Virus record (IMG/VR): IMGVR_UViG_3300033075_001021
Length of the DNA: 64,000 nt
DNA from: a virus
Taxonomy: Duplodnaviria; Caudoviricetes
Strand: one strand, 5' to 3'
In this document: piece after piece, positions 1 through 64,000 of the stretch
Numbering within the stretch: the first letter of the stretch is position 1
How the letters are laid out: each line of letters begins with the position of its first letter
Notes under the pieces: generated by a model
What the model was told of the DNA's origin: nothing
Database searches by the model: none
The model's input: only the letters and a program-made list of their open reading frames with translations
Translations under genes and position numbers: made by a program

Positions 1-347
1 TTTTTTAATATTTGGTTATCTTCTATCTTTGAGAAATCAACCCCTCTATCGGAAAATTTAGCAAAATGAAATATCAAGTCAGCAACCAATTTAGTAAAAG
101 CATCCCCACCTGTTATATTAACCAACGCTTCTCTGGTTTCTTTTGGTAGTTTACCAGTATTAAAGTAGATTTTATCAGCTTGTTGTAGATTTTCTGAAAT
201 ATTATCGGGGGTGTTATCGGCACCGCACTTATGACAAAAATACATATCCGAGCCAGCCTCGGATTTTTTCCAGCTCCAACCACATTTACCACAGGTGATT
301 TTATCCTCAATTCCTTCCCTAAGTAAGTGTTTTATTAGTGATTTCAT
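1..347 (-). CDS. Hypothetical protein, 5' part (runs off the left edge), with a Zn-ribbon
   Basis: Hand translation from ATG at 347: MKSLIKHLLREGIEDKITCGKCGWSWKKSEAGSDMYFCHKCGADN..., open to position 1, with two CxxC pairs. Not in the ORF track. Confidence 0.75.
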   Translation of the reverse strand, partial: MKSLIKHLLREGIEDKITCGKCGWSWKKSEAGSDMYFCHKCGADNTPDNISENLQQADKIYFNTGKLPKETREALVNITGGDAFTKLVADLIFHFAKFSDRGVDFSKIEDNQILK

Positions 348-355
348 ATTGGGTT

Positions 356-1366
356 TTAATATAAATATCCCAATTTGTCGACTTCTTTTACGGCTTGTAT
401 AAACCTTTCTTGGTAGTCCCCCCCTATTACAACATATTGAATTTTCTTTGCGTCTAACTCAGATTTAATTTTGTTAAAATGTTCTTTTCTCCTTTCTGGG
501 AAATCACGGGTTCCATCATCAACCCAAGGTATATCGATATCCAACAATATATAAAGGTCAAAATATTGTTTAAAAATAACTTCACCTATTACAGTCGAGT
601 CAAATTGTTCACCAAGATACATTTTTCCAAACACCTTAGTCGTTATTGCTTCAGTATCAACAAAAAGAACCTTGTTACCCCTTTTTAGTTTCTCACTAAT
701 AAGTTTTTGATGACCAATTGCAATATTTTCAAAATCTAACGGTGTTAGATTTTCCGTGCCGCTAATCTCTGTATATGTTCTACCATACTCTTCAACATAA
801 TCAGTACCATAATGGGTTGCTAACTTCTTAACTAGCGTTGATTTACCTGTTGATTCTGGACCAATGATAACAACACGCTTTGTGAAGTATGGTTTTACCA
901 CATCAGGAATAAACTTCCAATTTGCATATGGATTTTCTCTAACTGCTGTTCCAGAAACAGCATAGTGACTTCTTGGTTGGTCAACCAACACGTGTTTAAT
1001 CCCCAAATATTCGGCAAACTCATCACCGTATTCTTCAGATGTAAAAACAGCATCCAACTTTTTTATGCGATTATAGACACTGGGGACCCAATATTTCTTA
1101 TAAAAAACATCAACCGATTCACACTCATGTGGATATTGTGGATTTGGGTCAGTACACCATATAATACGAATGTTAGGTTTATCTTTATAGATTTCCTTCA
1201 GCCAACCATACCTTAACCAGCCATCGATTGGTTGTGTTCCGTCAGAGCAAATCATAACGTGGGTTGTTTTACATTGCTCAGCTGCTGTATCAATTAAATA
1301 CAGATGCCCACGTTGCGGTGGCATGAATTTACCCAATACTAAACCGTTGTCATATTTTTTACCCAT
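356..1366 (-). CDS. nadR: NadR-like bifunctional NMN adenylyltransferase / ribosylnicotinamide kinase (no HTH)
   Basis: N-terminal GKFMPPQRGH (HIGH-like) and VSGTAVR motifs. C-terminal P-loop GPESTGKS, EYGRTY, LFVDT, PWVDDGTR. Confidence 0.9.
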   Translation of the reverse strand: MGKKYDNGLVLGKFMPPQRGHLYLIDTAAEQCKTTHVMICSDGTQPIDGWLRYGWLKEIYKDKPNIRIIWCTDPNPQYPHECESVDVFYKKYWVPSVYNRIKKLDAVFTSEEYGDEFAEYLGIKHVLVDQPRSHYAVSGTAVRENPYANWKFIPDVVKPYFTKRVVIIGPESTGKSTLVKKLATHYGTDYVEEYGRTYTEISGTENLTPLDFENIAIGHQKLISEKLKRGNKVLFVDTEAITTKVFGKMYLGEQFDSTVIGEVIFKQYFDLYILLDIDIPWVDDGTRDFPERRKEHFNKIKSELDAKKIQYVVIGGDYQERFIQAVKEVDKLGYLY

Positions 1367-1878
1367 TTTGTTGCTCCTTTAATTGAAAAACCGATTAAAA
1401 TAAAAAACAATATCGCTGACCAGTACATTCCTTGATTTAAAAACATTATTATAAAAAGTACATCAGCAATAATCCATGTAAAAAAACCATGAATATACTT
1501 TTTTGCCAAATACCAATTCCCTAACATACTTAGAAGAGTTGTCAAAACATCTAATTCTGCTTGTGGGTTATCAGTATATCTTTTTAACAAAGGTACCGTA
1601 ATAAATCCAATTAAACAAACAATTAATAGGTCTCTGACCCAAATATTGTGGTTTAATAATATGCAAGATTCATCTTGTGTCGCTTTCCAATAATACCAAC
1701 CATATATGCATTGTCCTAATATGATGGTATCGGCTATAACTTGACCATATAGATGCTCATTAAAGACTAGATAAATGTAAATCAACGTTGCAAGAATCGC
1801 TGAGGGCCAACAAAGCACGTTTACCTTTACAGTGTAATATGCTGAAATAAGTGTTAATATTACCGCTATTATTTCCAT
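1339..1878 (-). CDS. pnuC: PnuC-family nicotinamide riboside/vitamin transporter
   Basis: Multi-TM protein with YGWYYW, D..TT.LS..GNWYLAKKY and WIIAD motifs. Overlaps nadR and ends in TAG. Confidence 0.88.
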   Translation of the reverse strand: MEIIAVILTLISAYYTVKVNVLCWPSAILATLIYIYLVFNEHLYGQVIADTIILGQCIYGWYYWKATQDESCILLNHNIWVRDLLIVCLIGFITVPLLKRYTDNPQAELDVLTTLLSMLGNWYLAKKYIHGFFTWIIADVLFIIMFLNQGMYWSAILFFILIGFSIKGATKWVKNMTTV

Positions 1879-2051
1879 TACTCATCGAATAATTTTCTTT
1901 CCTTTAAGGAATTAAATAATTTATCCGCTCTTTCTTTTGCTTCACGAATAAACTTTATATGTTTGGCCCTTCGTATAATCTTACGAATACCACCAATTGT
2001 TTTTACTTTCTTACCCCTTTTGTTGCCCCAGTAAAGATATTGTCCTTTCAT
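1878..2051 (-). CDS. Small basic hypothetical protein (57 aa)
   Basis: MKGQYLYWGNKRGKKVKTIGGIRKIIRRAKHIKFIREAKERADKLFNSLKERKLFDE*. ATGA overlap with the TonB receptor stop and TAATG overlap with the pnuC start. Confidence 0.7.
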   Translation of the reverse strand: MKGQYLYWGNKRGKKVKTIGGIRKIIRRAKHIKFIREAKERADKLFNSLKERKLFDE

Positions 2052-4015
2052 ATTTTAATTCTTAAGGTTACAAAATAATTTGCCAATGCCGTTGGGAATA
2101 AAAATCGCTTATTGTTCATCGCATAGCCATTAAAATAGAACTTGTTATTTGTGATGTTATTACCTTGAAGTGACAACACAAGATTCTTATATGAATATGA
2201 TGCATTAAACCCAATGGTTGTACATGCTGGTACGCTAAACTGATTTTCAATGTCAATATAAGCCTTAGAATAAATTGACTGATTTACATTCATTGAAAAT
2301 GCCTTGTTTGTATAGGTCAATGATTGATTGAACATTCGATTAGGACTGAATAATTGTTGTTTATTATCAACACTAAAACGACTGTTTGAAATGCTGCCAT
2401 TCACGCTATACTGAAAGGATTTGTTAATTGTATAATCAATGTCAAATTCAATTCCCTTCCTAAAACTCTTGTCAACATTAATCATCATCGGTAAGCTATT
2501 TGCCCCCATCGGGCCAGCTGGAATGATTTCATTTTGAAATGACATGTAATACAAGTTTGCTTGTAATGTCAATTTATCACCTTTATGGTTTACCCCAAGT
2601 TCAAGGTCAACTACTTCCTCTGGTTTAACGTTGTTTAAATCAGTTAAGTAAAGACCACCATTAAATAAAATATTCCTTGTTGGTTCCCTATGCGACATAC
2701 CAATTGAATAGTAAACATCAGTGTTTTTATCCAAAAAATATTTAAAACCAACCTTTGGATTTGTAAATAACCAAGTGTATTTACCTAATGCTTTATCCCC
2801 AACATATTTAAAATCAACATACCTTGCTTGCAAATCAAAATACATCTTGAGTTCCTCAGGCCCAAAGATTAATTTAACAAAGCTACTGGCTTCATTTTTA
2901 TTTCCATAATTTTGGTAGTTGCTCTTCAATACACTACTGTCAACCATTACGAATTCAGTACCAAAGTGATTTCGCCTATATGTATTCAACGATAAACCAA
3001 CAGATAGCTTTATGTTATCATTTTTGTAATCATATTGTGTTATATAACCAGCCCAATTTGAATATTGATTCTCTTGTGCATAATAACCAAGTGTTGGTAA
3101 AGACTCTTTATTAAAGACATCGTAATTACCTTCCAAGTGATTAACAAATAAGATACTTGTTAGTTTACTTTGTTTATTAAAGATGTTGGTGTTATGTATT
3201 TGGATATGGGTTTGATTGAAAAAGTCTTTCCTGTCATTACCCCTAGGATTATCACGATAATTAACCTTCAGCACATCTTCATCAGATGCCTCCCACGCCA
3301 TTTGGTTTCGGCTAAATCCGCTAAACACAACAAATTTAGTAATGCGTTTTTCACCATAATACCCACGGGTATAAAATATACTACCACCGTGGCTTCCAGA
3401 ATTCCGCCTAAACCCATCAGTTGTCATCATACCAACATTTAAAAAGCTTGCGTGTTTATTTTTCAATCCGCTTGAATACGCAGCATTCAATCTGAAAGTA
3501 TTAAATGAACCACCACCAATTTGAACCTCAGAACCACGGTTTAAACCTGTCTTGCTTTGGAAATTAATAGACCCAATAAAGGCAGCGCTACCATTCGTTG
3601 ATGAACCAACCCCTCGTTGAATCTGAATTGATTGAATAGCGTTGATAAAGCTTGGGAAGTTTGATGTATACACACCATGGTCTTCAGGCTCATTTAATGG
3701 GACACTATTTAATGTCATATTAATGCGGTTCTGACTGGCACCTCGCATACTAACGTATGTATAGCCTTGTGAGTGACCACCATCTGTATTTGAATACATT
3801 GACGGATATGACCCTAATAAAATTGGTACCTCTTGACCTTGATAACTAGACTGAATGGCTGTATCCCCGATTGTTTTCTGGGTTATAGGGGTGAACTTAT
3901 CAGCCCTAACCGCAGTAACTAAAACAGGTGACATTTCGGTAATCTTTACTGAATCCTGTGCAAATGATTGATAACCAATTAGTGATACTAATGCAAATAC
4001 AAATAATTTTTTCAT
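2048..4015 (-). CDS. TonB-dependent outer-membrane receptor (Bacteroidota vitamin-uptake type)
   Basis: Signal peptide MKKLFVFALVSLIGYQSFAQ; plug motifs SMRGASQNRINMTLNSVPLNEPED and IQIQRGVGSSTNG..AF.GSIN; beta-barrel-like alternating pattern; LQGNNITN near the C-terminus. Confidence 0.88.
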   Translation of the reverse strand: MKKLFVFALVSLIGYQSFAQDSVKITEMSPVLVTAVRADKFTPITQKTIGDTAIQSSYQGQEVPILLGSYPSMYSNTDGGHSQGYTYVSMRGASQNRINMTLNSVPLNEPEDHGVYTSNFPSFINAIQSIQIQRGVGSSTNGSAAFIGSINFQSKTGLNRGSEVQIGGGSFNTFRLNAAYSSGLKNKHASFLNVGMMTTDGFRRNSGSHGGSIFYTRGYYGEKRITKFVVFSGFSRNQMAWEASDEDVLKVNYRDNPRGNDRKDFFNQTHIQIHNTNIFNKQSKLTSILFVNHLEGNYDVFNKESLPTLGYYAQENQYSNWAGYITQYDYKNDNIKLSVGLSLNTYRRNHFGTEFVMVDSSVLKSNYQNYGNKNEASSFVKLIFGPEELKMYFDLQARYVDFKYVGDKALGKYTWLFTNPKVGFKYFLDKNTDVYYSIGMSHREPTRNILFNGGLYLTDLNNVKPEEVVDLELGVNHKGDKLTLQANLYYMSFQNEIIPAGPMGANSLPMMINVDKSFRKGIEFDIDYTINKSFQYSVNGSISNSRFSVDNKQQLFSPNRMFNQSLTYTNKAFSMNVNQSIYSKAYIDIENQFSVPACTTIGFNASYSYKNLVLSLQGNNITNNKFYFNGYAMNNKRFLFPTALANYFVTLRIKI

Positions 4016-4043
4016 TTTTTGTGTTAATTTTTTTGTTCAGATG

Positions 4044-4051
4044 CAAATATA
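4044..4051 (-). promoter_or_regulatory. Bacteroidota-type -7 promoter box (TATATTTG) for the receptor-pnuC-nadR operon
   Basis: Matches TAnnTTTG about 30 nt upstream of the ATG at 4015. Confidence 0.6.
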
Positions 4052-4079
4052 GGGGGAATTTTTGACATAACCAAAAAAT

Positions 4080-4105
4080 AAATGGGGAAAATATTTTCCC
4101 CATTT
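4080..4105 (-). terminator. Rho-independent terminator
   Basis: AAATGGGGAAAATATTTTCCCCATTT inverted repeat followed by a T-rich tail on the minus strand. Confidence 0.65.
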
Positions 4106-4106
4106 A

Positions 4107-4442
4107 TTATGCCACTGGATTTGATTTTAAGTAGTCCTCTTTTGAGGTCTTCTTTTTTGGTTTCCAACCACGAGCAATACGAGCTTTATGAACATTTTTC
4201 TTATGTTTTTTCTTATTCCTGTAATTACCAATTAGGGTTGTTGTCTCTTCATAACTCTTAATTATTTGGTCTAAAAGATTGAGCTTTTCTTTATCTGTCA
4301 TACTTGAAGTCTTATATGTTCGGTTCCAATATTTCATATAAGGTGTTAATTTTTTCTCATCTTCAGTCAACATTGAATTTAAGATATCGTGTATCTCATT
4401 TGAAAATTTGCATTTAATCATTGCGATAGGACTTTGTTTCAT
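4107..4442 (-). CDS. Hypothetical basic protein
   Basis: 111-aa ORF followed by a terminator. Confidence 0.6.
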   Translation of the reverse strand: MKQSPIAMIKCKFSNEIHDILNSMLTEDEKKLTPYMKYWNRTYKTSSMTDKEKLNLLDQIIKSYEETTTLIGNYRNKKKHKKNVHKARIARGWKPKKKTSKEDYLKSNPVA

Positions 4443-4506
4443 ATTTTTGTTTTTTTTTATTTGTTAATTTTTATTTATGTGTTAAATTGTTGTTTTAAAA
4501 TATGAA

Positions 4507-4539
4507 TTATCCTGTTGGTCCTCTAATTGTCTATTTCAT
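4507..4539 (-). other. Candidate minigene ATG AAA TAG ACA ATT AGA GGA CCA ACA GGA TAA (MK*TIRGPTG)
   Basis: Starts 11 nt after the Pth2-like stop, in an AT-rich context with A at -3. Amber codon at position 3. Confidence 0.4.
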
Positions 4540-4550
4540 AATTATAAATT

Positions 4551-4919
4551 TTAGTTATTGTTATTGGTTGTAATTAACTCTTTACCATATAGCGGTAAGT
4601 TACTGCATAGCTTTCTTGCATCAGTAGACGCCTCAAAAGCAACGGCTGTAATTTGATTGTTAATATCTGGTTCTCTGAAGATGGTATATTTGATACCACG
4701 AAGACTGGCTTTGACAATAAGGTCTATCAAAGACTGTTCATCTTTTGTTGTGAGAATTGCTAAATGATTGGATTGTTTATGCCATTCTGTTGATACCTGA
4801 GGGTATTCGTGTTGAAAATCAATGGCAGCATGTGCGGCTTGGACGCATTGTTGTGGAAGGGATAAATCACGTCTTGTGATTACTCTAAGTTTTTCTGTGT
4901 TAGAAATCTAGTGTGTCAT
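4551..4919 (-). CDS. Peptidyl-tRNA hydrolase 2 (Pth2/PTRHD1-like) family protein with an in-frame TAG at codon 4
   Basis: MTH*ISNTEKLRVITRRDLSLPQQCVQAAHAAIDFQHEYP...FREPDINNQITAVAFEASTDARKLCSNLPLYGKEL. The RRDL, QAAHA and NLPL motifs are Pth2-like. TAG at 4908-4910; no other ATG/GTG/TTG start before the conserved motifs. Confidence 0.8.
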
Positions 4920-4967
4920 AACTGTTTGTTTTTTAATAAATATACTGTTTTTGTTAAAAATATCAAG

Positions 4968-5039
4968 TGACCCAGAGGGGATTCGAACCCCTACCCACAA
5001 TTTTAGAGATTGGTGTGCTGCCATTACAACCACAGGGCC
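4968..5039 (-). tRNA. Amber suppressor tRNA, anticodon CUA
   Basis: GGCCCTG/CTGGGTC acceptor stem, anticodon loop CTCTAAA, T-arm AGGGG-TTCGAAT-CCCCT, A73; CCA not encoded. TATCTTTG promoter box at 5050-5057. Confidence 0.88.
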
Positions 5040-5082
5040 AATTATACCACAAAGATAAGTGGTATTTTTGAAATTACCAAAT

Positions 5083-5880
5083 TTATTTTATCAAAAATTT
5101 TCCAAGCCTTTTTACCCTTTCTTTTAATTGCTCATACGTCCCATTATTATCAATTATAATATCTGCGTCTTGTTTGGTTATATTAAAAGAACTTGAATCT
5201 TCTTGTGGAAGTCTTTCCGATGCATCCACCCAAATGATTAGGTCAAATAGATTTTGGTTTCTACATTCTTGAATTTCAGTCCAATCTCTCATACCAACAT
5301 AGGTATTATTATACTTCAAGATTTCTTTAGCCAATTTAGCCTTGTCATCTTTGTTATAATCACAAATCATTTGGTACCATTCGTCTCTGTGATTAATCCT
5401 ATCTTGAAAACATTCTTCTGGCGTTTTATAACCATATTTGTCTTTAAGTTCATTATAGATGAAAATGTCGGCACACGCTTGAGATGATGAGATAAAATTT
5501 ATTCCATAATACTCTTTTAATAATTCGGCTACCGTATCTTTCCCATGCCGAGCATGTCCTATTATTAGCAAATTTATATTATTATAAAACTCCTTAGAAT
5601 ATTTATGGTGTTCATAAATTTGTTCTAGTGTATACGCATCATAGGCAACAAATCCTCTGGTATCCAATGTTTTCTCAATATGAAGTTTCGCAGATGATTG
5701 TTCAATACTTAGATAATTATAAAACTTAATAGCTTCCTCTGGATTAAAAAATTCTATTATTTGTCCTTCAACGGCTTTTTCTTTCGCTTCAGCAATATCC
5801 ATATTGAGATATTTTCTAAGATACTTAAAAACTTCTACTTTGTTTATTGAAATGAGTTCAACTTTACAAATATTTTTCAT
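5083..5880 (-). CDS. Deoxynucleoside monophosphate kinase-like P-loop protein with an N-terminal bL12(L7/L12)-CTD-like domain
   Basis: Kinase motifs IIGHARHGKDT, GMR...E, IIWVDASER, ADIIIDNNGT. N-terminus NKVEVFKYLRKYLNMDIAEAKEK resembles bL12 NKVAVIKAVR..TGLGLKEAKDL. Confidence 0.7.
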   Translation of the reverse strand: MKNICKVELISINKVEVFKYLRKYLNMDIAEAKEKAVEGQIIEFFNPEEAIKFYNYLSIEQSSAKLHIEKTLDTRGFVAYDAYTLEQIYEHHKYSKEFYNNINLLIIGHARHGKDTVAELLKEYYGINFISSSQACADIFIYNELKDKYGYKTPEECFQDRINHRDEWYQMICDYNKDDKAKLAKEILKYNNTYVGMRDWTEIQECRNQNLFDLIIWVDASERLPQEDSSSFNITKQDADIIIDNNGTYEQLKERVKRLGKFLIK

Positions 5881-5907
5881 GTTGCAAAGATACTAAACTT
5901 TTTTCAA

Positions 5908-6588
5908 TTAGACAAGTAAATTTACACGACCTTTATAGATATCTTTTATACTAGCTGTTTTATTGGTAATATGGTCAATGACAATCCCATCTTTAACACG
6001 ATATGTCCTACGTTTATCACTTCGCTCACCAGTACCAATCTGTTCCCTTCTTGTCTCAGATTCTTCTTCCATAAAACCAGTTAAATAATAGTGATTAACT
6101 CTTCGTTTAATTTCTTTATAGGCATCTTCACGATTACTTAATTGGCTTCTACCATCACGTACAACCTTTATACCAGTTGGGATATGTGTCATAATGACAC
6201 AAGAGTCCGTGGTGTTTTTATGTTGACCACCTTTGCCAGTTCCTCTGGTTGTTTCAATCTTTAGTTCATGTTGGGGAATTTCAATCTCTTTAAATGATTG
6301 ATTTTCAAGTACGGCAATGGTTATGGTACTGGTATGCACCCTACCACGATTTTCTGTCGGTGGTACACGTTGCCATCTGTGTGAACCTATTTCGTTTTGG
6401 AAAAAATCTTTGACATTTTGGCCGCTTAGTCAGATTGAAGCAAAGCCATCCCGTTCTTCGAGAACTCTTCAGTTGAAGTTATTGTTTTTGGCCGCTTTGA
6501 TATAGATGTCTTTCATATCATGAACTAGCAATTTGGAATCTTGTCCACCTTCGCTAGCCCTAATCTCTAGTGTAATTTCGTTTTTCAT
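5908..6588 (-). CDS. Class I peptide chain release factor, RF1-like (PxT), lacking domain 1, with two in-frame TGA codons
   Basis: MKNEITLEIRASEGGQDSKLLVHDMKDIYIKAAKNNNFN*RVLEERDGFASI*LSGQNVKDFFQNEIGSHRWQRVPPTENRGRVHTS...GKGGQHKNTTDS...RSQLSNR...GERSDKRRTY. TGA at 6469-6471 and 6430-6432; one frame throughout (227 codons). Confidence 0.9.
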
Positions 6589-6603
6589 ATTTCAAAATGG
6601 GTT

Positions 6604-6801
6604 TTACCAAACCCTAAATTTTCGTTTTTCAGCCCAAACGATATATTGATAATTGCTGTTTTTAACAGCATTAATAATACCGTTTGTTCTTTTAGTACTA
6701 ATGTAATGTGGGAGCGATTCGAGAAAAAGGATTAAATCCTCTTTGGATGTGATTTTCTTGCAGCTTGCTACCCATGTTGCTTTTCTTTTCCTTTTTTGCA
6801 T
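6604..6801 (-). CDS. Hypothetical protein
   Basis: 65-aa ORF directly upstream of the RF gene. Confidence 0.5.
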   Translation of the reverse strand: MQKRKRKATWVASCKKITSKEDLILFLESLPHYISTKRTNGIINAVKNSNYQYIVWAEKRKFRVW

Positions 6802-6927
6802 ATGACAATTATACTGGAATAACTTTCCAGCTGAGTTTTAAATCATTCTAATTGTCTTATGTCAAATTGCTATAACATGGTTTCTATCTTTAAACGCAAA
6901 CGGCCCCGTAGGGCCTTTGCAATATCA

Positions 6928-6976
6928 CAGGATTATGGTTTTGCATCACAAGCGTTTGAATTGCTGAAATAATCCT
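6928..6976 (-). ncRNA. Structured repeat element 1 (AAGG-stem-TTCAGCAA)
   Basis: AGGATTAT/ATAATCCT stem enclosing TTCAGCAA; lies in the tRNA cluster. Confidence 0.5.
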
Positions 6977-6981
6977 TTTTG

Positions 6982-7066
6982 TTGCGGGAGTAGGATTCGA
7001 ACCTACACTTGCATTTGATGTCTCTAGGTTATGAGCCTAGCATGTTGCCAATTACACTATCCCGCT
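6982..7066 (-). tRNA. tRNA with CAU anticodon (Met/fMet/Ile2) and an unusually long variable region
   Basis: GCGGGA/TCCCGC acceptor with an A1xA72 mismatch, CTAGG-CTCATAA-CCTAG anticodon arm, 17-nt variable region, GTAGG-TTCGAAT-CCTAC T-arm. Confidence 0.85.
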
Positions 7067-7072
7067 ATGTTG

Positions 7073-7144
7073 TTGCGAGGGGTGGATTCGAACCACCGAC
7101 CTTCTGGTTATGAGCCAGACGAGCTGCCGCTGCTCCACCTCACA
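7073..7144 (-). tRNA. tRNA-Met(CAU), initiator-like body
   Basis: TGTGAGG/CCTCGCA acceptor, TGGAGCAGCGGCAGCTCG D-arm, TCTGG-CTCATAA-CCAGA anticodon arm, GGTGG-TTCGAAT-CCACC T-arm. Confidence 0.92.
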
Positions 7145-7151
7145 ATGTTTG

Positions 7152-7218
7152 TGTCCCTTCCAGATTTGATACTGGGCTAACCCCCTATACGGGGCCGTGC
7201 TCATTACACTAAAGAGAC
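7152..7218 (-). ncRNA. tRNA-like element / pseudo-tRNA with non-canonical anticodon and T loops
   Basis: GTCTCTT/AAGGGAC acceptor plus A73, TAGTGTAATGAGCAC D-arm, GCCCC-GTATAG-GGGGT (6-nt loop), CCAG-TATCAAAT-CTGG. Confidence 0.6.
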
Positions 7219-7223
7219 ATTAT

Positions 7224-7285
7224 CGGAATCATCTTTTGGTTTCATTTTTTGGTTGAAATTGAATTTAGTTTGCTGAACTGATTCC
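7224..7285 (-). ncRNA. Structured repeat element 2
   Basis: GGAATCA/TGATTCC stem enclosing GTTCAGCAA. Confidence 0.5.
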
Positions 7286-7294
7286 TTCAATAAG

Positions 7295-7415
7295 TTATCC
7301 CAAGGTGACGGTCTTATCTTTTTTTTCTTGCGACTCTTGCGAGTCATTAGGGGAAGACAATAAAAACCCCCGTTCACAGTTAAGTTTTGGTTGCCGTAGC
7401 CACCTTTTTGGACAA
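7295..7415 (-). ncRNA. Structured repeat element 3
   Basis: TTGTCC/GGATAA outer stem, A-bulge, AAGGTGGC/GTCACCTT inner stem, then TACGGCAA; internal GACTC-GCAA-GAGTC hairpin. Confidence 0.55.
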
Positions 7416-7432
7416 TAAGTTAAGAGCTGTTA

Positions 7433-7474
7433 ATAAATATATGCAAATATACGAAAGTTTTTGATTGTTGTCAA
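7433..7474 (-). promoter_or_regulatory. Tandem promoter for the tRNA/ncRNA cluster
   Basis: TTGACA (7469-7474) and TATATTTG (7444-7451), plus the ATATTTAT motif (7433-7440). Confidence 0.65.
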
Positions 7475-7506
7475 GTTTTTTACGAAATATTTTTAAACTT
7501 TTTTTT

Positions 7507-7728
7507 CTATGTCGGTTTTATATCATGTGTAAACTCTCTTAAAACCAATACCACATTGTGTTTTGGCCGTAAATGATGAATAACATACATTATCCTATAA
7601 TACTTCTCTTTTTCATCAATATACATTAGCTCATCCTGTTTTGGGATGCTAAACAAGTTGACTTTATCTTTGATAATTGTCCAATTTTCATCTACGAGTG
7701 TAACAATATGTTTACTTTTAAGAAACAT
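7507..7728 (-). CDS. Hypothetical protein
   Basis: 73-aa ORF ending in TAG. Confidence 0.6.
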   Translation of the reverse strand: MFLKSKHIVTLVDENWTIIKDKVNLFSIPKQDELMYIDEKEKYYRIMYVIHHLRPKHNVVLVLREFTHDIKPT

Positions 7729-7796
7729 GATTTTATTTTTGTTTGGAGATATTTATTATTATCTAGATAACAATAACCTTAAAAACCTTAACAACC

Positions 7797-7928
7797 ATGG
7801 GATGCGGATGCAAAGGTGGTAAAAAGAATGTTGCAACAACAACTACAACTACCACTATCACAACAACAACTTCTAATCAACCAACAACAGCTGTGCAAGT
7901 TCCAACTGTTCAGCCAACTGGAAGATGA
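7797..7928 (+). CDS. Small MGCGCK... Thr-rich protein (43 aa)
   Basis: MGCGCKGGKKNVATTTTTTTTITTTTSNQPTTAVQVPTVQPTGR*. ATATTTAT motif upstream (7749-7756) and a terminator downstream. Below the ORF-track cutoff. Confidence 0.65.
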   Translation: MGCGCKGGKKNVATTTTTTTITTTTSNQPTTAVQVPTVQPTGR

Positions 7929-7943
7929 TTAGTATTAAGAAAT

Positions 7944-7971
7944 TAATGGGGCGAAAGCCCCATTATTATTT
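7944..7971 (+). terminator. Rho-independent terminator
   Basis: TAATGGGGC-GAAA-GCCCCATTA followed by TTATTT. Confidence 0.7.
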
Positions 7972-7983
7972 CCTACAAATGTT

Positions 7984-8014
7984 AAACCCCTAGCAAAGCG
8001 ATTTACTAGGGGTT
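7984..8014 (-). terminator. Rho-independent terminator after the endonuclease gene
   Basis: CCCCTAGTAAA-TCGC-TTTGCTAGGGG-TTT on the minus strand. Confidence 0.65.
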
Positions 8015-8062
8015 ATTAGTTCCAATCCCAGTGGTCCATTGGTGGAATCTATCTAAGAAATG

Positions 8063-8854
8063 TTATTTGACTGATTTCCAAATCAGTCCACGATTTATTT
8101 TACTAATTGTTTCTTGTGCGACCATAAATTTATTAGCAATGGTTTTTTGTTTAACACCTTCAGCAAGCATTCTCTTTATATCTAAAACATCTTCTTTTGA
8201 TAATTTAGTATTATTTATATTTTCACCACATATTTGAGAATTTCTGCCTTTATTCCATCCAACTAATAAATAGTTCTTTAAATCTTCTCGCCGTATTTTC
8301 TTGTTTTCACCATCTTTAGTTATCCAACAAGTACCATATTGAGAATTTTGTTTACCTAAACCAGAATCTTTGCTCGATTCACTCATTTTTTGTTTTGAGG
8401 CCTCCGAATGTTTCTTACCCAACCAGTTTAATTGCCAATCATTTTTACGTTCACCATTTTGGTACTCTTTTTTTCTAGCAGAAGAAATTTTTTGTGAAAA
8501 TTCTAATCTAAAATTTTTATCTGATTGTAATTTTTCTCTAAATGCCTGATTATGTTTTAAATTCCATCCGACACCACCATCAACTATATTCATACACATC
8601 TTATCAATCAACATATCTGATGTTATAACTTCCTTCTCGGCCTCAACCAATAATTCTCTCGAATCAAAGAACTCTAATATCTCTTTTAGATGATTTTCTA
8701 CACCATATTTTCTTATCGAACGTCTTAATACTTTACCAGACCCCATATAACCGTCTTCAAGGTTACTAGTACTGTGCATTCCGATATAATATCTACCTGT
8801 TATAACACATGTTGTTTTATACAGGTAGTGAATGTTTGCTTTTTTTCTAGGCAT
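8063..8854 (-). CDS. Free-standing GIY-YIG homing endonuclease (Seg-like) with NUMOD3 and a C-terminal HTH
   Basis: YLYKTTCVITGRYYIGMH...YMGSG; GKKHSEASKQKMSES (NUMOD3); KLSKEDVLDIK...IANKFMVAQETISKI. Confidence 0.85.
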   Translation of the reverse strand: MPRKKANIHYLYKTTCVITGRYYIGMHSTSNLEDGYMGSGKVLRRSIRKYGVENHLKEILEFFDSRELLVEAEKEVITSDMLIDKMCMNIVDGGVGWNLKHNQAFREKLQSDKNFRLEFSQKISSARKKEYQNGERKNDWQLNWLGKKHSEASKQKMSESSKDSGLGKQNSQYGTCWITKDGENKKIRREDLKNYLLVGWNKGRNSQICGENINNTKLSKEDVLDIKRMLAEGVKQKTIANKFMVAQETISKINRGLIWKSVK

Positions 8855-8902
8855 ATCTATATATTTCTATATAAATATGCGCTAGGTACAAAAAAGTCAT
8901 CG

Positions 8903-9256
8903 TGGAGAATATCGGAATCGAACCGATGTCTTGTGCATTCTTCAAAAGCTTTCTACATGTTTAGAACAGAACTTTCTAGTTCTTCGCAATATCTTGCTGT
9001 TATGGTTAACAAGAAAACCACGGAGTTATTTAGCGTCTAACTCAGAACTGACGGTTTTTGGTGGTCTACCACCATCGCAGGATTAGGCTACTGCAAGCTC
9101 TCCTGAACCCACAGTTAGGACTGCTTCGTCAAGGAAATTTTCTGATACGATAAAATCGTTGTCGTTTGTTTTTTGATAGACATTTTAAAGTGCATTCCAA
9201 TCTAGCACTACATGCTTACTAATTACGACTATACGCAATCAATACCTGTATTCCCC
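8903..9256 (-). ncRNA. ssrA: tmRNA
   Basis: GGGGAAT/ATTCTCC-A acceptor with G3:U70; T-arm ATCGG-TTCGATT-CCGAT; internal tag ORF (A)DNDFIVSENFLDEAVLTVGSGELAVA*. Confidence 0.92.
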
Positions 9257-9351
9257 ATAAATTAAAGAACTTCGATAATAAATATATCGTTTTTTACATT
9301 TGTCATCCAAAATGTAATACAAATATACTACATTTTGGATGAAAATGCAAG

Positions 9352-9651
9352 TTATTTTGCAAGTTTTTTTTCTTCTCGCTGTTTTTTTACCGTTGCAGCT
9401 CTTCGTTGACCAGCAACCCAATGCCTCATTTTTTCTTCAGGTGTCCATTTACCGTAGTTTTTCGGTGGTGAAATAATTCGATTAATATCTGGTGGTGTTA
9501 CCTGATATTTTCTAGCTATTTCATCAATCGTCATACCCAGACGTTTTTTCATATCCTTGATAGTCTCCTTATCCTTTTCAGTTAAGTTATAATAGTTACT
9601 AAAAAGAATTTTTTCCTCAGGTGTTAAAACTGGTACTTCTGTTTTAGGCAT
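9352..9651 (-). CDS. Hypothetical HTH-like protein
   Basis: GMTIDEIARKYQVTPPDINRII resembles an HTH; 1-nt overlap with clpP. Confidence 0.55.
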   Translation of the reverse strand: MPKTEVPVLTPEEKILFSNYYNLTEKDKETIKDMKKRLGMTIDEIARKYQVTPPDINRIISPPKNYGKWTPEEKMRHWVAGQRRAATVKKQREEKKLAK

Positions 9652-10352
9652 TATTTTTTCCCTTTTGGTTTTGTAGTAATAATGTTATCAATTATACCGT
9701 AGTTTAAGGCTTCTTCAGCTGATAACCAAAGGTCCCTTTCAGCATCTTTCATAACTTCTTTTGGGTCTTTGTTAGTATATTCGCCGAGCAAGCCAAATAA
9801 CAAGTCATTATACTTCTCACCTTCAGCAATTGAGCGTCTTATATCTTGGATGTTACCTTCAGCCCCTGTTGATACTTGGTGAAGCATTACACGGCTAAAT
9901 CTTAGTGAATGACGCTTTCCCTTGGTTCCAGCACCCAATAAAATACTACCCATGCTAGCTGCCATACCTGTGTTGATGGTAACAATGTCAGATGATACAT
10001 AATTCATTACATCCACAATTGATAAACCAGATTTTACGCTTCCACCTGGTGTGTCTACGTGAAGGGTAATGTCATTTTTATCCAATGTGTCCAAGAACAT
10101 CAACTGTGCTTGAACAACAGTACTCATCCTGTCATTCACTGGGCCAGCAAGCCAAATAATTCTGTCCATCATCATTCTTGAGAAGATATCCATCTGAGTG
10201 ACATTTAACGGCCTTTCTTCAAGAATGTATGGTGTTAATGATGCTTGGGTACCATAGATTCTATTTTGAATCTGTTCCCAATTGTAAAATTCCATTCCTG
10301 TAACGCCCATATGTTTAATGGCGTAATCTCTAAATTCGTTCGTTAGATTCAT
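9651..10352 (-). CDS. clpP: ATP-dependent Clp protease proteolytic subunit
   Basis: DIFSRMMMDRII, TPGGSV, GMAASMGS (Ser), MLHQ (His), ERDLW (Asp). Confidence 0.95.
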   Translation of the reverse strand: MNLTNEFRDYAIKHMGVTGMEFYNWEQIQNRIYGTQASLTPYILEERPLNVTQMDIFSRMMMDRIIWLAGPVNDRMSTVVQAQLMFLDTLDKNDITLHVDTPGGSVKSGLSIVDVMNYVSSDIVTINTGMAASMGSILLGAGTKGKRHSLRFSRVMLHQVSTGAEGNIQDIRRSIAEGEKYNDLLFGLLGEYTNKDPKEVMKDAERDLWLSAEEALNYGIIDNIITTKPKGKK

Positions 10353-10600
10353 AGTTCTGTTGTTATGTAAATTGGTGTGTTATCTCCGACCCAAGCGCAA
10401 CGAATATTAAAGTCAAAATATTCATATGCTTCTTCGTATGTCATACCATCTCTTTCAACCATAATTTGTAACATGGTTTCAATTGAATACGCGGCAACGG
10501 GGCCAAGATTAGGTCTTTCAGCAAGCCCTAAAATTGCATCATCAAATCCATCACAAAATAAAGCGTCTGGATTTATTTCAGCGATTTCATCTCTGGTCAT
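10349..10600 (-). CDS. Conserved phage hypothetical protein
   Basis: DGFDDAILG...AYS...EEAYEYFDFNI..AWVGDNTP; coupled to both neighbours. Confidence 0.7.
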   Translation of the reverse strand: MTRDEIAEINPDALFCDGFDDAILGLAERPNLGPVAAYSIETMLQIMVERDGMTYEEAYEYFDFNIRCAWVGDNTPIYITTEL

Positions 10601-11025
10601 TACTGTTGATTTTCGGCTGCTTCTTCCTCACCTTGTGCAAAGAGCGCTTTTATTGACTCGTGTAATGTTTCATACTTGTCGTAACCATACTTACGAAGCA
10701 ATAAGGAGAATGTGTTTACGTCAGGCTTAATGATAACGATTTTTCCTCGTTCATCGTCAAAATAGATTTGAGCAATTAATTCTTCAATAACCATTTCTTT
10801 TTGCTCAGTTTCAAGTTGTTCAAAAATGGTCTCATTCAAAAGGATGATGATATCCTCGTTGGTCATGTGTTTCAAAAGGTCGTTTGCTTTTACGACTTTT
10901 CCGATTTCTTTCAATCGATTGTTGGCTAGAATTTTGATATTAACTTCTCTTAAGTTATCAATCTGGTCAACAAATCTACTGAAGAGTTCTTGGGTGTCTT
11001 CAAATACTTCTTCAAATTTTGCCAT
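10600..11025 (-). CDS. Hypothetical protein (phage metallopeptidase-like fold, HE motif not intact)
   Basis: DIIILLNETIFEQL...EELIAQI...KPDV..F..LLRKYG pattern. Confidence 0.55.
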   Translation of the reverse strand: MAKFEEVFEDTQELFSRFVDQIDNLREVNIKILANNRLKEIGKVVKANDLLKHMTNEDIIILLNETIFEQLETEQKEMVIEELIAQIYFDDERGKIVIIKPDVNTFSLLLRKYGYDKYETLHESIKALFAQGEEEAAENQQ

Positions 11026-11064
11026 AGATAATTGTGATTTTAATATACAAATATACTAAAATAA

Positions 11065-12090
11065 TCACTGAGTTGCAACTTTCTCCCCAAGTTTTTTCAA
11101 TTCAATTATTAAATCTTTCTCTTCATCAGAAATTTGGTTTGGTACAAGCAAGTCAATTTCAACTAACATATCACCACGAACATCTGAGTTCATTGGTTTT
11201 AACCCCTTATTCTGAATTCTAAGCACTTTCCCAACTTTAGATAATTCAGGTAAAGATATTCTTATTTTTCCACCTTCTATTGTTGGTACCTCTATCTTAT
11301 CACCTAAAATAAGTTGCGGATAAGTTACTTTTATCGTCATCTTTAGGTCATCATTAACACGAACAAATTTTTCATGTGGGAGAACCATAATAGTTATTAT
11401 CAAATGACCAGCAATAGCATTTTTAGCGGCATGTCCTTTACCTTCCATTATCATCCGCATTCCATCGGCAACACCAGCTGGTATCCCTAAATCAAGAGTT
11501 TCTTCGACTGATTTAACTCCAGTTCCAGAACACGCATCACAAGATGTTTCGTATACATCACCAGCGCCAGCACATGTTGGACAAGTTTGTACGTTTCTTA
11601 TATCGCCATAAGGTGTTTTTAATATTTCGACAACCATACCACCGCCATTACATGTGGTACAAATCTTTGGATTGCTACCACCTTTTCCATGACAATTTGT
11701 ACATGTTTCATTTCTTTGATATTTGAATTTCTTTGATACACCAGAATAAACCTCCTCAAGAGTTAATTTAACAATCAAACTCATATCAGGTCCCCTATTT
11801 GCTTGTTTTTGGCTAAATCCTGACATTCCAAATTTTCTAAGAAATTCTTCCATTGGGTTGTAACCTGCACCACCCATATTTGGCTGTTGGTGACCATATA
11901 AGTCATATTTGTGCCTCTTATCTTTATCAGATAAGGTTTCATATGCTTCGGTAATTTCTTTAAACGCATCAGCGTCACCACCTTTATCTGGATGATGTGT
12001 CATTGCTAACTTACGATACGCCTTTTTAATATCGTCAAGTGAACAGCTCTTGTTTAATCCAAGAACTTCATAATAATCCCTTTTAGCCAT
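11065..12090 (-). CDS. dnaJ: DnaJ chaperone
   Basis: DYYEVLGL...HHPD J-domain, four CxxCxGxG repeats, C-terminal domain. Confidence 0.95.
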
Positions 12091-12141
12091 CTATTTATTT
12101 TTATGCAAATATACGCTATTTTTCATTAAAAAACAAATTCA

Positions 12142-12801
12142 TTGATATACAGGATAATCATAACAAAAAACGGAAAGTACGAAAAAACTCTACATAAATG
12201 TAAAAAGAGGGAAACCGCTTTTACCAACTATTGGAAGATAATTGATGAGAATCAAAAGGTTATATTCCCTAAAAAATACTTAAACACAAAGAAAATCAAA
12301 CCCGTAAAATATGAAATTTGTGTGGTTAAACCAACTGAAAAGGGTGATGTGTTTAGGACAATAAGGGATGATTTTGGAAGAACTTATATTGAAAAACCAA
12401 TTGGTGAGTGGACAATCATTGATTCTGCTCCATACCAAATAGAAGAACGATTCTGGGTGTTTGGAATGGACCCGAAGGCTAACAGACCAACAATAAAAGA
12501 AGTGGTTAAAAGGCTAGTTTCTGGGGCCTATAAGAAGAAAATGACTAAACAAGTAATTGTGGTCAATAATAAGCTTCTTATCTATAATGAAGAACAATTT
12601 GATATGGTTATTTGTAAATGTAAGGCTGATGCCCAAAGATTACATCATACATTAGCTAAAACAGCAAAAAAACAAAAAATAAAAAGTTTGCTGTTTATGG
12701 GTACAGCGACACCAGCAACAGCAAACCGTTTATATGATATTATTCAAGAAAATACTGGGTGGTCATACACCAAAATTTGGCGTACAACAACTAGGCCTTA
12801 A
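12142..12801 (+). CDS. Hypothetical basic protein
   Basis: 219-aa plus-strand ORF filling the gap between minus-strand genes. Confidence 0.7.
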   Translation: MIYRIIITKNGKYEKTLHKCKKRETAFTNYWKIIDENQKVIFPKKYLNTKKIKPVKYEICVVKPTEKGDVFRTIRDDFGRTYIEKPIGEWTIIDSAPYQIEERFWVFGMDPKANRPTIKEVVKRLVSGAYKKKMTKQVIVVNNKLLIYNEEQFDMVICKCKADAQRLHHTLAKTAKKQKIKSLLFMGTATPATANRLYDIIQENTGWSYTKIWRTTTRP

Positions 12802-13139
12802 TTGGTAATATTTTCTTCTGGTAAATCATCAATTTCATCCCCAACACCAAATTGTTTTGAAATGTCATCAATCATTTTGGCCACCTTATCCATTTCAAGT
12901 TTTGGTACCACAACTGGATTTAAACATTCAACCCTCTCTTCACCATCAGTTGACATAAAGAGAGCAATAGCATTCATTTTTTTATAATTAATCATGTGAT
13001 TAATAGATTCTGCAAAAGGTTTAAGAATCTCAGGGTTTAGCATCATTTCACGGTCAAGGTAAAATACCAAAACCAATGGGTGTTGTGTTGTTTCGTTCAT
13101 GTTTAGTTTTTTTCTAGTATTTCTATATTTGTTTGCCAT
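12798..13139 (-). CDS. Hypothetical protein
   Basis: ORF track; the true start may be 13100. Confidence 0.6.
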   Translation of the reverse strand: MANKYRNTRKKLNMNETTQHPLVLVFYLDREMMLNPEILKPFAESINHMINYKKMNAIALFMSTDGEERVECLNPVVVPKLEMDKVAKMIDDISKQFGVGDEIDDLPEENITN

Positions 13140-13312
13140 GCAAACTTATTGTAATAATCAAGAATTGCCGAATTTTTTTGTTCTTCGCCAAATGCTGTAA
13201 TTGCTTCAATTGGTGTATCGTCAATCATTAAATACACTATAAACTCAGGTACTACTCTATTCTTATGAGTTTTGCTTTTGTATTCATCGATTTTTTTTAC
13301 TAGGATATACAT
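13103..13312 (-). CDS. Hypothetical protein
   Basis: 69-aa ORF. Confidence 0.55.
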   Translation of the reverse strand: MYILVKKIDEYKSKTHKNRVVPEFIVYLMIDDTPIEAITAFGEEQKNSAILDYYNKFAWQTNIEILEKN

Positions 13313-13368
13313 AGTTGTTAAATTATACTCAAGACTATGATTTTTTTTTCAAAGTGTAAATAGTAAAT

Positions 13369-13398
13369 AAAAAAAAGACCCACATTTCTGTGGGCCTT
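13369..13398 (-). terminator. Rho-independent terminator
   Basis: AAGGCCCACA-GAAA-TGTGGGTCTTTTTTTT. Confidence 0.8.
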
Positions 13399-13400
13399 TA

Positions 13401-13620
13401 AAATACTTTAAGCTAGTCTCCAAGATGTGGGAGCATTTACTTCTAACTCAGTTTGAAGGTTGTTTCTAAAATTATAGTGATTTTTGGGTCGGTCTAATTT
13501 ACCCTAATCGGTTTAAAGGTAGAAACAATACTAAAAGACCTACGTTTCTGTTTTAGCAATTGAATCTTAAGTGTTTTAGGTTTGCAGTATACACCTTTTT
13601 TAAGACAAGCTAAAGTATTT
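13401..13620 (-). ncRNA. Structured repeat element 4 (about 220 nt) directly downstream of the DUF2828/TROVE-like gene
   Basis: Long terminal stem AAATACTTTAGCTTGTCTT/GAGACTAGCTTAAAGTATTT, A-bulge, AAGGTGT/ACATCTT, then ATACTGCAA. Bounded by the gene stop and a terminator. Confidence 0.6.
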
Positions 13621-13625
13621 TTTTC

Positions 13626-15077
13626 TTAAATAGTTACTGGTGCGTAACGTTCGCTGTTTATCACAGCGAACATCATGCTGATTGGTGTCAGGTCTTTACC
13701 TGCCAACAAGTTGGTAAGTAAAGATGGGCTGAATCCAGATACCAAGGCTGTTCCTTGCTTATCGAACTGAACAGGGAAGTTATCGTTCCTTGCATTAAGG
13801 TTCCAATAAACAACCTTTGGCATCTTGTACCCTGCATCAGCGTACATAGATTCAATCATCTGCTGAGCAGTTGGATTCCAACCGCTGCTACGGCCCCAAC
13901 CACCTCCAGTTGCGGAATTGAATTCCATGTCTGATAATATCAGAATCATGGTTGGCATTTCAGACTGAGCAACATTTGATTGCTTAGCCTTGGTCAAGAT
14001 TAACTTGAACACAGCTTCGATGTCTGTTGAACCATCCCAATCAGCTCTTGCCAATTGGTTGTATCTTTCACTCAATGACCCCTTAAGGTATTGAAGTTTT
14101 GGATTGGTTGAGAAAGTGATGAACGCATCTTTGAAAGGGCCTTCGTTTCTTTCTGAAATGTATAAACCTAGTGAGATAGATACATCCATGCAGGTTACGT
14201 TCTTGCTACCACCAGCTGAACAGCTCATTGAGCCAGATACGTCAACAACTGGTAACAACATTTCGTTATTGTTCAACATATAGTTTGGAAGTGCTTTCCA
14301 CTGTGCATCTGCACCCCTTGCACTACCAAATCTCAAATTCTTGGTAATATCGTATGGATATAAAGCACCAGCATTAATCTTTGTTTCACCTTTTTCAAGT
14401 GAAGTCAAGTATGCTTGGAATCTCTCCAAGTCATTCTTAGAGAATGCCTTCATGTAATCAGACATCGCCTTAGAAGGCAATTTAGAATACTCAATTGCAC
14501 TCCAGTTCTTAGAACACATCAATTGTTCTACTGTGTTAGACAAGCTAACCAATAGCTTACGATATTCTTTTGGTGAAAGGTTTAAATACTTCCTAAGAGC
14601 AGTAGCTTGACGCTTGCTTTCCCTGTTACCACCATTTGGACGTGGCATCCACTTAGCACATAGGCCATTCTTGTCGGCAAGACCCTTGCTAATAAGCTCA
14701 AGGGCTTGATTTTCAAGCCTTGTACCTACAAGTACAAGCAAGTCATCCCAACGACCATACTCTGGGAACAATGACAAGTTCTTTGCTAAAGAATCAGTCT
14801 TTGTTTCAGCAAGGTGCGCAACGATGTCTCTGAAGATTTGTCTTTCTCCAGCACCACCTCTTACGTCACGTGCCCAGAACAATAGCTTCATGGCAGTTAA
14901 AGCGTCCTCATTATACGCTTTAACAAATGCGTTGATAAGACGTTGCTTATCTTGGCCACGCATAGCACCAATCTGGAAGAACAGGTTTACACAACTGTTC
15001 AAAGATGGTGTGCTTGTAGTCATACCGTTTTCAGTGTATGAATTGTTTGTCTGTAAAGCGTTTAATAAAGTGCTCAT
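13626..15077 (-). CDS. DUF2828-type TROVE(Ro60)-like/vWA protein
   Basis: WARDVRGGAGER, YGRWDDL, AKWMPR, NAGALYPYD, MIDAS VVDVSGSM, ILSDMEF, VYWNL, VSGFSP. Confidence 0.85.
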   Translation of the reverse strand: MSTLLNALQTNNSYTENGMTTSTPSLNSCVNLFFQIGAMRGQDKQRLINAFVKAYNEDALTAMKLLFWARDVRGGAGERQIFRDIVAHLAETKTDSLAKNLSLFPEYGRWDDLLVLVGTRLENQALELISKGLADKNGLCAKWMPRPNGGNRESKRQATALRKYLNLSPKEYRKLLVSLSNTVEQLMCSKNWSAIEYSKLPSKAMSDYMKAFSKNDLERFQAYLTSLEKGETKINAGALYPYDITKNLRFGSARGADAQWKALPNYMLNNNEMLLPVVDVSGSMSCSAGGSKNVTCMDVSISLGLYISERNEGPFKDAFITFSTNPKLQYLKGSLSERYNQLARADWDGSTDIEAVFKLILTKAKQSNVAQSEMPTMILILSDMEFNSATGGGWGRSSGWNPTAQQMIESMYADAGYKMPKVVYWNLNARNDNFPVQFDKQGTALVSGFSPSLLTNLLAGKDLTPISMMFAVINSERYAPVTI

Positions 15078-15139
15078 AAAAAATTTTTTTTCAATAAATT
15101 GTTTTGGATTATTATAGAGTTACAAATATACGAAGAAAA

Positions 15140-15673
15140 TTAACGATTTGCAACTTTTTCCCCAACTTTTTTTGGTTTTTTTTCTACTGAGCGATATTTT
15201 ATGTGCATTAAATCAATTGTTTTGACCTTAACTAATATGTCTTTTCGGTTTTTTCTTTGAAAGAAAACATATGGGTCTTTGACATGTTTTGGTTTGATAT
15301 CCTTAATTGTATCTTGAGTATAAGCCATCTTTTTTTCCAAAAAACGCCGTAGTTTTAACGTACCAACAAGAATAAAGTATTCATCTGTTTCAAATGCTAT
15401 TACATCCGAATCCCCATAAAGCCAGCCTATGTTTCCATCGGAATTTTGAATTTCAACCCAATTAATATTTTCATTTGGGTATGGGTCAAACCTATCGTCG
15501 TTCTTTATACCTTTTACATCAACTTTTACAGGGTCGCCATCAATTTCAACCATAACATCCCAATGTTTGTGTATATCCTCATATTTTGAGGCTTTTTTAA
15601 TCAATGGAAAAATTTTTAAAAATTTCTCTTCAGCCTCTTTACCTTGTTTAACTTGTACATCATTTTTTGCCAT
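15140..15673 (-). CDS. Putative PD-(D/E)xK nuclease-fold protein
   Basis: GKEAEEKF...HWDV...VKVDVKG...GWLYG..DVIAFE. Confidence 0.5.
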   Translation of the reverse strand: MAKNDVQVKQGKEAEEKFLKIFPLIKKASKYEDIHKHWDVMVEIDGDPVKVDVKGIKNDDRFDPYPNENINWVEIQNSDGNIGWLYGDSDVIAFETDEYFILVGTLKLRRFLEKKMAYTQDTIKDIKPKHVKDPYVFFQRKNRKDILVKVKTIDLMHIKYRSVEKKPKKVGEKVANR

Positions 15674-15674
15674 G

Positions 15675-15905
15675 TTATGATGTTTGATTATTCTTTTTGA
15701 ATCTTATTAATATCCCCTCAATTTCAATTTCAAATACATCGGCTGGAACAAAGATTACACCCTGTTTTAATTTATAAAACAATTCCTCATTCATTTTATT
15801 ATGTATTGATTCTGGTAATTCATATACTAGAACCAAGCCATTCTTTTCAATGTCTGGGTTGTCAACGATTTCAGATACCGTCCTGATTAATTTTTCATAT
15901 GTCAT
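15675..15905 (-). CDS. Hypothetical protein
   Basis: 76-aa ORF in an operon. Confidence 0.65.
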   Translation of the reverse strand: MTYEKLIRTVSEIVDNPDIEKNGLVLVYELPESIHNKMNEELFYKLKQGVIFVPADVFEIEIEGILIRFKKNNQTS

Positions 15906-15906
15906 A

Positions 15907-16130
15907 TTAAAATCTTGTAAATATTTTCTTTAGGAACATTTTTAGTTTGTAATGCCATGGTCGTTTAATAAAAACTACTTTTCCACGTTGTTCCTTTATT
16001 TCCTCACCAAGCCCGTTTTTGATTTCATCAATAAGTTGGGTCTTTTTTAGGTTGTTTGTATATTCAAACATTTCTCGCTCTCTTTCAGCAAGTTGAATCT
16101 CTTTTGTTAACATTTGGTCTGTCACATTCA
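15907..16130 (-). CDS. Hypothetical protein (approximate start, probably MNVTDQ)
   Basis: The ORF-track start at 16176 runs over a TATATTTG promoter box at 16146-16153. Confidence 0.6.
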
Positions 16131-16205
16131 TAGTATCTTTTTTAACAAATATACAAAATTGTATTGATTTTTTCAAGTATTTTCATAGTTTTAAATAAAA
16201 AAAAT

Positions 16206-16541
16206 ATGAATGTACTAGTATTTTTACTTATTTCATATGGTGCCTGTAATAATATGATATTTGGCTCCATATTTGAAGGTTTTAGAAACTTTTTATCTAA
16301 ATTTGGAACTGGTGGTTATAGTCTACATAAACTATTCACATGTTTTATGTGTTTAGGTACGTGGATGGGTTTTGCAATCACCGCTATATTATTGCTTGCT
16401 AAAATCCCCACACCAATTCAAATTTTAAATCCATGGTTATGTATTTTTTTTCATGGACTGTTATCCACAGGTGGTGTATGGTTAATTCATACAATTCAAG
16501 AAGCTTTTGAAAGAGCCTTTAATAATGAAACCCCAGATTAA
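16206..16541 (+). CDS. Small membrane protein, DUF1360-like
   Basis: TM segments and a LFTCFMCLGTWMG motif. Confidence 0.65.
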   Translation: MNVLVFLLISYGACNNMIFGSIFEGFRNFLSKFGTGGYSLHKLFTCFMCLGTWMGFAITAILLLAKIPTPIQILNPWLCIFFHGLLSTGGVWLIHTIQEAFERAFNNETPD

Positions 16542-16554
16542 CTGGGGTTTTTTT
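16528..16554. terminator. Bidirectional terminator between convergent genes
   Basis: AAACCCCAG-ATTAA-CTGGGGTTTTTTT. Confidence 0.7.
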
Positions 16555-17269
16555 ATAGGTCTTTATTTTCAATACATTTCGGACATGCTTCTTCTGGCCC
16601 ACAATCGCAATCACCAGTATCGTCTATTGCATTTTGAATCGTTTTCTTTGGTGGTAATTCGATAGTCTGTGAAATTTTTCTAACCTGACCATTTTTAGAT
16701 TGTGCTTCTTTCATCTTACGATAATTCTCAGCTCTTTGTTCTTCAGCCAAGATTTCGGCTTCATCGTCATCATATTCTGTCATGTCTGGTCTTTGAACCT
16801 CATCAATTTCGATATCAGAAACAACTTGTGTAGGTTGGATTGATGGTCCTGATACAACATTGCTTTCTGGTTCTTCTGTTAAATCAAAGTCTTCTAGCTC
16901 TGGTACCAACTCTTCATCATTAAATGAAAATTTTAAGCGCTTTAGTTTTGCTAATGGGGTCTTTTTAAATAGTTCTTTTAGTTCATTGACTTTTTCTTTT
17001 AAAAGTTCATGTTTCTTTTCTCGTTCAACATTAACTTTAATCACTAAATCAACGTATTCTAAAAGTTCATCTAAACCAATGCCGTCTTTTTCACTAAAGA
17101 GCATGTAATAATTTAATCCCTCATCACCTTTAACCTTTTTTATTGCTTCAGATTCTGGTAATGTCCATCCATCTTTAAATATTACATCAATTACTGGATA
17201 TCCTTCTAAATAACGGATACCAATAACATATGGTTGTAATGCATCTAATGCTTTTTGTAAATTTGCCAT
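16553..17269 (-). CDS. Hypothetical protein with a C-terminal Cys cluster
   Basis: Coiled-coil and acidic regions, then CDCGPEEACPKC. Confidence 0.7.
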   Translation of the reverse strand: MANLQKALDALQPYVIGIRYLEGYPVIDVIFKDGWTLPESEAIKKVKGDEGLNYYMLFSEKDGIGLDELLEYVDLVIKVNVEREKKHELLKEKVNELKELFKKTPLAKLKRLKFSFNDEELVPELEDFDLTEEPESNVVSGPSIQPTQVVSDIEIDEVQRPDMTEYDDDEAEILAEEQRAENYRKMKEAQSKNGQVRKISQTIELPPKKTIQNAIDDTGDCDCGPEEACPKCIENKDL

Positions 17270-17276
17270 TGAAACG

Positions 17277-17489
17277 TTAAATTTTTATTCCTGTGAAGAT
17301 ACTCGCTAACAAATATGCTAACGATATACCCAATAACATTAAAGACTTTGCTGATACCCTATACTTTAGTGGTTGCTCTTGTGTTGACGTAAACCATGTC
17401 TGTAAAAAGTAATATGCGTGTCTTGCTGAATTCAGCAATGACATAAAAAACAAAACCATTAATATTTTATTGATAATGTCAATCCACAT
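17277..17489 (-). CDS. Small two-TM membrane protein
   Basis: Two hydrophobic helices. Confidence 0.6.
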   Translation of the reverse strand: MWIDIINKILMVLFFMSLLNSARHAYYFLQTWFTSTQEQPLKYRVSAKSLMLLGISLAYLLASIFTGIKI

Positions 17490-17491
17490 AC

Positions 17492-17677
17492 TTAGGCTTT
17501 TTTATCTTCAGAATTTTTTTCTGAAATTTGTTTTCTTATTTCTTGTGCAAGGGCTTTGATATCTTGTAAAGATTTTCTTACCCTAACACCAGCAGCTTTA
17601 TTGCTTTTCTCATAAAATTTAGTAACATCTTCTTTCATTGAAGCGACTAATTGTTCTAATTCTGTAAACTTATCCAT
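17492..17677 (-). CDS. Histone H1-like Hc1 family protein (Bacteroidota type)
   Basis: KFYEKSNKAAGVRVRKSLQDIKALAQEIRK signature. Confidence 0.8.
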   Translation of the reverse strand: MDKFTELEQLVASMKEDVTKFYEKSNKAAGVRVRKSLQDIKALAQEIRKQISEKNSEDKKA

Positions 17678-17903
17678 TTTCGTTTTCTTTTTCTTGTGTG
17701 TTATTTGTTTTTGATATTAATGTTTGAAATTTACTTATCATCAACTCATTAATTGCTAATGACCTAAGGGTATCTTTTACCTTATGGACCTTTGTGTCAA
17801 TACCATCAGATGAATTAATGGCTTTTTCTAAGTTTTCTTGAAGCTTTAGATTTTCAAGACTTAGGTCGGTTAATATAATAGTGATTATTCTTTGTGAATC
17901 CAT
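17670..17903 (-). CDS. Hypothetical protein
   Basis: 77-aa ORF overlapping the Hc1 start. Confidence 0.6.
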   Translation of the reverse strand: MDSQRIITIILTDLSLENLKLQENLEKAINSSDGIDTKVHKVKDTLRSLAINELMISKFQTLISKTNNTQEKENENG

Positions 17904-17946
17904 GTGGGTAATTTAATAAAACATTTGAAAAAATCAAGTAAAAGGG

Positions 17947-18447
17947 CTATTTTTGTTCAAAATTTGTCCCAGACTCAAATAATTTATAGACTTCTATTAG
18001 CGTGTCTACGTCAGATTTGCTCTTATTATTGTTGTAATCTAAGATATATTTCCATAATTTTAGGATATTCTCATTGGCCTTTTCGGTTTCTGTTTTTGGT
18101 ACTGTATAAAAGACTTGGAACATGAAATCGAAAAAGTATTTATACAGTTTTTGGCTATCAACATTAATACCTTCCAACTTAAAATTTTCCACATTCTTAT
18201 TCCAGCACCACTTAAAATGATTTTTTTGTTCAGTTTGTGTGGTTATTTCATCACCTAAATAGGTAGCAAAAATAAGGTTTATTAACAATTGTACAAAATC
18301 ACTATACAATTCGCATTTTTCGTACTTTATATTATGCGCCGCATAAAGAACCAAAATACTTTCTTTACTCATTGGCTTATTTAGATAGTTTATAAACCCA
18401 ATTCCTTTGTTATTGCTTATCATGTCACAAATATAATAGTGAAACAA
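17947..18447 (-). CDS. Hypothetical protein
   Basis: ORF ending in TAG; the start is probably 18423. Confidence 0.65.
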   Translation of the reverse strand: MFHYYICDMISNNKGIGFINYLNKPMSKESILVLYAAHNIKYEKCELYSDFVQLLINLIFATYLGDEITTQTEQKNHFKWCWNKNVENFKLEGINVDSQKLYKYFFDFMFQVFYTVPKTETEKANENILKLWKYILDYNNNKSKSDVDTLIEVYKLFESGTNFEQK

Positions 18448-18490
18448 AAAAAATCAATATTGTGATTTATTAATAAATATTAGTAAAATG

Positions 18491-18518
18491 AAAAACCCCA
18501 GATACTCTGGGGGTTTTC
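18491..18518 (-). terminator. Rho-independent terminator
   Basis: AAAACCCCCAGA-GTA-TCTGGGGTTTTT. Confidence 0.7.
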
Positions 18519-18650
18519 TTATCTTCCTTGGCCACGGTAATTTTTTTCACTTTTATCATGTTTGTTAAAAGATTTTTTAGCTTTACCTGTGCTTTTTTTT
18601 CCAAAACTGATTTTGTTTGTGGCTGATGCGCCGCCTTTTGCTTTTGCCAT
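18519..18650 (-). CDS. Small basic protein ending in YRGQGR (43 aa)
   Basis: MAKAKGGASATNKISFGKKSTGKAKKSFNKHDKSEKNYRGQGR*. Fills the gap between 18657 and the terminator. Confidence 0.7.
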   Translation of the reverse strand: MAKAKGGASATNKISFGKKSTGKAKKSFNKHDKSEKNYRGQGR

Positions 18651-18656
18651 AGTGAT

Positions 18657-20663
18657 TTATTTACGTATTTTTTTGAGTTCTTTGGCTATGTCTTTTCTTA
18701 CAGATTCCATTAACTCATCATCCATTGCTGGCATCATCGCAGCTTTTTCTGCTCTGATTTTTTCTAATGCAATTTCAGGGTGTTTTTTAGCTAACTCAAG
18801 ATACTGTGGTGGAACCTCTTCTGCTGATTGGGGTTTACCATCAACACCTCTTACAACCAAATTTGGTTTACCTGTTCGTGCACTAAATAACAATTTCACA
18901 TTGGCTGTTGAAACTGTTTTAACATCAATATCGTCATCAGCTGGTTCAATTGATGCTGCTGGGTCTGGTCTTTCGGCCTTTTTAATATCGGCAGCGCTAA
19001 TCTTTTCAGCTCTGTCTTCAACATCTGGGGCGTCTAAGGTTGTATCTCCTTTTAAGAAGGTGTTATCATCTCCAGCATCATATGCATTATCATTTTCATC
19101 ATCCCCATCAACATCATCCATTGGTGTATCCATTGGCGTATCTGTCATTTCCATATCTGGTCTCATTCTCATTGACTCAAGGTCGTCGCTTAATCCATCC
19201 ATTTCATCATCTTCCCAGATTTCAGATTCAGCTATGCTTTTTTTTTTTACATCTTCCCAGTTACCCTTCTTAGCATCAGTTGACATTTTTGTTTTTTTGT
19301 CTTCAATGTGTTCTGTTGCTTCAGGTGCTGAAGAAGTAGCTTCTTCCCAATTACCAGTTTTTGGTTTTGGTGCTTTTGTTCCTTTTTCTGTTGAAGTTGA
19401 ACCTTCTACATGCTTCTTAGCGTCGCTAGCTTGTGGCATTGATATTTTATCCCAGAAACCTTCTTTTGGTTTTGGTGCCTGTGTTCCCTTTTCTGTTGAA
19501 ACGGAACCTTGGATATGCTTTTTAGCTTCAGGGGCATGTTTAACATCTGCTTCTTCAAATGGTGCTTCTTTCTCAGCATCCTGACCTTCGATGTCTTCCA
19601 TTTCCAATAGCTTTTTTGTTTTTTTGTAAATGTCAGCGAAAGCGTCGTTCTCAGTAATTCTATCCTTACCCTTAACGGTACCTAGGGTTTCTTCAGACTT
19701 ATAACCCATAAGGTGTCTCATCTTTTGAATGTCTTCGTTAACGACTTTTTTATCGGATGCCATAAGAACTACGGCTTTACCCTCGGTTAATGAACCTTCC
19801 CAACGAACTCTATACGATTCGTTTCCGTCGGTCATTTCAAATACCTTACTATCTACTTTGTAAGATTCAGGTATCATTTTAATGGCGTTACCAACACCGT
19901 TAAACTCTTTTTTGAATTTAAGTCTTTTCATAGTTTCCTTTATTTGTGGTTGTTTTTTATTTTGTGTTTCATCAATTGAATTAACGCCATATTCTTGACC
20001 TCGACTATCTTTTTCGTAATCGGCGTCAAGACCTTTCATTGCATCGGCAGCTTTTTCTTTATCGGTTTTTTTTGTGTCGTCCTTTGGTTTTTCGTTAGTC
20101 TTTTTTGATTTATCTTCAGACTCAAAAGCATATGGTTTATGTGATTTATCTTTTGTAACCTCCCAATCATCACCAAACATTTTGGTTGTAGGTGTTTGTT
20201 CGTTTCTTTTCTTTTCGGAATCTTTGATTTTTTTAACCAATTTCTTCCCAAATTCAGGACCTGTAAACCCTTGTTGTTCTGGTACGACATTTGCCCACTC
20301 TGGGTTGTTTCCCATCCTAGAACTACCTTCAATTCCTTCCAATGCCCTATCTTTAAAAAGCTTATCTGGCTCCCTATCATATTTGTTCATTTCCATACCA
20401 TTCATGATTTCCATTTCATCATGATATGTTTTTTCCTCATCGTTGGTATAGTTGAACTTGTTCTGAGCCATTTCTTTGGCGTTGGCGTCAGGCTTGGTTA
20501 GACTTTTTTCGTATTTTTCCATGTCTTTAGCAATAGCGTTAACACCATCCTTATTGGCTGTTTTATTCTTGCCTCTAATTTGGTTACCCAATTTCTCAGC
20601 AGGTGTTGTCGCTTCTGATAAAAACGTTTCCTTTAAATACTGTCTAATTATGTTCTTATCCAT
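18657..20663 (-). CDS. Large charged protein with internal repeats (putative internal head/core protein)
   Basis: 668 aa, K/E/D-rich, with repeated KKH..GS.STEKGT.APKPK.G.W units and many L/I-x-E motifs. Confidence 0.6.
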   Translation of the reverse strand: MDKNIIRQYLKETFLSEATTPAEKLGNQIRGKNKTANKDGVNAIAKDMEKYEKSLTKPDANAKEMAQNKFNYTNDEEKTYHDEMEIMNGMEMNKYDREPDKLFKDRALEGIEGSSRMGNNPEWANVVPEQQGFTGPEFGKKLVKKIKDSEKKRNEQTPTTKMFGDDWEVTKDKSHKPYAFESEDKSKKTNEKPKDDTKKTDKEKAADAMKGLDADYEKDSRGQEYGVNSIDETQNKKQPQIKETMKRLKFKKEFNGVGNAIKMIPESYKVDSKVFEMTDGNESYRVRWEGSLTEGKAVVLMASDKKVVNEDIQKMRHLMGYKSEETLGTVKGKDRITENDAFADIYKKTKKLLEMEDIEGQDAEKEAPFEEADVKHAPEAKKHIQGSVSTEKGTQAPKPKEGFWDKISMPQASDAKKHVEGSTSTEKGTKAPKPKTGNWEEATSSAPEATEHIEDKKTKMSTDAKKGNWEDVKKKSIAESEIWEDDEMDGLSDDLESMRMRPDMEMTDTPMDTPMDDVDGDDENDNAYDAGDDNTFLKGDTTLDAPDVEDRAEKISAADIKKAERPDPAASIEPADDDIDVKTVSTANVKLLFSARTGKPNLVVRGVDGKPQSAEEVPPQYLELAKKHPEIALEKIRAEKAAMMPAMDDELMESVRKDIAKELKKIRK
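19240..19570 (-). repeat. About three degenerate ~35-aa repeats within 18657..20663
   Basis: APEAKKHIQGSVSTEKGTQAPKPKEGFW / ASDAKKHVEGSTSTEKGTKAPKPKTGNW / APEATEHIE...KKGNW. Confidence 0.7.
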
Positions 20664-20687
20664 GTGTGTTATTTTAATATAAATATC

Positions 20688-22256
20688 TTAATTTTTATGT
20701 AAATCCTTATTTATTCGATTTTGAATTAGATTTTTTACCTCTTCTATTGACCTACCAGTTTTGGTTGCAACCTGTTCATAAATACTCTCGTTTTTTGAAA
20801 TGACTGAGTCTTTTGTCTTATAAGTCTTAACAACATTATTCGCAGCGCCTTGGCTACAACCGCCATTCTGGGCCTTCTTATTATTGTTTAACTTAGTACA
20901 TGGGTCAAACTTTACCATTTCACCATTTGGGTACTGTGTCTTCTTGTTACCAGCCCAATTTTTCTCATTCTTAGCCCATATCCTTGGCTGAACATATTGG
21001 CCAGTAGTCGTGGAGCTTGGGTCTCCTGTTGGTGACCCAGCGGCTGTCATTTCCTCAATAACATCTTCTTCAGCTAACTCTTCATCATTTACTATCTCCA
21101 ACTGTTTTGCTGGTGTGTAGTCAGAATTTGCGTTGTCTCTTTTATTCACTGGACCGCCAAATGGTGCGGTGAATGCACCAGAACTAGCTGCTGATGTTGT
21201 TTCCATTAATTTGTCTACAACATCAACAAATTTCTTATCTTTTACGTATGTGTTACGAAGCCATTGTTTAACTTCTTCCGTTAGTTTAATCAAATCAGCA
21301 TGACCTTCAAGATATTCTTTTAATGAATTACCAGTCTTAATGATGGAATTATTTTTATAATTTCTACTAACGTACATTGCTATATCCTCAACATCTAATT
21401 CACATTTAGGATTAGGTAATTCTTCTCTAGGAATTTCACCATAATCAAACATATATGAACCATCGTTACTGTTTAAAAGCGCAATTTCATAATTCATATA
21501 TTCACCCCTAAAAGCATCCGATTTACTTGGAAAATCCGTTTGGCAGTCTTCTTCTTCAAAATAATTACTTTCATTCGTTTCCATGTATGGCATGTCTGGA
21601 CCAGCAGTTTTTGTCGCTGGAGTAAATCTATTCGGGTTAAAACCAGTTGGTTTTTTCTCCCAACCAGAGGCTGGTTTTTGTTGTGCTGCAACCTTAGCAT
21701 CTAAGCCAATAGGTTTACCGCCCCTCTCTTTATGTATAGCAAGAAGTTTTTCTGGGTTTTGTTGTATTGATGCAATAGCTTTGTTAGCAATATTTGGTAT
21801 GTCGGCCAATTTCTCTTCCTTTGACTTATAGGCTTTTCTGAAAATGTTAACAATACGATGTATTCCACCACCAGCTATTCCTAAGATACCAACACTTGTA
21901 AGGTAGGCGGCAATATCGCCCCATGTAATTCCATTCTCTTGAAAAAATGTTGATAAGCCTCTTTGTGATGGATTATTATACACCAAATCCGCAAAATACT
22001 TAATTATTTCAACAGCACCATTAGCGTCTTCACTAAGCTTAAGTTCTTTTTTATTGGTCATTTTAGAATTTGGTATCCCTTTAATTGAATTGGTAATGTT
22101 GAAAGGTTCTTCAGATAGATTTTGAACATCGGCATTTCTAAAATCTGACTTAAATTGTTTGTTAACCCTATTGATACCACCAGAAATGTCTTCTGATTCG
22201 TTCAATCTTGTCTTCAACATGTCAACTTGTTCTTTCGTTAATTTTATCTTTTTCAT
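20688..22256 (-). CDS. Hypothetical virion-associated protein
   Basis: MKKIKLTKEQ..L...LNE N-terminus; ETTSAASSGAFTAPF motif. Confidence 0.6.
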   Translation of the reverse strand: MKKIKLTKEQVDMLKTRLNESEDISGGINRVNKQFKSDFRNADVQNLSEEPFNITNSIKGIPNSKMTNKKELKLSEDANGAVEIIKYFADLVYNNPSQRGLSTFFQENGITWGDIAAYLTSVGILGIAGGGIHRIVNIFRKAYKSKEEKLADIPNIANKAIASIQQNPEKLLAIHKERGGKPIGLDAKVAAQQKPASGWEKKPTGFNPNRFTPATKTAGPDMPYMETNESNYFEEEDCQTDFPSKSDAFRGEYMNYEIALLNSNDGSYMFDYGEIPREELPNPKCELDVEDIAMYVSRNYKNNSIIKTGNSLKEYLEGHADLIKLTEEVKQWLRNTYVKDKKFVDVVDKLMETTSAASSGAFTAPFGGPVNKRDNANSDYTPAKQLEIVNDEELAEEDVIEEMTAAGSPTGDPSSTTTGQYVQPRIWAKNEKNWAGNKKTQYPNGEMVKFDPCTKLNNNKKAQNGGCSQGAANNVVKTYKTKDSVISKNESIYEQVATKTGRSIEEVKNLIQNRINKDLHKN

Positions 22257-22257
22257 A

Positions 22258-22494
22258 TTAATCGCTTTTGTTGGATAAATTGCTTTTCCAGAAACCTCTT
22301 TTGACCCAAAGGGTTTTATATAATTGTGTTAACACGTTTTTTGTGATTTCAACAACCTTATCCTCAAGCTCTTTTTCATTTTTAAGCCTGTCTTTTACAA
22401 TTTTCTCTATTTTTACCTTAAATTCAGTGCTGTCCATATATACCTTAATGGCCTTATCGACATCTGATTTTTTCAATTCTTCATTGATTTTCAT
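22258..22494 (-). CDS. Hypothetical protein
   Basis: 78-aa ORF behind an ATATTTAT motif. Confidence 0.65.
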   Translation of the reverse strand: MKINEELKKSDVDKAIKVYMDSTEFKVKIEKIVKDRLKNEKELEDKVVEITKNVLTQLYKTLWVKRGFWKSNLSNKSD

Positions 22495-22589
22495 AATAAA
22501 CTGATTGGTTGTTAGTAATATATAAATATCCCCTAAAAAACAAAAAAAGAGACGTAATGTCTCCTTTTTAAGTATATTTTCTATTATTT

Positions 22590-23033
22590 TTATCGAATTA
22601 GTAGGTAACCTAAAAATAAAATGACAGCCCCTGCTCCAATTTCGGTTCTAACAACTTTACGTTTGGCTTTTTTTAACTCATTTTGTAGCGGTTTAATCGC
22701 CATTTCAAGGTTTTTCTTTTCTGTGTCTTTAAGCGTAAGCATTGTTTCGTAATTCTTACCCTTTTCATCCCATAAATCAAGTTGAGACTTCTGGTTAAGA
22801 ATAATACTGTCTTTTAAGTCATTATTCTTTTGGGATAAGTTTAAGTTCGATTGCATGACATTCAATTGGTCTTGGCATGAATCCTTTCTTATGATATCTT
22901 TAACAACTTCTCTAGCTACAGCCTTAGGTAATACAACTATACTATCACCTGTTGTAGAATTCTTTGTATTTTTTTGTGAAAAAGCTATCAAGCTGACTAA
23001 CATTATAGTCGTTAATAGAATTAATTTTTTCAT
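22590..23033 (-). CDS. Secreted/membrane coiled-coil protein (spanin-like candidate)
   Basis: N-terminal signal peptide, coiled coil, C-terminal hydrophobic tail; overlaps the upstream gene. Confidence 0.45.
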   Translation of the reverse strand: MKKLILLTTIMLVSLIAFSQKNTKNSTTGDSIVVLPKAVAREVVKDIIRKDSCQDQLNVMQSNLNLSQKNNDLKDSIILNQKSQLDLWDEKGKNYETMLTLKDTEKKNLEMAIKPLQNELKKAKRKVVRTEIGAGAVILFLGYLLIR

Positions 23034-23400
23034 GATAAATTCTTTTTAATCTAAGTAATTCTCTGTTATTTTCTTTAATGAGACTATTGTTTTGGTTAAT
23101 CATATCAAAGAATAATGTTTGTTTCTTTTCAAGTTCATACATTCTTTCTACAATGAATTGATTATCTTGTTTAAGGCTGTCAACCTTTAATTCAATTTTC
23201 TTATTTGATTTTAATGCGTCTTTAACTTCTTGTGGGGTTTTAGTTCCAGTAAAGTAAATCCAAATAAGTAATATTGGGATTATCACTATGATAATGTCAA
23301 TAAGTGTCTTTCTATTTATCATACAAAAGATTTTTGAGATAAGTTTACCAATTTTTGATTCTTTCAAATCTTTAATGAATGATTGGTCTTTTTCGTTCAT
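22945..23400 (-). CDS. Single-TM coiled-coil protein (i-spanin-like candidate)
   Basis: IIIVIIPILLIWIYF TM followed by a coiled coil. Confidence 0.45.
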   Translation of the reverse strand: MNEKDQSFIKDLKESKIGKLISKIFCMINRKTLIDIIIVIIPILLIWIYFTGTKTPQEVKDALKSNKKIELKVDSLKQDNQFIVERMYELEKKQTLFFDMINQNNSLIKENNRELLRLKRIYHEKINSINDYNVSQLDSFFTKKYKEFYNR

Positions 23401-23828
23401 ACTCTTGGTTTATACTCAGTTAATAATTTTTTACCCCACTCTTCTGACCAATTCTTATAGTATCCATCAAGCTTCTGTATTGTGGCTAAAATAGCATCAT
23501 CAATGTAAATTCTTAGTGGATTACCCTGTGGGTCAGTAATTGATATACTAAGATTCATAGCTTTAACATCCATAAAGAAATTAATACCCGAATCCAATCT
23601 ACCGTCAAGTTGGACATTTTTATCGTTAGGATAAATTTTAAACTTTGTAAACTGAACCCTAGCATCTACCGTATCAGCAAATTTTTTTAACTCCTCTTTA
23701 TATGTTGGGTCATTTTGTGACGGTGAGATGACATCATTACCTTCGTTGGATTCGGTTATTAATCCACCCCTGATGATATCCATCATCTTTTTGGTCATGT
23801 CGTGTTCGTTTATCATAGATTTTTTCAT
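23397..23828 (-). CDS. Hypothetical protein
   Basis: 143-aa ORF with ATGA overlaps on both sides. Confidence 0.7.
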   Translation of the reverse strand: MKKSMINEHDMTKKMMDIIRGGLITESNEGNDVISPSQNDPTYKEELKKFADTVDARVQFTKFKIYPNDKNVQLDGRLDSGINFFMDVKAMNLSISITDPQGNPLRIYIDDAILATIQKLDGYYKNWSEEWGKKLLTEYKPRV

Positions 23829-24433
23829 TGTGTTTCTAACTTATATTTAAAGTTTTCGCAGTTCCAAGCTGGACTTAAGTCTGTATAATGTTTTTCAAAA
23901 TTGCTTTTATACAAGACCCCCTCAATACCATCAAGGTTGTCAACTTTAGTGTTATGTGCAATTACTTCCTTTTTAATATAGAAATCGTCACATAATTTAT
24001 TTACCAGTTTCCTTGTTGCTTCAATCTGTGCATCAGAATATGGTGCCCAAAATGTATAGCCTCTCCACTTTCTCTCAATAACATCTTCTGGTCTATTATA
24101 AATATGTCCACACCAATTAAGAAATTGTTTTTTTTCCTCATTTTTAATTAACCAGCCCTCATTTTCAAGCAAAATCTGAATACATTGCTTATCTTGTTCA
24201 AGATTTCCAAACAATTCAGAAAAATATATTGGGTCAAAGTGTTGGTATATGTTTCCAGCTAAATCTATTGTAAATGCGGCTGTTTTCTTGTAAGAACCGT
24301 TTAATCGGTGCCTCCATTTAATGATATGGCCCATTCCGCTTAAGGAAGAATGGGCTATAACTATTTGTTTTTTAATTGTCTGCTCCTTAAAATAGTTCGT
24401 TTCTGGTAGCTCGTATGTCTTATCATCTATCAT
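23825..24433 (-). CDS. N-acetylmuramoyl-L-alanine amidase (Amidase_2) fold protein with degenerate Zn ligands
   Basis: KKQIVIAHS, AAFTIDLAGNIYQHFDP, YSDAQIEATRKLVNKLC, TDLSP. Confidence 0.65.
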   Translation of the reverse strand: MIDDKTYELPETNYFKEQTIKKQIVIAHSSLSGMGHIIKWRHRLNGSYKKTAAFTIDLAGNIYQHFDPIYFSELFGNLEQDKQCIQILLENEGWLIKNEEKKQFLNWCGHIYNRPEDVIERKWRGYTFWAPYSDAQIEATRKLVNKLCDDFYIKKEVIAHNTKVDNLDGIEGVLYKSNFEKHYTDLSPAWNCENFKYKLETQ

Positions 24434-25614
24434 CTCTTAAAGTATACACTACTTTGGTCGTTATTCTTTACGAACTTATTTGAACCAATCCTTTGAATAA
24501 CATTATTAGATGGTTTTGGGATTGGCTGTGAAAAGCCTCTATTGGTCGATTCCTTGATTTCCTTTATATCTTGAAGTTCTACCTTACCTGTTGGGATAAC
24601 GGGCTCTTTTTTGGTCTTAAAAACGATTTCTGGACCTTCTGGGACTGGTTCTACCTCAACAGCGTGGTCTGGTTCCATTTCCTCTACTGGTTCTGGTTCA
24701 ACGGCTTGTTCTGGTTCAACGGCTTGTTCTGGTTCTATTTCCTCTACGGGTTCTGATTTTTTCTTAATTAGATTTTTAAGTGGGTCCAAAAGAGGTGATT
24801 TATTTTTCTTCTCTTCGTCACCATCATGTTCAATTTGAAGCATTTTGTTGGTTGCAATAACAAGCGCAACCGCTAATGGGTCGAATACAAAAATCAACAA
24901 CAAAATAAACCAATTTACGATTTTATCCATTGGTTTACCCGTAAGTTCTGCAAGATATTTTAAAGGGCCTATTTCAGATGCGACAGAATTCCCCGCTTTA
25001 GATTGAATAGCCTTGTTCGCATATGTATTTGATGAATCTGTTGCGATTACATTCTTAACATTCAATGCATCAATTTCAGTGTTTAATTTTTCAATTTCCT
25101 TTGTTGCAGTATTGATGTCATTCCTAATTCTATTTTTCTCACCGTTACTTGTTGCGGCATCCATTCTAGATTCTTGAGTTGTTCTCAAGTTATTTAATTG
25201 AGAAAGACGTGCTGATTTGGTTGTGATGATTGCTTGGTTATCTTGAATATTCTTATCAAACAAAGCCTTTTTACTATTGATAACCGAAAGCTCACCTTCG
25301 CTTATTTCAAGTTTGTGTGCTGTTTTTTGATATGCATTTGATAGGAACCCATAGATACCAGCTGATGTTATACACACAAGGATAAAAACGCCTATTACAA
25401 GGTAAGCCTTTAAACTTTTTGATACTTTTGACCAATATCTTTGTAAAAATGATACGCTTACAATTTTGGCGAACTCCAAACTGGATGCCATTATGATAAC
25501 CGCCATGCTAGCACCAGCAAATAACTGGCTGAGGCCGAATACTGAATAGTATGCGGCACAACCAGCCACTAATGCAGCTGATAAGGCTATTAGAAAACTA
25601 AATCTAAACTTCAT
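24430..25614 (-). CDS. Multi-TM coiled-coil membrane protein
   Basis: Three N-terminal TMs, long coiled coil, EIGPLKYLA, IFVFDPLAV TM, acidic EPEQAV repeats. Confidence 0.7.
   Translation of the reverse strand: MKFRFSFLIALSAALVAGCAAYYSVFGLSQLFAGASMAVIIMASSLEFAKIVSVSFLQRYWSKVSKSLKAYLVIGVFILVCITSAGIYGFLSNAYQKTAHKLEISEGELSVINSKKALFDKNIQDNQAIITTKSARLSQLNNLRTTQESRMDAATSNGEKNRIRNDINTATKEIEKLNTEIDALNVKNVIATDSSNTYANKAIQSKAGNSVASEIGPLKYLAELTGKPMDKIVNWFILLLIFVFDPLAVALVIATNKMLQIEHDGDEEKKNKSPLLDPLKNLIKKKSEPVEEIEPEQAVEPEQAVEPEPVEEMEPDHAVEVEPVPEGPEIVFKTKKEPVIPTGKVELQDIKEIKESTNRGFSQPIPKPSNNVIQRIGSNKFVKNNDQSSVYFKR
24640..24752 (-). repeat. Tandem 18-nt (EPEQAV) repeats in the coding sequence
   Basis: TCTGGTTCAACGGCTTGT twice on the plus strand, plus degenerate copies. 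Confidence 0.75.
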
Positions 25615-25634
25615 AGTATTTTTTACAATAAATA

Positions 25635-26465
25635 TTACTCTCTTATTAAACTGTAAAGACTATGAGCATTGTGTCTTAATTTTCTAATGGCTTTTTCTTT
25701 AATTTGTCGGATTCTTTCTTTGGTTAAATCGTATTTTTCGCCAATCGCCTCAAGTGTCATAGGCTCACAGTCTGTATTGATACCAAAATAACATTCGATG
25801 ATGTTTCTTTCTCTTTCATCCAATACAGAAAGTGTTTTATTCAATTCATCTTTAATCCTGTTGTCAATAAAAAGCTTTTCAGCTTCTTCGTCATTAACAA
25901 CAATAAGGTCAATTAACTCATCACCATCTTCATTTATCACCTCATTCAATGAGTTGCATTTTGGATGTGTGAATAATTCAACTGGTTCATTGTTCTCATC
26001 TAAGATTTCACCATAGATTGGTTCACGCTCATTCTCAAACTCAAACTTTTCAATTTCTTTTTTAAGTTGAGAAAGCTTATTGATAATATTGGCTGGAAGC
26101 CTTACTGTTCTTGCATTTTCATTAAGGCTTTGAATAATTGATTGCTTAATCCACCATACAGCGTATGATATAAATCTAAACCCACGGGTGTGGTCAAATC
26201 TTGTGGCAGCTTTTACTAGGCCATAGTTTCCTTCGCTGATTAAATCAGATAAAGGTAAGCCTTGGTTTTGATAATCTTTAGCGATTGAAACAACAAATTT
26301 AAGGTTCGCATTTACCAATTTTTCAACGGCTTCTTGGTTACCTTCTTTAATTTGTTTTGCTAATTCTGTTTCTTCGTCTGGGGTTAAAAGGGTTGTTTTC
26401 CTTAGGTCTTTAAAATACTTTGATAAGCTTCTTTCATCATCAAAATTTACAAATTTTTTGGTCAT
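25635..26465 (-). CDS. RNA polymerase sigma70 factor (RpoD-like, Bacteroidota type lacking region 1.1)
   Basis: LVNANLKFVVSIAK, DLISEGNYGL, RGFRFISYAVWWIKQSI, MTLEAIG...LTKERIRQIKEKA. Confidence 0.93.
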   Translation of the reverse strand: MTKKFVNFDDERSLSKYFKDLRKTTLLTPDEETELAKQIKEGNQEAVEKLVNANLKFVVSIAKDYQNQGLPLSDLISEGNYGLVKAATRFDHTRGFRFISYAVWWIKQSIIQSLNENARTVRLPANIINKLSQLKKEIEKFEFENEREPIYGEILDENNEPVELFTHPKCNSLNEVINEDGDELIDLIVVNDEEAEKLFIDNRIKDELNKTLSVLDERERNIIECYFGINTDCEPMTLEAIGEKYDLTKERIRQIKEKAIRKLRHNAHSLYSLIRE

Positions 26466-26544
26466 TAAATAATCATTTCTATAAAATTGTTATATTACTC
26501 GGATAATTACAAATATACGAAAAATACTCAAAAAGTCAAGATTT

Positions 26545-27036
26545 TTACCTGGTTTTTTTGATTGATTTTTCCTTCTTAGCAATTTCATCCCTCAACTTTA
26601 CTGCAAGTTCAAAGTCCTCATTTTCAACCGCTAATTGTAATTTTTCTTCTAGCGTAATATTATCAACTTGATTATCTTTTTGTTTAAAACTTCTTGTAAC
26701 AGTTGTGGAACTTATTTCATGGATAAGGTTATTGGTCTTTTCTTTAAGCGTTTCATCATTCATATCTTTCAAAAAGCCAAATAACCCCTCGTTTATTTCA
26801 TTTTTTACCATATGGAAACCCGAATTTTCAGAATTCAGGTCGAAAATTAGGAAATTTCGCCCATTTAGTTTAAAATAATCGGTTAATTCTCTAGGTTCTG
26901 CGACTGAAGAGAATGTTGCTATTAATATTCCCTTTGCGTCCAAAACATTTGGTTTTGTCTCGGAAACCTTGATGATTTCCGCTAAAACGTTTTGTGTGTC
27001 CCCCATTACGACTATGCAATAATTTCTAAATTTCAT
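26545..27036 (-). CDS. Hypothetical protein with a C-terminal UVR motif
   Basis: LEEKLQLAVENEDFELAVKLRDEI. Confidence 0.7.
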   Translation of the reverse strand: MKFRNYCIVVMGDTQNVLAEIIKVSETKPNVLDAKGILIATFSSVAEPRELTDYFKLNGRNFLIFDLNSENSGFHMVKNEINEGLFGFLKDMNDETLKEKTNNLIHEISSTTVTRSFKQKDNQVDNITLEEKLQLAVENEDFELAVKLRDEIAKKEKSIKKTR

Positions 27037-27074
27037 GTTTTATCTTTTTTTTTTACAAATATACTTAACGTATT

Positions 27075-29432
27075 TTAACTTACCGTTACTTCCGATACAT
27101 TTTCAGTTTTTTTAACTGTAACAATATTATCACCCCAATCCTTCACAATATCATTGTGTGTAATCAAAAAGACAATTTCATACATGTTTTTAATCTTATC
27201 AAACAAGGGCTTAAGCTTCTCAAGATTCTCATTAGACACCTTACCCATAACCTCATCAAAGGTGATAAAATTAGGCATTGGAAGGGTTGATAGCTTACCT
27301 AAAACCCCTCTTAAGGCTAAACTTGCCGCTGTTTTCTCAAATCCACTACCAGATTTAAGCGCTTTTGAAATTCCATCCTTATTCTGTAAGAATTGCACAT
27401 CATTCTTATCATCTATAAATATCTCAATTTCAAAATCACACACACCGTCCAATAATCTCTGTACTTCAGCATTGATTACTGGTAGAACTGAGCGTAATAC
27501 CAATTTACTAATACCTTTCTTACCAACTAAATCAATGTAGAGTTTGTAAATTCTTTCAATTTCTTCTTCCTTCTTAATTTGTTCAATCATATCCTTTTTA
27601 AATACAATTGCATCTTCATTCAACTTAATCTCTTGCTTTATTTTCTCCAACTTTGATAACGTATCGTCTTTAGTGAAATCTGCAACAGCTAATTTTGTTT
27701 TAATCATATTTACTTCGGCATCAACGCTTCTATTAAACTCTATTGCTTCTTCATTTAATTTGTATTTTTTCAAATCATTTTTCTTAGAAACAATTTTGTT
27801 TCGTAAAGAACCAATTTCAACTTCAATTCTGTCTTTGTCAAGTTCAATTCTGTTCTTTTCATCAACAAGTTTTTTGGTATCATTTAAAGTTGATAATTCG
27901 CTCAGCACAACTTGCTGTCTTTCATGAAGATTTATGATATTCTTTTCAAGCTCTTCGATTAAAATTGTATGATTATTAATATGTTCGGTGTTATCAACAT
28001 CATCAAGTTTTCTATTACAAGCTTTACAAATCCCACCGTCAATAAGATTTTGAATTGTTTCTTTTAACCTAGTAATTTCACCCCTTTTGGTCCCCATCGA
28101 AATCATTATTTGATTATTCTCTGTGGTGAGCGCATGATGTTGGTCCTCATCAAAATCAATTTGACCAATATTCGAAATCTTACCTTCCAACTCTTTGATT
28201 TTTGCGGCAAGATTTTTACCCTTGGTTGTAATGTCTTCAATTTCCTCTTCTAGCTTAGTTGGGTTGAGGGTATTAATACTAACGTCTATCGTTATTTTAC
28301 TATTTAAGAGTCTGTCATTCTCTTTATTTAGTGTTGTAATTTCTTTTTTAGTAGACTCAAGTTTACTTTCTAGGTCACTCTTGATTTGATTACCCATGGC
28401 AATCTTCTCATTATGTCCTTCAATATCTGTGTTTAATGTAATAATATCGTATTCATTTGATTTCTTTTTCTTATCAAATTCATTATACATTTTTCTTACC
28501 ACACCCTCTTTCATCTCAATAACCTCAAGACCAATCAGTCTTGTTAGGACTTTTCCGCTTTCGGTTGTGGTTAAACCAATCAAGTCATCAAGATTTTTTT
28601 CCGTTGCAAGAACAAGCATTTCAAAATCTTTTTCACTACCAACGGTTTCTCTTATCTTGCTGGTCGTTCTCTTTGCATCTTCCTCGTTCATTTCTTTTTC
28701 TTCGCCGTCTGGAAGTAGTTCGTAATAGTTAACCTTATTGGTTACTGTCCATCCACCAGCTCTTTTTGCCGAGCGTTTCATTTTTCTTTCAATGATGATT
28801 TCTTCACCACCTATGTCAATCATTCCCCTTACAACCAATTCATTTTTATCCCTAAATGTGTTAAACACATCTTCGTTTTTGTCGGTTTTTGTTGTGTTTC
28901 CATGTAACAGGAATTTCAAAGCATCAATTGTAAGAGTAGTTTTACCGCCTTGATTGGCTGGTAAAGAATTTACTACTGTTAGGCCCTTTAATTTATTAAA
29001 AGGAACAAAATTATCATCACCAAACGATAAAAAATTATCCAATTTTATCCATTTGATTGACCATGACTTATGTTGTTGTTGATTATCTTCAATATTGAGT
29101 TCAGCGTTAACCTTTTCGTCAAGTTTTATGATTCTATCAAAATCAACAACTTTATTTTCACGCTTAATCCATTCACGCATGAGTTCACGTTGGTAATTAA
29201 TATCCATGATGTTCTCAATACTAGCCCCATCAATTTCAATTACATCACCAGTGTCTGTAAACTTAACTGGCCTATAAATAACATCGATGTTATTTTTATT
29301 TACACCATACTTCTTAGCAAAATGATTTTTAATTCTATTTTTGCTTTCTTTACTGTAATTCTCTGGCCTATCATCCCAATAGACTTTGATTTTAGAATAC
29401 GGTGAAATTTTTAATTGTAGCTCATTCGCCAT
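27075..29432 (-). CDS. SbcC/Rad50 (gp46-like) recombination ATPase
   Basis: NFLSFG, NQGGKTT (Walker A), coiled coil with CKAC hook, SGSGFEK, FITFDE, LITH. Confidence 0.9.
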   Translation of the reverse strand: MANELQLKISPYSKIKVYWDDRPENYSKESKNRIKNHFAKKYGVNKNNIDVIYRPVKFTDTGDVIEIDGASIENIMDINYQRELMREWIKRENKVVDFDRIIKLDEKVNAELNIEDNQQQHKSWSIKWIKLDNFLSFGDDNFVPFNKLKGLTVVNSLPANQGGKTTLTIDALKFLLHGNTTKTDKNEDVFNTFRDKNELVVRGMIDIGGEEIIIERKMKRSAKRAGGWTVTNKVNYYELLPDGEEKEMNEEDAKRTTSKIRETVGSEKDFEMLVLATEKNLDDLIGLTTTESGKVLTRLIGLEVIEMKEGVVRKMYNEFDKKKKSNEYDIITLNTDIEGHNEKIAMGNQIKSDLESKLESTKKEITTLNKENDRLLNSKITIDVSINTLNPTKLEEEIEDITTKGKNLAAKIKELEGKISNIGQIDFDEDQHHALTTENNQIMISMGTKRGEITRLKETIQNLIDGGICKACNRKLDDVDNTEHINNHTILIEELEKNIINLHERQQVVLSELSTLNDTKKLVDEKNRIELDKDRIEVEIGSLRNKIVSKKNDLKKYKLNEEAIEFNRSVDAEVNMIKTKLAVADFTKDDTLSKLEKIKQEIKLNEDAIVFKKDMIEQIKKEEEIERIYKLYIDLVGKKGISKLVLRSVLPVINAEVQRLLDGVCDFEIEIFIDDKNDVQFLQNKDGISKALKSGSGFEKTAASLALRGVLGKLSTLPMPNFITFDEVMGKVSNENLEKLKPLFDKIKNMYEIVFLITHNDIVKDWGDNIVTVKKTENVSEVTVS

Positions 29433-29751
29433 AAATGTCTTTTTTCTTTTTCTTTTCTTCTTCCAGAGCTTGTTTGGTTTGATTAAGCTCTTCGGTTATT
29501 TGATTAATCCTTTCGGTTAGTTTGACTACCTCTTCATTGTTCGTGATGAACACTTCTTTTTCAACAATTTTTTCTACTGGTACCTCGACAATCTTTTCAA
29601 TAACTTTTTCTGGGGCTGATGGTGCGGCACCATATTTTTCAACGGTAAACCCTTGTTGGAGACACTTCATTTTGAAGTCATCTATGCTTGTTATGTTATT
29701 GACCCTGCAATAATCCCAAATTTCATCATTTAGCTGCTTCGGTATCGTCAT
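29422..29751 (-). CDS. Hypothetical protein with EKIVE repeats
   Basis: EKVIEKIVEVPVEKIVEKEV. Confidence 0.65.
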   Translation of the reverse strand: MTIPKQLNDEIWDYCRVNNITSIDDFKMKCLQQGFTVEKYGAAPSAPEKVIEKIVEVPVEKIVEKEVFITNNEEVVKLTERINQITEELNQTKQALEEEKKKKKDIYGE

Positions 29752-29986
29752 CTTCGTCTTGTTTTGGATTATAAACGCTATTCACGTCTTCTTGTGTTTG
29801 ATGGAAAAAACACACTTCGTGTGAGTGGTCATCAACATACAATGCAATTATAGGTTTGTCTATACGATAAACCATGCTATCTTCATCTTCTATATCAAGA
29901 TAGCCTACTTCGCCATTAACTACTTCGTAGTTATCCATTTCTTCTGGAATTTGGCTAAGAAATTCTCTAAGTTCTCTTAATGTCAT
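29726..29986 (-). CDS. Hypothetical acidic protein
   Basis: 86-aa ORF. Confidence 0.65.
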   Translation of the reverse strand: MTLRELREFLSQIPEEMDNYEVVNGEVGYLDIEDEDSMVYRIDKPIIALYVDDHSHEVCFFHQTQEDVNSVYNPKQDEDDDTEAAK

Positions 29987-30798
29987 AAGTTTGTTATTAA
30001 TTCTTTGTTATTATCTAAATCTTCAAGAGACCTTATCCTGAAGTTGTAAAATGAATATTTATTTTCAACATTATATTCTGTAAACGTTTTGGTTTCAACA
30101 TCCCAAATTAAGTATCCATGGTTGGATACATTCTCACCAAAATTCTGTTGAATAAGTGAACTTGGGTATGCTATTGGTATTCCCTTGTAATTAAAACTCT
30201 GGCGCTTATGGATATCACCAAGCATTACCATATCGCAACCTTCAAATATTTCTAAGTCAGCACCATGGTCAATGATATATCCAATATCTGTTTTTGCATT
30301 TATGATAGGTGCGTGATATAACCCAATGTAGGTTTTATCATCACCAAATTCTTGTCTAGCAGCTTCAATGTTTGGTCGAATATTACCTTCAAAAATGCTG
30401 TAAACACACCATACAATGTTATCATCTAAATAACATTTGCTTTCTTTAAAATAGTTTACGTTGGCTTCTGGTAAAAATTGAACCATTGGGGTGATGCTGT
30501 CAACACGGTCCCGATTATTTTCAAGTAGGTCGTGATTTCCAGCTATGATAATGACAGGGGCAATTTTTTCTAATTGCTTAATGAACCAAGTGCCCAAAAT
30601 GAGCTGTTCATTTGATATGATGATTTTTTGATGAACCAAATCCCCAGCAATGACAATCCTAATCTCATCTTTCTGGTAATCTTTTAAATCATTTGTTAGT
30701 TGTTTTAAAAACGTTTTAAAAACATCTTTATACTCTTCGTGTAAACGATAAGTGCGAATATGAATATCGGCTAGATGTACAATTTTTTTTACTGGCAT
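29983..30798 (-). CDS. SbcD/Mre11 (gp47-like) metallophosphoesterase nuclease
   Basis: HLADIH, AGDLVH, AGNHD, MLGDIHK, YPSSLIQQNFGE. Confidence 0.9.
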   Translation of the reverse strand: MPVKKIVHLADIHIRTYRLHEEYKDVFKTFLKQLTNDLKDYQKDEIRIVIAGDLVHQKIIISNEQLILGTWFIKQLEKIAPVIIIAGNHDLLENNRDRVDSITPMVQFLPEANVNYFKESKCYLDDNIVWCVYSIFEGNIRPNIEAARQEFGDDKTYIGLYHAPIINAKTDIGYIIDHGADLEIFEGCDMVMLGDIHKRQSFNYKGIPIAYPSSLIQQNFGENVSNHGYLIWDVETKTFTEYNVENKYSFYNFRIRSLEDLDNNKELITNL

Positions 30799-30803
30799 TT
30801 CTT

Positions 30804-31562
30804 TTATTTAAACTCAGTGTTATACTTATGAAGTTCAAGAAGTTTTTTGGCTTCGTGCTTCATATACATTATTTGAATCTTCTCAAATGTTTCTTTAGTC
30901 TTATCCCAATAACCAATCCAAATCTGACGGCATTTCTTTCCAGTTTCCATCTCATACATAAGTGCATATGTGCTTAACTGAAGAGTATAGATTGACCATT
31001 GACAATTTTGTAAGTAATCGAAAGGCTTGAGTAAAGTCTCAAACCCATACGGGTTGTAATAATTAAAAATACGATTGGTTTTCCAGTCACCAACGTCAAA
31101 CCATATTGGGTCAACATCAACAATAAGGTCAGACATACCAGCAATCTTATATTCTTCAGCAAACATAATACGTTCTGGTTGCATTCTAACACCTTCGTCA
31201 ATCTTCAAGTTATTGTAACCAGCAATAACTTTTTTTGCTAACTCATCATCAGGAAACCACCACTTATTCTTTTTTAAGTACGTCTCCACAATATCATGGA
31301 CCTTCGTTCCGTATGTATTTGCTTCATCATTTAACATTTGCCAATACTCCAGAATCTGTGCTTTATTCATCCCAATATATCGTTCCTGTTTCACATTGTC
31401 TAACTGGCGTACAATAGCTTCAGCCACTGCTGGGGCATCAAAATGTGGTTCAATGCTAGCAATGGCTTTTGTTACTGAGCTGTATTTTATACCAGTTTCT
31501 CTGTGAATATATACGTGTTCAATGGGTTCTAGATATACGGGTCCCACATGTTCTTTTACCAT
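30804..31562 (-). CDS. PD-(D/E)xK exonuclease
   Basis: YSSVT, GTKVH, IAGMSDL, DWKTN, YTLQLSTYA. Confidence 0.8.
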   Translation of the reverse strand: MVKEHVGPVYLEPIEHVYIHRETGIKYSSVTKAIASIEPHFDAPAVAEAIVRQLDNVKQERYIGMNKAQILEYWQMLNDEANTYGTKVHDIVETYLKKNKWWFPDDELAKKVIAGYNNLKIDEGVRMQPERIMFAEEYKIAGMSDLIVDVDPIWFDVGDWKTNRIFNYYNPYGFETLLKPFDYLQNCQWSIYTLQLSTYALMYEMETGKKCRQIWIGYWDKTKETFEKIQIMYMKHEAKKLLELHKYNTEFK

Positions 31563-31601
31563 AGAACAAATATACTAAATTATTCGCTGAAATGCAATAT
31601 A

Positions 31602-32555
31602 TTATATGATTTTTTCTAATTCCTCAAGCGTTTTGGCATTTTTTAAGGCTTTTATAATGCCTCTTTTACCCCATTTTTCGTGTATAAGACTAGGGTCGTA
31701 CTTTTCTGGGACTAAAACAATCCGAATTCTACCCCTCAATACGCCAATATTAAGTTGATGATATAATCGCTTAGCATCTTCGAAAGCATCACCATCCAAA
31801 AATATTACCACATTGGCGCTTGCCTTGTCATAAATTTTTTCCAATAAAACTTGTGATATATATTTACCCAATAAGGGGATTGAATTCGGTGTAACAATGT
31901 GGTCTGTCGGGCCTTCTACAAGATATAACGTTGCATCCCAATTTACACGACCTTCATTGAAAATGATTAGTTGCTTTTCCACATCTGGATTAAGGTATTT
32001 CATTTTATTGTAATGACGGTCAAACCATCTACCAACAAAATAATTCAAGATACCATCCTCATCATATGAAGGAATAATAATCCTATTAAAATATTGACCC
32101 CTTGTTGTATAGCCAATATCAAATTTTTTAATTATGTCATCAGTGATACCACGTTTATGCAAATACTGCATAGCCGCATTGTATTTAAAATCTTTTGAAC
32201 TGCAATCCTTTAATTTTCTAAAACCCTCTGGTAGCTTGACTTCTATGTGTATTTTATCTTCGTTAGATAACTTTGAGTCTGGTTTGAATAACTTATAGTC
32301 CCTAAGAGATTTAGCGTTTCCGTACTTCTTAATTAACTTAATGATGGACCCGCTCATACCATGGGTATCTTTACATACCCAACACTTGAAAACATCTTTA
32401 TGATAATTCAATTCAAGGTTGCCTTTTCCGTCACCATCAGGCATACCTTTATCATTCGAACATGCTGGACAGTCAAAACTTATCTGACCAGTGCTTTCGT
32501 TATGTTTTCGGATGTCACCAAGGAAGCTTTCTAATATACTCGCAATATACGCCAC
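31602..32555 (-). CDS. DNA primase (Zn ribbon plus TOPRIM)
   Basis: CPAC...CWVC, YLHKRGI, RIIIP, KYLNP, LVEGPTD, FLDGDA. Confidence 0.88.
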   Translation of the reverse strand: MAYIASILESFLGDIRKHNESTGQISFDCPACSNDKGMPDGDGKGNLELNYHKDVFKCWVCKDTHGMSGSIIKLIKKYGNAKSLRDYKLFKPDSKLSNEDKIHIEVKLPEGFRKLKDCSSKDFKYNAAMQYLHKRGITDDIIKKFDIGYTTRGQYFNRIIIPSYDEDGILNYFVGRWFDRHYNKMKYLNPDVEKQLIIFNEGRVNWDATLYLVEGPTDHIVTPNSIPLLGKYISQVLLEKIYDKASANVVIFLDGDAFEDAKRLYHQLNIGVLRGRIRIVLVPEKYDPSLIHEKWGKRGIIKALKNAKTLEELEKII

Positions 32556-32625
32556 AAGACAAAGTTACGAAAAAAAATGCTATAAAGCAAAAAATCTGGG
32601 AAAACCCAGATTCTTTTAGTTTAAT

Positions 32626-33270
32626 TTATTTCCATAACCCATTCATTCTCATATATCCCATAACGGCTGTGTATGCGTCGGTCATATCAAAATTTTCTTT
32701 GGTTAGTTTGTTCTTTTTATCGTAAAACCACGTAATTTGTGGCTCAAGGTCGGCTACCATTTCCCAAATAACCATCTTTTTGTCGACATCATTATCATAT
32801 GCACCAAACAGAGTTGGTTTAGATTTTTTAATGTCTTTCTCGGTTTTTGGTGTCCCGTCTTTTTTAACGGTTCTAATACCCATTAACTGTGGAAAACCAT
32901 ATTTCCTCGCATCGTATGAAGAAATAAATTCAGGTACTATGCCAATCGTTTCATAAACAGACCGTGCTATCATTCCATTAAAACGCAATAAAGTCGCAAC
33001 GGTGTTTACGTTATTTGATTGTAGAAGGGGTTCCTCAATGATTACTCTTGTAATACCTACATCAGCATAATCATTCAAAAATTCCTTTTCAAAGATTCTA
33101 GCTTTCTCAAAAAGCTCTTCCATCTTGTTTTCTGGCTCAGGTTTAACTTTAGGGCTAACGTATTTAAGTAATTTTAAATCACCAGTTCCATTGTTTTCCT
33201 CAAACAATGCAATCCCTATGGTTTTGGTTGAAACGTCAAGGCCAAGAATTAAATTACTAGTTTTATCCAT
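32626..33270 (-). CDS. RuvC-like Holliday junction resolvase
   Basis: ILGLDVSTKTIG, VIIEEP, DMTDA. Confidence 0.75.
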   Translation of the reverse strand: MDKTSNLILGLDVSTKTIGIALFEENNGTGDLKLLKYVSPKVKPEPENKMEELFEKARIFEKEFLNDYADVGITRVIIEEPLLQSNNVNTVATLLRFNGMIARSVYETIGIVPEFISSYDARKYGFPQLMGIRTVKKDGTPKTEKDIKKSKPTLFGAYDNDVDKKMVIWEMVADLEPQITWFYDKKNKLTKENFDMTDAYTAVMGYMRMNGLWK

Positions 33271-33314
33271 GGTTTTTAGCTAATTATAAGGGTTAAGTTT
33301 AAAAACTAAATAGT

Positions 33315-34511
33315 TTACAAACTAATTTTAATACCCAAGGCTAAAAATTCATTAACATTTAATTCTACTTGTCTATCCATTTTAGCAATGGCGATTAAAT
33401 CCCCCTCCGCATCGTATAAACCAATCTCAGTTATTCTTGGCGTGTCAACAGCTGTAAATGTTGGATTTGTGGATTTTCCAAATTCACCCCTGTTTATAAT
33501 ACATGTGATATTTTGTGTCACTAACGTAGACACACTATTAAATACCGCTGTTGTTGCAGTTGAAGTAAGGTTAAACCAAGACACAAATGTTGGATGTGTG
33601 AGTACAACCAAACCTTTATCTAAATATGCTATACCAACTGGTTCATCAGCATATTGATTCATATTTGTGTCAGTCGTTAAATTATATGGTTGTTTATTAT
33701 TTAAGCTGAATGGTTTTGTAGTATTCCAACCACTAGCCCAACTAAGACTACCGTCACCATTTGGTCTTTTAATGTCATCACAGAATAACAACGCAACGTT
33801 ATCACCCAAGAAGTTTGTTGTTGGCGCTTTGTCGGATATATATCCGTCAAGTACCTTTAATTGTTGACCAGAATTTTGGAATGTTGAATAAATATTGTAT
33901 GTATCAAGATAAGTCTGGATAGTAAGTTTTATCGTTTTACCATCTAAAACTTCACCATATCTTGAATTGTCTATACCGATAACAACAATATCGTTTGTTG
34001 CTAATCCACTTAATGCTGTGTCTAAATAACCACCTTGGCTAAATGTAGTACCAGTGAATTTAAATTTATCATTAGCTGTTATCGGAAGATTAAAACTATA
34101 AAATAAGTTTGTTAATGGGTCAGTATTTGTATTTGCTTGGCTAATTAATTTTTGGGATATATTTGTTGTGGTAGCTGTTGCTATACCAATTTGACTAGTT
34201 GATATAACAATTTCAGATGATTGCGGTTCAACCGACTTTCTTGTTGCACCAGTACCATTAACTAATAATAAGCTTTTAATTGATACATTTTCACCAACAC
34301 TATTTGTTGTGGTGTTTGATGGGCCAATAGTACCACCATTTGCTGGAACTTGACCGCTTGTTAATGGTAATGGACAATAGTAATTCGCATCTGAGTCACC
34401 AAGACTAAATGATGTCACCAAATTATTATTGGTTTGTATTAACTTCTTTCTACCAAGTGGTGTTAACTTAGCTGTAAGTGTTGTAGTATTTGCTGTGTTT
34501 ATATATCCCAT
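33315..34511 (-). CDS. Virion tail/baseplate structural protein
   Basis: AKLTPLGRK N-terminus and ITEIGLYDAEGDLIAIAK tail-collar-like C-terminus. Confidence 0.7.
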   Translation of the reverse strand: MGYINTANTTTLTAKLTPLGRKKLIQTNNNLVTSFSLGDSDANYYCPLPLTSGQVPANGGTIGPSNTTTNSVGENVSIKSLLLVNGTGATRKSVEPQSSEIVISTSQIGIATATTTNISQKLISQANTNTDPLTNLFYSFNLPITANDKFKFTGTTFSQGGYLDTALSGLATNDIVVIGIDNSRYGEVLDGKTIKLTIQTYLDTYNIYSTFQNSGQQLKVLDGYISDKAPTTNFLGDNVALLFCDDIKRPNGDGSLSWASGWNTTKPFSLNNKQPYNLTTDTNMNQYADEPVGIAYLDKGLVVLTHPTFVSWFNLTSTATTAVFNSVSTLVTQNITCIINRGEFGKSTNPTFTAVDTPRITEIGLYDAEGDLIAIAKMDRQVELNVNEFLALGIKISL

Positions 34512-34522
34512 TTTAGTTTAAA

Positions 34523-36682
34523 TTAAAAGTCCATTGACAACTCTAACATTATTGTATTACCAGTTGTTAAAACCACTGGCTGACTTAGTTTACCAATTAC
34601 CACCATATCCCCATTTGTATCGTAAATGGCAACTTCAGTTACCCTTATATCTGGTGGGTTGGTTGATGGTTGTAAGCTTCTTGTTGGGTTAGTTGTTCTG
34701 TTAAAATCAGATGAATTTACCCTTACATCAAATATTGTTTTGAATATTGTTGCACCAATATAGGTTTCCAAATTACCATAGAAAAATCTTTCATCACCAA
34801 ACTGAAGAATATCTGAATTAGTATTTGGTGCCATTGATAATGGAAGTGTTATATCGTATGTTGTTGCAGCAGAATTAATCACCGTACTTAAAATAAAGCC
34901 CACTTGACCATCACAAAGGCTTGATGAATATGGGTTTTGATTTTCCAGTGCTAGTGGGTCAATGGTTTCACCAACGTTGGTTGTTAAACCAGTTGATGTA
35001 AAATCATATGCTTTCCAAGAACCTGGGTCTGGCCTATCATTAATATTATCAACAATTTGATAAAGAACCTTAAAATTAGTTGCGTAGAATCCCAAACCAT
35101 CATACAAAATACTCTCTTTCTTTCTCATGTATGGTAATTGGTCAATATCACTTATCTTAAATCCAACATCTTTCGTGGATGATGTTGTGTTTGTTATTTT
35201 GATATATGACTGACATGGCAATGTTTCTGTTAAACCAGTACCGCTTGTATTATCTAAAGCGTAAGTTATGTACATTGTTTTGTTTATATCCAATAAACCA
35301 GCAGATGTGCCACCAGTTGCGCTTATTAATTGAGCCGATAATTGTGGTAATGTCCAGTTTCTGTTTGATTTGTATGACATTGCAGCAACAATTTCATCGT
35401 CATGGATAACAACCATTTTAAGTTGTGGTAATACCTTACCAACTACTTTAGGTGTTGTAACATACGCCACATCTTCATATAAATCGTAATATTCAATATT
35501 GCTATTACCAATAACTTTAGATGTTCCACTAGCTGTAAACTTCATACCCATTTGTGTACCTTGTCCAGTAGCATAATTGCGTCTATGATACATGATATCT
35601 GGAATAGTAATACTTAATGTCTTACCATTTATTGTATCAATATAAAAGAATTCTCCATATAAATTTGATATTGTATTGTTGGTATAATGCAATAACGATA
35701 GAGATTTACTTACTGTATCGTCATAACTAAATCCAATCCCATTACATTCAGCCGCAGGCTCTGCAATATCAGTAGCACATAAGTACTCTAAATAAGGATT
35801 TTTAGTCCCCAAATAATCATATGAACCAAATTTGGTATAATTCTCATAAAGATTTGTTGTGGAAAGGCCAGTTACACCAGCTAAGTTTTCACACCAAACA
35901 TTATTCATATTCCAAACTTTAACATCATCACAAGTTATGTTTGTTGCAGAATCAAAGGAAAGTGTTCCCGAATCCCAATAAGCAGTTGATGTGTCATATC
36001 CAAATGAATCGGCTACTTCACCACCTCGATAAACGTAAACAAACGAAGTACTACCAGTTTGGTCTGAAAGGTTTGGTAGTTCCCTGTCAACAGTAATGGC
36101 GGTTCCACCAGTTGTTGTTGCTGTCGCTTGTATTTTATACCAAAGATTTGGTACAGCCCAAGTATTTTCTAATATTGTCGCACCAGTAGTTGTATAGTCG
36201 TTGATAGCTTTAAGTCTTATAAAATTACCAACATTTGCTGTAATTGCAGATGAGATATAGATAATCGTACCACCAGTTATTTTTGTGTCAAGAACAGAAC
36301 CTAAACCATTCATATAGGTGTCGCCTGTCATGGTAATGTTGGTTCCGCTAAAAAATCCTCTTTCTGTTGCCAAGTTATTAACAACAGCCTTAACAACACT
36401 AATGTTAGCTGGTGTAAGGGTGTTTAAATTGTTGGCGCTTTGGGTTGTAATAAAGGATTTGATATTTGGTTGTCTATCAAATGGTCTAAAAACCTTACTT
36501 GAGCCAGATAAAACTGGGTCAGATTGGTTGGCATCGACCACGGCCTCTCTGTCATAGTTTATTTCAGAGTCACCAATTGCCCAATAACCAAAATTTAATT
36601 GGCCTTTGGCAAGATTTTCACGACCTTTTTCAGTTAGTTTGATACTAACAAACGGACTGGTACTTTTAATAATATAGCTCAT
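34523..36682 (-). CDS. Virion tail/baseplate structural protein (paralog of 33315..34511)
   Basis: IKLTEKGRE...GDSE and VTEVAIYDTNGDMVVIGK. Confidence 0.7.
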   Translation of the reverse strand: MSYIIKSTSPFVSIKLTEKGRENLAKGQLNFGYWAIGDSEINYDREAVVDANQSDPVLSGSSKVFRPFDRQPNIKSFITTQSANNLNTLTPANISVVKAVVNNLATERGFFSGTNITMTGDTYMNGLGSVLDTKITGGTIIYISSAITANVGNFIRLKAINDYTTTGATILENTWAVPNLWYKIQATATTTGGTAITVDRELPNLSDQTGSTSFVYVYRGGEVADSFGYDTSTAYWDSGTLSFDSATNITCDDVKVWNMNNVWCENLAGVTGLSTTNLYENYTKFGSYDYLGTKNPYLEYLCATDIAEPAAECNGIGFSYDDTVSKSLSLLHYTNNTISNLYGEFFYIDTINGKTLSITIPDIMYHRRNYATGQGTQMGMKFTASGTSKVIGNSNIEYYDLYEDVAYVTTPKVVGKVLPQLKMVVIHDDEIVAAMSYKSNRNWTLPQLSAQLISATGGTSAGLLDINKTMYITYALDNTSGTGLTETLPCQSYIKITNTTSSTKDVGFKISDIDQLPYMRKKESILYDGLGFYATNFKVLYQIVDNINDRPDPGSWKAYDFTSTGLTTNVGETIDPLALENQNPYSSSLCDGQVGFILSTVINSAATTYDITLPLSMAPNTNSDILQFGDERFFYGNLETYIGATIFKTIFDVRVNSSDFNRTTNPTRSLQPSTNPPDIRVTEVAIYDTNGDMVVIGKLSQPVVLTTGNTIMLELSMDF

Positions 36683-36742
36683 AACCTATAAATATGTTTG
36701 TTTTTCTTTTTATTTTACTTATAAATAGCCAATTGTAAACAA

Positions 36743-39409
36743 TTAATATGAATTTATGGCATTTGATTGAATCACTACAGGAACCGTTTCGCTATACGCA
36801 ATACTTTGAATTGGGTCCCCACAAATAGACTCGTAATTTTTAGTGTTTTTTACCCTATAATACAATTTTGTTCCCACATCTCCAGTTATCGTCAAAATAC
36901 CACCATAACTTGTTACATTTATTTCATATGGTACAACACTTGATACTGTAAAACTTGAGAAGTTAACATCAGAACTTAACTGAAGGCTAAATTCACCATT
37001 TTTTAAGGCTGGCCCATTCTCAATATACCATCCAATGTAATTGTTTGATTGAGTAATTCCATTAATTACGATGGTTTTTGGGTAAAAAATAATATTTATG
37101 ATGTCACCAACCATTAATGAACCAGTCAAAATAATTCTATTTGGGTTAGATGTTGATTGATAGTAGTCGATACCATCAGCCAATGTTACACCATTTAAAA
37201 TAACCATGATTTTGGTCAATCTTAATGGTTCATTGGTGGTATAAACCTCGTATTTTCCCGTCGTTGTGTTATAAAAATATTTACTACTTCCTTGTGTATC
37301 GGTGGCACCACTTGGTATAGCGGTATCAATCAATATCGTGTTAGATATTAACTTTGTTGATGTTGTTCTTGTATAATATATTGTTATTATGTCCTCATTA
37401 GCCACCGTTCCAATGAATGTAAGAACCCGTCCACTCAATGTATAGTCAATATCTTTTGCAAGTGTTAGACCATTAAGTGTAACTAATACATCACCCACAT
37501 ATTCATTTGTCAAAACAAATGTACTACCTGTTCTTTCATATAATTCTGGAGTTTCTGATTCAGCTGGTATATTACCTTCTTGTGAAAAATCTACAAGAAT
37601 CACTTGTTGATATATACTAACAGGGGAATATGTTGCTTCATCACTACCACTACCAGTAAATTCTGGTTTTTCGGCTTCTCTAATTGCAACAAAATAGTAG
37701 TCCAACTCTGGAACATAAGTGCCATAAATTTCACCTGTTTTATATACACTAGTATCAAACTTCTTACCCAATCTCCTCATGAAATCTGTACACGCTTCGG
37801 TTTCAAAATAGCCCTTCACAATGTAATCACCATCAAGACCTAAACTATCTGTTGGAATTGCAACATTAATTTCATTTGTTGCACTAAAACTTGAATATGG
37901 GAACAGTTCACTTTTATATACCGCTGGAAGTTTAAATACACGGCTTTTTGGGAGGTATCTATAAACTTCATACTTAAATGATGTGTTTTCATCAAATGTA
38001 TTGGTGTTACCAGTAAAATTAAATGTAAACGGAATTGATGACTGGCTTTGGCTTAAAGTATAAACTCCTGTGCTAGTATTATCAATGTATGGGAATGTAT
38101 TATCACATACAACAACACAGTTATCTAAACAATCACTACATCCACTTGTAATACCTGTTGTTATTATTTCTAAGCATCTATATGGTACTGAACACGTATC
38201 TAATGCATATCCTGATGGACATAAGTATCCAAATGTTTCACCCAATTGCCAATCTAATCCAACAAATTCTTTTGTTGAAAAAATCAAACCAGTTTGACCA
38301 GTTGTTGTAGCGGCTGTTAATGCAGCATAGCTTGATGGGAAATAAACTTCCGCACCAAATGCTGATGCTGAACCAGTATTTATTCCTTCCATCTCAATGA
38401 TGTTAAAACCAGAATTAAATTGTACTGGAAATACGCTCCACTTTCTAAAATTGTCTGGTGAACTACCAGTAAAATTAATTATTAGGTCACCATTTATTTT
38501 AACCCTAGCATTGTTATCAGCTGCAACACCAACATAATATGTTCCAGCTGAGATAATATCAATACACTTAGAAAATCCAAGCCATTGAGCCGTATCAGCG
38601 CTAAGTCCGACATTGTTTAGTCGCCCAGCGGTTGTTGTTCCGCTAGGGTTACCCCAAAATGTGTTTCCAGTTGAAACAATGTTTAATGGTGATATTACAG
38701 TACCTAATTGGTCAACTAAATCTTGAAAATCGCCTACATAATATACTGGTAAATTTGAATTACTTTGTATATTTGGGTAAAAATACGTTCCATATGCAGA
38801 ATATGCTGTATTGGTATTTCCTGAAATTATTGGTAAACCAGTGCCAGAAAATGTTGCACCAGTAACATTTATTTCTTGACAAGCATCGTTTGCTGGTGTT
38901 GCACTAAATCCAATAGGGCAACCATATGGTTTTGAATAAATTGAAACACAAATGTCAAGCTCTAGTTCTTTTACACCATAAGGTTTAAATATTGTAAATG
39001 TTGACCCGCTTCTTGAGTATGTGTAACCTAAATCACGTAAGTTTAATGTTATTGAATTCAATAAGTCTGCTTGTGTTGGGTTATCATTTAAAGTTGTTGT
39101 TGTGTAAAAATTATTGGTTGATACCAATTCGGTGTCAGCATAGAATTTTGTTTCCCATGTTGTTGCACTATAACAATTTGTAAATGCTGTGGTGTAACAA
39201 GTTGCGGTTACAGCTGAGAAAATAGCATCTAATGAGATATCGCTAGGGTCACATTCAACGCTATCACATTGTACCTTTGTAGCACCACTTAAATCAAATG
39301 TTGGTGACTTAAAAATACAAATATCTGAACTCATGTTTACATTCAGGATATCTTTATTTCTAACCCCACGATTATCATTTTGTATGTATATTCTTTCTTG
39401 GTATCTCAT
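36743..39409 (-). CDS. Large Cys/Thr-rich virion protein with a PA14-like module
   Basis: Thr/Ser-rich with many Cys; YYVGVAADNNARVKING; repeated V.LNG.TLA...DY motifs. Confidence 0.6.
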   Translation of the reverse strand: MRYQERIYIQNDNRGVRNKDILNVNMSSDICIFKSPTFDLSGATKVQCDSVECDPSDISLDAIFSAVTATCYTTAFTNCYSATTWETKFYADTELVSTNNFYTTTTLNDNPTQADLLNSITLNLRDLGYTYSRSGSTFTIFKPYGVKELELDICVSIYSKPYGCPIGFSATPANDACQEINVTGATFSGTGLPIISGNTNTAYSAYGTYFYPNIQSNSNLPVYYVGDFQDLVDQLGTVISPLNIVSTGNTFWGNPSGTTTAGRLNNVGLSADTAQWLGFSKCIDIISAGTYYVGVAADNNARVKINGDLIINFTGSSPDNFRKWSVFPVQFNSGFNIIEMEGINTGSASAFGAEVYFPSSYAALTAATTTGQTGLIFSTKEFVGLDWQLGETFGYLCPSGYALDTCSVPYRCLEIITTGITSGCSDCLDNCVVVCDNTFPYIDNTSTGVYTLSQSQSSIPFTFNFTGNTNTFDENTSFKYEVYRYLPKSRVFKLPAVYKSELFPYSSFSATNEINVAIPTDSLGLDGDYIVKGYFETEACTDFMRRLGKKFDTSVYKTGEIYGTYVPELDYYFVAIREAEKPEFTGSGSDEATYSPVSIYQQVILVDFSQEGNIPAESETPELYERTGSTFVLTNEYVGDVLVTLNGLTLAKDIDYTLSGRVLTFIGTVANEDIITIYYTRTTSTKLISNTILIDTAIPSGATDTQGSSKYFYNTTTGKYEVYTTNEPLRLTKIMVILNGVTLADGIDYYQSTSNPNRIILTGSLMVGDIINIIFYPKTIVINGITQSNNYIGWYIENGPALKNGEFSLQLSSDVNFSSFTVSSVVPYEINVTSYGGILTITGDVGTKLYYRVKNTKNYESICGDPIQSIAYSETVPVVIQSNAINSY

Positions 39410-39651
39410 TAGTATGATATTTCTAGTGTTATTGTTGGTAAGTTATACTGATTTTTAAGACCAAACGCTAGCGGTTTTTGTAATATTTGTACATAATCAA
39501 CTTGTGTGAAATTTTGCAAATACGCAGTAAACCCATCCATGTTGATGTAGTCTTCGAACTGTATTTGACCAGACACCGTACCCAAAAGGGTAACACTCCC
39601 CGTAAAATTGTCTAAGATACTACCTGTAATATTTTTAACTAGTTTTGGCAT
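39409..39651 (-). CDS. Hypothetical protein
   Basis: 80-aa ORF coupled to the downstream gene. Confidence 0.6.
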   Translation of the reverse strand: MPKLVKNITGSILDNFTGSVTLLGTVSGQIQFEDYINMDGFTAYLQNFTQVDYVQILQKPLAFGLKNQYNLPTITLEISY

Positions 39652-39675
39652 ATACTATATAATTATTTTGTTTCT

Positions 39676-42600
39676 TTAAAACGATTTAATTGAAATACTC
39701 GCTGTCGCTGTACAACAACCATCAGTTACAGTAACGGTATAAAGACCATTTACTGTAGCCGTAACTGATGATGAACTTGATTCTTCAGTTGGTGTTACCC
39801 ATACATACGTTACATTTCCAGTATAATTTGACGCCACGGCCAATAATGTTCCATCAATAGGTATATTATCTTGTATTTCAACAGTCAACTCACATGCTGA
39901 AATATCATCATCAGAACATGGTGAACTGTTTTTACCAATAACTTTTACCGTACCAATAAACTCAGAACCACTATTCATTTGTGTCAAATATGTCATGCTA
40001 TATGTTTGTTGGTTAAACTGTGGAAGAGTATTTGTATCGCCGCTAATTACACTTGTTACAATCTCAACATCACATGTTGCTCCAGTTGCTGGGCTTAACA
40101 CTTGTAAAAATACTGGTGTACCAAAGAAACTTGTGTAAGCTTTATACTTATGTTTTTGCTCATCAAACATTGTGTTTGTATAGATTCTTGTGGACCCCCA
40201 AATTGTAGTTGCTGGAATCACTTGTTCAATCAAGTCAACCCAATAATTACCAATCAAGTTTCCAAATTTTTCCATACTGTAATAATCAAAAGCCGCACTC
40301 TTTGTATTACAAAACGCCAAACTGTTCATATACCTATCATATAATAATCTAAGTGTTGCATATGTTGAAATTGTCTTTCTATTTTTAGCATCAATTAATT
40401 GTGATGTTGTATAATATTGAAAGTCTTCTATTGTTGTCACAGCACTTAGCGGTTGTGTAAATAATCTTTCTATATCAATATTAGCATCACCACAATATTC
40501 ACTACAACAGTAAGTTTTAGGTGAGCATGTATTTGGTGCGGTGATACCTGTAACCGTTCCGCTTATTGTTATTGCACTAAGAATTGGGCACGTAGTTGCT
40601 GATGTAATCGTAAATGCACTAACCGTATCTGGTATCTCAATTACATTAACATTAATTGGTTGTTTTTGAATTCTGACACAACTTGGTGTTCCACAATTAC
40701 TAAATACAAAACCAGCTGGGCATGAGTATCCAATTCCGTCACCTGTGTCAAATCTAGTTCCAACTCTTTGTGTTGTTGAAAACAATACATTTGCTTCAGT
40801 TAAACCCGTTGATGTCGCCCCTGTTAATGTTGCAAAATCTATTGGGTAATAAACTTCTGCCGCAAAAGCAGAATCAACGCCAGCATCAAGACCCTGCATT
40901 TCGATAATGTTTACCCCAGAATTAAATTGTACTGGGAATACACTCCATTTTCTAAAATTTTCTACTAAATTTTGATTAAAATTGGCTACTAAAACACCAT
41001 TTACAAAAAATCTTGCTTGGTTGTCAGCTGCAATACCTAGATAATATGTACCACCAGAAACTATATCAATACATTGCGTAAATCCAGCCCACGTATCTCT
41101 TATTGCAAGAATACCAATATTATTTAACCTACCATTTGATGATGACCCCAGAGACGCCCAAAATGAATTTGAGTTATTTACTGCTATTGGTACCACAACA
41201 TTGCCTTGCCCATCGATTAATTGTCCATCACTTCTATATGTATATGGTAACACTGGGTTACCAGAACTTATATTTGTTACTTCAGGGTAGAAGTAAGCAC
41301 CTAACACAGAGTAATTTGCCCCGTTTTTATCACCATTGCTAATAATAGGACCAAGATTTGTTGGTGATGTCGCAGCTTGTGTAATTATTGACTGGCATTG
41401 GTCGTTAGCTGGTGTTGCACTAAATCCAATTGGACATGTATATGCTGTTACCGCTGGATATGAAGTGGTTATTGATGAAAAAACATCTACCGTACAAGCG
41501 GTATAAACAACTACTTGCTGTGTTTCTGATGTAATTGTTATCGAAACACCTGACGTTGTTTGGTATGCATCCTTAACACATGTTGTTGTACCAATTGTGG
41601 TACCTGTCAAAATACATGGATTATCTGAAATGTAGCACCAAATATCTGTTTCAACAGCAGATGCAATATCTATATCCAAATCAATTTCCTTTGTATTTAA
41701 AACCTGTCTTTCAGATTCAAGATAATAATCTGTATATCTAATTGGTTGTGTCCCGTCAGCTTTAGTTATTGAAAATTCCCTGTGGGTTGTTTCCGTAACC
41801 GTTACCCAAGATTTTTTATTGTCAATAATTCTATCAAGCTCAAATCCTGGTGATTTTGTAACAAATATATCATCCTTTAACTTTTTAGAGCATTTCTTAT
41901 TAAGTTTTATATTATCAACAAGAACACACATATCAATACAAAACCCACTAATTTTAATAGACAATTTAATCTTTTCGTCTGTAATACCAGATAAAATTGA
42001 TTCATCGGTTATTTCTGTTGTATATGTTAACCAATCTGATGCAAAGGCATTGAGTGGGATTGTTGGATGGGTCAATAAAATTTGTTCGGCAAATGTCGCA
42101 CAATTAGACCTAGGTACAAAAACATCATCACCCAAATCTAGTTCATTACAACCCTGAATTGAATCATTTACTTGGCAAATATAAAAACCTGTATTTCCGC
42201 TATTATCTTGTAGATATGATAGTAAGTTTCCGTTACCTATCGGTGGGAAGAATTCATCGCTAAAGACTGGTGTTGTTGTTACGCCATATGGTGTTACAAC
42301 AATTTTATCAATTGACATGCTAGCACCCAAACGTTCAAATACTGAATCTAATGTTGTACATGTTGAATCATATGTACCATTTATAAAACTAGATAATACA
42401 TCACAATCAAATTTGAATAAATAATCAAACTTAACTTCTAATGAACAAGATTCATCCACAACTTCTGAAAAAATTGCACCATCATTACCTTTTGGGTTTA
42501 ACACCAAATTAAATGGTAATGAGTAATCACACCCATCAATTACTTTACCATAAAAACATTTTTGTGAATTAACATCAAACGTACCGCCAATGTTTTCACA

Positions 42601-42723
42601 GCATGGTTTTGTTAAATGGTATGGAATTTCCACCCCAGTTAGTATTGAATACGCACTGATTGTACCATCTGGGTTATGGTAAATATGTAATTGGTCAGTA
42701 TTTAAACAAGTTGTGCCAGTCAT
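39676..42723 (-). CDS. Large Cys/Thr-rich virion protein with a PA14-like module
   Basis: Shares a ~240-aa module with 36743..39409; C-terminal Ig/SprB-like GLYTVTVTD. Confidence 0.6.
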   Translation of the reverse strand: MTGTTCLNTDQLHIYHNPDGTISAYSILTGVEIPYHLTKPCCENIGGTFDVNSQKCFYGKVIDGCDYSLPFNLVLNPKGNDGAIFSEVVDESCSLEVKFDYLFKFDCDVLSSFINGTYDSTCTTLDSVFERLGASMSIDKIVVTPYGVTTTPVFSDEFFPPIGNGNLLSYLQDNSGNTGFYICQVNDSIQGCNELDLGDDVFVPRSNCATFAEQILLTHPTIPLNAFASDWLTYTTEITDESILSGITDEKIKLSIKISGFCIDMCVLVDNIKLNKKCSKKLKDDIFVTKSPGFELDRIIDNKKSWVTVTETTHREFSITKADGTQPIRYTDYYLESERQVLNTKEIDLDIDIASAVETDIWCYISDNPCILTGTTIGTTTCVKDAYQTTSGVSITITSETQQVVVYTACTVDVFSSITTSYPAVTAYTCPIGFSATPANDQCQSIITQAATSPTNLGPIISNGDKNGANYSVLGAYFYPEVTNISSGNPVLPYTYRSDGQLIDGQGNVVVPIAVNNSNSFWASLGSSSNGRLNNIGILAIRDTWAGFTQCIDIVSGGTYYLGIAADNQARFFVNGVLVANFNQNLVENFRKWSVFPVQFNSGVNIIEMQGLDAGVDSAFAAEVYYPIDFATLTGATSTGLTEANVLFSTTQRVGTRFDTGDGIGYSCPAGFVFSNCGTPSCVRIQKQPINVNVIEIPDTVSAFTITSATTCPILSAITISGTVTGITAPNTCSPKTYCCSEYCGDANIDIERLFTQPLSAVTTIEDFQYYTTSQLIDAKNRKTISTYATLRLLYDRYMNSLAFCNTKSAAFDYYSMEKFGNLIGNYWVDLIEQVIPATTIWGSTRIYTNTMFDEQKHKYKAYTSFFGTPVFLQVLSPATGATCDVEIVTSVISGDTNTLPQFNQQTYSMTYLTQMNSGSEFIGTVKVIGKNSSPCSDDDISACELTVEIQDNIPIDGTLLAVASNYTGNVTYVWVTPTEESSSSSVTATVNGLYTVTVTDGCCTATASISIKSF

Positions 42724-42724
42724 T

Positions 42725-45700
42725 TTATCCTGTATAGTTAATTATTATGCTTCCATTGATACCTGTCCATGAAAGTATGCTATCACCTCCTGTAATCTGA
42801 ATGGTTGCAGCTATACCGTTACATGTTGCAGATGTTATTATTGCGCCTTGAACCAATAACGTTACATTCGCATTTACCGCTGGTAAATCGGGGTTAACAT
42901 TTGCAATATATGGTTGATATTGTCCATCATAAGGAACTGTAGCGTTTTGATTATTATTCCTAAACGTGAATCTTAATCCAGTTGATGCTAAATTCGGATT
43001 CGTACTTATCAGTGTATATGACGAACCAAGTGGTGGGTCAGATGTGTCTTCTGAAATATCTACCACTAAGTATAAATTCGTAGGTGCCCCAATTGGTGCA
43101 TATGTAAATTGACCAGTGAAATATGGTTGACCATATAGCGTCTGTTGTATAACTGTAAGCTGATTTAGCTGGCCAAAAACATTTTGCATAAATGTGTTGT
43201 TATCATACTCAACGTTACTTACCATGTAGTACATTCTATGTCCTAATGCTGGGTCAAAAGCTTTAGTTGCTTGTGATGACACCATTAAATTCTTAGGTGT
43301 TTCAATTCTAAGTATATCCCCAGTCATTGGTGACGGAACAGATACATAGCCATAATAAAACCCATCTGACAATATACTATTAGGTGTCGCCGATAATGGG
43401 AAGTTTACATTTACAAAATCACCACCAATATTAGAATTGTTTAGGTCACTGAAAGAAAAACTATTTAATCTTTCACCTACTTGTGAACCATTATTGATTA
43501 CAACACCAAATATTTTAGCTTGTACTGGTGGAACATAAACCGCACTACAACCAATCTGACCTTGTGACCTTTTAAGGTATGTTTGATATATTACGGAAGA
43601 TTGTAAATCAACATCAGTTTGACCAGATGTGGTTAGTTGACAAGCATATCCAACATCAGTTGTTGATGCTGAAATGTACACTGGTGTTGTATAGTTTGGT
43701 ATACAATGACAACCATCTTGTGATGTCAAAACCTTAGTTCCATTTTCTTTTTCAAATTGAAGGTAGTTAAACCCACTAAATGTCACCCACCTTGGTGTTG
43801 CAAGCTTCCATTTACATGTAACATAACAACCACACGTATTTAATTTAGAATTACAACAAATATATCCACTATTTTGTAAAATGAATGGGCTGGTATTTGT
43901 TCCATTTCCACTATATTGGTCATAATAGTATGGTATCATACCACTTTTGTTACAACATTCAATATCTACGAATTGTGACGTATAGTATACTGGGTTACCA
44001 CTAATAGTAAATATAGTTCCATTGTAATTGTATTGATAATACTGATACACCGAATACTGATATTCATCATTAAAGGTTGAACTCGCAATATCGGCACTAC
44101 AATCACTTGGTGAAGGTTCTTTTTTATCAACACAAATACTCATTGACCTAAGATTTTCTGGTATATCACAACCACAATCCGTTTCATCTTGTCTGTGTTT
44201 AGGGTCCTCAATTGTTGTTGCACTAACAACAAAACAATCGGAAAAATCAATTCCATCTTCAGTTGTAATATCAACATACGTATTACCACTATATTGGTTA
44301 AAAGTACCCAATTTATAGTTTGTAAATATATTTGTTAGTGTATTTGTTGATGTCGTTGACGTTACTGTTACAGCTGAAAAATCTGGTATAAGCTCCCTGA
44401 ACTGATTAATATACTTATAACCACCATCATATGGGCCAACGTGTGGATTGTTGCCAGTTGTTATGTCTATTGTTGACTCATCGCCACCAGTTTGTCTATA
44501 CCATAAACCATTATTTTGAAAATACATTGTTGGTGTATTAGGTAATGGTAGTGGATATCCATCGTTACCGATTGGGTATGTTGATATGTCTTGTGATAAA
44601 CCATTTAATGCTAAAACAGATTGGAATAAATCAATATCAATCTTGTTTTCGGCTAAATAGATGTACTCATTGAATTTGATTAACCCAAGTGGGGTTCCAA
44701 TAAATTTGAATAAGAATTCAATACTTTTTCTTGTTCCTTTAGACTTCCAAATCCATGGGGTATTTAAAATTATTCTTCTCCAAAGCTCAATATCCGCTTC
44801 AACAGCGGTGTAACCAACACTATGTCCTTCATAAGTTGATTTATTTGGTTGTATATAACTCTTTAATAAATTATTTTCAAGAACCGATGATATTAAATCC
44901 CAACCTAAAACTCTAGCCAAATTTTTAATATAAATGTCTGGCATATTATTGAGTTTATCGTAGCTAACAACATTGGCAAATTGAATACCCAGAATGTATT
45001 TGTTTAATTCGTCATATTCGGCACCATAAATCATCAGCGTTTTGTTCATCTTTTGGTCTGACGTGTCTTGGTCTTGTGGACTAAGGTGTACGGCAGTTGT
45101 GTCAAAATCGGTGATTGATTCGGTCACTAAAAACCTAACCATTAAATTACTAGTGGTTAAGTCATAGTTGGTTGTCAACTCTAAAAGTCTACTAGCAAAT
45201 GCATCGTATTCGTCTGTATCAAAATCAATATTATAACCATCTGTCGCTGGCCATGTTAATGTCTCAGTTATATAGATGATTCCACCGCTATCAGCTTGCT
45301 CTGTAAATTTAAAGGTTGATGTATATTTTGGTGTTGAGAATCGGTTTAATAGGTAATACTCAAACTCTGGTAATGAATTAAAGAATAAATTCTCCTTATC
45401 AGCATTTGGTTTTACATAATATGTCAAATAAGCATTTGTTGTACTAGAAAATGCATCCCCCTTAACCTTAAAGTACATATAATCATTAAGCGTTGTTGTT
45501 GAGCCAGTAAAGCCTAAAACACCATATTCTGACCCATTAACAAGAATGGCATAAGATTGATAATTAAGGTTTAAATTTCTTAATGTGTTGTCTTGGGCAT
45601 CAACACTAATGTTTAATGTATTAATACCAAATCTATTAGTCACAACATTAGTATTTACTCTAAATGTTGCTTCATCGGTTAATGAATTGTAAGTATAATT

Positions 45701-46156
45701 TTCAAATGTGTATCCACTTTGTGTAATATACACTGGTGGTAACGCATAGATAGGGTTTACGTATAGCGCCGCTGGCCAATTTGTAATTATATCCTCAAGT
45801 GATACCCTTGTGAATTCCTTTAATGAACCAAACAATGAATAATACATCAAGTTTGATTTATCAAGATTTAAGAATACACCGTCATTGTTTCTTAAAAGGC
45901 TAAACGCACTTTCAAGAGTAAGGTCTAAATCTGTAAGTGTAACAAAATTTGAAAAACGATGGGTTACAAACCTTTTGTCCTTTTTAGGGTCAAAATTTGT
46001 TGTAACAGCAAAGTTACCCATTGTAAACAACGGGGTACCGCCATCACTAGCTAGTTGTACTCCAACTAAGTCTGGTGAAAAGTTTCTATACTCAATTTGG
46101 TCATTGTAGAATGTTTTTTGAGCATAACCAGCAACCTTTATCCTATTATTACTCAT
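42725..46156 (-). CDS. Baseplate/tail protein with a P2 gpI-like motif
   Basis: LARVLGW...WIWKSKGTRKSIEFL. Confidence 0.6.
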   Translation of the reverse strand: MSNNRIKVAGYAQKTFYNDQIEYRNFSPDLVGVQLASDGGTPLFTMGNFAVTTNFDPKKDKRFVTHRFSNFVTLTDLDLTLESAFSLLRNNDGVFLNLDKSNLMYYSLFGSLKEFTRVSLEDIITNWPAALYVNPIYALPPVYITQSGYTFENYTYNSLTDEATFRVNTNVVTNRFGINTLNISVDAQDNTLRNLNLNYQSYAILVNGSEYGVLGFTGSTTTLNDYMYFKVKGDAFSSTTNAYLTYYVKPNADKENLFFNSLPEFEYYLLNRFSTPKYTSTFKFTEQADSGGIIYITETLTWPATDGYNIDFDTDEYDAFASRLLELTTNYDLTTSNLMVRFLVTESITDFDTTAVHLSPQDQDTSDQKMNKTLMIYGAEYDELNKYILGIQFANVVSYDKLNNMPDIYIKNLARVLGWDLISSVLENNLLKSYIQPNKSTYEGHSVGYTAVEADIELWRRIILNTPWIWKSKGTRKSIEFLFKFIGTPLGLIKFNEYIYLAENKIDIDLFQSVLALNGLSQDISTYPIGNDGYPLPLPNTPTMYFQNNGLWYRQTGGDESTIDITTGNNPHVGPYDGGYKYINQFRELIPDFSAVTVTSTTSTNTLTNIFTNYKLGTFNQYSGNTYVDITTEDGIDFSDCFVVSATTIEDPKHRQDETDCGCDIPENLRSMSICVDKKEPSPSDCSADIASSTFNDEYQYSVYQYYQYNYNGTIFTISGNPVYYTSQFVDIECCNKSGMIPYYYDQYSGNGTNTSPFILQNSGYICCNSKLNTCGCYVTCKWKLATPRWVTFSGFNYLQFEKENGTKVLTSQDGCHCIPNYTTPVYISASTTDVGYACQLTTSGQTDVDLQSSVIYQTYLKRSQGQIGCSAVYVPPVQAKIFGVVINNGSQVGERLNSFSFSDLNNSNIGGDFVNVNFPLSATPNSILSDGFYYGYVSVPSPMTGDILRIETPKNLMVSSQATKAFDPALGHRMYYMVSNVEYDNNTFMQNVFGQLNQLTVIQQTLYGQPYFTGQFTYAPIGAPTNLYLVVDISEDTSDPPLGSSYTLISTNPNLASTGLRFTFRNNNQNATVPYDGQYQPYIANVNPDLPAVNANVTLLVQGAIITSATCNGIAATIQITGGDSILSWTGINGSIIINYTG

Positions 46157-46158
46157 TT

Positions 46159-47076
46159 TTAAACTGTTGTTACCGTATTAAAATTCTTTGAAAAATCAAT
46201 ATTATTTCTCTGTTCTCTAACTTCAAATAATGGTTTACCACTAAACCTATCTTTAATCTCATACAAATCATATTGCTTGTAAATTTGATTATTAAAGTTG
46301 TAGATAGTGTAAATACCATCATCAAGAGACTTACTTTGGTTGCCAAACAATGCGTAAGCTAATGTCTCAGTATTATGCTCAACCATTTCAACTTCAACCA
46401 TAATTGGATTAAAGAATGTGTTTGTTATTATAACATCTTGGTTTGGGTTTCCAATAAATGGAAACGTATTTGGTTGAACGTTTGAAGCCGAATTAGGTGA
46501 AACGGTACAAAAAACAAGTGTTGAGTTGTCATTAAATCGATATCTTATAGCCTTTTGATTCGAATTCGTAAGATTCTGGTTTACTGGTTCAGCCCTATTG
46601 TTTGATGTAACAACCCTAAAAATATTAGGTATTTTAGCATTTGGTAATGTTGGGTCTAAGAATTCTATTCTGTACCCAATCAAGCTGTTGTTTTCAAAAC
46701 GGTTTAAAAAATCAGATGGAATTGTGGCCAAATCAAATAAAACACCCTTAATATCTGGATAGGCTGAAAGCACACCAACGTCAACAATTTTAGTTCTTAT
46801 CTCAGCTGGCTTAATAATTATTGTATAAATTCCTTTAGCTGAAAATATGCTAACAGGTAATTTAAGGGTATACATTCCACCAAATAACTCAAAACCACTA
46901 ATATTGGATTGTGTTCTATTTGGATTATTCAATTTGATTAAAAGGTCTGATGGATTCGATAATTTTATCAAATCTGTGCTTAATTTATCCCTAGATGGGG
47001 TGTAGGTATAAAATATTTCTACATCATCTGGTGATACATCAGCTGGTCTTACTATACCGTATGTTCCTGTTGCCAT
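46159..47076 (-). CDS. Putative structural protein
   Basis: 305-aa ORF in the tail block. Confidence 0.6.
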   Translation of the reverse strand: MATGTYGIVRPADVSPDDVEIFYTYTPSRDKLSTDLIKLSNPSDLLIKLNNPNRTQSNISGFELFGGMYTLKLPVSIFSAKGIYTIIIKPAEIRTKIVDVGVLSAYPDIKGVLFDLATIPSDFLNRFENNSLIGYRIEFLDPTLPNAKIPNIFRVVTSNNRAEPVNQNLTNSNQKAIRYRFNDNSTLVFCTVSPNSASNVQPNTFPFIGNPNQDVIITNTFFNPIMVEVEMVEHNTETLAYALFGNQSKSLDDGIYTIYNFNNQIYKQYDLYEIKDRFSGKPLFEVREQRNNIDFSKNFNTVTTV

Positions 47077-47159
47077 ATTCCTTGTTTTTTTATTAAAAAT
47101 AGCCCTTTTACTGACTCTTCGTATTTTAATACCAAATATGAAGAAAGTAAAAAGGTTTG

Positions 47160-47987
47160 TTAGTATTTTGTCACATTAAAATAATTCTTTCCATATCTCT
47201 GCAATTCCTCCAAGCTCCTAACCTCAGAAAGCTTTAAATGACGTTCAAATACGGGTGTTATCCCCCTATCTATAAATACATCACTTTTAACTTCTGGTTT
47301 TGAAATTATTCCAAATAAATATTCTTCTTTTGTTATCGCCGATAAACTAATATTTGTCTGGTTCCAACCTTGACTTCTATATGTCAAGGTTGTAATACCA
47401 GTTCCGCTAAAATCTTTAAACAATAACCCGTCTGTTTGGCCAGATTGGCCTATATTTTGGTCATTTTTATCTGATGAAAAAACATAAACCATTGGGTCCC
47501 CAATCATGGTTACCCTACTTACACCATCAACCGTAGCACCACTAAAATTGACATATATCTCAGATTCAACGTCGAAATTTTGGATATACTTCTCGTTATC
47601 CTTGTAGGTTTTAACGTCTTCAATTCTAGAATCTGTTTGTCCTGTAATGATACCCCCAATTGAGTAAAAATCTGAAATCGTAGCACCAACATATCTAGTA
47701 TCCTTATCAATTGGTGTTATTGGTGGTGGTAAAATGCCAACCATAAATGGAAATGTAATACCACTAGCTTGTAATTTATTAATTAAGACCGTATAATTTA
47801 CTGGTGTTGACTGACCACTAAAATCTGGAAGATAAATTATATCCGTAAACATACCCATATCATCAACATTTTGTGTTAACATAACGTTGACGTAAAAAGA
47901 CGTTGCTGTTATTTGTCCATATGTTTGACTATAATCAGCCCTGTCTATGCTATCCTCTAATAATATCGTCCTTTTAATTAATTCCAT
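47160..47987 (-). CDS. Putative structural protein
   Basis: 275-aa ORF with a VFIDRG motif. Confidence 0.6.
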   Translation of the reverse strand: MELIKRTILLEDSIDRADYSQTYGQITATSFYVNVMLTQNVDDMGMFTDIIYLPDFSGQSTPVNYTVLINKLQASGITFPFMVGILPPPITPIDKDTRYVGATISDFYSIGGIITGQTDSRIEDVKTYKDNEKYIQNFDVESEIYVNFSGATVDGVSRVTMIGDPMVYVFSSDKNDQNIGQSGQTDGLLFKDFSGTGITTLTYRSQGWNQTNISLSAITKEEYLFGIISKPEVKSDVFIDRGITPVFERHLKLSEVRSLEELQRYGKNYFNVTKY

Positions 47988-48847
47988 TAGATTGCTTGAA
48001 TTTGATATAAATTAACCGTCAAATCTTTTAAATTTGGGTTTGATGAATTTGAATAAGAAACATTTGTTGAGTATGTTGTATCCAGATTATAGTAAAACCC
48101 TGTTGTTGTCCTAAATAAATTGTATTTTGTATATTGTTTATAAATTAATTCATTAATTGGATATTGAGCGTTTTCTGTCATTAAGTTTGTTGATTTACCA
48201 TTTTTGGCGTTGTTAAATGTTGCCTTCATGTACAAACTTTTTGGTGGTGTATTAATTGCAAACTCATCTTTATAATCATAAAGATGATAACCCTCAAAAT
48301 AACCGCTTGTATTTGTTAACGGGTTTAATAATACAAGTGTAAGTGGTATTGTATTGGCTGGTTTTGGTTGACCAGCAACGTGTGTTGCTGTTGTTGTCGT
48401 ATAATAATCGGATTTTGATAAATGTGCATAAATATCAATTTCTGTTACCAAGTTTTGTGTCATTGGGTTATCACTATCATAAAATGACAATGTTAAATAA
48501 GATTCTTTAAAGTAATTTTTTTGATATTTTATATCCGCATCATCAAAGCCAATCCCTGAATAATATGTTGGCTGCATCATTATACTATTACTATCTAAAA
48601 AATTAAGATTGTATGTTATACTACCAACACCAATGTTTATATCATATATTGGTATAAATCTTACCTTATCATAGTCTAAAATTGGATTTATTGCCCTTTG
48701 CTCTTCAATTTGGACGAATAATCTCTCAATTAACTCCCCGTTATCAACAATTTGGTATTGTATATTGACAGGAATGTTAATGGTTGTCGCTGATGTACCA
48801 CTTAATTCGCTTGTTGATATTTCATATTTAGCATACATTCTCTGCAA
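47987..48847 (-). CDS. Putative structural protein
   Basis: 286-aa ORF; the start may be at MYAKY. Confidence 0.6.
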   Translation of the reverse strand: MQRMYAKYEISTSELSGTSATTINIPVNIQYQIVDNGELIERLFVQIEEQRAINPILDYDKVRFIPIYDINIGVGSITYNLNFLDSNSIMMQPTYYSGIGFDDADIKYQKNYFKESYLTLSFYDSDNPMTQNLVTEIDIYAHLSKSDYYTTTTATHVAGQPKPANTIPLTLVLLNPLTNTSGYFEGYHLYDYKDEFAINTPPKSLYMKATFNNAKNGKSTNLMTENAQYPINELIYKQYTKYNLFRTTTGFYYNLDTTYSTNVSYSNSSNPNLKDLTVNLYQIQAI

Positions 48848-50522
48848 AGTTTACTTTAACATTATTTGGCATCGCATTACCGATTGGGTCCATTGGGAAT
48901 GTACCATAAAAGAGATTCCATTTATCAAACGGGTCTTGTCTTTTAACATCAAAAGAATAGTTTTGATATAGATAATGAGCACCATTTATAAATGGATAAT
49001 CAACTGTTTCTGTGCTGACATTGGTTGTGCCAATATCAACCATATTTCTCCAAACATATCTACCATCCCCTAAATCTAACGCATATTTTGGTTTGTCTAC
49101 GGTATTTTTATCACCTTGTTCAATATAAATAGAAAAATCTCTAATTCTCATTTGTTGATGTGCGGTATAAAAATACCCTTCTGGTCTTGGTCCCTGTGCT
49201 GTGGCATTACCAATTGTTTCTCTATTTAATGTATTAAATCGATGCGTTACAGGTGCTAATACAGTCTCGTTTAATGTCGCTTTATTGAATTCTACAACAT
49301 CGCCGTAGAAAACATTGTTTATGATATTAACATCGGTTTCTAAGGGGATATATGACACTGGTACAGAAGTTGACCCAGTGACTGTATGAATTAACTGAAT
49401 TACGGGTATATTCCTAAAATACGGATTTGTTATTGAATCCCTTATTTCTGAAATATCTGGGGCCTCAATACCTGAAGTTACCTTTGTAAAAATATTATTA
49501 CTATCAGTTTTTATTATTGTCAAATATAACTCACTCAACGGTCTGTTTAAGTTATCGACCAAATTACTTACATCAATATCTTCATTAAACACAAATTGAC
49601 TTATAGGGTCAACATATATGTTTTCAGAAAAAGCCAATTTGTAAATTTCATAATCATCCTCTTCAATAATATTAGAGGATTTGGTTTTTATCTTCTTAAA
49701 CTTCCTAAAATAGTATTCGCATTCAAATCCCTTATATACTTTCTTCATCCTACTATCGCTATCTAACACAACCGCTGATGGTTCAATATCAATACAAAAA
49801 TAATAATCTTTGTATTCACCATTATCAAGACCTAGTCTTTTTACGTCATAATCACCATCAAAAGTTGTTCCTGTGATTCTAACTGTGCTACCAGCAAGTA
49901 CATTATGTTTTATTGGTACCCCTATCGCAGTCATTTCTTTACCCCCAACAAAAACTGATTTTTTACTTACCATTATTATACCACCATTAATCATATAGTT
50001 GGTTTTATCAGAATCGTATGGGTATGTAATTGTGAGGTCCCAGTTTTTAACTAATTTATTTGGTATATTGGTTGTGTCTGGTAAAAAAGAAAATCTTTCT
50101 CTTTTTGGTTCCATATCATAAAAATTACACAAACCGCTACCAGTCAAGACTGGGTCAAAATACCCGTACCAACCATCAATTTCCTTAAGGTGTTTTTTTA
50201 TTGACTCAGCATATGTTAAATCTTTATCATTATCTAAAGTATCTGATAAAAATATTGGTGTCTTGAATGTTTCCCATGTGTCTGTACCAGTAATATTAAA
50301 AAGTACATTACTAATAAGCGGATTTATTTTTCCAACAATTCGATAAAAGGAGCATGATTGTCTTTCAGTATTAAATTGTACTGCAAGGTCAACAACTCTA
50401 TTTAACTCACTTGGTGGTAACAATCTTTGGCTACTAACAAACTCTAAATTAAGGTACGTGTCAGTATTCACTGATTCTTTTGAATTAGTTGCTGTTAATC
50501 TATGTTTAACTCTTATATTCAT
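48828..50522 (-). CDS. Putative structural protein
   Basis: 564-aa ORF in the tail block. Confidence 0.6.
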   Translation of the reverse strand: MNIRVKHRLTATNSKESVNTDTYLNLEFVSSQRLLPPSELNRVVDLAVQFNTERQSCSFYRIVGKINPLISNVLFNITGTDTWETFKTPIFLSDTLDNDKDLTYAESIKKHLKEIDGWYGYFDPVLTGSGLCNFYDMEPKRERFSFLPDTTNIPNKLVKNWDLTITYPYDSDKTNYMINGGIIMVSKKSVFVGGKEMTAIGVPIKHNVLAGSTVRITGTTFDGDYDVKRLGLDNGEYKDYYFCIDIEPSAVVLDSDSRMKKVYKGFECEYYFRKFKKIKTKSSNIIEEDDYEIYKLAFSENIYVDPISQFVFNEDIDVSNLVDNLNRPLSELYLTIIKTDSNNIFTKVTSGIEAPDISEIRDSITNPYFRNIPVIQLIHTVTGSTSVPVSYIPLETDVNIINNVFYGDVVEFNKATLNETVLAPVTHRFNTLNRETIGNATAQGPRPEGYFYTAHQQMRIRDFSIYIEQGDKNTVDKPKYALDLGDGRYVWRNMVDIGTTNVSTETVDYPFINGAHYLYQNYSFDVKRQDPFDKWNLFYGTFPMDPIGNAMPNNVKVNFAENVC

Positions 50523-53500
50523 TATCCTATTTCTATTTGACAGCCAATGTTATCATACACGTCAATTGTTACTGGTGTACTTACATTAAAATTTACATAA
50601 TTCCAAACAACCAAATATGGGTCTGCGTTAGGTGTTTGACTTACTGGAAGCACCTCAACACCGTTAATTTGTGCCGTTATTGGTGCTTCTCCACCAACAA
50701 CACTAAATGCCGTTGTTGACCCAGTAACTACATTGTATACTCGCATACCTTGTCTTATGTATATTATTGTTTCTGTTGTTTGTGGTGTTGGTTCACCTGA
50801 ATCTGTAACTACTACCTTATAGTAACCACTACATAAATCATTTTGTATTGTATCACCACTTGTGCTTATTGTTACTATTGTATATGGTCCCGCTTGTGTT
50901 GTTGCTGAATATGTTGTAACAGAATATGGTGGTGTACCACCAATAACGTCAAATCCATATGAACCACTACAATCATTTGCACAAGCATTATATGATTCAA
51001 TATTAGTTATTTGTAATGGCTGTGGTCCTCTTATTTCTATGGTTTTTGTACATTGATGGCCAGCATTATCGCTTGCTATAAATGTATAAACATCATCTTT
51101 GAATCCAACAGGAATTGTGTATCCAATTGGGTCAGTTGTGAATGTTAATGGTGGTGTATATAATGAGTTACTCGAATCATAAATTGATAATGTATATGGT
51201 AAGGTTCCATTCGTTATTGCTATAATTTCAATTACACCATCCGCAGAGGTCTGAGTTGACGGTGCGCCGCTAATTGAATATGAACAACTAAATCCTAATG
51301 GTTGGCCAACAGTTACTTCTTTAACAACTACTGTCCCAAGTGCGTCAATGGCTGTAATTTGATATGTCCCAGCTTCTAAACCAGTTATTATACCACCAGC
51401 TGGAAGAGTTGTGGTTGTAATTGGGCCAAGTGAATAGCTTACATCAACTCCAACCCAAGTATATGTAAATGGATATGTGCCACCTATAAAGGTAAACGAA
51501 ATTGAGCCGTTTGACGCACCACTAACTGAAACATTTGTTGGTGTTGTATCAATGATAAAATCACCAGCTCTTTCTCTTGTACAATCTGTAAAGTATTTTG
51601 TTTTTAGTTTATCCAATGCTGTTTTACCTGGTATAATACCAAAATACATATAATATGAATTTTTTGTTTGGAAACTCATATCTTCACCATTTTCATATGG
51701 TGGTATCCAACCTCTAAATTCGTTATATGCATCACCATTTCTAATTGATAAGTCAACGCCTATCGATGTGCCTTGGTTAGGGTCTAATAAGTTATATGGT
51801 ACTGTTGGTATCGCTTGTATGCTCGTACCACTTATGTTTAAAAGATAAAATGAGTCTCTCAGGTACCTATTTAAACTTGTAAGTGTATCGATTGGGTCAG
51901 ATGAATCATAAATCTCATCAATATTAATTAAATCTATCTGTGTCAAACCAGTGTACTCAAGTAAATCGATACTAAGTTCACATTGTCTTCTAATGTTTCT
52001 AGCTTTGATTGCATCGTAATCAACACCTTTTGAACATCCGACGTTAAAGAAAACACCTTTGTAATTTATACCATTAGGTGGTGTAAAATCAAACATACCA
52101 GCCACAACTGATTGGTCATCTTGTGGAATGTCAGTATCATCTTCCTCTGAAAAAGTTTCAGCCAACAATGGTGGTAGCTTATAAGATGTATTTGTAAGGT
52201 AATTTACAATCTTTGGTAATCCTTGCCAATCACAATCAAAAACAGCACCTAGATTTACAATATCGGTTGCAAAAAGTTTTAATTGTGACCCATTTAATAA
52301 CATTGGTGGGTAATAAAGGGTATTATCATGTTTAACCAATAAGCCATTTCTAAAGTTTACTCTAGTATCACTACTTCTTGTATTGTAAGTAGTGTCAACA
52401 ATCTTACTATTTTTACATGAGTTATAACCAGTACCACCACTGTAATCATTACAATTTGTTTCGCAGAATTTTTCTCTACCTCTTCTTTTCTTCTTATACT
52501 TTAATAGATAATAGTACAATGTACCATTAATCCAATCATTAAAGAAATCTAATTCATACAAATCTAATTGCTCAGCTAACACCGCTGATACACAGTCTAG
52601 ATAAGCATCTAATTTATCGGTATCGGTACATCCAATTGCATATTGACTCTCGTCCTCGTTAGGACATTTAAGTTTAATTAAAAACTTTCTTAAAAAACCA
52701 AATGGTCGTATACGTAAAATTTTAATTTTAATTAAAGCACATAAAAACCCATTAAAAAGTTGTACAATAAATCCAATGATTGAAAACAAAAAGCAAATAA
52801 TTGTAAACAATATGTTTCCGCTTACATGTGCTCTATTATAAGGCATTGGTGACTTGTCGCCAACACAGCCATCGACGTTTTTAATACCAGTATGTGTTCT
52901 ACGTTTATATGCTTTTGTTAATGAAAGCATATTTTTTTCAGTTCTAGGTATAAAGTTTCTTACACTATATATTTTGTTCCAATAAAAATCTCTAAACGTA
53001 TTTTCAGTATCTTTTGTTGTTTTATCAAAACTAAAGTCAATATCTGATTTTGTTTTTGGGTTATGTGGTACAATGTATTTTCCTCTTGTCCTAAGTCTAC
53101 CAACACCACCACCTTCATCCATACTAATTCTAAATCTAACTCTACTTCTAGTTGGGATACCTCTACTAGGGTCATCGGATGGGACTAAATTACCTTCTTC
53201 ATCAGTAACGACATAATCTAAGTTCATGGGTATTTGATATGCCCATGCACCATTATCATCAATAAGCCTACCACCGTCAATATCATATTTTTCAATTTCC
53301 CCTTCAAGTGTTTTTCTAAGCATTTCAATGGTTCCAGCTCTTGGTACTTGTTCGCACATGAGTCCCATTCTCTTTCTTGGCCTACATCTTTTATTAATGC
53401 TATTTTTTCTACTATCACCAAAAATACTACCCATAAAGATAGCACATGGTCTGATATTGTAATTTAAGTCAATATCCAATCTATTTATCCCAATTACACA

Positions 53501-54199
53501 GTTATTAACGTCACCCCAAAATGGTTGTACGTTTACCCCGACATTGGTTGTTTTGATTTGAATTAGGGAATTTAGATTCTTGTCTGCTTTAAATTTTGTT
53601 GGGCTATAAAATAATCGTGATGGGGTTCCTTGTTCAATTAAATCATATGGTCTTTGTGACGCAATACCAATATCTGAAATATCAACATCAACATGTACTG
53701 TGTGAGAACCTAATGGAACACCAAATATCATAAAATCACCAGCATGATTTGTTGTTGTTGTAAATTTGTAGTACTTTTGATAAACCTCAAGCATTTCATC
53801 GTTATCTAACTGCTCACGCTTTGCTGGGAATGTTCCTACAATTGTATAACAATCATTATTTGAATCATTTTCTTTTGGTAAAAGGTTGTATCTCACCCCA
53901 TTACTATCAACATCGGCCACATTTTCATAAGGATATATTGACCTGATTACAGGATTTTCTTTATCTTCAGCTGAAATAGGAATAAAAACTGAAACCTTTG
54001 CATTAGGTACACCAAAACCGTTGTTTATTATAACACGACCAGCAATGACACCATAATCAGCACAAAGATTTTCATATGCTTTATCTTGACTAATTTTTAA
54101 TGAAAGGATTTCAATAAAATCAAAATCTTGGTCAAGTTTTACATTCAAATATTTGTCTGTTCCGTCAGGTGTTGTGCGTATCCTAATATTATTTGACAT
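50522..54199 (-). CDS. Large tail/baseplate-associated protein with an internal hydrophobic segment and SprB-like repeats
   Basis: GVPNAKVSVF carboxypeptidase-regulatory-like N-terminus; ILFTIICFLFSIIGFIVQLF; GGTYPFTYTW...GLEAGTYQITAIDALG repeats. Confidence 0.65.
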   Translation of the reverse strand: MSNNIRIRTTPDGTDKYLNVKLDQDFDFIEILSLKISQDKAYENLCADYGVIAGRVIINNGFGVPNAKVSVFIPISAEDKENPVIRSIYPYENVADVDSNGVRYNLLPKENDSNNDCYTIVGTFPAKREQLDNDEMLEVYQKYYKFTTTTNHAGDFMIFGVPLGSHTVHVDVDISDIGIASQRPYDLIEQGTPSRLFYSPTKFKADKNLNSLIQIKTTNVGVNVQPFWGDVNNCVIGINRLDIDLNYNIRPCAIFMGSIFGDSRKNSINKRCRPRKRMGLMCEQVPRAGTIEMLRKTLEGEIEKYDIDGGRLIDDNGAWAYQIPMNLDYVVTDEEGNLVPSDDPSRGIPTRSRVRFRISMDEGGGVGRLRTRGKYIVPHNPKTKSDIDFSFDKTTKDTENTFRDFYWNKIYSVRNFIPRTEKNMLSLTKAYKRRTHTGIKNVDGCVGDKSPMPYNRAHVSGNILFTIICFLFSIIGFIVQLFNGFLCALIKIKILRIRPFGFLRKFLIKLKCPNEDESQYAIGCTDTDKLDAYLDCVSAVLAEQLDLYELDFFNDWINGTLYYYLLKYKKKRRGREKFCETNCNDYSGGTGYNSCKNSKIVDTTYNTRSSDTRVNFRNGLLVKHDNTLYYPPMLLNGSQLKLFATDIVNLGAVFDCDWQGLPKIVNYLTNTSYKLPPLLAETFSEEDDTDIPQDDQSVVAGMFDFTPPNGINYKGVFFNVGCSKGVDYDAIKARNIRRQCELSIDLLEYTGLTQIDLINIDEIYDSSDPIDTLTSLNRYLRDSFYLLNISGTSIQAIPTVPYNLLDPNQGTSIGVDLSIRNGDAYNEFRGWIPPYENGEDMSFQTKNSYYMYFGIIPGKTALDKLKTKYFTDCTRERAGDFIIDTTPTNVSVSGASNGSISFTFIGGTYPFTYTWVGVDVSYSLGPITTTTLPAGGIITGLEAGTYQITAIDALGTVVVKEVTVGQPLGFSCSYSISGAPSTQTSADGVIEIIAITNGTLPYTLSIYDSSNSLYTPPLTFTTDPIGYTIPVGFKDDVYTFIASDNAGHQCTKTIEIRGPQPLQITNIESYNACANDCSGSYGFDVIGGTPPYSVTTYSATTQAGPYTIVTISTSGDTIQNDLCSGYYKVVVTDSGEPTPQTTETIIYIRQGMRVYNVVTGSTTAFSVVGGEAPITAQINGVEVLPVSQTPNADPYLVVWNYVNFNVSTPVTIDVYDNIGCQIEIG

Positions 54200-54204
54200 T
54201 ATAT

Positions 54205-54588
54205 TTATTTTATTAGTGTTATATCATCAGAGTCTTCAAGTTCATACTCATCTTCAGTTAAAAGTTCATCATAATCACTATCTTCTAAGTCATCATCACC
54301 ATCATCATCGTCTTCGTCATTGTCATCCTCTTTCTTAAAAAGTTTTTTACCAATGTACAATCCAAGCGGAACAATATTAATCCCTTTCTCCATAAACACT
54401 GTTACAAATAAGGCATAAAATGTTGCTGGTATTACCAACGGAATAAAAATTGCGGATAAAAAAAGAAATGCAAAGATTTTGATTGTATAATCACGAATTT
54501 TCACTAAAATATTTATTCGTGATTCCGTGTTTTCTGGTTTAACCGTCTTTTCGTTTGTTCTAGTTTTTTTACAAGTGTTACAAGCCAT
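54205..54588 (-). CDS. Small membrane protein with N-terminal CxxC and an acidic tail
   Basis: MACNTCKK, hydrophobic core, D/E tail. Confidence 0.65.
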   Translation of the reverse strand: MACNTCKKTRTNEKTVKPENTESRINILVKIRDYTIKIFAFLFLSAIFIPLVIPATFYALFVTVFMEKGINIVPLGLYIGKKLFKKEDDNDEDDDDGDDDLEDSDYDELLTEDEYELEDSDDITLIK

Positions 54589-54631
54589 AGTTTTTTATTG
54601 AAAGGTAGCGAAAAACATCAAAAAATAAAGG

Positions 54632-56446
54632 TTATTTAACCCTTACAATGATATCAACCGCTGGATATTTTATTTCAAACATGGTTGTTGGTTCACCGAA
54701 AAGTGTATATTCTTCAGAAGTATCAATTTCTCTTGTTGAGGCGTCAAAATAAGGCTGAGATATTTCATTAAGCGAATATCTACCACCGACCATATTATAC
54801 ACTCTCATATCAATAACGTTTAATACGCCAGCGACATTATTTATATTTTCAAGTAAATTTGAAAGATAAACGTTTTCACCCATGTCGAATTTATTAATGT
54901 TCATGTAATCACTAACACTCGTTATCACATTGCTAATGATTTGTGATTGTGGATACTTTTTGTCGATATAAACATCTATCTGGAATGATAAATTTACAAT
55001 TTTAGCATCTGCAATCTCAACATAATCATTTAACATTCTATAGTCAGATAAATATGTTGCAATGTTCTCCTTAATAGCTGTTGTTGATGTATTGTTTAGT
55101 TTACCCTCAGAATCTAGACCCATGATGTAAACCTTAATTTTATTTTGTTCTTCAAAAACACCTGTTCTAAACGGAACCCCAAATCTACTTGGCATTAGTG
55201 CTATCCTAGACTGGTAATCTTTGATGGTTACAGCCCTATTTTGTGCTGCAAAGTTATATCTGACCAAATTTCTGATTTCTTCTACACTTGGGACATCTCT
55301 ACCTCCCAGCGCTGGAATGGGGTTATTTACGCTTAATGACGCTTTTACTGCATTGTTTATTGTGGTATCCACACCATTTACAATTATGGTTGCAATACCA
55401 ACACTATTTATTATACCTTGACCAAGATTTGTATCAGCACCACCACCAACTCTATACTTAACAAATAATGTTGTATTTGGTGATAATGTGGTTCCTAGTG
55501 AAAGGTTATTGATAAAATCACCAATTTGATTTACGATTGACGGATTAACATCAAAATCACAAAGTGAGCTAATATCTTGATTTCCACCGCCAAATATCAT
55601 TCTCATAAACCCTAAATCAGTATATTCTGTAATAAATTTACGATTAACCTTAATATATTTACCTGGTCTAATTGATGGATTATCAGTGATTTTGTTAAAA
55701 TCTTCAACAAAAACTTTATCTTCAGCCAAAGCATCAACTTCATACCACCTGTTGCTTTCCTCTAAAAACTGTGCATTTGTTGGGTCTGTTACAAAATTGG
55801 TTCCGTTAAGTGTAATAACAGATGTAACAGAAAGAACGTTATCGTCTGGTAATACAACCTCAAGAAACGGAACAACATCAGCTGGGGTAATAACCTTCTG
55901 GTAAATTTTTGTAAAGCCGTTTACAACCATTTCTCTTTTGGTGATGGTGTAATTTATCAAAACACCGTTTGTATTAAAGTTTGGAATTACTATTCTATTT
56001 GGAACCCCACCAACACTAAATGGTGATGAAAAATCTATATCGTAAATTGTTTCAAAAACCTTTCCAGCACCTGTAACTTGGGCCCCAGCTTGAATGATTG
56101 GTGCATACGACACGTCGAACGAGTCGCCTAAAACTGGAACGGTAACAGTAAAATCAACAATTGTAACAGATGGACGGCGACCTGGTATTTTTAAACCAAA
56201 TGTTCTTGCCATTGATAAAATTGATGACCTTTCTTGTGCGTAGTCAATTTGGGTTTCTTGGAACATTCTATCGGTGTTAAACGATAACATATCGCCAACA
56301 GCGGCATTTAGTTCAAGAAGCATCATACCAACAGATGCGTCGTTAAAATCATTAAAGATATCTGGATAGTATTGTCTTACCATGTTGACCAAATCGGTCC
56401 TTATATCGGCAAAATTTCTACTAGTGTAATTAACTCTTTGTGCCAT
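54632..56446 (-). CDS. Baseplate wedge protein (T4 gp6/gpJ-like)
   Basis: NYTSRNFADIRTDL, A..RSSILSMAR..G, YRVGGG...N, AQNRAVTIKDY. Confidence 0.88.
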   Translation of the reverse strand: MAQRVNYTSRNFADIRTDLVNMVRQYYPDIFNDFNDASVGMMLLELNAAVGDMLSFNTDRMFQETQIDYAQERSSILSMARTFGLKIPGRRPSVTIVDFTVTVPVLGDSFDVSYAPIIQAGAQVTGAGKVFETIYDIDFSSPFSVGGVPNRIVIPNFNTNGVLINYTITKREMVVNGFTKIYQKVITPADVVPFLEVVLPDDNVLSVTSVITLNGTNFVTDPTNAQFLEESNRWYEVDALAEDKVFVEDFNKITDNPSIRPGKYIKVNRKFITEYTDLGFMRMIFGGGNQDISSLCDFDVNPSIVNQIGDFINNLSLGTTLSPNTTLFVKYRVGGGADTNLGQGIINSVGIATIIVNGVDTTINNAVKASLSVNNPIPALGGRDVPSVEEIRNLVRYNFAAQNRAVTIKDYQSRIALMPSRFGVPFRTGVFEEQNKIKVYIMGLDSEGKLNNTSTTAIKENIATYLSDYRMLNDYVEIADAKIVNLSFQIDVYIDKKYPQSQIISNVITSVSDYMNINKFDMGENVYLSNLLENINNVAGVLNVIDMRVYNMVGGRYSLNEISQPYFDASTREIDTSEEYTLFGEPTTMFEIKYPAVDIIVRVK

Positions 56447-56448
56447 AA

Positions 56449-56832
56449 TTATACATTTATTATTACAAAATCATTTATTTCAAAAACATCATCAGTTATC
56501 GCATAATCCATTCTAATTGTCGCTGCGTACTCGCTATCATCGCTTTGAGTTACTGTTAAATTTTTTACAATTAGGTTTGGTAGATACTTTTTAACTGACG
56601 TAGTAACCTCATCTTTAATAGCCTCTAAGGTCAAATCATGATTTGGTTCGAATATGTACCTTAATAAATCGGTACCAAAATTTGGATTATATAGTCTTTG
56701 ACCCTTCCTGGTCAATAACAAATGCATCAAATCTGCTTTAATAGCTCTTTGGTCGTTATCGTTTAGGTTTAAAAAGAAACCCTTAGGGCTATCTTTAAAG
56801 GGGAAGTCAATATTTATGTATTTTCCAGCCAT
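56449..56832 (-). CDS. Baseplate gp25/gpW-like protein
   Basis: IKADLMHLLLTRKGQRLYNPNFGTDL..YIFEP. Confidence 0.9.
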   Translation of the reverse strand: MAGKYINIDFPFKDSPKGFFLNLNDNDQRAIKADLMHLLLTRKGQRLYNPNFGTDLLRYIFEPNHDLTLEAIKDEVTTSVKKYLPNLIVKNLTVTQSDDSEYAATIRMDYAITDDVFEINDFVIINV

Positions 56833-56909
56833 ATTTTCGGTTTATTGATAAATATGGTAAGAAAACATTTTCACAAGTAAATGTATAAAAAAAGGGGTAT
56901 CCCCTTTCC

Positions 56910-57473
56910 TTATTGATGCTTTGCAATTAATTTACACATTTCTATAAAATATTCAATATTTAAAACATTTTTCATTAAATTTATATCCTTATGAACAAAC
57001 TGAACATTGCCTTTAATATATCCTTTGTTTGAATCAATTCTATCAACTGATGCTGTTGACTTACTTAATTCAAAGGTTGTACCATTTTTTGGGAATGTTA
57101 ATTCTAAACCACTTAAAGCACAACGTTTATTTTGTTTTAAAAATAATTCCCACATATATTCAATATCAACATCAACCTCCTTTATTTTTCGATTACCTTT
57201 AGAACCATTTGCAGCTCTAATTATTTTATTATGAAACCAACCAGCACTTATTTCGCCAACACCTTGCCAATGTGGGGAATTTGAGCCAGATGGTGGTTTA
57301 TAACAACCACAACTAGAAAATTTACTCCTAATAATTGAAGTTCCAGTTCTAACCGCAATATTACCACAATCGCATTTACATTTAAACTTTAAATGACCAG
57401 CTGGCGTTACATCGGCTTCTTCTATTACCATTAGATATCCAAATTTTTTACCTACTAAATCTAACTTTTTCAT
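56910..57473 (-). CDS. Free-standing HNH-type (His-Cys) homing endonuclease-like protein
   Basis: GKKFGYL.V, KCKCDCGN, SCGC, CALSG, SVDRIDSNKGYIKGNVQFVHKDINLMK. Confidence 0.8.
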   Translation of the reverse strand: MKKLDLVGKKFGYLMVIEEADVTPAGHLKFKCKCDCGNIAVRTGTSIIRSKFSSCGCYKPPSGSNSPHWQGVGEISAGWFHNKIIRAANGSKGNRKIKEVDVDIEYMWELFLKQNKRCALSGLELTFPKNGTTFELSKSTASVDRIDSNKGYIKGNVQFVHKDINLMKNVLNIEYFIEMCKLIAKHQ

Positions 57474-57529
57474 AACTTCGCATCTTATATTAACTTATAA
57501 CTATAAATATTGTGAAATAACTAAAAAAT

Positions 57530-57556
57530 AAAAAAGTGGAGAAATTCTCCACTTTT
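57530..57556 (-). terminator. Rho-independent terminator after nrdJ
   Basis: AAAAGTGGAGAA-T-TTCTCCACTTTTTT. Confidence 0.7.
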
Positions 57557-57558
57557 AA

Positions 57559-59559
57559 TTATTTTATTTTTTCTAATTGACCCGTATCAATATCCACTAA
57601 ACACGCACCCCCACTACATGCTAACTCACCAGTTAAATTAGTCATATCAGTCATTTCTATAACTTTCGTTAAGTCAATATCACTAATTGTTTCCATCATT
57701 TCTTCATAAGTTTTTTTCGTACAATCGGTAAAGGGGGCTTGGATATAAGACCCACCGTCATATGGTAATACTGAAATACCATTAAACTTCTCTCTATTAT
57801 CCCACATCCATTTTCCAACCATTGGCCATTCATTTATCTTGTAAATAACGTTACCATCTTCATCTCTTCTTTCTTCCATTACTGGATTATTGTATGAGTC
57901 GAAGACAATTGCACCGTTTTCATCCAATTTAGATATCTTTTCAGCCTCTTTCTTGATGGAAACGGTAACTGAAACGTTGTGTGTATTTTGACCATCTCTG
58001 TGGCCACCTCTAACCCATTCTTTATTAAATTTACCAACTCTTTCCAATAAATTCATTGGAGATTCAAATCTAAAGATTGAACCTTCTGGGGCTTTAACAG
58101 GTAATGAAATAACCGCTTGGTCTTTTGGTCTGAAATATTCGTCCTCGATAAGTTCTGGGTGATAAATTGAAAGATATGTATAAATTGACTCATTCTTTCC
58201 GACACGAATACGACGAATATAATAATCGTTATGCCAAGCGTGAATACCAGATGCTGTTCCCAATACCAATGAGCTGGTACCTGAAGGTTTAACCGTTGTG
58301 CATCTAGCCGCTTTATTAATACCAATAAGTTTTGCAACCCTAGCATTTTCATCTTTAACAACCTTGGCCGCTGATTCAAGATTATATTTAAGAATTTCAC
58401 CTGAACCAATACCTGTCATACCAACACCAATAAGTGCATCTTTTTCAGTTGTACGCTTCCAAACATCACGAAGATAATGGAAGTTGGTATAACCAGCTTG
58501 TAATGTTCCTATTAATGTAGCCGCTTTTGTTCTAGCTTCAAGGTCTTCTTGTGATTCAATATCGCTAACATTTACCTCACAAAGATTACAGAATTGGTAA
58601 GGTCTTAATCCAATCTCACAACATGGATTGGTACCCCAATCTTTGTCGTTTGAAAAATAAACACCTGGTTCACCAGCATTACTATCTTCAATTTTTTTCC
58701 AAAGCTGGAAAAATTTATCTTCAGTAATTTTATGTCTAAGAATTACAGCAGAGTTATTTGCTCTACCTCTTTGTGGGTTTAACTCCCACCAAGCACCTGT
58801 TTTGGCACTGAGCATTTCTTCATCATCCAATGAAAAAAGAGAAATCAAAGCTGCCCTACGAATACCACCAGTTAATACCGCATCAGCAATAAAACAAATA
58901 ATATCATGGCACTCAATTGGTTCCAATTTTGAACCATCTTCTTTTGTGTCTAGTATTTTTTTAATATTATGAATACAGTCTTTAAGTGGTTGTGGGCCTG
59001 GGGCCTTACCACCACTAGTTACCAACAATGCACCTTTTGGTCTAATATCTGAATAGTCAAATTCTGGTGTTGACATACCCTCAAAATATGACCTCATTAA
59101 GGTTTTAATTGCGTCAGCCCACCCCTCAATTGAGTCACCAATTAAATAACGTCTGCTTCTTGTTGGGTTTGGTTTTCGAATTTCTGGTAACTCTTCAACA
59201 TGATGTTTTTGTACTGAAAACCCTACACCAGTTCCACCCAAAAGGAGAAACATAACCTCACTAAATGCTCTCCAATCATCAATTGGTAAGTAAGCACAGT
59301 TGTAGATTCTATTAGGTGATATTTCGATAGGTTTTCCACCAAATTGTAATGACCTCATTGAGGGCAATACTTTTTTATCGTATACATATTTATAAGCCTC
59401 TTCTATTTCATCAGCAATATGCGGGTATTTCTTCTGGTGCATTACTTTATTTCTTGTTACCAGCTCTTCCCATGTTTCTCTTCGTTTTAATTCGGGTATA
59501 TACTTCGCATATTTCATATGCACGGTAATGTCCGATAAAATTTTAGTAGATAAATCCAT
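57559..59559 (-). CDS. nrdJ: Class II (adenosylcobalamin) ribonucleotide reductase, monomeric RTPR type
   Basis: RRETWEE, LPSMRSL, NCAY, GTNPCCEI, CNLCE, TTVKPSGT, C-terminal CSGGAC. Confidence 0.9.
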   Translation of the reverse strand: MDLSTKILSDITVHMKYAKYIPELKRRETWEELVTRNKVMHQKKYPHIADEIEEAYKYVYDKKVLPSMRSLQFGGKPIEISPNRIYNCAYLPIDDWRAFSEVMFLLLGGTGVGFSVQKHHVEELPEIRKPNPTRSRRYLIGDSIEGWADAIKTLMRSYFEGMSTPEFDYSDIRPKGALLVTSGGKAPGPQPLKDCIHNIKKILDTKEDGSKLEPIECHDIICFIADAVLTGGIRRAALISLFSLDDEEMLSAKTGAWWELNPQRGRANNSAVILRHKITEDKFFQLWKKIEDSNAGEPGVYFSNDKDWGTNPCCEIGLRPYQFCNLCEVNVSDIESQEDLEARTKAATLIGTLQAGYTNFHYLRDVWKRTTEKDALIGVGMTGIGSGEILKYNLESAAKVVKDENARVAKLIGINKAARCTTVKPSGTSSLVLGTASGIHAWHNDYYIRRIRVGKNESIYTYLSIYHPELIEDEYFRPKDQAVISLPVKAPEGSIFRFESPMNLLERVGKFNKEWVRGGHRDGQNTHNVSVTVSIKKEAEKISKLDENGAIVFDSYNNPVMEERRDEDGNVIYKINEWPMVGKWMWDNREKFNGISVLPYDGGSYIQAPFTDCTKKTYEEMMETISDIDLTKVIEMTDMTNLTGELACSGGACLVDIDTGQLEKIK

Positions 59560-59587
59560 TTTTATTATTCTTTTTTTGTTTTAGTTA

Positions 59588-61021
59588 TTAATCATTTACA
59601 ACATCTGGTTCATTTTCGTTACCAGTGTCTAACACCCTTTTTCTTTGTTGGATAGATGTTAACACATGGGCTACTCGTTTAACATCATCCCTTTCTTTGT
59701 CTTTCTTGTATTCACTCTGGGTTCTTGCTACTATATTTTCGGACATATCAATTTGAATTCTTGCGTTGTCAAATCTAATATCTTGCAATACGATACCATC
59801 TTTACCAAATCTTGATTTAAGAATCGCCATATTGGCTGTTCCGTTTTCTTTTTGGTCGAGAGATTTCGCAATTGATACAACGAAGTGTCCAATCTGTCCC
59901 TTTTTAATAGACCCACCCATTTGGTCTGATTCTACAACCTCAGCTTTGATTGAACTTCTGTTACCTTGAACAGCAGTCCAGCCAGCGATGTCAAATTCAG
60001 CCAATAGGGTTTCATATTGTCTCATTACATTTCCTTCACCAGCGTAAACGTCATCAAATTTCTTAGATGGTTGTACGCAATCAATGTAATCAAGCAAAAC
60101 GACGTCTGGTCTAAAACCCTGTGCAATCAACTTTCTTATGTACTGCTTAATCATAGGAATAGTTGTACCATCACTAGGAAACTTCTTTAATTTAAGTTGT
60201 CCCTTTCCATTTTTCTTTGTTTCAACAAGTTCCTTTAATTCGTCCTTATGTAAGGATAAGCTATTTAGGTCATAACCAGACCAACAAGCCAAGTGTTTTC
60301 TTTGGATAACTTTTACGTTGTCTTCGAAGAAGATTTGAAGTACGTTATACCCTAGATTTACAGCAGTGTTTGCAATTTTTGTTATCATTGTTGTTTTACC
60401 AACGCCGAATGGTGCCAATATAATGGCCAGTTCACTTTTGGATAACCCGCCATCCATGATTTCATCCAAACCCTTGATTCCTGTTGGAATTGGTTTTCTG
60501 AAATCGTCTGCAAGGACGGCATCAATGTTATCCAATACATTAACACCGTTATCTTTGTATTCGCCATGTTCAAGAGCCTTTTTAAGGATAACTTCACACT
60601 CATCATATCTATCGATATCACCTCTATCAATGATGGTTTGAATTTCTTTAATCGACTTCTTGAGTTCTTGTTGTTTACAAAAACGTAGCGCCTTTTCTTG
60701 TACTGAAAGGCTATCATTAAGGTTTGCTTCCTTAATAAGTTTTAACTGTGCTAACGTATATCGTTTATCAAAGTCATCCTTCACCCCATCTAACATCCTG
60801 AACTCCAAGCTTCCCATATCTGGGATTACATTGTGTTCTTGGTATGCTTCCTTAATAGTTGAGACCATTAGCTTAAGTGCTTGGTCCTCAAAATAGTTAG
60901 GGTCTATTATATCTACAATTGACTCCGCAAAGCGGTTGTCAACAAGTAGTTGTGCTACTAATCTAAGCTGAAAATCCCCGCCTAGATAACCAAAATTATC
61001 TCTGTTGATTTTAGATGACAT
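59588..61021 (-). CDS. Replicative DnaB/gp41-like helicase
   Basis: PIPTGI..LD..MDGGL, APFGVGKT, LLDYID, WTAVQGNR, KSRFG. Confidence 0.9.
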   Translation of the reverse strand: MSSKINRDNFGYLGGDFQLRLVAQLLVDNRFAESIVDIIDPNYFEDQALKLMVSTIKEAYQEHNVIPDMGSLEFRMLDGVKDDFDKRYTLAQLKLIKEANLNDSLSVQEKALRFCKQQELKKSIKEIQTIIDRGDIDRYDECEVILKKALEHGEYKDNGVNVLDNIDAVLADDFRKPIPTGIKGLDEIMDGGLSKSELAIILAPFGVGKTTMITKIANTAVNLGYNVLQIFFEDNVKVIQRKHLACWSGYDLNSLSLHKDELKELVETKKNGKGQLKLKKFPSDGTTIPMIKQYIRKLIAQGFRPDVVLLDYIDCVQPSKKFDDVYAGEGNVMRQYETLLAEFDIAGWTAVQGNRSSIKAEVVESDQMGGSIKKGQIGHFVVSIAKSLDQKENGTANMAILKSRFGKDGIVLQDIRFDNARIQIDMSENIVARTQSEYKKDKERDDVKRVAHVLTSIQQRKRVLDTGNENEPDVVND

Positions 61022-61059
61022 TAAATTCTTTTTTTTAACTCTGATTCTAATAAATATCC

Positions 61060-61569
61060 TTAAAGAGCCACATCAACATATTTTGTTGTATATTTTTTTT
61101 GGCTTAATACGTTCTTTATTTCGGATATTATAGAAGGTATTATTTCTTTGATATCTACTTGATATCTGACTTGTGGTGGAAAGAAATTACCTGAAAACGT
61201 ACTTTGTGCTACTGTCATTTTGTCAACTTTAATTTCAAAATCAAACATGTCTTCTTTTTCAAAGTTGTTTTTAACCGTAGCATCATTTTTTGGGTAATAA
61301 GGGTTATAATTCTTCCACAGATAATCTACTGCTTTAGCCTTAAGGTGCGCTGGTATCATACCCATGCTGCCAAATTGGCCATTATTCATCCCAACTAGAT
61401 TATCCATTAACTGTTTTAAGTCCAATGAATTTAAAGATTTTTCGTTGTAGTCTTTGATGCTGAAATATCTTTGACAAATAATGTGTCCGTTAATGTATAG
61501 TACAAATTCAAATCTTTGTTCTTCAATTTTCTTGTTCATATAGGTTGGTTTTTTCAGTGTTTTGTTCAC
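61060..61569 (-). CDS. Hypothetical protein
   Basis: ORF track; the start is probably MNKKIEEQ. Confidence 0.65.
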   Translation of the reverse strand: MNKTLKKPTYMNKKIEEQRFEFVLYINGHIICQRYFSIKDYNEKSLNSLDLKQLMDNLVGMNNGQFGSMGMIPAHLKAKAVDYLWKNYNPYYPKNDATVKNNFEKEDMFDFEIKVDKMTVAQSTFSGNFFPPQVRYQVDIKEIIPSIISEIKNVLSQKKYTTKYVDVAL

Positions 61570-62599
61570 GTTCTATTAATCTTTTGAACGGAATCAGGTA
61601 CTCTGTGGACCTTTCTTTGCCAATACTTCTCTCAAGGCCGTCAATTTTCATTAATGAGAGAACGTTTTTAATTCCACGATTGGCTGGGTCAAATCGGCCA
61701 TAAATTAGTGTATCTAAATCTTCGATAGCGCTTTCCGTCATCAACGGATTTTTTAAATCAACCAATGCTGTGTTGATTTCATAAAGTTTTTCGCCTTGTA
61801 TACCATCTGTAACACTGTCAATTATGTTTTGCAGAGTTTTTAATGGAGCTTTCTTTTGTTCAATTCTTTGTTTTTGTAGTTCTTTGGCTTTTTCAATAAG
61901 CTCGTTTAGTGTTACCCTCCTTTCTTTTAATTCTGGAAATAAACCAATTAGTGTCGTTTCTTTTACACCCTTAACTCCTTTTATTGAGTCTGAATTATCA
62001 CCAGTGATGATTTTTATTAGTCCAGCGTTGCTATAATGGTGCTGGAAGTAGTTAGTATAATTTTCAGTATCGACGTATGTTTTTAAGTCACAAAAGTATA
62101 TGCGAATACCTTCAGAGATTAGTTGACACATATCTCTGTCAGTTGTACAAATTGTTATTTGTTCATTTTCCTTCTTATTTAAGCAATAATAAGCAATGAA
62201 ATCATCACTTTCAACAACCTCATGTTGAAGTTGTCGGATGAATAGCTCTTCTAGATAATTCCAAATCATTTTCTTCTGAAGAATCTCAGAAGGTTCTACT
62301 GGTTGCGTACCGTTCTCATAGTCTTTACCACGTCCGCTTTTGTAGTCTTTGTATATTTGATATCGCAGTTTTCCGCTAAACTTACCATCCCAAAAAACAT
62401 AAACCCTATGATAAAGGTTTTCATTTAAAAGTTTTCTTAATACGGTAAGAAATTGATACACACCACCGATATGTTCACCTCGGTGATTATATTCACCCTT
62501 GGCCCCGAAAAACCCTATTTTAAATAAGGCATTCCCGTCGACCAAGAGTGTATTTATAATTTGTTTTCGTTCACCAGTTTTTGGCGGTCTTTTGTTCAA
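61523..62599 (-). CDS. 5'-3' exonuclease / flap endonuclease (Pol I N-terminal, T4 RNase H-like)
   Basis: LLVDGN, VFWDG, YKSGR, ESDDFIA, TDRDM.QL, GDNSDSIKGVKGV. Confidence 0.9.
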   Translation of the reverse strand: MNKRPPKTGERKQIINTLLVDGNALFKIGFFGAKGEYNHRGEHIGGVYQFLTVLRKLLNENLYHRVYVFWDGKFSGKLRYQIYKDYKSGRGKDYENGTQPVEPSEILQKKMIWNYLEELFIRQLQHEVVESDDFIAYYCLNKKENEQITICTTDRDMCQLISEGIRIYFCDLKTYVDTENYTNYFQHHYSNAGLIKIITGDNSDSIKGVKGVKETTLIGLFPELKERRVTLNELIEKAKELQKQRIEQKKAPLKTLQNIIDSVTDGIQGEKLYEINTALVDLKNPLMTESAIEDLDTLIYGRFDPANRGIKNVLSLMKIDGLERSIGKERSTEYLIPFKRLIEREQNTEKTNLYEQEN

Positions 62600-62632
62600 T
62601 GTTATTCATTTAAAAACGTTAAAAACAATTGT

Positions 62633-63766
62633 TTACGACATGCTGTCCTCTACTGATAATGACGTAACTTCTTCTGTCGTAACATTAATGTCAGCATCAT
62701 TATCAAAATCAATATTTGTGTACGTTTTTGTCAATTGTTCAAGAATATATGGTTTGTATTTTTTCTTATACTCATCAATCTTGTCTGGGTTCCAATAACC
62801 ATGTGAGGTTGACATAATCTTACCCATCTGCTCAATACCAGTAACTTGGTTCTTTTCGCATCTAACATCAGCTGCTACACCAAATTGATACTTGTACTTA
62901 ACACCTTTATCGGTTACTTCGGCGTTCATCTTTTTAGTACCATGTGTTAAAATACCACCAAAGTGTAAGATTATTCTAGCCCCAAAGAAAAAGGCTTCAC
63001 CACCCTTGTGTTTGATTACAACGTTCATGTTGTCAAACCAGATTTTTTGAACAGCAAAGAATGTGTTTGTATATGGGCAATCTTCTCTTTGTGTGTCTGG
63101 TATTCTAAAATTAAGAATTGATTTGAAACTAGACTCTAATGCGCCAGCGTTCCACATATTATTCTTGCTCTTAGACTTAACACTTCTGAAACAATCTAAT
63201 GAACCGATTGAATCCCAGAAGAACGCAACACTACGGTCAAGATTACCAGCTTCTTGGTCATCCATAATTTCATCCATAAAACGTGCTATATCTTCAATTA
63301 CAGGTTGATTTCTAACTGGCTCGGACTTTGATTTTGCTTCATCATAATCCCAATGACTATACATATCTAACAACATTCTGTTGCTAACATAAATAAAGTC
63401 ACCTTCGTAACTAATTTCGCCAGTTTCTTTATCAACAACTTCATTAAATTGCATTCCAATGTTTCTAGCATGTTCCCATTGGAAGTTGTTTTCGGTATCA
63501 AAAATTACTGGTAAGTCTCCAATCTTTTGTGCACCAACAATGGCTTCATATATACCAGTTGATTTACCTGTATTTGAATACCCTCTTGTGAGGGATGTAT
63601 ATCCACGTGGAACACCTGGTATTCCTAACGCTTCTTGGAATGCTTCTGAAAGCGGTATCCAAGATAATTCTTTATTCTTAATTTTTCTTGTAAGGCCCTT
63701 TGATTCTTTATATTTTTGTATATCAAATGTCTTCTTCTCTAAAATTTTTTTTGGTTTTGTAGGCAT
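62633..63766 (-). CDS. RecA/UvsX-like recombinase
   Basis: GIPGVPRG, GYSNTGKST, FDTE, WDSIGS, KGGEA, CEKNQV. Confidence 0.8.
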   Translation of the reverse strand: MPTKPKKILEKKTFDIQKYKESKGLTRKIKNKELSWIPLSEAFQEALGIPGVPRGYTSLTRGYSNTGKSTGIYEAIVGAQKIGDLPVIFDTENNFQWEHARNIGMQFNEVVDKETGEISYEGDFIYVSNRMLLDMYSHWDYDEAKSKSEPVRNQPVIEDIARFMDEIMDDQEAGNLDRSVAFFWDSIGSLDCFRSVKSKSKNNMWNAGALESSFKSILNFRIPDTQREDCPYTNTFFAVQKIWFDNMNVVIKHKGGEAFFFGARIILHFGGILTHGTKKMNAEVTDKGVKYKYQFGVAADVRCEKNQVTGIEQMGKIMSTSHGYWNPDKIDEYKKKYKPYILEQLTKTYTNIDFDNDADINVTTEEVTSLSVEDSMS

Positions 63767-63805
63767 AAAATTCCTTTAACATAGGATGTTATTAGGTATA
63801 ATAGA

Positions 63806-63831
63806 ATATGGGCAGCTTGCACTGCCCATAT
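63806..63831. terminator. Stem-loop between the SSB-like and recA-like genes
   Basis: ATATGGGCAG-CTTGCA-CTGCCCATAT. Confidence 0.5.
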
Positions 63832-63844
63832 CTATAAGGGCTTA

Positions 63845-64000
63845 TTAGAATGGAAGGTCATCTTCCGCATCATCATCAGCAGCAACTGGTGCTGTCTGAG
63901 GTGCGGCATTAGATGCTGTAACACCCGCCTTTACGTTTTGTACGCCAAGTGTTAACTCTTCGTCTAAGTTATCGCTTTCTTCGTTTTCAGTTAAAGAAGC
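63845..64000 (-). CDS. 3' end of a probable single-stranded DNA-binding protein
   Basis: Open frame from the right edge ending ...AADDDAEDDLPF*, an SSB-type acidic tail, upstream of the recA-like gene. Confidence 0.7.
   Translation of the reverse strand, partial: ASLTENEESDNLDEELTLGVQNVKAGVTASNAAPQTAPVAADDDAEDDLPF

What the first reader, a model, noticed from the sequence alone, without database searches (positions are those of the whole stretch)
4507..6588. Candidate new system: a stop-codon-readthrough-gated translation termination/rescue module
Seen: within 2.1 kb on one strand lie an RF1-like release factor broken by two in-frame TGAs, an amber suppressor tRNA(CUA), a Pth2-family gene broken by an in-frame TAG, and an M-K-amber minigene. 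The other long genes in the window have no internal stops, and both TAG (1339, 7507, 17947) and TGA (2048, 10349, 23397, 24430, 29983, 61523) serve as ordinary stops. Established: bacterial RF2 and Mimiviridae eRF1 are autoregulated through internal stop codons; RF1 reads UAA/UAG and RF2 reads UAA/UGA; recoded phages carry suppressor tRNAs and release factors. Inference: the stops are regulatory sensors, not a code change. UGA leakiness (RF2 shortage or inactivation, or an opal-reading tRNA) would turn on the phage RF. That RF would compete with the amber tRNA at UAG and so tune Pth2 output, forming a cross-wired circuit. It could act as an infection timer or as a response to host translation-targeting defences.
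Basis: partly seen in the sequence, partly recalled or inferred. Interest (0 to 1): 0.93.

Follow-up and report, generated by a model that had tools for sequence, protein, structure and literature searches.

The report
Stop-codon-gated phage release factor and Pth2
A large standard-code phage keeps deliberate stop codons inside two of its own translation genes, a shortened release factor (two UGAs) and a peptidyl-tRNA-hydrolase-like gene (a UAG beside the phage's own UAG-reading tRNA); both designs are conserved across many phages, so they look like translational switches, not broken genes.

Summary
There is an RF1-type release factor without domain 1 (6588-5908) with in-frame TGAs at codons 40 and 53. 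There is a tRNA(CUA) (5039-4967). There is a Pth2-fold gene (4919-4551) whose fourth codon is TAG, with no usable start after it.

The rest of the window reads cleanly in code 11 (stops: TAA 38, TGA 9, TAG 2).

Neither gene is a pseudogene. 79 of 80 related viral RF loci are interrupted by a stop, either in frame or at a prfB-like CTT-TGA/TAG +1 frameshift. The window's clade keeps both TGAs, with pN/pS of 0.2-0.4 on all three segments.

75 of 79 scorable Pth2 loci carry ATG, 0-9 codons (0-3 in 73), then a stop. 62 have a tRNA(CUA) within 4 kb, and a TAA gate goes with tRNA(UUA) and a TGA gate with tRNA(UCA). The cultured Tenacibaculum phage pT24 has the same Pth2 design.

The "M-K-amber minigene" is chance. 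The proposed cross-wired circuit is unsupported, because the two gates occur independently in other genomes.

This scan has found both devices before on other DNA. I found no paper that describes them.

The parts
5908..6588 (-). RF1-type class-I release factor lacking domain 1 (226 codons). It has a GGQ motif and RVPPTE (a PxT-type tripeptide).
   Evidence: NCBIfam scores: prfA 198 bits, prfB 112, prfH 72. PDB RF1 matches at E 3e-40.
6469..6471 (-). First in-frame UGA (codon 40, context AAC UGA A).
   Evidence: The stop is conserved at the same codon in 10 relatives of 60-78% RF identity plus a MAG contig.
6430..6432 (-). Second in-frame UGA (codon 53, context AUC UGA C). Other clades have CUU UAG C or CUU UGA C +1 frameshifts at this site.
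5083..5880 (-). dNMP-kinase-like gene lying between the RF and the tRNA; no internal stops.
   Evidence: (phrog_38514 at 1.6e-34; phrog_139 dNMP kinase at 1.8e-11).
4967..5039 (-). Amber suppressor tRNA: anticodon CUA, 73 nt, discriminator A73, no encoded CCA. It ends 47 nt upstream of the Pth2 ATG.
   Evidence: A tRNA(CUA) lies within 4 kb of 62 related TAG-gated Pth2 loci.
4551..4919 (-). Pth2-fold (peptidyl-tRNA hydrolase 2-like) gene of 122 codons.
   Evidence: profile against solved Pth2 structures, E 9e-8. AF2 pLDDT 90.7; Foldseek TM 0.70-0.74 to 2zv3, 1q7s and 1xty.
4908..4910 (-). UAG gate, codon 4 of Pth2 (AUG ACA CAC UAG AUU).
4507..4539 (-). I judge it a chance occurrence and not part of the system.

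Best explanation
The stretch holds two independent, conserved translational gates in the translation-gene cluster of a large, low-GC phage that uses the standard code. The host is probably a Bacteroidota member.

Gate 1. The phage's short RF1-type release factor can be completed only if the ribosome fails to terminate at two in-frame UGAs. In other members of the family the same job is done by a prfB-style CUU-stop +1 frameshift. Output should therefore rise when release activity on that codon is limiting; for UGA that is the host's RF2. Two stops in series should make the response steep. The product has RF1-type recognition motifs, so it could terminate at UAA and UAG, which end 40 of the 49 long ORFs in the window.

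Gate 2. The Pth2-fold hydrolase has UAG as its fourth codon. It can be made only when the phage's own tRNA(CUA), encoded 47 nt upstream, outcompetes RF1 at that codon. The abortive product is only a tripeptide.

Shown: the anatomy, the conservation, the purifying selection, and the stop/anticodon covariation.

Inferred: that readthrough actually happens, which tRNA reads UGA, which amino acids are inserted, and the sensing logic.
For: RF gene:
- Pfam, NCBIfam and PDB homology continues across both TGAs.
- 79 of 80 IMG/VR relatives are interrupted: 46 by a +1 shift at CTT|TGA, CTT|TAG or (once) CTT|TAA, and 33 by in-frame stops.
- 33 of 42 scripted frameshift loci have an SD-like GGAGG upstream.
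- In the window's clade both TGAs are invariant in 11 sequences although pS is about 0.55-0.65. pN/pS is 0.21 before TGA1, 0.41 between the stops and 0.25 after TGA2.
- Relatives and solved RF1s have I, C, L, T or V at these positions, never a conserved W.
- Gate type tracks composition. SD-assisted frameshifts sit in loci of mean GC 54%, while double in-frame stops sit at GC 33%.
- 58 of 68 loci from the cellular genome collection also use CTT|TGA or CTT|TAG.

Pth2 gene:
- 75 of 79 scorable loci have an ATG leader followed by a stop; 73 of these stops are TAG.
- 62 have tRNA(CUA) within 4 kb. The one TAA-gated locus has tRNA(UUA) and the one TGA-gated locus has tRNA(UCA). A TGAA site lies beside a tRNA that ARAGORN calls with a four-base UUCA anticodon.
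- The base after the gate stop is a purine in 75 of 75 loci.
- The codons after the stop include GGC, AGC, AAT and GTA, which cannot start translation.
- The cultured phage pT24 has the same design.

Window-wide: the code is standard and TAG is rare as a terminator.
Against:
- No phage tRNA(UCA) was found in relatives. The UGAs would therefore have to be read by near-cognate tRNA-Trp, and two stops in series would give a very low yield unless RF2 is strongly limiting.
- No conserved RNA structure was found that could stimulate readthrough.
- The product looks RF1-specific, so a UGA gate cannot be classical autoregulation.
- The gates might only set a fixed low expression level and not sense anything.
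- The Pth2-like protein has a two-residue gap where the aligned solved Pth2 has GK, so its substrate may not be ordinary peptidyl-tRNA.
Confidence: 0.62

Rival explanations
1. Cross-wired circuit. UGA leakiness turns on the phage RF1-type factor. That factor then competes with tRNA(CUA) at the Pth2 UAG. The four parts would form one termination-stress or timer circuit.
For: RF, tRNA(CUA) and Pth2 lie within 2.1 kb on one strand. The order RF ... tRNA(CUA) ... Pth2 within about 3.5 kb is kept in 16 related loci. The RF has RF1-type motifs (PPT, plus the Q and T of QRVPPTE..HTS), so competition at UAG is mechanistically expected. Terminator-like hairpins flank the block at 6915-6902 and 4108-4077, so it could be one transcription unit.
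Against: The modules are separable. G003 has the gated RF without Pth2 or tRNA(CUA). pT24 has tRNA(CUA) and gated Pth2 but gave no RF hit. 64 of 80 Pth2 loci have no RF within 4 kb. Nothing has been measured.
Confidence: 0.2
2. Fixed attenuators. The stops only hold the yield of two potentially toxic proteins at a constant low level and do not respond to release-factor or tRNA levels.
For: Overexpressed RF2, and to a lesser degree RF1, reduces fitness in B. subtilis (PMC12421855). UGA gates in an RF1-type gene cannot autoregulate. The abortive products are very short.
Against: A weak ribosome-binding site or promoter would achieve the same more simply. The prfB-like cassette (SD, CUU, stop) is by its mechanism sensitive to release-factor concentration. 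A dedicated tRNA is kept next to the Pth2 gate and covaries with it.
Confidence: 0.2
3. Code change. TGA (Trp) and/or TAG are sense codons for this phage, at least late in infection, and these two genes are simply written in the alternative code, as in code-4 or code-15 phages.
For: Recoded phages carry suppressor tRNAs and release factors (bioRxiv 10.1101/2021.08.26.457843). Only 64 kb of a genome that is probably over 300 kb is visible; the syntenic relative G001 is rated 23% complete at 83 kb.
Against: Only two genes in 64 kb carry internal stops, and long structural-size ORFs have none. TGA ends 9 ORFs, including ATGA overlaps. The TGAs never alternate with TGG among 11 diverged sequences. 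In other clades the same sites hold TAG or a frameshift. Borges et al. describe the Jade 'code-change module' as written in standard code.
Confidence: 0.06
4. Pseudogenes or sequencing errors.
For: Internal stops are the usual sign of decay.
Against: Two further assemblies are identical or 99.8% identical. The stops are conserved at the same codons across relatives of 40-78% identity. pN/pS is 0.2-0.4 on both sides of the RF stops. The Pth2 stop covaries with the tRNA anticodon.
Confidence: 0.02

Closest known systems
Bacterial prfB (RF2) autoregulatory +1 programmed frameshift (SD-N3-CUU UGA C)
   Same: It is a release-factor gene interrupted by a stop whose bypass depends on poor termination. 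Many relatives of the window's gene carry the same cassette: GGAGG, a spacer, CUU, a stop, then C or G.
   Different: The protein is RF1-type and lacks domain 1. The site lies in domain 2, not at codon 26. The stop is UGA, UAG or (once) UAA. Prince et al. found no TAG among 8,164 prfB motifs and no convincing frameshift in prfA (PMC12421855). The window's own copy needs no frameshift; it needs two in-frame UGA readthroughs.
Mimivirus/Megavirus class-I release factor gene (one frameshift plus one readthrough)
   Same: It is a virus-encoded termination factor whose translation must pass two internal stop codons, which the authors interpret as autoregulation (PMC3521657).
   Different: That factor is eRF1-type, in a eukaryotic virus. 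Here the factor is a bacterial RF1-type protein in phages, and both events are readthrough.
Stop-codon-recoded phages (code 15, TAG to Gln; code 4, TGA to Trp) with phage suppressor tRNAs and RFs
   Same: A phage suppressor tRNA opens genes that contain in-frame stops, and release factors sit in the same gene neighbourhood.
   Different: Those phages recode many late genes. In this 64-kb window only one gene carries an in-frame TAG and only one carries in-frame TGAs, and these are themselves translation genes. The gate sits at codons 2-5.
Streptomyces bldA tRNA-Leu(UAA) gating TTA-containing regulatory genes
   Same: It works alike: a dedicated tRNA acts as a translational licence for a few target genes.
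   Different: bldA reads a rare sense codon. Here a stop codon is read in competition with RF1, and the target sits next to the tRNA gene.
PrfH and ArfB (domain-1-less, GGQ-bearing rescue factors)
   Same: They are also short and lack domain 1 (PrfH matches at 72 bits; PDB 9mor at E 2e-12).
   Different: The window's protein is far closer to RF1 (198 bits) and keeps a PxT-type tripeptide (PPT). I did not look for an RtcB partner.

Membership tests
Class-I release factor RF1 (prfA) | GGQ catalytic motif in an RF-1 domain | tested here: met
   GKGGQ is present. Pfam RF-1 matches at 2.8e-25. G-x-GGQ is present in all 80 relatives.
Class-I release factor RF1 (prfA) | PxT tripeptide with the flanking Q...HTS (RF1-type stop recognition), as opposed to SPF | tested here: met
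   The sequence reads HRWQRVPPTENRGRVHTS. PPT is invariant in alignment A1. The actual codon specificity was not measured.
Class-I release factor RF1 (prfA) | Full four-domain architecture including N-terminal domain 1, and the equivalog score | tested here: not met
   The match starts at position 104 of the 347-position prfA model. The score is 198 bits against a cut-off of 400. The ORF upstream is unrelated.
prfB-type programmed +1 frameshift | CUU (Leu) followed by a stop, with the downstream part of the gene in the +1 frame | tested here: not met
   In the window both parts are in one frame, and the codons before the stops are AAC and AUC. The feature is met in 46 of 80 viral relatives and 58 of 68 cellular-collection loci.
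Peptidyl-tRNA hydrolase 2 (PF01981) | Sequence match above the Pfam gathering score | tested here: met
   32.9 bits against a cut-off of 23. The NCBIfam equivalog cut-offs are not reached: 28 against 126.
Peptidyl-tRNA hydrolase 2 (PF01981) | Pth2 alpha/beta fold | tested here: met
   The AF2 model has pLDDT 90.7. Top Foldseek hits are MJ0051, Bit1/PTRH2, AF2095 and S. solfataricus Pth2 at TM 0.66-0.74.
Peptidyl-tRNA hydrolase 2 (PF01981) | Catalytic residues and hydrolase activity on peptidyl-tRNA | tested here: inconclusive
   FREPD..NNQITA is invariant and aligns with the D-A-G...T-A segment. There is a two-residue gap where the aligned solved Pth2 (2zv3) has GK. Activity cannot be tested here.
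Stop-codon-recoded phage (code 4 or code 15) | Many genes with in-frame TGA or TAG, and longer ORFs under the alternative code | tested here: not met
   for the 64 kb available. The rest of the genome was not available.
Nonsense suppressor tRNA | Cloverleaf tRNA with an anticodon complementary to a stop codon | tested here: met
   ARAGORN and Rfam both call it, with a CUA anticodon in a 7-nt loop.
Nonsense suppressor tRNA | Aminoacylation and the identity of the inserted residue | not testable with these tools
   The nearest phage tRNA is a tRNA-Arg(UCU) at 74% identity, and no clear identity set was seen.

The most novel reading that the evidence does not exclude
Large phages and some bacteria carry a previously undescribed termination-homeostasis device. 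It is an RF1-type factor whose synthesis is licensed by failure to terminate at a built-in UGA or UAG, and it has evolved interchangeably as an SD-assisted +1 frameshift, an SD-less frameshift, or tandem readthrough. In this phage's clade it is functionally coupled to a second device, in which a dedicated suppressor tRNA is the translational key for a Pth2-like enzyme. Together they would let the phage read and reset the cell's balance between RF1, RF2 and suppression during infection.
Probability: 0.2. Interest if true: 0.9.

Novelty: new variant of a known kind. Interest (0 to 1): 0.8.

Why it matters
Programmed recoding of a release-factor gene has been a textbook peculiarity of RF2, with a parallel in giant-virus eRF1.

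Here an RF1-type family is gated in nearly every member, with UGA, UAG or UAA, and by frameshift or by readthrough. That makes it possible to test whether such gates sense termination capacity in trans and not only through autoregulation.

The amber-gated Pth2 gives the puzzling suppressor tRNAs of standard-code phages a concrete natural target. It is also a compact natural tRNA-licensed switch. A cultured phage, Tenacibaculum phage pT24, carries it, so it can be tested at the bench.

Tried and rejected
- Whole genome: none is held, so I could not look for tRNA(UCA) or tRNA-Trp in this phage's own genome. I used relatives G001-G004 instead.
- The window region has no nucleotide match in GenBank phages and no exact match in IMG/VR.
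- tRNA(UCA): ARAGORN's 'tRNA-SeC(tca)' in G002 is a miscalled tRNA-Glu(UUC). No true opal suppressor was found in G001-G004.
- tRNA-Trp(CCA) with a 4-bp anticodon stem. This lead comes from PMC13092985. The 27:43 pair is unpaired in G001 and G004 but not in G002, and 6-23% of all tRNAs in these phages show the same mismatch. It stays an idea only.
- A conserved readthrough-stimulating RNA structure around the TGAs: only a 4-bp hairpin with no compensatory changes.
- M-K-amber minigene: at chance frequency.
- The amino acid carried by tRNA(CUA): undetermined.
- Sigma-70 promoter scan: hits were no more than in shuffles.
- Gene context of the cellular homologues (Minicystis, Thiobacillus): Pfam gave nothing informative.
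Full report
**What is there**

All genes in the window run on the minus strand. The window is phage DNA. It encodes a DnaB-like helicase, an SbcC-like nuclease and many ORFs with only PHROG matches or none. It also carries a tmRNA, two tRNA-Met genes, ClpP, DnaJ and a sigma-70 factor. No host genome is held for it.

Within 4507-6588 I find the following.
- An RF gene at 6588..5908, with TGA at codons 40 and 53.
- A dNMP-kinase-like gene at 5880..5083.
- A tRNA(CUA) at 5039..4967.
- A Pth2-like gene that begins ATG ACA CAC TAG ATT at 4919 and ends at 4551.

Pfam PCRF and RF-1 matches span both TGAs. The RF protein is much closer to RF1 than to the alternatives: 198 bits for prfA, 112 for prfB and 72 for PrfH, and E 3e-40 against solved RF1 structures. 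It keeps GGQ and an RF1-type RVPPTE...HTS motif. It starts at about position 104 of the prfA model, so domain 1 is missing.

**The code of the window**

The window uses the standard code. Reading TGA or TAG as sense does not lengthen the long ORFs. The 49 long minus-strand ORFs end in TAA 38 times, TGA 9 times and TAG twice. Pth2 is the only ORF with an early in-frame TAG and no later start codon.

Two independent assemblies reproduce the region.

**The RF gate is a family trait**

The first relatives already showed three designs.
- L004, at 77% identity, has the same two TGAs with diverged codons around them.
- L001 and L006 have a +1 shift at UGU CUU UAG C, at the position of the window's second TGA.
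- L002 has GGGGG-UCC-CUU UGA C, a prfB-like cassette, at the first.

A profile search returned 80 IMG/VR loci. I classified them by script and by eye.
- 46 need a +1 shift at CTT|stop. Among the 42 classified by script, the stop is TGA in 29, TAG in 12 and TAA in 1, and 33 have an SD-like run upstream.
- 33 have one or two in-frame stops.
- One is uninterrupted.

In the window's clade of 11 sequences, both TGAs are invariant although synonymous sites are close to saturated. pN/pS is 0.21 before the first TGA, 0.41 between the two and 0.25 after the second. All three pieces are therefore translated under selection.

The residues at these positions in relatives and in solved RF1s are I, C, L, T, V and F, with no conserved W. 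What is kept is the stop itself, not a residue.

Gate type tracks composition. SD-assisted frameshifts occur in loci of mean GC 54%. Double in-frame stops and the SD-less frameshift occur at GC 31-33%. This fits hosts that do not use SD pairing, but that reading is inference.

The family also occurs in records of the cellular genome collection. These include Nannocystis and Minicystis chromosomes, Variovorax, Thiobacillus and a Cupriavidus plasmid, besides phage-like contigs binned into MAGs. 58 of 68 such loci use CTT|TGA or CTT|TAG.

**The Pth2 gate and its tRNA**

All ten first relatives had ATG, one to four codons, then a stop. Nine had TAG; L012, whose gene is broken further downstream, had TAA. 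A tRNA(CUA) lay within about 2 kb in eight of the ten, and L012 instead had a tRNA(UUA).

In a second set of 80 loci:
- 75 are gated, 73 of them by TAG.
- 62 of the TAG-gated loci have tRNA(CUA) within 4 kb.
- The single TAA gate sits beside tRNA(UUA) and the single TGA gate beside tRNA(UCA).
- A TGAA site sits beside a tRNA that ARAGORN calls with a four-base UUCA anticodon.
- The base after the gate stop is always a purine (75 of 75).
- The codons after the stop include GGC, AGC, AAT and GTA, so re-initiation at that point is not an option.

The protein has the Pth2 fold: pLDDT 90.7 and TM 0.70-0.74 to MJ0051 and Bit1. The family profile matches solved Pth2 at E 9e-8. It has a two-residue gap where the aligned solved Pth2 has GK, so I call it Pth2-like.

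The cultured Tenacibaculum phage pT24 has ATG AAA TAG followed by a Pth2 domain, with its annotated tRNA-Sup 2.6 kb upstream. Mycobacteriophage Myrna gp84 is an ungated homologue.

**Are the two gates one circuit?**

The order RF, tRNA(CUA), Pth2 is kept only in the window's clade, in 16 of 80 Pth2 loci.

Among near-complete relatives, G002 and G004 have all three parts. G003 (96% complete) has an RF gated by TGA and then TAG, but no Pth2 and no tRNA(CUA). pT24 has the Pth2 pair but gave no RF hit.

An RF1-type factor would be expected to compete with tRNA(CUA) wherever both are present. That step remains inference. I found no true tRNA(UCA) in any relative and no conserved stimulatory RNA structure.

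**Comparison with what is known**

Prince et al. surveyed more than 12,000 bacterial genomes. They found no TAG among 8,164 prfB motifs and no convincing frameshift in prfA (PMC12421855).

Jeudy et al. showed a frameshift plus a readthrough in the Mimivirus eRF1-type gene (PMC3521657).

Borges et al. describe suppressor tRNAs and RFs in phages that recode many genes, and they describe the Jade 'code-change module' as written in standard code.

My literature searches found no description of a gated RF1-type factor or of an amber-gated Pth2.

Earlier notes of this scan report the same two devices on other DNA. I re-derived the main claims independently here.

**Verdict**

The broad reading, regulatory stops and not a code change or decay, is well supported. 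The sensing logic is plausible but unproven. The cross-wired circuit and the minigene are not supported.

Noticed in passing
window 8900-9256 (-), 6981-7144 (-): The phage encodes a tmRNA (Rfam 64.8 bits) and two tRNA-Met(CAT) genes, one of them 86 nt long, just upstream of the RF block. The syntenic relative G001 has the same set.
   Followed up: partly
window 356-4015 (-): There is an NAD-salvage-like trio in a phage: a protein with an AAA_28 domain plus a weak nucleotidyltransferase-like match (NadR-like), a PnuC-type NMN transporter, and a 655-aa TonB-dependent receptor with an apparent N-terminal signal sequence.
   Followed up: no
window 9651-12090 (-), 25635-26465 (-): The phage encodes ClpP-like (238 bits) and DnaJ-like (326 bits) proteins and a full sigma-70 factor (regions 1.2, 2 and 4).
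   Followed up: no
window 13626-15077 (-): A 483-aa protein matches DUF7788 and DUF2828 and phrog_850 ('RNA-binding protein', 1.5e-160). Its function is unknown.
   Followed up: no
L248 3873-3948; L183 4678-4750: Some related phages carry tRNAs that ARAGORN calls with four-base anticodons. One, UUCA, lies next to a Pth2 gene whose gate reads TGAA, which suggests four-base decoding.
   Followed up: partly
G001 47648-47719; G004 35938-36011: The phage tRNA-Trp(CCA) genes of two relatives have an unpaired 27:43 position, giving a 4-bp anticodon stem. A 2026 NAR paper links this feature to UGA reading. G002's copy has five pairs, so the link to the UGA-gated RF is unproven.
   Followed up: partly
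L181 3001-3906 (Tenacibaculum phage pT24) and L007 5989-6909: In some phages the amber-gated Pth2 domain is fused to a C-terminal domain of about 190 aa. The deposited pT24 annotation starts the CDS after the gate and so truncates the Pth2 domain.
   Followed up: no
L263 (PLXT01000115.1) and L264 (JAJONO010000002.1): Two contigs of 150-170 kb, binned as a Methanobacterium MAG and a Bacteroidetes MAG, carry the double-TGA RF at 75% and 64% identity. They are probably mis-binned jumbo-phage contigs.
   Followed up: no
G004 51866-52183: The 362-kb relative has a second, partial RF copy (residues 67-172 of the C-terminal query, 72% identity) about 3 kb from the full gene.
   Followed up: no

What the first reader, a model, noticed from the sequence alone, without database searches (positions are those of the whole stretch)
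4551..5039. Pth2-family gene with an amber codon at position 4, directly downstream of an amber suppressor tRNA
Seen: ATG ACA CAC TAG ATT... is followed by 118 sense codons of Pth2-like sequence, and the tRNA(CUA) gene ends 48 nt upstream. The tRNA has a host-type TATCTTTG promoter box and the Pth2 gene has an ATATTTAT motif. The canonical Pth2 GK lysine is replaced (LPQQCVQAAHA), as in PTRHD1-like variants. Inference: expression depends on charged suppressor tRNA outcompeting RF1. Without suppression the mRNA is an MTH minigene, which generates the drop-off peptidyl-tRNA that Pth enzymes recycle, so a feedback loop is possible.
Basis: partly seen in the sequence, partly recalled or inferred. 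Interest (0 to 1): 0.82.

Follow-up and report, generated by a model that had tools for sequence, protein, structure and literature searches.

The report
Amber-gated phage Pth2 gene with suppressor tRNA
A giant phage that otherwise uses the normal genetic code keeps one stop codon (TAG) right after the start of a peptidyl-tRNA-hydrolase-like gene, beside its only TAG-reading tRNA; about 60 related phages share this layout, so the tRNA very likely switches the enzyme on, a control I found in no paper.

Summary
The gene runs ATG(4919) ACA CAC TAG ATT, then 117 more sense codons, then TAA(4551). A tRNA(CUA) at 4967-5039 ends 47 nt upstream.

The protein has a confident Pth2 fold but lacks the canonical GK lysine.

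The early TAG is a family trait. 72 of 85 homologous loci, mostly from 100-480 kb phage contigs, have TAG at codon 2-5. In the first five codons TAG outnumbers CAA/CAG 71 to 4. In the rest of the gene the count is 7 to 471.

A tRNA(CUA) lies within 3 kb in 60 of the 72 loci with an early TAG, against 1 of the 13 without.

This is not code-15 recoding. The window and four complete relatives read well under table 11, and TAG ends 7-9% of their ORFs. Each relative has 40-62 tRNAs but only one or two tRNA(CUA), always beside this gene.

Three results support read-through from the ATG:
- One lineage has an early TGA with a tRNA(UCA).
- A partner gene, fused to the hydrolase in cultured phage pT24, carries its own early TAG.
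- Shine-Dalgarno boxes are spaced for the ATG.

Why the enzyme is gated remains inference. Two withheld reports of this scan cover the same stretch.

The parts
5050..5057 (-). TATCTTTG box (Bacteroidota-type -7 motif TAnnTTTG), 10 nt upstream of the tRNA. A possible promoter for the unit.
   Evidence: Read directly and listed. The same box sits 4-22 nt upstream of several other minus-strand starts (5885, 11048, 12106, 27056, 31567, 32560). Function was not tested.
4967..5039 (-). tRNA with anticodon CUA (amber suppressor). Its amino-acid identity is unknown.
   Evidence: ARAGORN. Rfam tRNA scores 47.1 bits against a gathering score of 29. It is not initiator-like: G1-C72, and no run of three G-C pairs in the anticodon stem (sequence).
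4551..4919 (-). Pth2-fold hydrolase-like gene, 122 codons including the amber codon, stop TAA at 4551-4553.
   Evidence: Translation. Pfam PTH2 E=8e-8. A profile of the family matches archaeal and human Pth2 structures at E=4e-10. The AlphaFold model has pLDDT 91.4. Foldseek TM-scores to Pth2 structures are 0.68-0.78.
4908..4910 (-). In-frame amber codon, codon 4: the gate.
   Evidence: It is conserved at codon 2-5 in 72 of 85 loci. It lies in the disordered N-terminal tail of the model: residues 1-4 have pLDDT below 50, and the fold starts at K10.
4507..4539 (-). Mini-ORF ATG AAA TAG ACA ATT AGA GGA CCA ACA GGA TAA (M-K-amber-T-I-R-G-P-T-G), 11 nt after the Pth2-like stop. Probably a second amber-dependent element.
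   Evidence: Read. M-x(1-3)-amber-...-RGP mini-ORFs lie downstream of the Pth2-like gene in 7 independent loci: the window, L001/L029, L005, L012, L016, L026 and L032.
4107..4442 (-). 111-aa ORF of unknown function, the last gene of the putative unit.
   Evidence: No Pfam match. The same family follows the mini-ORF in L005.
4077..4108 (-). Terminator-like hairpin (14 pairs, then a T-run) that closes the unit.
   Evidence: No terminator-like site was found between the tRNA and the Pth2-like gene.

Best explanation
This is a start-proximal amber gate, read by the phage's own suppressor tRNA, in a phage that otherwise uses the standard code.

Proposed mechanism. Ribosomes start at ATG 4919 and meet UAG at codon 4. 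With host RF1 alone they release a tripeptide and no enzyme is made. Once the tRNA(CUA) encoded 47 nt upstream has accumulated and been charged, it decodes the UAG and the full 122-aa Pth2-fold hydrolase is made. The tRNA is probably on the same transcript. Enzyme output would then follow suppressor activity relative to RF1.

The inserted residue does not matter, because it lies in a disordered tail ahead of the fold.

What is shown: the anatomy, the fold, conservation of the TAG itself rather than of Gln, linkage to the genome's sole tRNA(CUA), standard code in the lineage, and covariation of stop type with anticodon in one lineage.

What is inferred: that the tRNA is charged and suppresses, and why the enzyme is gated.

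My preferred purpose is feed-forward matching. Suppression of ordinary UAG stops creates read-through, non-stop complexes and dropped peptidyl-tRNA. UAG ends 7-9% of the ORFs in related phages and also ends host genes. A hydrolase acting on (peptidyl/aminoacyl)-tRNA would then be supplied in proportion. This would fit the neighbouring tmRNA, ClpP, DnaJ and release-factor-like genes.
For: 1. The early TAG is conserved.
- It is present in 72 of 85 loci, 63 with distinct contexts. It is codon 3 in 36, codon 4 in 17, codon 5 in 7 and codon 2 in 3.
- 52 of 60 clusters at 80% identity have it.

2. TAG is selected, not Gln.
- In the first 5 codons TAG appears 71 times and CAA/CAG 4 times. In the rest of the gene the counts are 7 and 471.
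- TAG-less homologues have Ala, Thr, Arg or other residues at that position.

3. The gene is linked to a tRNA(CUA).
- One lies within 3 kb on the same strand in 60 of 72 early-TAG loci, against 1 of 13 loci without (Fisher 2e-7). After removing near-duplicates the counts are 42/51 against 1/10, P=2e-5.
- No protein-coding neighbour is shared by more than 15 loci.
- Four complete genomes with 40-62 tRNAs have only 1-2 tRNA(CUA). These lie 24, 177, 525 and about 1,800 nt from the gene.

4. The lineage uses the standard code.
- ORF coverage is 0.89-0.93 under table 11 in G002, G004, G005, G008 and the window. Reading TAG as Q adds no more than the TGA=W control does. TAG ends 7-9% of ORFs.
- The window's pnuC ends in TAG with a full-length Pfam match. 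The baseplate gene and all the large ORFs contain no TAG.

5. Stop type covaries with anticodon. L075/L077 start ATG, six codons, TGA, ATT, and carry a tRNA(UCA), in a locus where TGA is the commonest ordinary stop.

6. Translation starts at the ATG. GGAG boxes lie 6-9 nt upstream of the ATG in 15 or more loci.

7. A partner helical-domain gene has its own early TAG at codon 3-9 in 11 loci. It is fused to the Pth2-like domain in pT24, L024 and L075/77.

8. The context is under nucleotide-level selection. The base after the TAG is always a purine (A 50, G 13). The preceding codon ends in G in 28 of 60 cases, against a 15% background.

9. The TAG lies in a disordered tail of the model.
Against: - There is no expression, charging or proteomic evidence. 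Suppression by this tRNA is inferred only from comparative data.
- The tRNA has a U6:U67 mismatch and a G2:U71 pair. The family's tRNA(CUA) genes are very diverse, 68 distinct sequences, so their identity and efficiency are unknown.
- 12 early-TAG loci have no tRNA(CUA) within 3 kb. It may lie further away; this was not checked.
- The protein tree is too poorly resolved to show that loss of the TAG and loss of the tRNA were independent, repeated events.
- The canonical catalytic Lys of Pth2 is missing and NCBIfam equivalog cut-offs are not reached. Peptidyl-tRNA hydrolase activity is therefore unproven.
- The proposed purpose, matching to the read-through burden, has no direct test. A weak ribosome-binding site could lower expression more simply.
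Confidence: 0.7

Rival explanations
1. Same gate, opposite purpose: a homeostat. The Pth2-like enzyme hydrolyses the ester on the suppressor tRNA itself, either as aminoacyl- or as short peptidyl-tRNA(CUA). More suppression would then make more enzyme, and the enzyme would lower suppression. This would hold read-through at a level the phage's own TAG-terminated genes can tolerate. It is negative feedback in the manner of prfB or infC.
For: - The tRNA(CUA) is the only conserved neighbour.
- TAG is still a real stop for 7-9% of ORFs, so unchecked suppression would be costly.
- The enzyme lacks the canonical Pth2 lysine, which leaves room for a changed substrate.
- It is fused or paired with a helical domain whose best structural matches are the tRNA-binding part of an A-adding enzyme and HD domains. 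These matches are weak: Foldseek E of about 7e-3, TMq 0.56-0.59.
Against: - There is no evidence of substrate specificity.
- It is unclear why a phage would keep a suppressor only to restrain it.
- The same gate also sits on the partner gene and on a mini-ORF. That looks more like a small regulon than a single feedback loop.
Confidence: 0.15
2. ATG-X-X-TAG is a tiny upstream ORF. The enzyme is made by re-initiation or non-canonical initiation at the next codon (ATT), independently of the tRNA, perhaps tuned by IF3 as at the AUU start of infC.
For: - ATT follows the TAG in 40 of 63 contexts. ATA, ATC or ATG follow in 6 more.
- A mini-ORF abutting a start is a known coupling layout.
Against: - GTA, GTT, AGC, GGC, AAA, AAC, GAA or AGA follow the TAG in 17 contexts.
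- The Ile or Val is also kept in TAG-less homologues, for example M-T-A-I in L057, so it is a protein-level residue.
- This reading does not explain the tRNA(CUA) co-occurrence or the TGA with tRNA(UCA) switch.
- In the partner gene the TAG is followed by AAC, AAA, CTT or CTA.
Confidence: 0.05
3. Ordinary genome-wide TAG-to-Gln recoding (genetic code 15), as in Lak and crAss-like phages. The TAG would then be just one Gln codon among many.
For: - A suppressor tRNA(CUA) is encoded.
- A few relatives (L002, L067, L083, L052, L040, L023) have a second, internal TAG in this gene. In L052 it aligns with Gln or Glu.
- Some pipelines already translate this TAG as Q.
Against: - In the 64-kb window no other gene needs TAG read-through, and that includes a baseplate gene.
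- Four complete relatives are standard code, and TAG ends 36-53 ORFs of 60 aa or more in each.
- The strict position specificity would not arise from neutral codon choice: TAG 71 against CAR 4 early, 7 against 471 later.
Confidence: 0.03
4. A pseudogene, or a sequencing or assembly artefact.
For: A stop at codon 4 would normally mark a dead gene.
Against: - The same feature is present in more than 60 independent assemblies and in the cultured phage pT24.
- The rest of the ORF is intact, with 13 invariant residues across 34 diverse sequences.
Confidence: 0.01

Closest known systems
Stop-codon recoding in phages with phage-encoded suppressor tRNAs (code 15, TAG to Gln): Lak, crAss-like and other gut phages (Borges et al., bioRxiv 10.1101/2021.08.26.457843; Peters et al., PMC9523058)
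   Same: - A phage-encoded tRNA(CUA).
- In-frame TAG makes translation of some phage genes depend on suppression, which has been proposed as a timing device.
   Different: - There, dozens of mainly late or lytic genes carry TAGs scattered along their length, and code 15 raises coding density.
- Here the genomes are standard code and TAG is still a stop. The gate is one position-specific codon at the very start of one or two particular gene families, physically linked to the tRNA gene.
- The preprint's text does not contain the word 'hydrolase'.
prfB (RF2) autoregulation through a conserved early in-frame UGA, and infC through its AUU start
   Same: A translation-factor-type gene carries a conserved recoding signal near its 5' end, so that its output reports the state of the translation machinery.
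   Different: - prfB needs a +1 frameshift, and its product acts on that very stop codon.
- Here read-through is in frame and needs a dedicated tRNA. Whether the product feeds back on UAG decoding is unknown.
PTH2 genes of jumbo phages (Iyer et al. 2021, PMC7824862)
   Same: The same protein superfamily in large phages, often among tRNA genes. That paper proposes it releases peptides from damaged tRNAs during ribosome rescue.
   Different: - That paper mentions no early stop codon and no suppressor linkage.
- Mycobacteriophage Myrna gp84 and the Xanthomonas XacN1 homologue lack the gate.
Lambda bar minigenes and host Pth (established knowledge, not tested here)
   Same: Without suppression the mRNA begins with a 2-5 codon ORF ended by a stop. 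That is the geometry that promotes peptidyl-tRNA drop-off.
   Different: - bar minigenes are stand-alone and harmful when Pth is low.
- Here the minigene is the 5' end of a Pth-like gene, and read-through turns it into a normal ORF. Drop-off was not tested.
Canonical archaeal and eukaryotic Pth2 (PF01981; e.g. 2zv3, 1xty, 1q7s) and human PTRHD1
   Same: - The fold matches, with TM-scores of 0.68-0.78.
- The shared motifs are R-x-D-L, Q..HA and T-A.
   Different: - The GK lysine is missing.
- The acidic residue is an invariant Glu-Pro-Asp.
- NCBIfam Pth2 equivalog scores are far below the cut-off.
- Likeness to PTRHD1 rests only on my memory of its sequence and was not tested.

Membership tests
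Pth2 superfamily (Pfam PF01981) | Sequence match above the Pfam gathering score | tested here: met
   32.9 bits against a cut-off of 23, E=8e-8. A profile of the family matches solved Pth2 chains at E=4e-10.
Pth2 superfamily (Pfam PF01981) | Pth2 alpha/beta fold | tested here: met
   AlphaFold model pLDDT 91.4. The top 12 Foldseek matches are Pth2 structures, with TM-scores of 0.68-0.78.
Canonical Pth2 enzyme (equivalog) | Catalytic Lys of the GK motif (Lys18 in the Sulfolobus enzyme, from my own knowledge of the literature) | tested here: not met
   The GK(GK) segment of 2zv3 aligns to a variable position (Y, Q, A, T or S) plus a gap. The window has L-P-Q-Q.
Canonical Pth2 enzyme (equivalog) | Catalytic Asp of the D-A-G motif | tested here: inconclusive
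   It aligns with the invariant E83 of an E-P-D motif. D85 is also invariant.
Canonical Pth2 enzyme (equivalog) | NCBIfam equivalog score cut-off | tested here: not met
   28.4 bits against 126 (NF003314) and 26.6 against 82 (TIGR00283).
Canonical Pth2 enzyme (equivalog) | Hydrolysis of peptidyl-tRNA | not testable with these tools
   Needs an enzyme assay or complementation of pth(ts).
Code-15 (TAG to Gln) recoded phages | Phage-encoded tRNA(CUA) | tested here: met
Code-15 (TAG to Gln) recoded phages | Many genes interrupted by in-frame TAG, with coding density rising under code 15 | tested here: not met
   In the window only this gene needs it. In four complete relatives coverage is 0.89-0.93 under table 11, and the gain with TAG=Q is no larger than with the TGA=W control.
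Code-15 (TAG to Gln) recoded phages | TAG no longer used as a terminator | tested here: not met
   pnuC at 1339-1878 ends in TAG with a full-length Pfam match. TAG ends 36-53 ORFs of 60 aa or more per relative genome, with short in-frame extensions in G002.
prfB-type autoregulatory recoding site | Conserved early in-frame stop in a translation-related gene | tested here: met
   TAG at codon 2-5 in 72 of 85 loci.
prfB-type autoregulatory recoding site | A frameshift is needed and the product acts on that stop | tested here: not met
   The ORF continues in the same frame. Action of the product on UAG decoding cannot be tested here.
bar-type minigene | ORF of 2-5 codons ended by a stop | tested here: met
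   1-4 sense codons precede the TAG in all 63 contexts.
bar-type minigene | Causes peptidyl-tRNA drop-off and is toxic when Pth is limiting | not testable with these tools
   Needs an in vivo assay.

The most novel reading that the evidence does not exclude
Standard-code giant phages carry a small, self-contained 'amber regulon'. One dedicated suppressor tRNA unlocks a handful of genes that each begin with Met, 1-4 codons and a stop. These are the Pth2-like hydrolase, its tRNA-binding-like partner, and an RGP mini-ORF leader. The arrangement could act as a translational switch or as a sensor of the balance between suppressor and RF1. It may also be the evolutionary seed from which full TAG reassignment in phages grew. 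The cassette can change stop type, as in the TGA with tRNA(UCA) lineage.
Probability: 0.5. Interest if true: 0.9.

Novelty: new variant of a known kind. Interest (0 to 1): 0.82.

Why it matters
It would show that phage suppressor tRNAs are not only tools of wholesale code change. In standard-code genomes they would also serve as dedicated translational switches for specific genes.

It gives a natural counterpart of the amber-gated circuits built in synthetic biology. It also offers a plausible first step on the path to stop-codon reassignment.

It explains why the gene is mis-annotated: truncated starts in pT24 BPT24_235 and in JGI calls.

It links a Pth2-like enzyme of unknown substrate functionally to a suppressor tRNA.

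A cultured system exists in which every step can be tested: Tenacibaculum phage pT24.

Tried and rejected
- My first assumption was a crAss- or Lak-like code-15 phage. I rejected it after comparing ORFs in the window under table 11 and TAG=Q and analysing four complete relatives.
- ATT as the start codon: rejected.
- Initiator-like tRNA(CUA) starting at the UAG: rejected. The tRNA has G1-C72 and no run of three G-C pairs in the anticodon stem, and an ATG is always present upstream.
- Identity of the residue inserted at UAG: not resolved. Internal TAGs in a few homologues align with Gln or Glu (L052) or with variable positions. The tRNA(CUA) genes are too diverse to assign.
- Test of independent evolutionary contrasts for loss of the TAG against loss of the tRNA: inconclusive. 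The tree of a 115-aa protein has only 9 well-supported inner branches.
- Avoidance of TAG stops in late-gene blocks as indirect evidence of suppression. It is striking in G008 (211 consecutive ORFs) and partly in G002, but absent in G004 and G005, so I did not use it.
- Near-identical DNA search in the phage collection: only tRNA-Met hits.
- No whole genome is held for the window.
- The partner domain has no Pfam or NCBIfam match, and its structural matches are weak.
- Six literature searches and three full-text look-ups found no description of an early stop in phage Pth2 genes.

Full report
**1. Observation**

The feature is on the minus strand. The sequence reads ATG(4919-4917) ACA CAC TAG(4910-4908) ATT TCT AAC and continues for 118 sense codons after the TAG, to TAA at 4553-4551.

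Under table 11 there is no ORF of 100 aa or more here. The first canonical in-frame start after the TAG is a TTG at residue 64.

ARAGORN places a tRNA with anticodon CUA at 4967-5039(-). Rfam's tRNA model scores it 47.1 bits against a gathering score of 29. The gap to the ATG is 47-48 nt.

TATCTTTG lies 10 nt upstream of the tRNA, and ATATTTAT lies 16 nt upstream of the ATG. No terminator-like hairpin separates the tRNA from the gene. A strong one at 4108-4077 follows the next ORF.

The likely unit is therefore: box, tRNA(CUA), Pth2-like gene, an 11-codon mini-ORF, a 111-aa ORF, terminator.

**2. The protein**

- Read with TAG=Q, the 122-aa product matches Pfam PTH2 at E=8e-8.
- A 34-sequence family profile (A2) matches archaeal and human Pth2 structures at E=4e-10.
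- The AlphaFold model is confident, with pLDDT 91.4. All its top Foldseek matches are Pth2 structures, with TM-scores of 0.68-0.78.
- Residues 1-4 have pLDDT below 50, and the fold begins at the invariant K10-L11. The residue inserted at the TAG is therefore structurally irrelevant.
- The family keeps R16, D18, Q27, H30, A31, W46, S50, E83-P84-D85 and T91.
- The GK lysine of canonical Pth2 aligns to a variable position, and NCBIfam equivalog cut-offs are not reached.

It is a Pth2-fold hydrolase-like protein whose substrate is unproven.

**3. The early TAG is a family trait**

The nearest records in the phage collection are four uncultured giant phages of 462-735 kb. All four start ATG, 1-2 codons, TAG, ATT.

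A scan of IMG/VR gave 80 more loci at 39-70% identity, many on contigs of 100-480 kb. Including the window, 72 of 85 loci have TAG at codon 2-5 after an ATG. These give 63 distinct contexts: codon 3 in 36, codon 4 in 17, codon 5 in 7, codon 2 in 3. 52 of 60 clusters at 80% identity have the early TAG.

In the first five codons TAG occurs 71 times and CAA/CAG 4 times. In the rest of the genes the counts are 7 and 471. TAG-less homologues have Ala, Thr, Arg or other residues at that position and keep the same N-terminal length. An example is M-T-A-I-K-E-G-D against M-A-amber-I-K-E-G-D. The stop codon itself is being conserved, not a glutamine.

The context is also constrained at the nucleotide level:
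- The base after the TAG is always a purine (A 50, G 13).
- The next codon is ATT in 40 cases.
- The preceding codon ends in G in 28 of 60 cases, against a 15% background.
- Rare synonymous codons are preferred there: AAG 12 against AAA 1, ACG 8, TCG 6, CTA 7.

**4. Linkage to the suppressor tRNA**

A tRNA(CUA) lies within 3 kb on the same strand in 60 of the 72 early-TAG loci, but in only 1 of the 13 others (Fisher 2e-7). After removing near-duplicates the counts are 42/51 against 1/10, P=2e-5. The median distance is 591 nt.

No protein-coding neighbour is shared by more than 15 loci.

Four complete relatives have 40-62 tRNAs each but only one or two tRNA(CUA). These lie 177 nt upstream (G002), 24 nt downstream (G008), 525 nt downstream (G005) and about 1.8 kb downstream (G004) of the Pth2-like gene.

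The protein tree is too poorly resolved to turn this association into independent contrasts.

**5. The lineage is not recoded**

In the window, 54 minus-strand ORFs of 80 aa or more end TAA 41, TGA 11 and TAG 2. None but this gene needs TAG read-through. That includes a baseplate-wedge gene and all ORFs of 700-1,225 aa. pnuC (1339-1878) ends in TAG with a full-length Pfam match.

G002 is a 368,549-bp genome rated 100% complete by CheckV. Its baseplate protein is 70% identical to the window's. It was fetched whole, along with G004, G005 and G008.
- All four genomes have ORF coverage of 0.89-0.93 under table 11.
- Reading TAG as Q adds no more coverage than the TGA=W control.
- TAG ends 7-9% of ORFs, and the in-frame extensions after it are short in G002.
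- In G002 the Pth2-like gene is the only robust case of a gene that needs TAG read-through.

**6. Support for read-through from the ATG**

(a) L075/L077 start ATG, six codons, TGA, ATT, with no usable start before the invariant K-L. They carry a tRNA(UCA), in a locus where TGA is the commonest ordinary stop. Stop type and anticodon have switched together.

(b) GGAG boxes lie 6-9 nt upstream of the ATG in at least 15 loci. That is too far from the codon after the TAG.

(c) The codon after the TAG is GTA, GTT, AGC, GGC, AAA, AAC, GAA or AGA in 17 contexts.

(d) A second family of about 195 aa is helical, with an H-D-x-G-K-P-Y-C ... F-P-N-H motif.
- Its model has pLDDT 94.
- Its best but weak structural matches are the tRNA-binding part of the Aquifex A-adding enzyme and HD domains.
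- It lies immediately upstream of the Pth2-like gene in 11 loci (immediately downstream in L003). Each copy carries its own TAG at codon 3-9.
- It is fused to the Pth2-like domain in pT24, L024 and L075/77.

(e) Homing-endonuclease insertions in L005 and L019 duplicated the 5' end, and both copies keep ATG-x-(x)-TAG.

(f) Seven independent loci, the window among them, have a mini-ORF of the form M, 1-3 residues, amber, 0-5 residues, R-G-P, then 0-5 residues and a stop. It lies downstream of the gene.

**7. A cultured example**

Tenacibaculum phage pT24 (LC168164) begins its gene ATG AAA TAG ATA. It has an annotated 'tRNA-Sup' 2.5 kb upstream. Its GenBank CDS BPT24_235 starts 105 nt too late, at an internal Met.

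Public protein sets hold the family in two forms. Some are read through with Q (P0001, P0002, P0067). Others are truncated (P0026, P0050).

Mycobacteriophage Myrna gp84 and the XacN1 homologue lack the gate.

**8. Mechanism**

Shown: the anatomy, the fold, selection for the TAG, linkage to the sole tRNA(CUA), standard code, and one covarying switch of stop type.

Inferred: the tRNA is charged and competes with RF1, so enzyme output follows suppressor activity.

The purpose of the gate is the weakest step.
- I favour feed-forward matching of a (peptidyl/aminoacyl)-tRNA hydrolase to the read-through burden that a suppressor creates in a genome and host that still use UAG stops. The neighbourhood fits this: a release-factor-like gene with in-frame TGAs (5908-6588), a tmRNA (8902-9256), ClpP and DnaJ.
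- The main alternative is a homeostat in which the enzyme acts on the suppressor tRNA itself.

**9. Prior knowledge**

- The Borges et al. preprint describes suppressor tRNAs, release factors and synthetases as code-change genes in recoded phages. It does not contain the word 'hydrolase'.
- Iyer et al. note PTH2 in jumbo phages without any stop-codon feature.
- A 2026 jumbo-phage survey treats suppressor tRNAs only in recoded genomes.
- Further searches found nothing closer.
- Earlier notes of this scan flagged the same stretch.

**10. Verdict**

The gate operates in standard-code giant phages as a conserved cassette of a tRNA and its client genes. I rate it a new variant of suppressor-tRNA-dependent regulation in phages.

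Noticed in passing
window 4507-4539 (-); also L001:3343, L005:4479, L012:1228, L016:3720, L026:3348, L032:3954: A conserved mini-ORF of the form M, 1-3 residues, amber, 0-5 residues, R-G-P, then 0-5 residues and a stop. Examples are MKqTIRGPTG, MMqIIRGPT and MKDTqIRGP. It lies downstream of the Pth2-like gene in 7 independent loci. In the window and in L005 it precedes the same unknown 111-aa gene family. RGP recalls the RAGP and RAPP arrest motifs, so it may be a leader peptide that senses suppression.
   Followed up: partly
L034:2406-3002, L036:2412-3002, L041:2399-2986, L069:2410-2988, L003:3995-4582 and others; fused form at L165:2971-3921 (pT24): A helical partner family of about 195 aa with an H-D-x-G-K-P-Y-C ... 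F-P-N-H motif. It lies directly upstream of the Pth2-like gene, overlapping its start in several loci (downstream in L003), and always has its own TAG at codon 3-9. It is fused to the Pth2-like domain in pT24, L024 and L075/77. It has no Pfam match and only weak structural likeness to the A-adding enzyme body and to HD domains.
   Followed up: partly
L075 and L077, gene start near 2950-3013; tRNA(UCA) at L075:6191-6264(-) and L077:5599-5672(-): The fusion gene starts ATG, six codons, TGA, ATT, with an opal suppressor tRNA in the locus. TGA is the commonest ordinary stop there. The gate has switched stop type together with the anticodon.
   Followed up: partly
window 5908-6588 (-): A release-factor-like gene (Pfam PCRF and RF-1 domains) that is readable in full only if in-frame TGA codons are read through. 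RF-1-domain genes also occur within 3 kb of the Pth2-like gene in 6 loci.
   Followed up: partly
L165 (Tenacibaculum phage pT24, LC168164) 2971-3921: The GenBank CDS BPT24_235 starts at an internal Met, 105 nt downstream of the match start (135 nt downstream of the ATG). It misses the conserved R-x-D-L and Q..HA motifs, because the TAG at codon 3 was taken as a stop.
   Followed up: yes
L005:2196-2996 and L019:1709-2452: A 5' remnant of the Pth2-like gene, including ATG-x-(x)-TAG, is fused in frame to a homing-endonuclease-like ORF. A fresh Pth2-like start that again carries the TAG follows. The endonuclease would itself be amber-gated.
   Followed up: partly
L082 about 2960-3000: The sequence is ATG AAG CGG ATC TAA C, with the Pth2-like frame continuing in +1. 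There is no start codon in that frame, and a tRNA-Gly lies just upstream. This is either an early-stop +1 frameshift site of the prfB type or a 1-nt assembly error.
   Followed up: no
all early-TAG loci: The codon before the TAG is strongly biased towards G-ending or rare synonymous codons: AAG 12 against AAA 1, ACG 8, TCG 6, CTA 7. The base after the TAG is always a purine. The signal is unexplained.
   Followed up: partly
G008 concatenated coordinates 89733-284721; G002 120-180 kb and 240-280 kb: There are long runs of ORFs with no TAG stop: 211 consecutive ORFs in G008. TAG stops cluster elsewhere in those genomes. The pattern is not seen in G004 or G005. It could mark genes expressed while suppression is active.
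   Followed up: partly
L141:18342-18665 (-) (G005) and L098:19211-19789 (+) (G002): Two further candidate amber-gated genes. One is a radical-SAM-like ORF with TAG at codon 4, ahead of its CxxxCxxC motif (Pfam E=3e-8). The other is a 193-aa ORF that starts M-E-E-F-K-amber.
   Followed up: partly
window 356-4015 and 8063-12090 (-): The module sits between a TonB-receptor / PnuC / AAA_28 (NadR-like) block and a protein-quality-control block made of tmRNA 8902-9256, ClpP 9654-10352, a metallopeptidase-like gene and DnaJ 11068-12090.
   Followed up: no

What the first reader, a model, noticed from the sequence alone, without database searches (positions are those of the whole stretch)
5908..6588. 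RF1-like release factor without domain 1, requiring double UGA readthrough
Seen: the ORF track reports only the C-terminal 143 aa, but homology continues in the same frame up to ATG 6588 (LEIRASEGG, E.G.HR.QRVPPTE..GRVHTS, GGQ). TGA occurs at codon 40 (AAC TGA AGA) and codon 53 (ATC TGA CTA). The specificity loop PPT and the GGQ motif are intact, and there is no frameshift. Established: PxT marks RF1 (UAA/UAG); UGA-C and UGA-CUA are leaky contexts; PrfH-type factors also lack domain 1. Inference: two stops of the same type in an otherwise conserved gene fit selection better than decay. Two stops in series give a steep switch. Either the factor is cross-regulated by a codon it does not read, or it has altered specificity, reads UGA and autoregulates.
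Basis: partly seen in the sequence, partly recalled or inferred. Interest (0 to 1): 0.88.

Follow-up and report, generated by a model that had tools for sequence, protein, structure and literature searches.

The report
Stop-codon-gated phage release factor gene
A giant bacteriophage carries a shortened RF1-type translation-termination factor gene that can be read in full only if ribosomes pass two UGA stop codons, and nearly all relatives carry a UGA, a UAG or a prfB-style +1 frameshift site in the same short region, so this is a conserved and apparently undescribed control device, not a broken gene.

Summary
Window 5908-6588 (-) is a 226-codon RF1-derived gene (domains 2-4, PPT and GGQ intact, no domain 1). 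It has in-frame TGA at codon 40 (TGA-A) and codon 53 (TGA-C).

It is not decay, an assembly error or a genome-wide code change:
- Contigs from three independent metagenome studies keep both TGAs.
- TGA is an ordinary terminator elsewhere in the window.
- All three gene segments are under purifying selection (omega about 0.1 against the closest relatives).

About 84 of 87 homologues from huge (Mahaphage-type) phages carry a recoding signal within codons 38-55. The signals are TGA (at 38, 40, 45 or 53), TAG, or a prfB-like +1 site (CTT-TAG-C or CTT-TGA-C), and they interconvert on the tree.

In-frame TGAs are followed by A (52), C (25), G (3) and never T. The Leu codon after codon 53 is always CTN, although TTR dominates Leu usage. 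No tRNA(UCA) was found in three relatives' genomes.

Best reading: programmed UGA readthrough ties production of a UAA/UAG-reading factor to weak RF2-dependent termination. It is a readthrough counterpart of prfB autoregulation. The scan had already found the CUU-UAG-C form of this family on other DNA. I found no paper describing recoding in RF1-type genes.

The parts
5908..6588 (-). RF1-derived release-factor gene lacking domain 1 (226 codons plus TAA). The full product needs readthrough of two UGA codons.
   Evidence: AlphaFold model with pLDDT 89; TM 0.90-0.91 to ribosome-bound RF1.
6469..6471 (-). In-frame UGA at codon 40, context AAC UGA AGA (+4 A). It lies in beta-strand 39-46 of domain 2.
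   Evidence: The same column carries TGA in 14 unique homologues. Unchanged in contigs of 3 studies.
6430..6432 (-). In-frame UGA at codon 53, context AUC UGA CUA (+4 C). It lies in beta-strand 49-56.
   Evidence: The same column carries TGA in 29 and TAG in 2 unique homologues. The +1 frameshift site of other relatives sits at codons 54/55.
6355..6363 (-). P-P-T tripeptide (PxT, RF1-type stop-codon recognition motif), preceded by Gln73.
6223..6231 (-). Catalytic GGQ motif (codons 120-122).
   Evidence: invariant in all homologues.
4967..5039 (-). tRNA with anticodon CUA (amber suppressor). It is a conserved neighbour downstream of the RF gene. A functional link is inferred only.
   Evidence: The same order (tmRNA, two tRNA-Met, RF, kinase-like gene, tRNA(CUA), tRNA-Cys) is seen in L008-L018, L023 and L027.
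6981..7144 (-). Two tRNA(CAU) genes directly upstream of the RF gene (conserved neighbours).
8900..9256 (-). Phage-encoded tmRNA, a conserved member of the same neighbourhood.

Best explanation
The gene encodes a working, phage-borne, RF1-type class-I release factor without domain 1. From its motifs it is predicted to read UAA and UAG.

Its synthesis is gated by programmed stop-codon readthrough. Ribosomes reaching UGA-40 and UGA-53 either terminate, which needs host RF2, or insert an amino acid from a near-cognate tRNA and go on. That tRNA is most likely tRNA-Trp(CCA), which related phages also encode. Both UGAs sit in weak termination contexts (+4 A and +4 C).

The yield of full-length factor therefore rises steeply, as the product of two readthrough probabilities, when RF2-dependent termination capacity is low relative to tRNA supply. 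The logic is that of bacterial prfB, a release-factor gene that senses termination efficiency at an early in-frame stop. Here it is done by readthrough instead of a +1 shift, and with a sensor codon that the product itself probably does not read. That makes it cross-regulation by RF2.

Shown here: the stops, their conservation, purifying selection, the context bias, and the lack of a UCA tRNA or of genome-wide recoding. Inferred: which tRNA reads UGA, the factor's codon specificity, and the physiological purpose.
For: 1. Conservation. Of 87 homologues (78 unique CDS), all but 3 carry a signal within codons 38-55:
- TGA at 38: 29
- TGA at 53: 14
- TGA at 40 and 53: 11 (the window's type)
- TGA at 45 and 53: 4
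- TGA at 45 plus TAG at 53: 2
- +1 site (TGY CTT TAG C, or CTT TGA C): 10-11
. L118, at 74% identity, again has TGA at 40 and 53.

2. On the maximum-likelihood tree the signal types interconvert (18 changes). A signal is absent only in the one clade L005+L074.

3. Purifying selection applies upstream of, between and downstream of the stops. Pooled pN/pS is 0.18, 0.40 and 0.24. For the window against L008 and L009, omega is 0.09-0.13 in every segment.

4. Context. After 80 in-frame TGAs the +4 base is A 52, C 25, G 3, T 0. True TGA terminators have T at 13 of 37 (Fisher p = 6e-8; the sites are not phylogenetically independent). The Leu codon after codon 53 is CTA, CTG or CTC in 22 of 22 cases, although TTA and TTG make up 62-75% of Leu codons. 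PMC5289835 reports that +4C weakens UGA termination, that UGA-A is misread by tRNA-Trp, and that +4U is tight.

5. There is no alternative code. TGA ends 11 of 55 window ORFs, including ATGA overlaps and the DnaJ homologue. In the complete 362-kb relative G003, the RF gene is the only gene needing TGA readthrough.

6. ARAGORN finds no tRNA(UCA) among 45, 31 and 59 tRNAs of three relatives. All three have tRNA-Trp(CCA). Rfam finds no SECIS or tRNA-Sec in the window.

7. Both TGAs are intact in contigs of three independent studies.

8. In Flavobacterium johnsoniae, which belongs to the phylum (Bacteroidota) predicted to host these phages, RF2 is scarce relative to RF1 and ribosomes dwell long at the prfB UGA (PMC10798248).

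9. The fold and motifs are those of RF1.
Against: - No protein, ribosome-profiling or reporter data exist. Readthrough efficiency is unknown, and two UGAs in series could give a very low yield.
- The window's own genome is not held beyond 64 kb. A tRNA(UCA) or another decoding device elsewhere in this phage cannot be excluded.
- ARAGORN can miss odd tRNAs, and it reported tRNAs with 6- or 8-base anticodon loops in relatives.
- Stop-free relatives never have Trp (TGG) at columns 40, 45 or 53. The frameshift variants have Cys (TGY) at 40 and 53. The inserted residue may therefore not be Trp.
- The codon specificity of the factor is inferred from motifs only. A few relatives have S-P-T instead of P-P-T.
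- A stop-free subgroup exists (L005, L074; P0075, P0083, P0098 and others), so gating is not obligatory for the family.
Confidence: 0.7

Rival explanations
1. Dedicated decoding. Late in infection the phage switches UGA to a sense codon (Trp) with a suppressor tRNA or modified tRNA that was not detected. The RF1-type gene would then be one of a few genes written in the late code, as in TGA-recoded phages that carry RF1.
For: Borges et al. (preprint 10.1101/2021.08.26.457843) describe TGA-recoded Jade phages with RF1, TrpRS and tRNA(UCA). They detected suppressor tRNAs in only 35-40% of recoded phages. The relatives encode their own tRNA-Trp(CCA). Column 38 is the conserved Trp of RF1.
Against: No tRNA(UCA) was found in G003 (complete), G001 or LR756501. 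TGA terminates 14-20% of genes, including ATGA overlaps. No other gene in G003 or the window needs TGA readthrough. In Jade phages the code-change genes are themselves in standard code. A TAG or a +1 site can replace the TGA at the same place, which fits a termination sensor and not a Trp codon.
Confidence: 0.1
2. Altered specificity. The domain-1-less factor itself recognises UGA, alone or with UAA/UAG. The in-frame UGAs would then be true negative autoregulation, as in prfB.
For: The family has an invariant Asp where RF1 and RF2 have the Glu of the GGxE tip (the comparison with RF1/RF2 is from memory). Five relatives have S-P-T. By the tripeptide rule of Ito et al. 2000 (from memory), S-P-T would also admit G at the second position. 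L007 uses CTT TGA C, the exact prfB site.
Against: The window protein keeps every RF1-type recognition residue aligned to solved RF1 (Q, P-x-T, E, HTST). It scores 198 bits to RF1 against 112 to RF2. Relatives with UAG-based signals nearly all keep the Gln that lets RF1 read G at the third position, as expected if the factor is an RF1-type reader.
Confidence: 0.1
3. Two products and no readthrough. Only a C-terminal protein starting at an internal start (GTG 6339, 143 aa: GGQ domain plus part of domain 4) is made, and it acts like a codon-independent hydrolase of the ArfB type. The upstream part is untranslated or gives a short peptide.
For: The 143-aa ORF exists. Gene callers on long contigs report fragments of 160-184 aa. 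ArfB gives a weak match over the GGQ region.
Against: Codons 1-37 and 41-52 are under purifying selection in this frame, with invariant E8, G14, G15, D17 and K19. The PPT recognition loop lies upstream of GTG 6339 and is conserved. The internal start is not conserved in position across relatives, since the fragments begin at different residues.
Confidence: 0.05
4. A decaying pseudogene or an assembly error.
For: Two premature stops in a 226-codon gene. G003 does hold real fragments of a second RF copy, so decay occurs in this family.
Against: The stops are at the same columns in dozens of divergent genomes and independent assemblies. Omega is about 0.1. There are no frameshifts or TAA stops. 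The motifs are intact.
Confidence: 0.02

Closest known systems
Bacterial prfB (RF2) autoregulatory +1 programmed frameshift (SD-N3-CUU UGA C)
   Same: A class-I release-factor gene carries an early in-frame stop, so its own synthesis depends on how efficiently termination occurs there. Relatives of this gene even use the same slippery-stop heptamer (CTT TGA C in L007 and L054; CTT TAG C in 9 others).
   Different: In the window the signal is plain in-frame readthrough at two UGAs, not a frameshift. No SD-like element is present. The site is at codons 40 and 53 of a domain-1-less protein, not at codon 26 in domain 1. The product is RF1-type, so the sensor codon is probably read by another factor (RF2). 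PMC12421855 found no programmed frameshift in prfA in 12,753 bacterial genomes and never found TAG in the prfB motif.
Plant eRF1 autoregulation by stop-codon readthrough plus NMD (PMC5397192)
   Same: Release-factor expression is controlled by readthrough at a stop codon, which reports termination capacity (abstract seen).
   Different: That system is eukaryotic. The stop is the gene's own terminator coupled to NMD, not internal stops in the coding region, and the sensor codon is read by the product itself.
Phage-encoded RF1 in TGA-recoded Jade phages and RF2 in TAG-recoded Lak/Agate phages (Borges et al., preprint 10.1101/2021.08.26.457843); RF1 and RF2 genes noted in huge phages (Al-Shayeb et al. 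2020, PMC7162821)
   Same: Large phages carry release factors, suppressor tRNAs and tmRNA. The best database relatives of this gene lie in the 595-735 kb genomes of Al-Shayeb et al..
   Different: Those papers describe the code-change genes as written in standard code or merely list release factors. Here the genome is standard-coded and the release-factor gene alone carries in-frame stops.
PrfH (RF-H), the domain-1-less release-factor homologue paired with RtcB2
   Same: It lacks domain 1, has GGQ, and is of similar length.
   Different: The match to PrfH is 72 bits against a cut-off of 166.65, compared with 198 bits to RF1. The RF1-type PxT loop is kept. No RtcB gene is in the window.
Programmed UGA readthrough in viruses (for example the Q-beta A1 protein, from memory)
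   Same: Near-cognate decoding of a leaky UGA in a weak 3' context yields a longer product at low frequency.
   Different: There the readthrough adds a C-terminal extension to an abundant protein. Here nothing functional is made without readthrough, and two stops act in series.

Membership tests
Bacterial class-I release factor RF1 (prfA) | PCRF and RF-1 domains with the fold of domains 2, 3 and 4 | tested here: met
   Pfam RF-1 2.8e-25 and PCRF 2.8e-19. phmmer to RF1 structures gives 3e-40. The model superposes on ribosome-bound RF1 with TM 0.90-0.91 and rmsd 2.2 A.
Bacterial class-I release factor RF1 (prfA) | Catalytic GGQ motif | tested here: met
   Codons 120-122, invariant in 32 of 32 aligned homologues.
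Bacterial class-I release factor RF1 (prfA) | P-x-T recognition tripeptide, as opposed to S-P-F in RF2 | tested here: met
   P-P-T at codons 76-78 with Gln73 upstream.
Bacterial class-I release factor RF1 (prfA) | N-terminal domain 1 (about 100 residues) | tested here: not met
   The alignment starts at RF1 model position 104 of 347 and at residue 88 of T. maritima RF1. The upstream 65-aa ORF has no Pfam match and is not conserved in L008.
Bacterial class-I release factor RF1 (prfA) | Score above NCBIfam's equivalog cut-off | tested here: not met
   198.5 bits against a cut-off of 400 (NF001859), and 190 against 423 (TIGR00019).
Bacterial class-I release factor RF1 (prfA) | Peptide release at UAA and UAG but not at UGA | not testable with these tools
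   This needs an in vitro release assay.
PrfH | Match to TIGR03072 above the cut-off, and an rtcB2 neighbour | tested here: not met
   72 bits against 166.65. No RtcB among the window proteins scanned.
prfB-type programmed +1 frameshift | Slippery CUU U followed by a stop, with the product continuing in the +1 frame | tested here: not met
   The window gene stays in frame 0 across both TGAs. The feature is met in relatives L006, L007, L026-L029, L031, L042, L050, L054 and L079.
Stop-codon-recoded (code 4) phage | TGA in frame in many genes and rarely used as a terminator, coding density rising under code 4, tRNA(UCA) present | tested here: not met
   Coding density under code 11 is 89-92%. TGA ends 11 of 55 ORFs. 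Only the RF gene gains an N-terminal extension under code 4. No tRNA(UCA) in relatives.
Programmed stop-codon readthrough | Stop conserved in position, coding constraint on both sides, leaky context | tested here: met
Programmed stop-codon readthrough | Readthrough product demonstrated | not testable with these tools
   No proteomic or reporter data. An RNA-library contig on 5972-6202 is only a weak hint of transcription.

The most novel reading that the evidence does not exclude
Huge Bacteroidota phages carry a termination-takeover module made of tmRNA, tRNAs, an amber-suppressor tRNA(CUA) and a domain-1-less RF1-type factor. In it, the factor is wired as a sensor-effector. An early stop codon (UGA read by host RF2, or UAG read by RF1-type factors) measures free termination capacity. 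That measurement sets production of a phage factor serving the phage's dominant UAA stops. Evolution has repeatedly exchanged readthrough and +1 frameshifting as equivalent ways to build the sensor. The UGA version would be the first natural case of one release factor's activity controlling synthesis of the other type.
Probability: 0.35. Interest if true: 0.88.

Novelty: new variant of a known kind. Interest (0 to 1): 0.78.

Why it matters
Autoregulatory recoding of release-factor genes has been a textbook feature of RF2 only. A 2025 survey of 12,753 genomes concluded that RF1 genes are not regulated this way (PMC12421855).

This phage family shows that RF1-type genes can be gated by stop codons, and it offers a natural series of variants: single UGA, double UGA, UAG, CUU-UAG-C and CUU-UGA-C. 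With that series one can test how readthrough and frameshifting are tuned in SD-blind Bacteroidota ribosomes. One can also ask what a release factor without domain 1 does, and how giant phages manipulate host termination.

There is also a practical point for annotation. Gene callers split or truncate these genes on long contigs. On short contigs the full-length calls have Trp at the stop columns, probably because the caller chose code 4 (the DNA could not be checked).

Tried and rejected
- Genome-wide TGA=W or TAG=Q recoding was rejected. ORF lists under codes 11, 4 and TAG=Q, stop usage, a split-ORF scan and a gap-extension scan show no recoding.
- A dedicated opal suppressor was not found. 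ARAGORN on G003, G001 and the tRNA regions of LR756501 gives no UCA anticodon.
- Selenocysteine was not supported. Rfam finds no SECIS or tRNA-Sec.
- No conserved RNA structure lies around or downstream of codon 53. RNAalifold on 13 sequences predicts no pairs. A GTTAG/CTAAC inverted repeat seen by eye in one clade is not shared.
- A split-off domain 1 in the upstream 65-aa ORF was rejected. It has no Pfam or PHROG match and is absent in L008.
- A PrfH/RtcB2 analogy was rejected. The 483-aa neighbour (phrog_850) is DUF2828/DUF7788 and not RtcB.
- The amino-acid identity of the CUA suppressor could not be assigned from similarity to other phage tRNAs. The best match is only 74%.
- The whole-genome search of the window's own assembly was impossible because none is held.
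I could therefore not check the DNA behind the full-length database proteins that have W at positions 40, 45 and 53. That these are code-4 calls is inferred from their occurrence only on contigs under 5 kb.
The single-protein scan gave 2 loci.
- The RNA run X12 covers only part of the gene, and DNA carry-over cannot be excluded.

Full report
**1. The observation**

Reading the minus strand from ATG 6588 gives one uninterrupted frame of 226 positions ending at TAA 5908-5910. TGA is at codon 40 (AAC TGA AGA) and codon 53 (ATC TGA CTA). Read with TGA as a residue, the product matches Pfam PCRF (only profile positions 100-194 of 194) and the RF-1 domain.

NCBIfam ranks RF1 (198 bits, model positions 104-334 of 347) above RF2 (112 bits) and PrfH (72 bits). 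All three are below their cut-offs. phmmer against solved structures gives RF1 at 3e-40, aligned to residues 88-311 of T. maritima RF1. An AlphaFold model built on 32 homologues has pLDDT 89. It superposes on ribosome-bound RF1 with TM 0.90-0.91.

The protein is therefore an RF1 derivative made of domains 2, 3 and 4. It has P-P-T (codons 76-78), Gln73 and GGQ (codons 120-122), and no domain 1. The two UGAs lie in the two adjacent beta-strands that follow the first helix (strands 39-46 and 49-56).

**2. The stops are real**

Logan contigs from a freshwater, a digester and a riverine metagenome (three studies) cover the gene. They show four substitutions: K26R, P105L, G116 silent and K119N. None falls at either TGA.

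**3. What the window is**

No whole genome is held. The window is 34% GC and almost fully coding on the minus strand under code 11. It encodes NadR-like and PnuC-like proteins, a TonB-dependent receptor, a dNMP-kinase-like protein, a GIY-YIG endonuclease, ClpP, DnaJ, a Ro-like protein, an SbcC-like protein and ribonucleotide reductase. It also holds three tRNAs and a tmRNA.

The best tblastn matches of the RF gene are the 595-735 kb 'uncultured phage' genomes LR745206, LR756501-4 and LR756511. Al-Shayeb et al. 2020 place all their genomes above 634 kb in the Mahaphage clade and predict Bacteroidetes hosts for them (PMC7162821).

**4. It is not another genetic code**

TGA ends 11 of 55 window ORFs. 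These include four consecutive ATGA overlaps and the DnaJ homologue, and reading through them adds only a few codons. TAG=Q changes nothing of substance.

In the complete 362-kb relative G003, TGA ends 65 of 460 long open frames. A scan for genes whose N-terminus can be recovered only by reading through TGA finds the RF gene alone.

ARAGORN finds no UCA anticodon among 45 tRNAs (G003), 31 (G001, the closest relative's 83-kb contig) and 59 (tRNA regions of LR756501). All three have tRNA(CUA) and tRNA-Trp(CCA). Rfam finds no SECIS or tRNA-Sec in the window.

**5. Comparative evidence**

The loci compared were five regions from the huge-phage records, 82 loci from IMG/VR and one from a MAG. In 78 unique coding sequences the signals fall as follows:

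| Signal within codons 38-55 | Unique CDS |
|---|---|
| TGA at column 38 (GGC TGA ACT; the column of RF1's conserved Trp) | 29 |
| TGA at 53 | 14 |
| TGA at 40 and 53 (the window's type; also L118 at 74% identity) | 11 |
| TGA at 45 and 53 | 4 |
| TGA at 45 plus TAG at 53 | 2 |
| Single TGA or TAG at 39, 40, 45 or 49 | a few |
| +1 shift at codon 54/55 on TGY CTT TAG C (L054: CTT TGA C) | 10 |
| +1 shift on CTT TGA C near codon 40 (L007) | 1 |
| No signal (L005, L074) | 2 |
| Unresolved (L058) | 1 |

Two of the ten +1-shift genes also have TGA at 40. In-frame TAA occurs once, far downstream (L030).

On an IQ-TREE tree the signal types change at least 18 times, but a signal is missing only in the clade L005+L074 (L007 was mislabelled 'none' there). 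A real wreck looks different. G003 holds an N-terminal fragment and a GGQ-to-end fragment of a second copy, lying on either side of the intact gene.

**6. Selection**

Nei-Gojobori counts over 14 pairs give pN/pS of 0.18 for codons 1-37, 0.40 for codons 41-52 and 0.24 for codons 56-226. For the window against L008 and L009, omega is 0.09-0.13 in each segment. Residues E8, G14, G15, D17 and K19, all upstream of the stops, are invariant. The whole frame is therefore translated.

**7. Context**

After 80 in-frame TGAs the next base is A 52, C 25, G 3, T 0. Sense codons start with T 21% of the time. True TGA terminators in the window, G001 and G003 are followed by T in 13 of 37 cases (Fisher p = 6e-8, uncorrected for shared ancestry).

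When a Leu follows the stop at 53 its codon is CTA (12), CTG (9) or CTC (1). It is never TTA or TTG, although those are 62-75% of Leu codons in these genomes.

Published work summarised in PMC5289835 links +4C with inefficient UGA termination, UGA-A with misreading by tRNA-Trp, and +4U with tight termination. No conserved RNA structure accompanies the sites.

**8. Mechanism**

The data fit a termination sensor placed early in a release-factor gene, as in prfB. In prfB the competition between RF2 and a +1 slip at CUU UGA C sets RF2 synthesis (PMC10798248). The family uses readthrough and the prfB heptamer interchangeably at one spot.

The window gene needs two readthrough events, so output should vary roughly with the square of readthrough. 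The product keeps the RF1-type recognition residues, so UGA is probably read by host RF2 only. Production would then rise when RF2 is limiting.

In F. johnsoniae RF2 is much scarcer than RF1, UGA is the rarest stop (0.07), and ribosomes dwell long on the prfB UGA. UGA is thus the naturally leaky codon in such hosts. These phages end 77% of genes in TAA and 14-20% in TGA.

A plausible purpose, by inference only, is to add UAA/UAG release capacity when the shared pool is strained. Relatives with UAG-based signals almost all keep the Gln that lets RF1 accept G at the third position (the structural rule is from memory). This fits direct autoregulation in those genes.

The inserted residue is open. 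Trp is the usual near-cognate. Stop-free relatives never show TGG at columns 40, 45 or 53, and frameshift variants have Cys at 40 and 53.

**9. Literature**

- Al-Shayeb et al. list RF1 and RF2 in huge phages without comment on their frames.
- Borges et al. state that the code-change genes of Jade phages are in standard code.
- A 2026 jumbo-phage survey mentions only RF2 with TAG recoding.
- The 2025 prfB survey found no programmed frameshift in prfA and never TAG in the prfB motif.
- Plant eRF1 is autoregulated through readthrough.
- Four full-text searches gave no description of in-frame stops or frameshift sites in phage RF1-type genes.

Earlier notes of this scan had already reported the CUU-UAG-C form, and other double-UGA genes, on other DNA. 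I found the same independently.

**10. Verdict**

The gene is a new variant of release-factor autoregulatory recoding. It is conserved across a large phage family, and its mechanism is still to be shown at the bench.

Noticed in passing
window 4967-5039 (-); also L008-L018, L023, L027, L028, L031, and the G003, G001 and LR756501 regions: An amber-suppressor tRNA(CUA) is conserved close to the RF1-type gene, with one or two copies per genome. No window gene needs TAG readthrough, and TAG ends only 2 of 55 ORFs. An RF1-type factor and an amber suppressor compete for UAG, so their pairing is unexplained. A few relatives' RF genes carry in-frame TAG.
   Followed up: partly
G003 (L088-L106): 56717-56920, 55214-55882, 51923-52204, all on the minus strand: The complete 362-kb relative has an intact RF gene (TGA at 53). 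It is flanked by an N-terminal fragment (codons 1-66, with TGA at 40 and 53) and a GGQ-to-end fragment of a second RF copy. It looks as if a cassette carrying one allele was inserted into another.
   Followed up: partly
L009, L031, L038, L042, L049 (recognition loop): Five relatives have S-P-T instead of P-P-T. Many have I, V, L, N, H or S in place of the Gln before R-V/I-P-P-T. By published rules (recalled from memory) these changes could widen or narrow stop-codon specificity.
   Followed up: partly
Family columns 40 and 53; tRNA-Cys(GCA) next to tRNA(CUA) in L008, L015-L018, L023, L027 and L029: All frameshift variants have Cys (TGT or TGC) at column 53 and several have Cys at column 40. 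TGG is never seen at the stop columns. A tRNA-Cys gene sits in the same module. Cys may be the residue inserted at UGA, or TGY may be part of the frameshift context.
   Followed up: no
Proteins P0001-P0053 and L118 (PLXT01000115.1): Public protein sets hold full-length versions with W at the stop columns only on contigs under 5 kb, probably code-4 calls. On long contigs they hold fragments of 160-184 aa. One 171-kb contig with this gene is binned in a 'Methanobacterium' MAG, probably a mis-binned phage contig.
   Followed up: partly
window 8900-9256 (-) against L008 732-1086: ARAGORN reads a short tag (VGSGELAVA) for the window's phage tmRNA and a 25-residue tag ending in the same GELAVA for the closest relatives. 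The resume codon may be miscalled in one of them.
   Followed up: no
window 356-4015 (-): The phage carries NadR-like NMN adenylyltransferase, a PnuC-like transporter and a 655-aa TonB-dependent receptor in a row. This looks like an NAD-salvage and uptake set of auxiliary genes.
   Followed up: no
G003 5320-5393 and 305591-305666; LR756501 regions L114 and L115: ARAGORN reports tRNA-like genes with 8-base or 6-base anticodon loops (anticodons 'agac', 'ttac', 'ga', 'ta').
   Followed up: no
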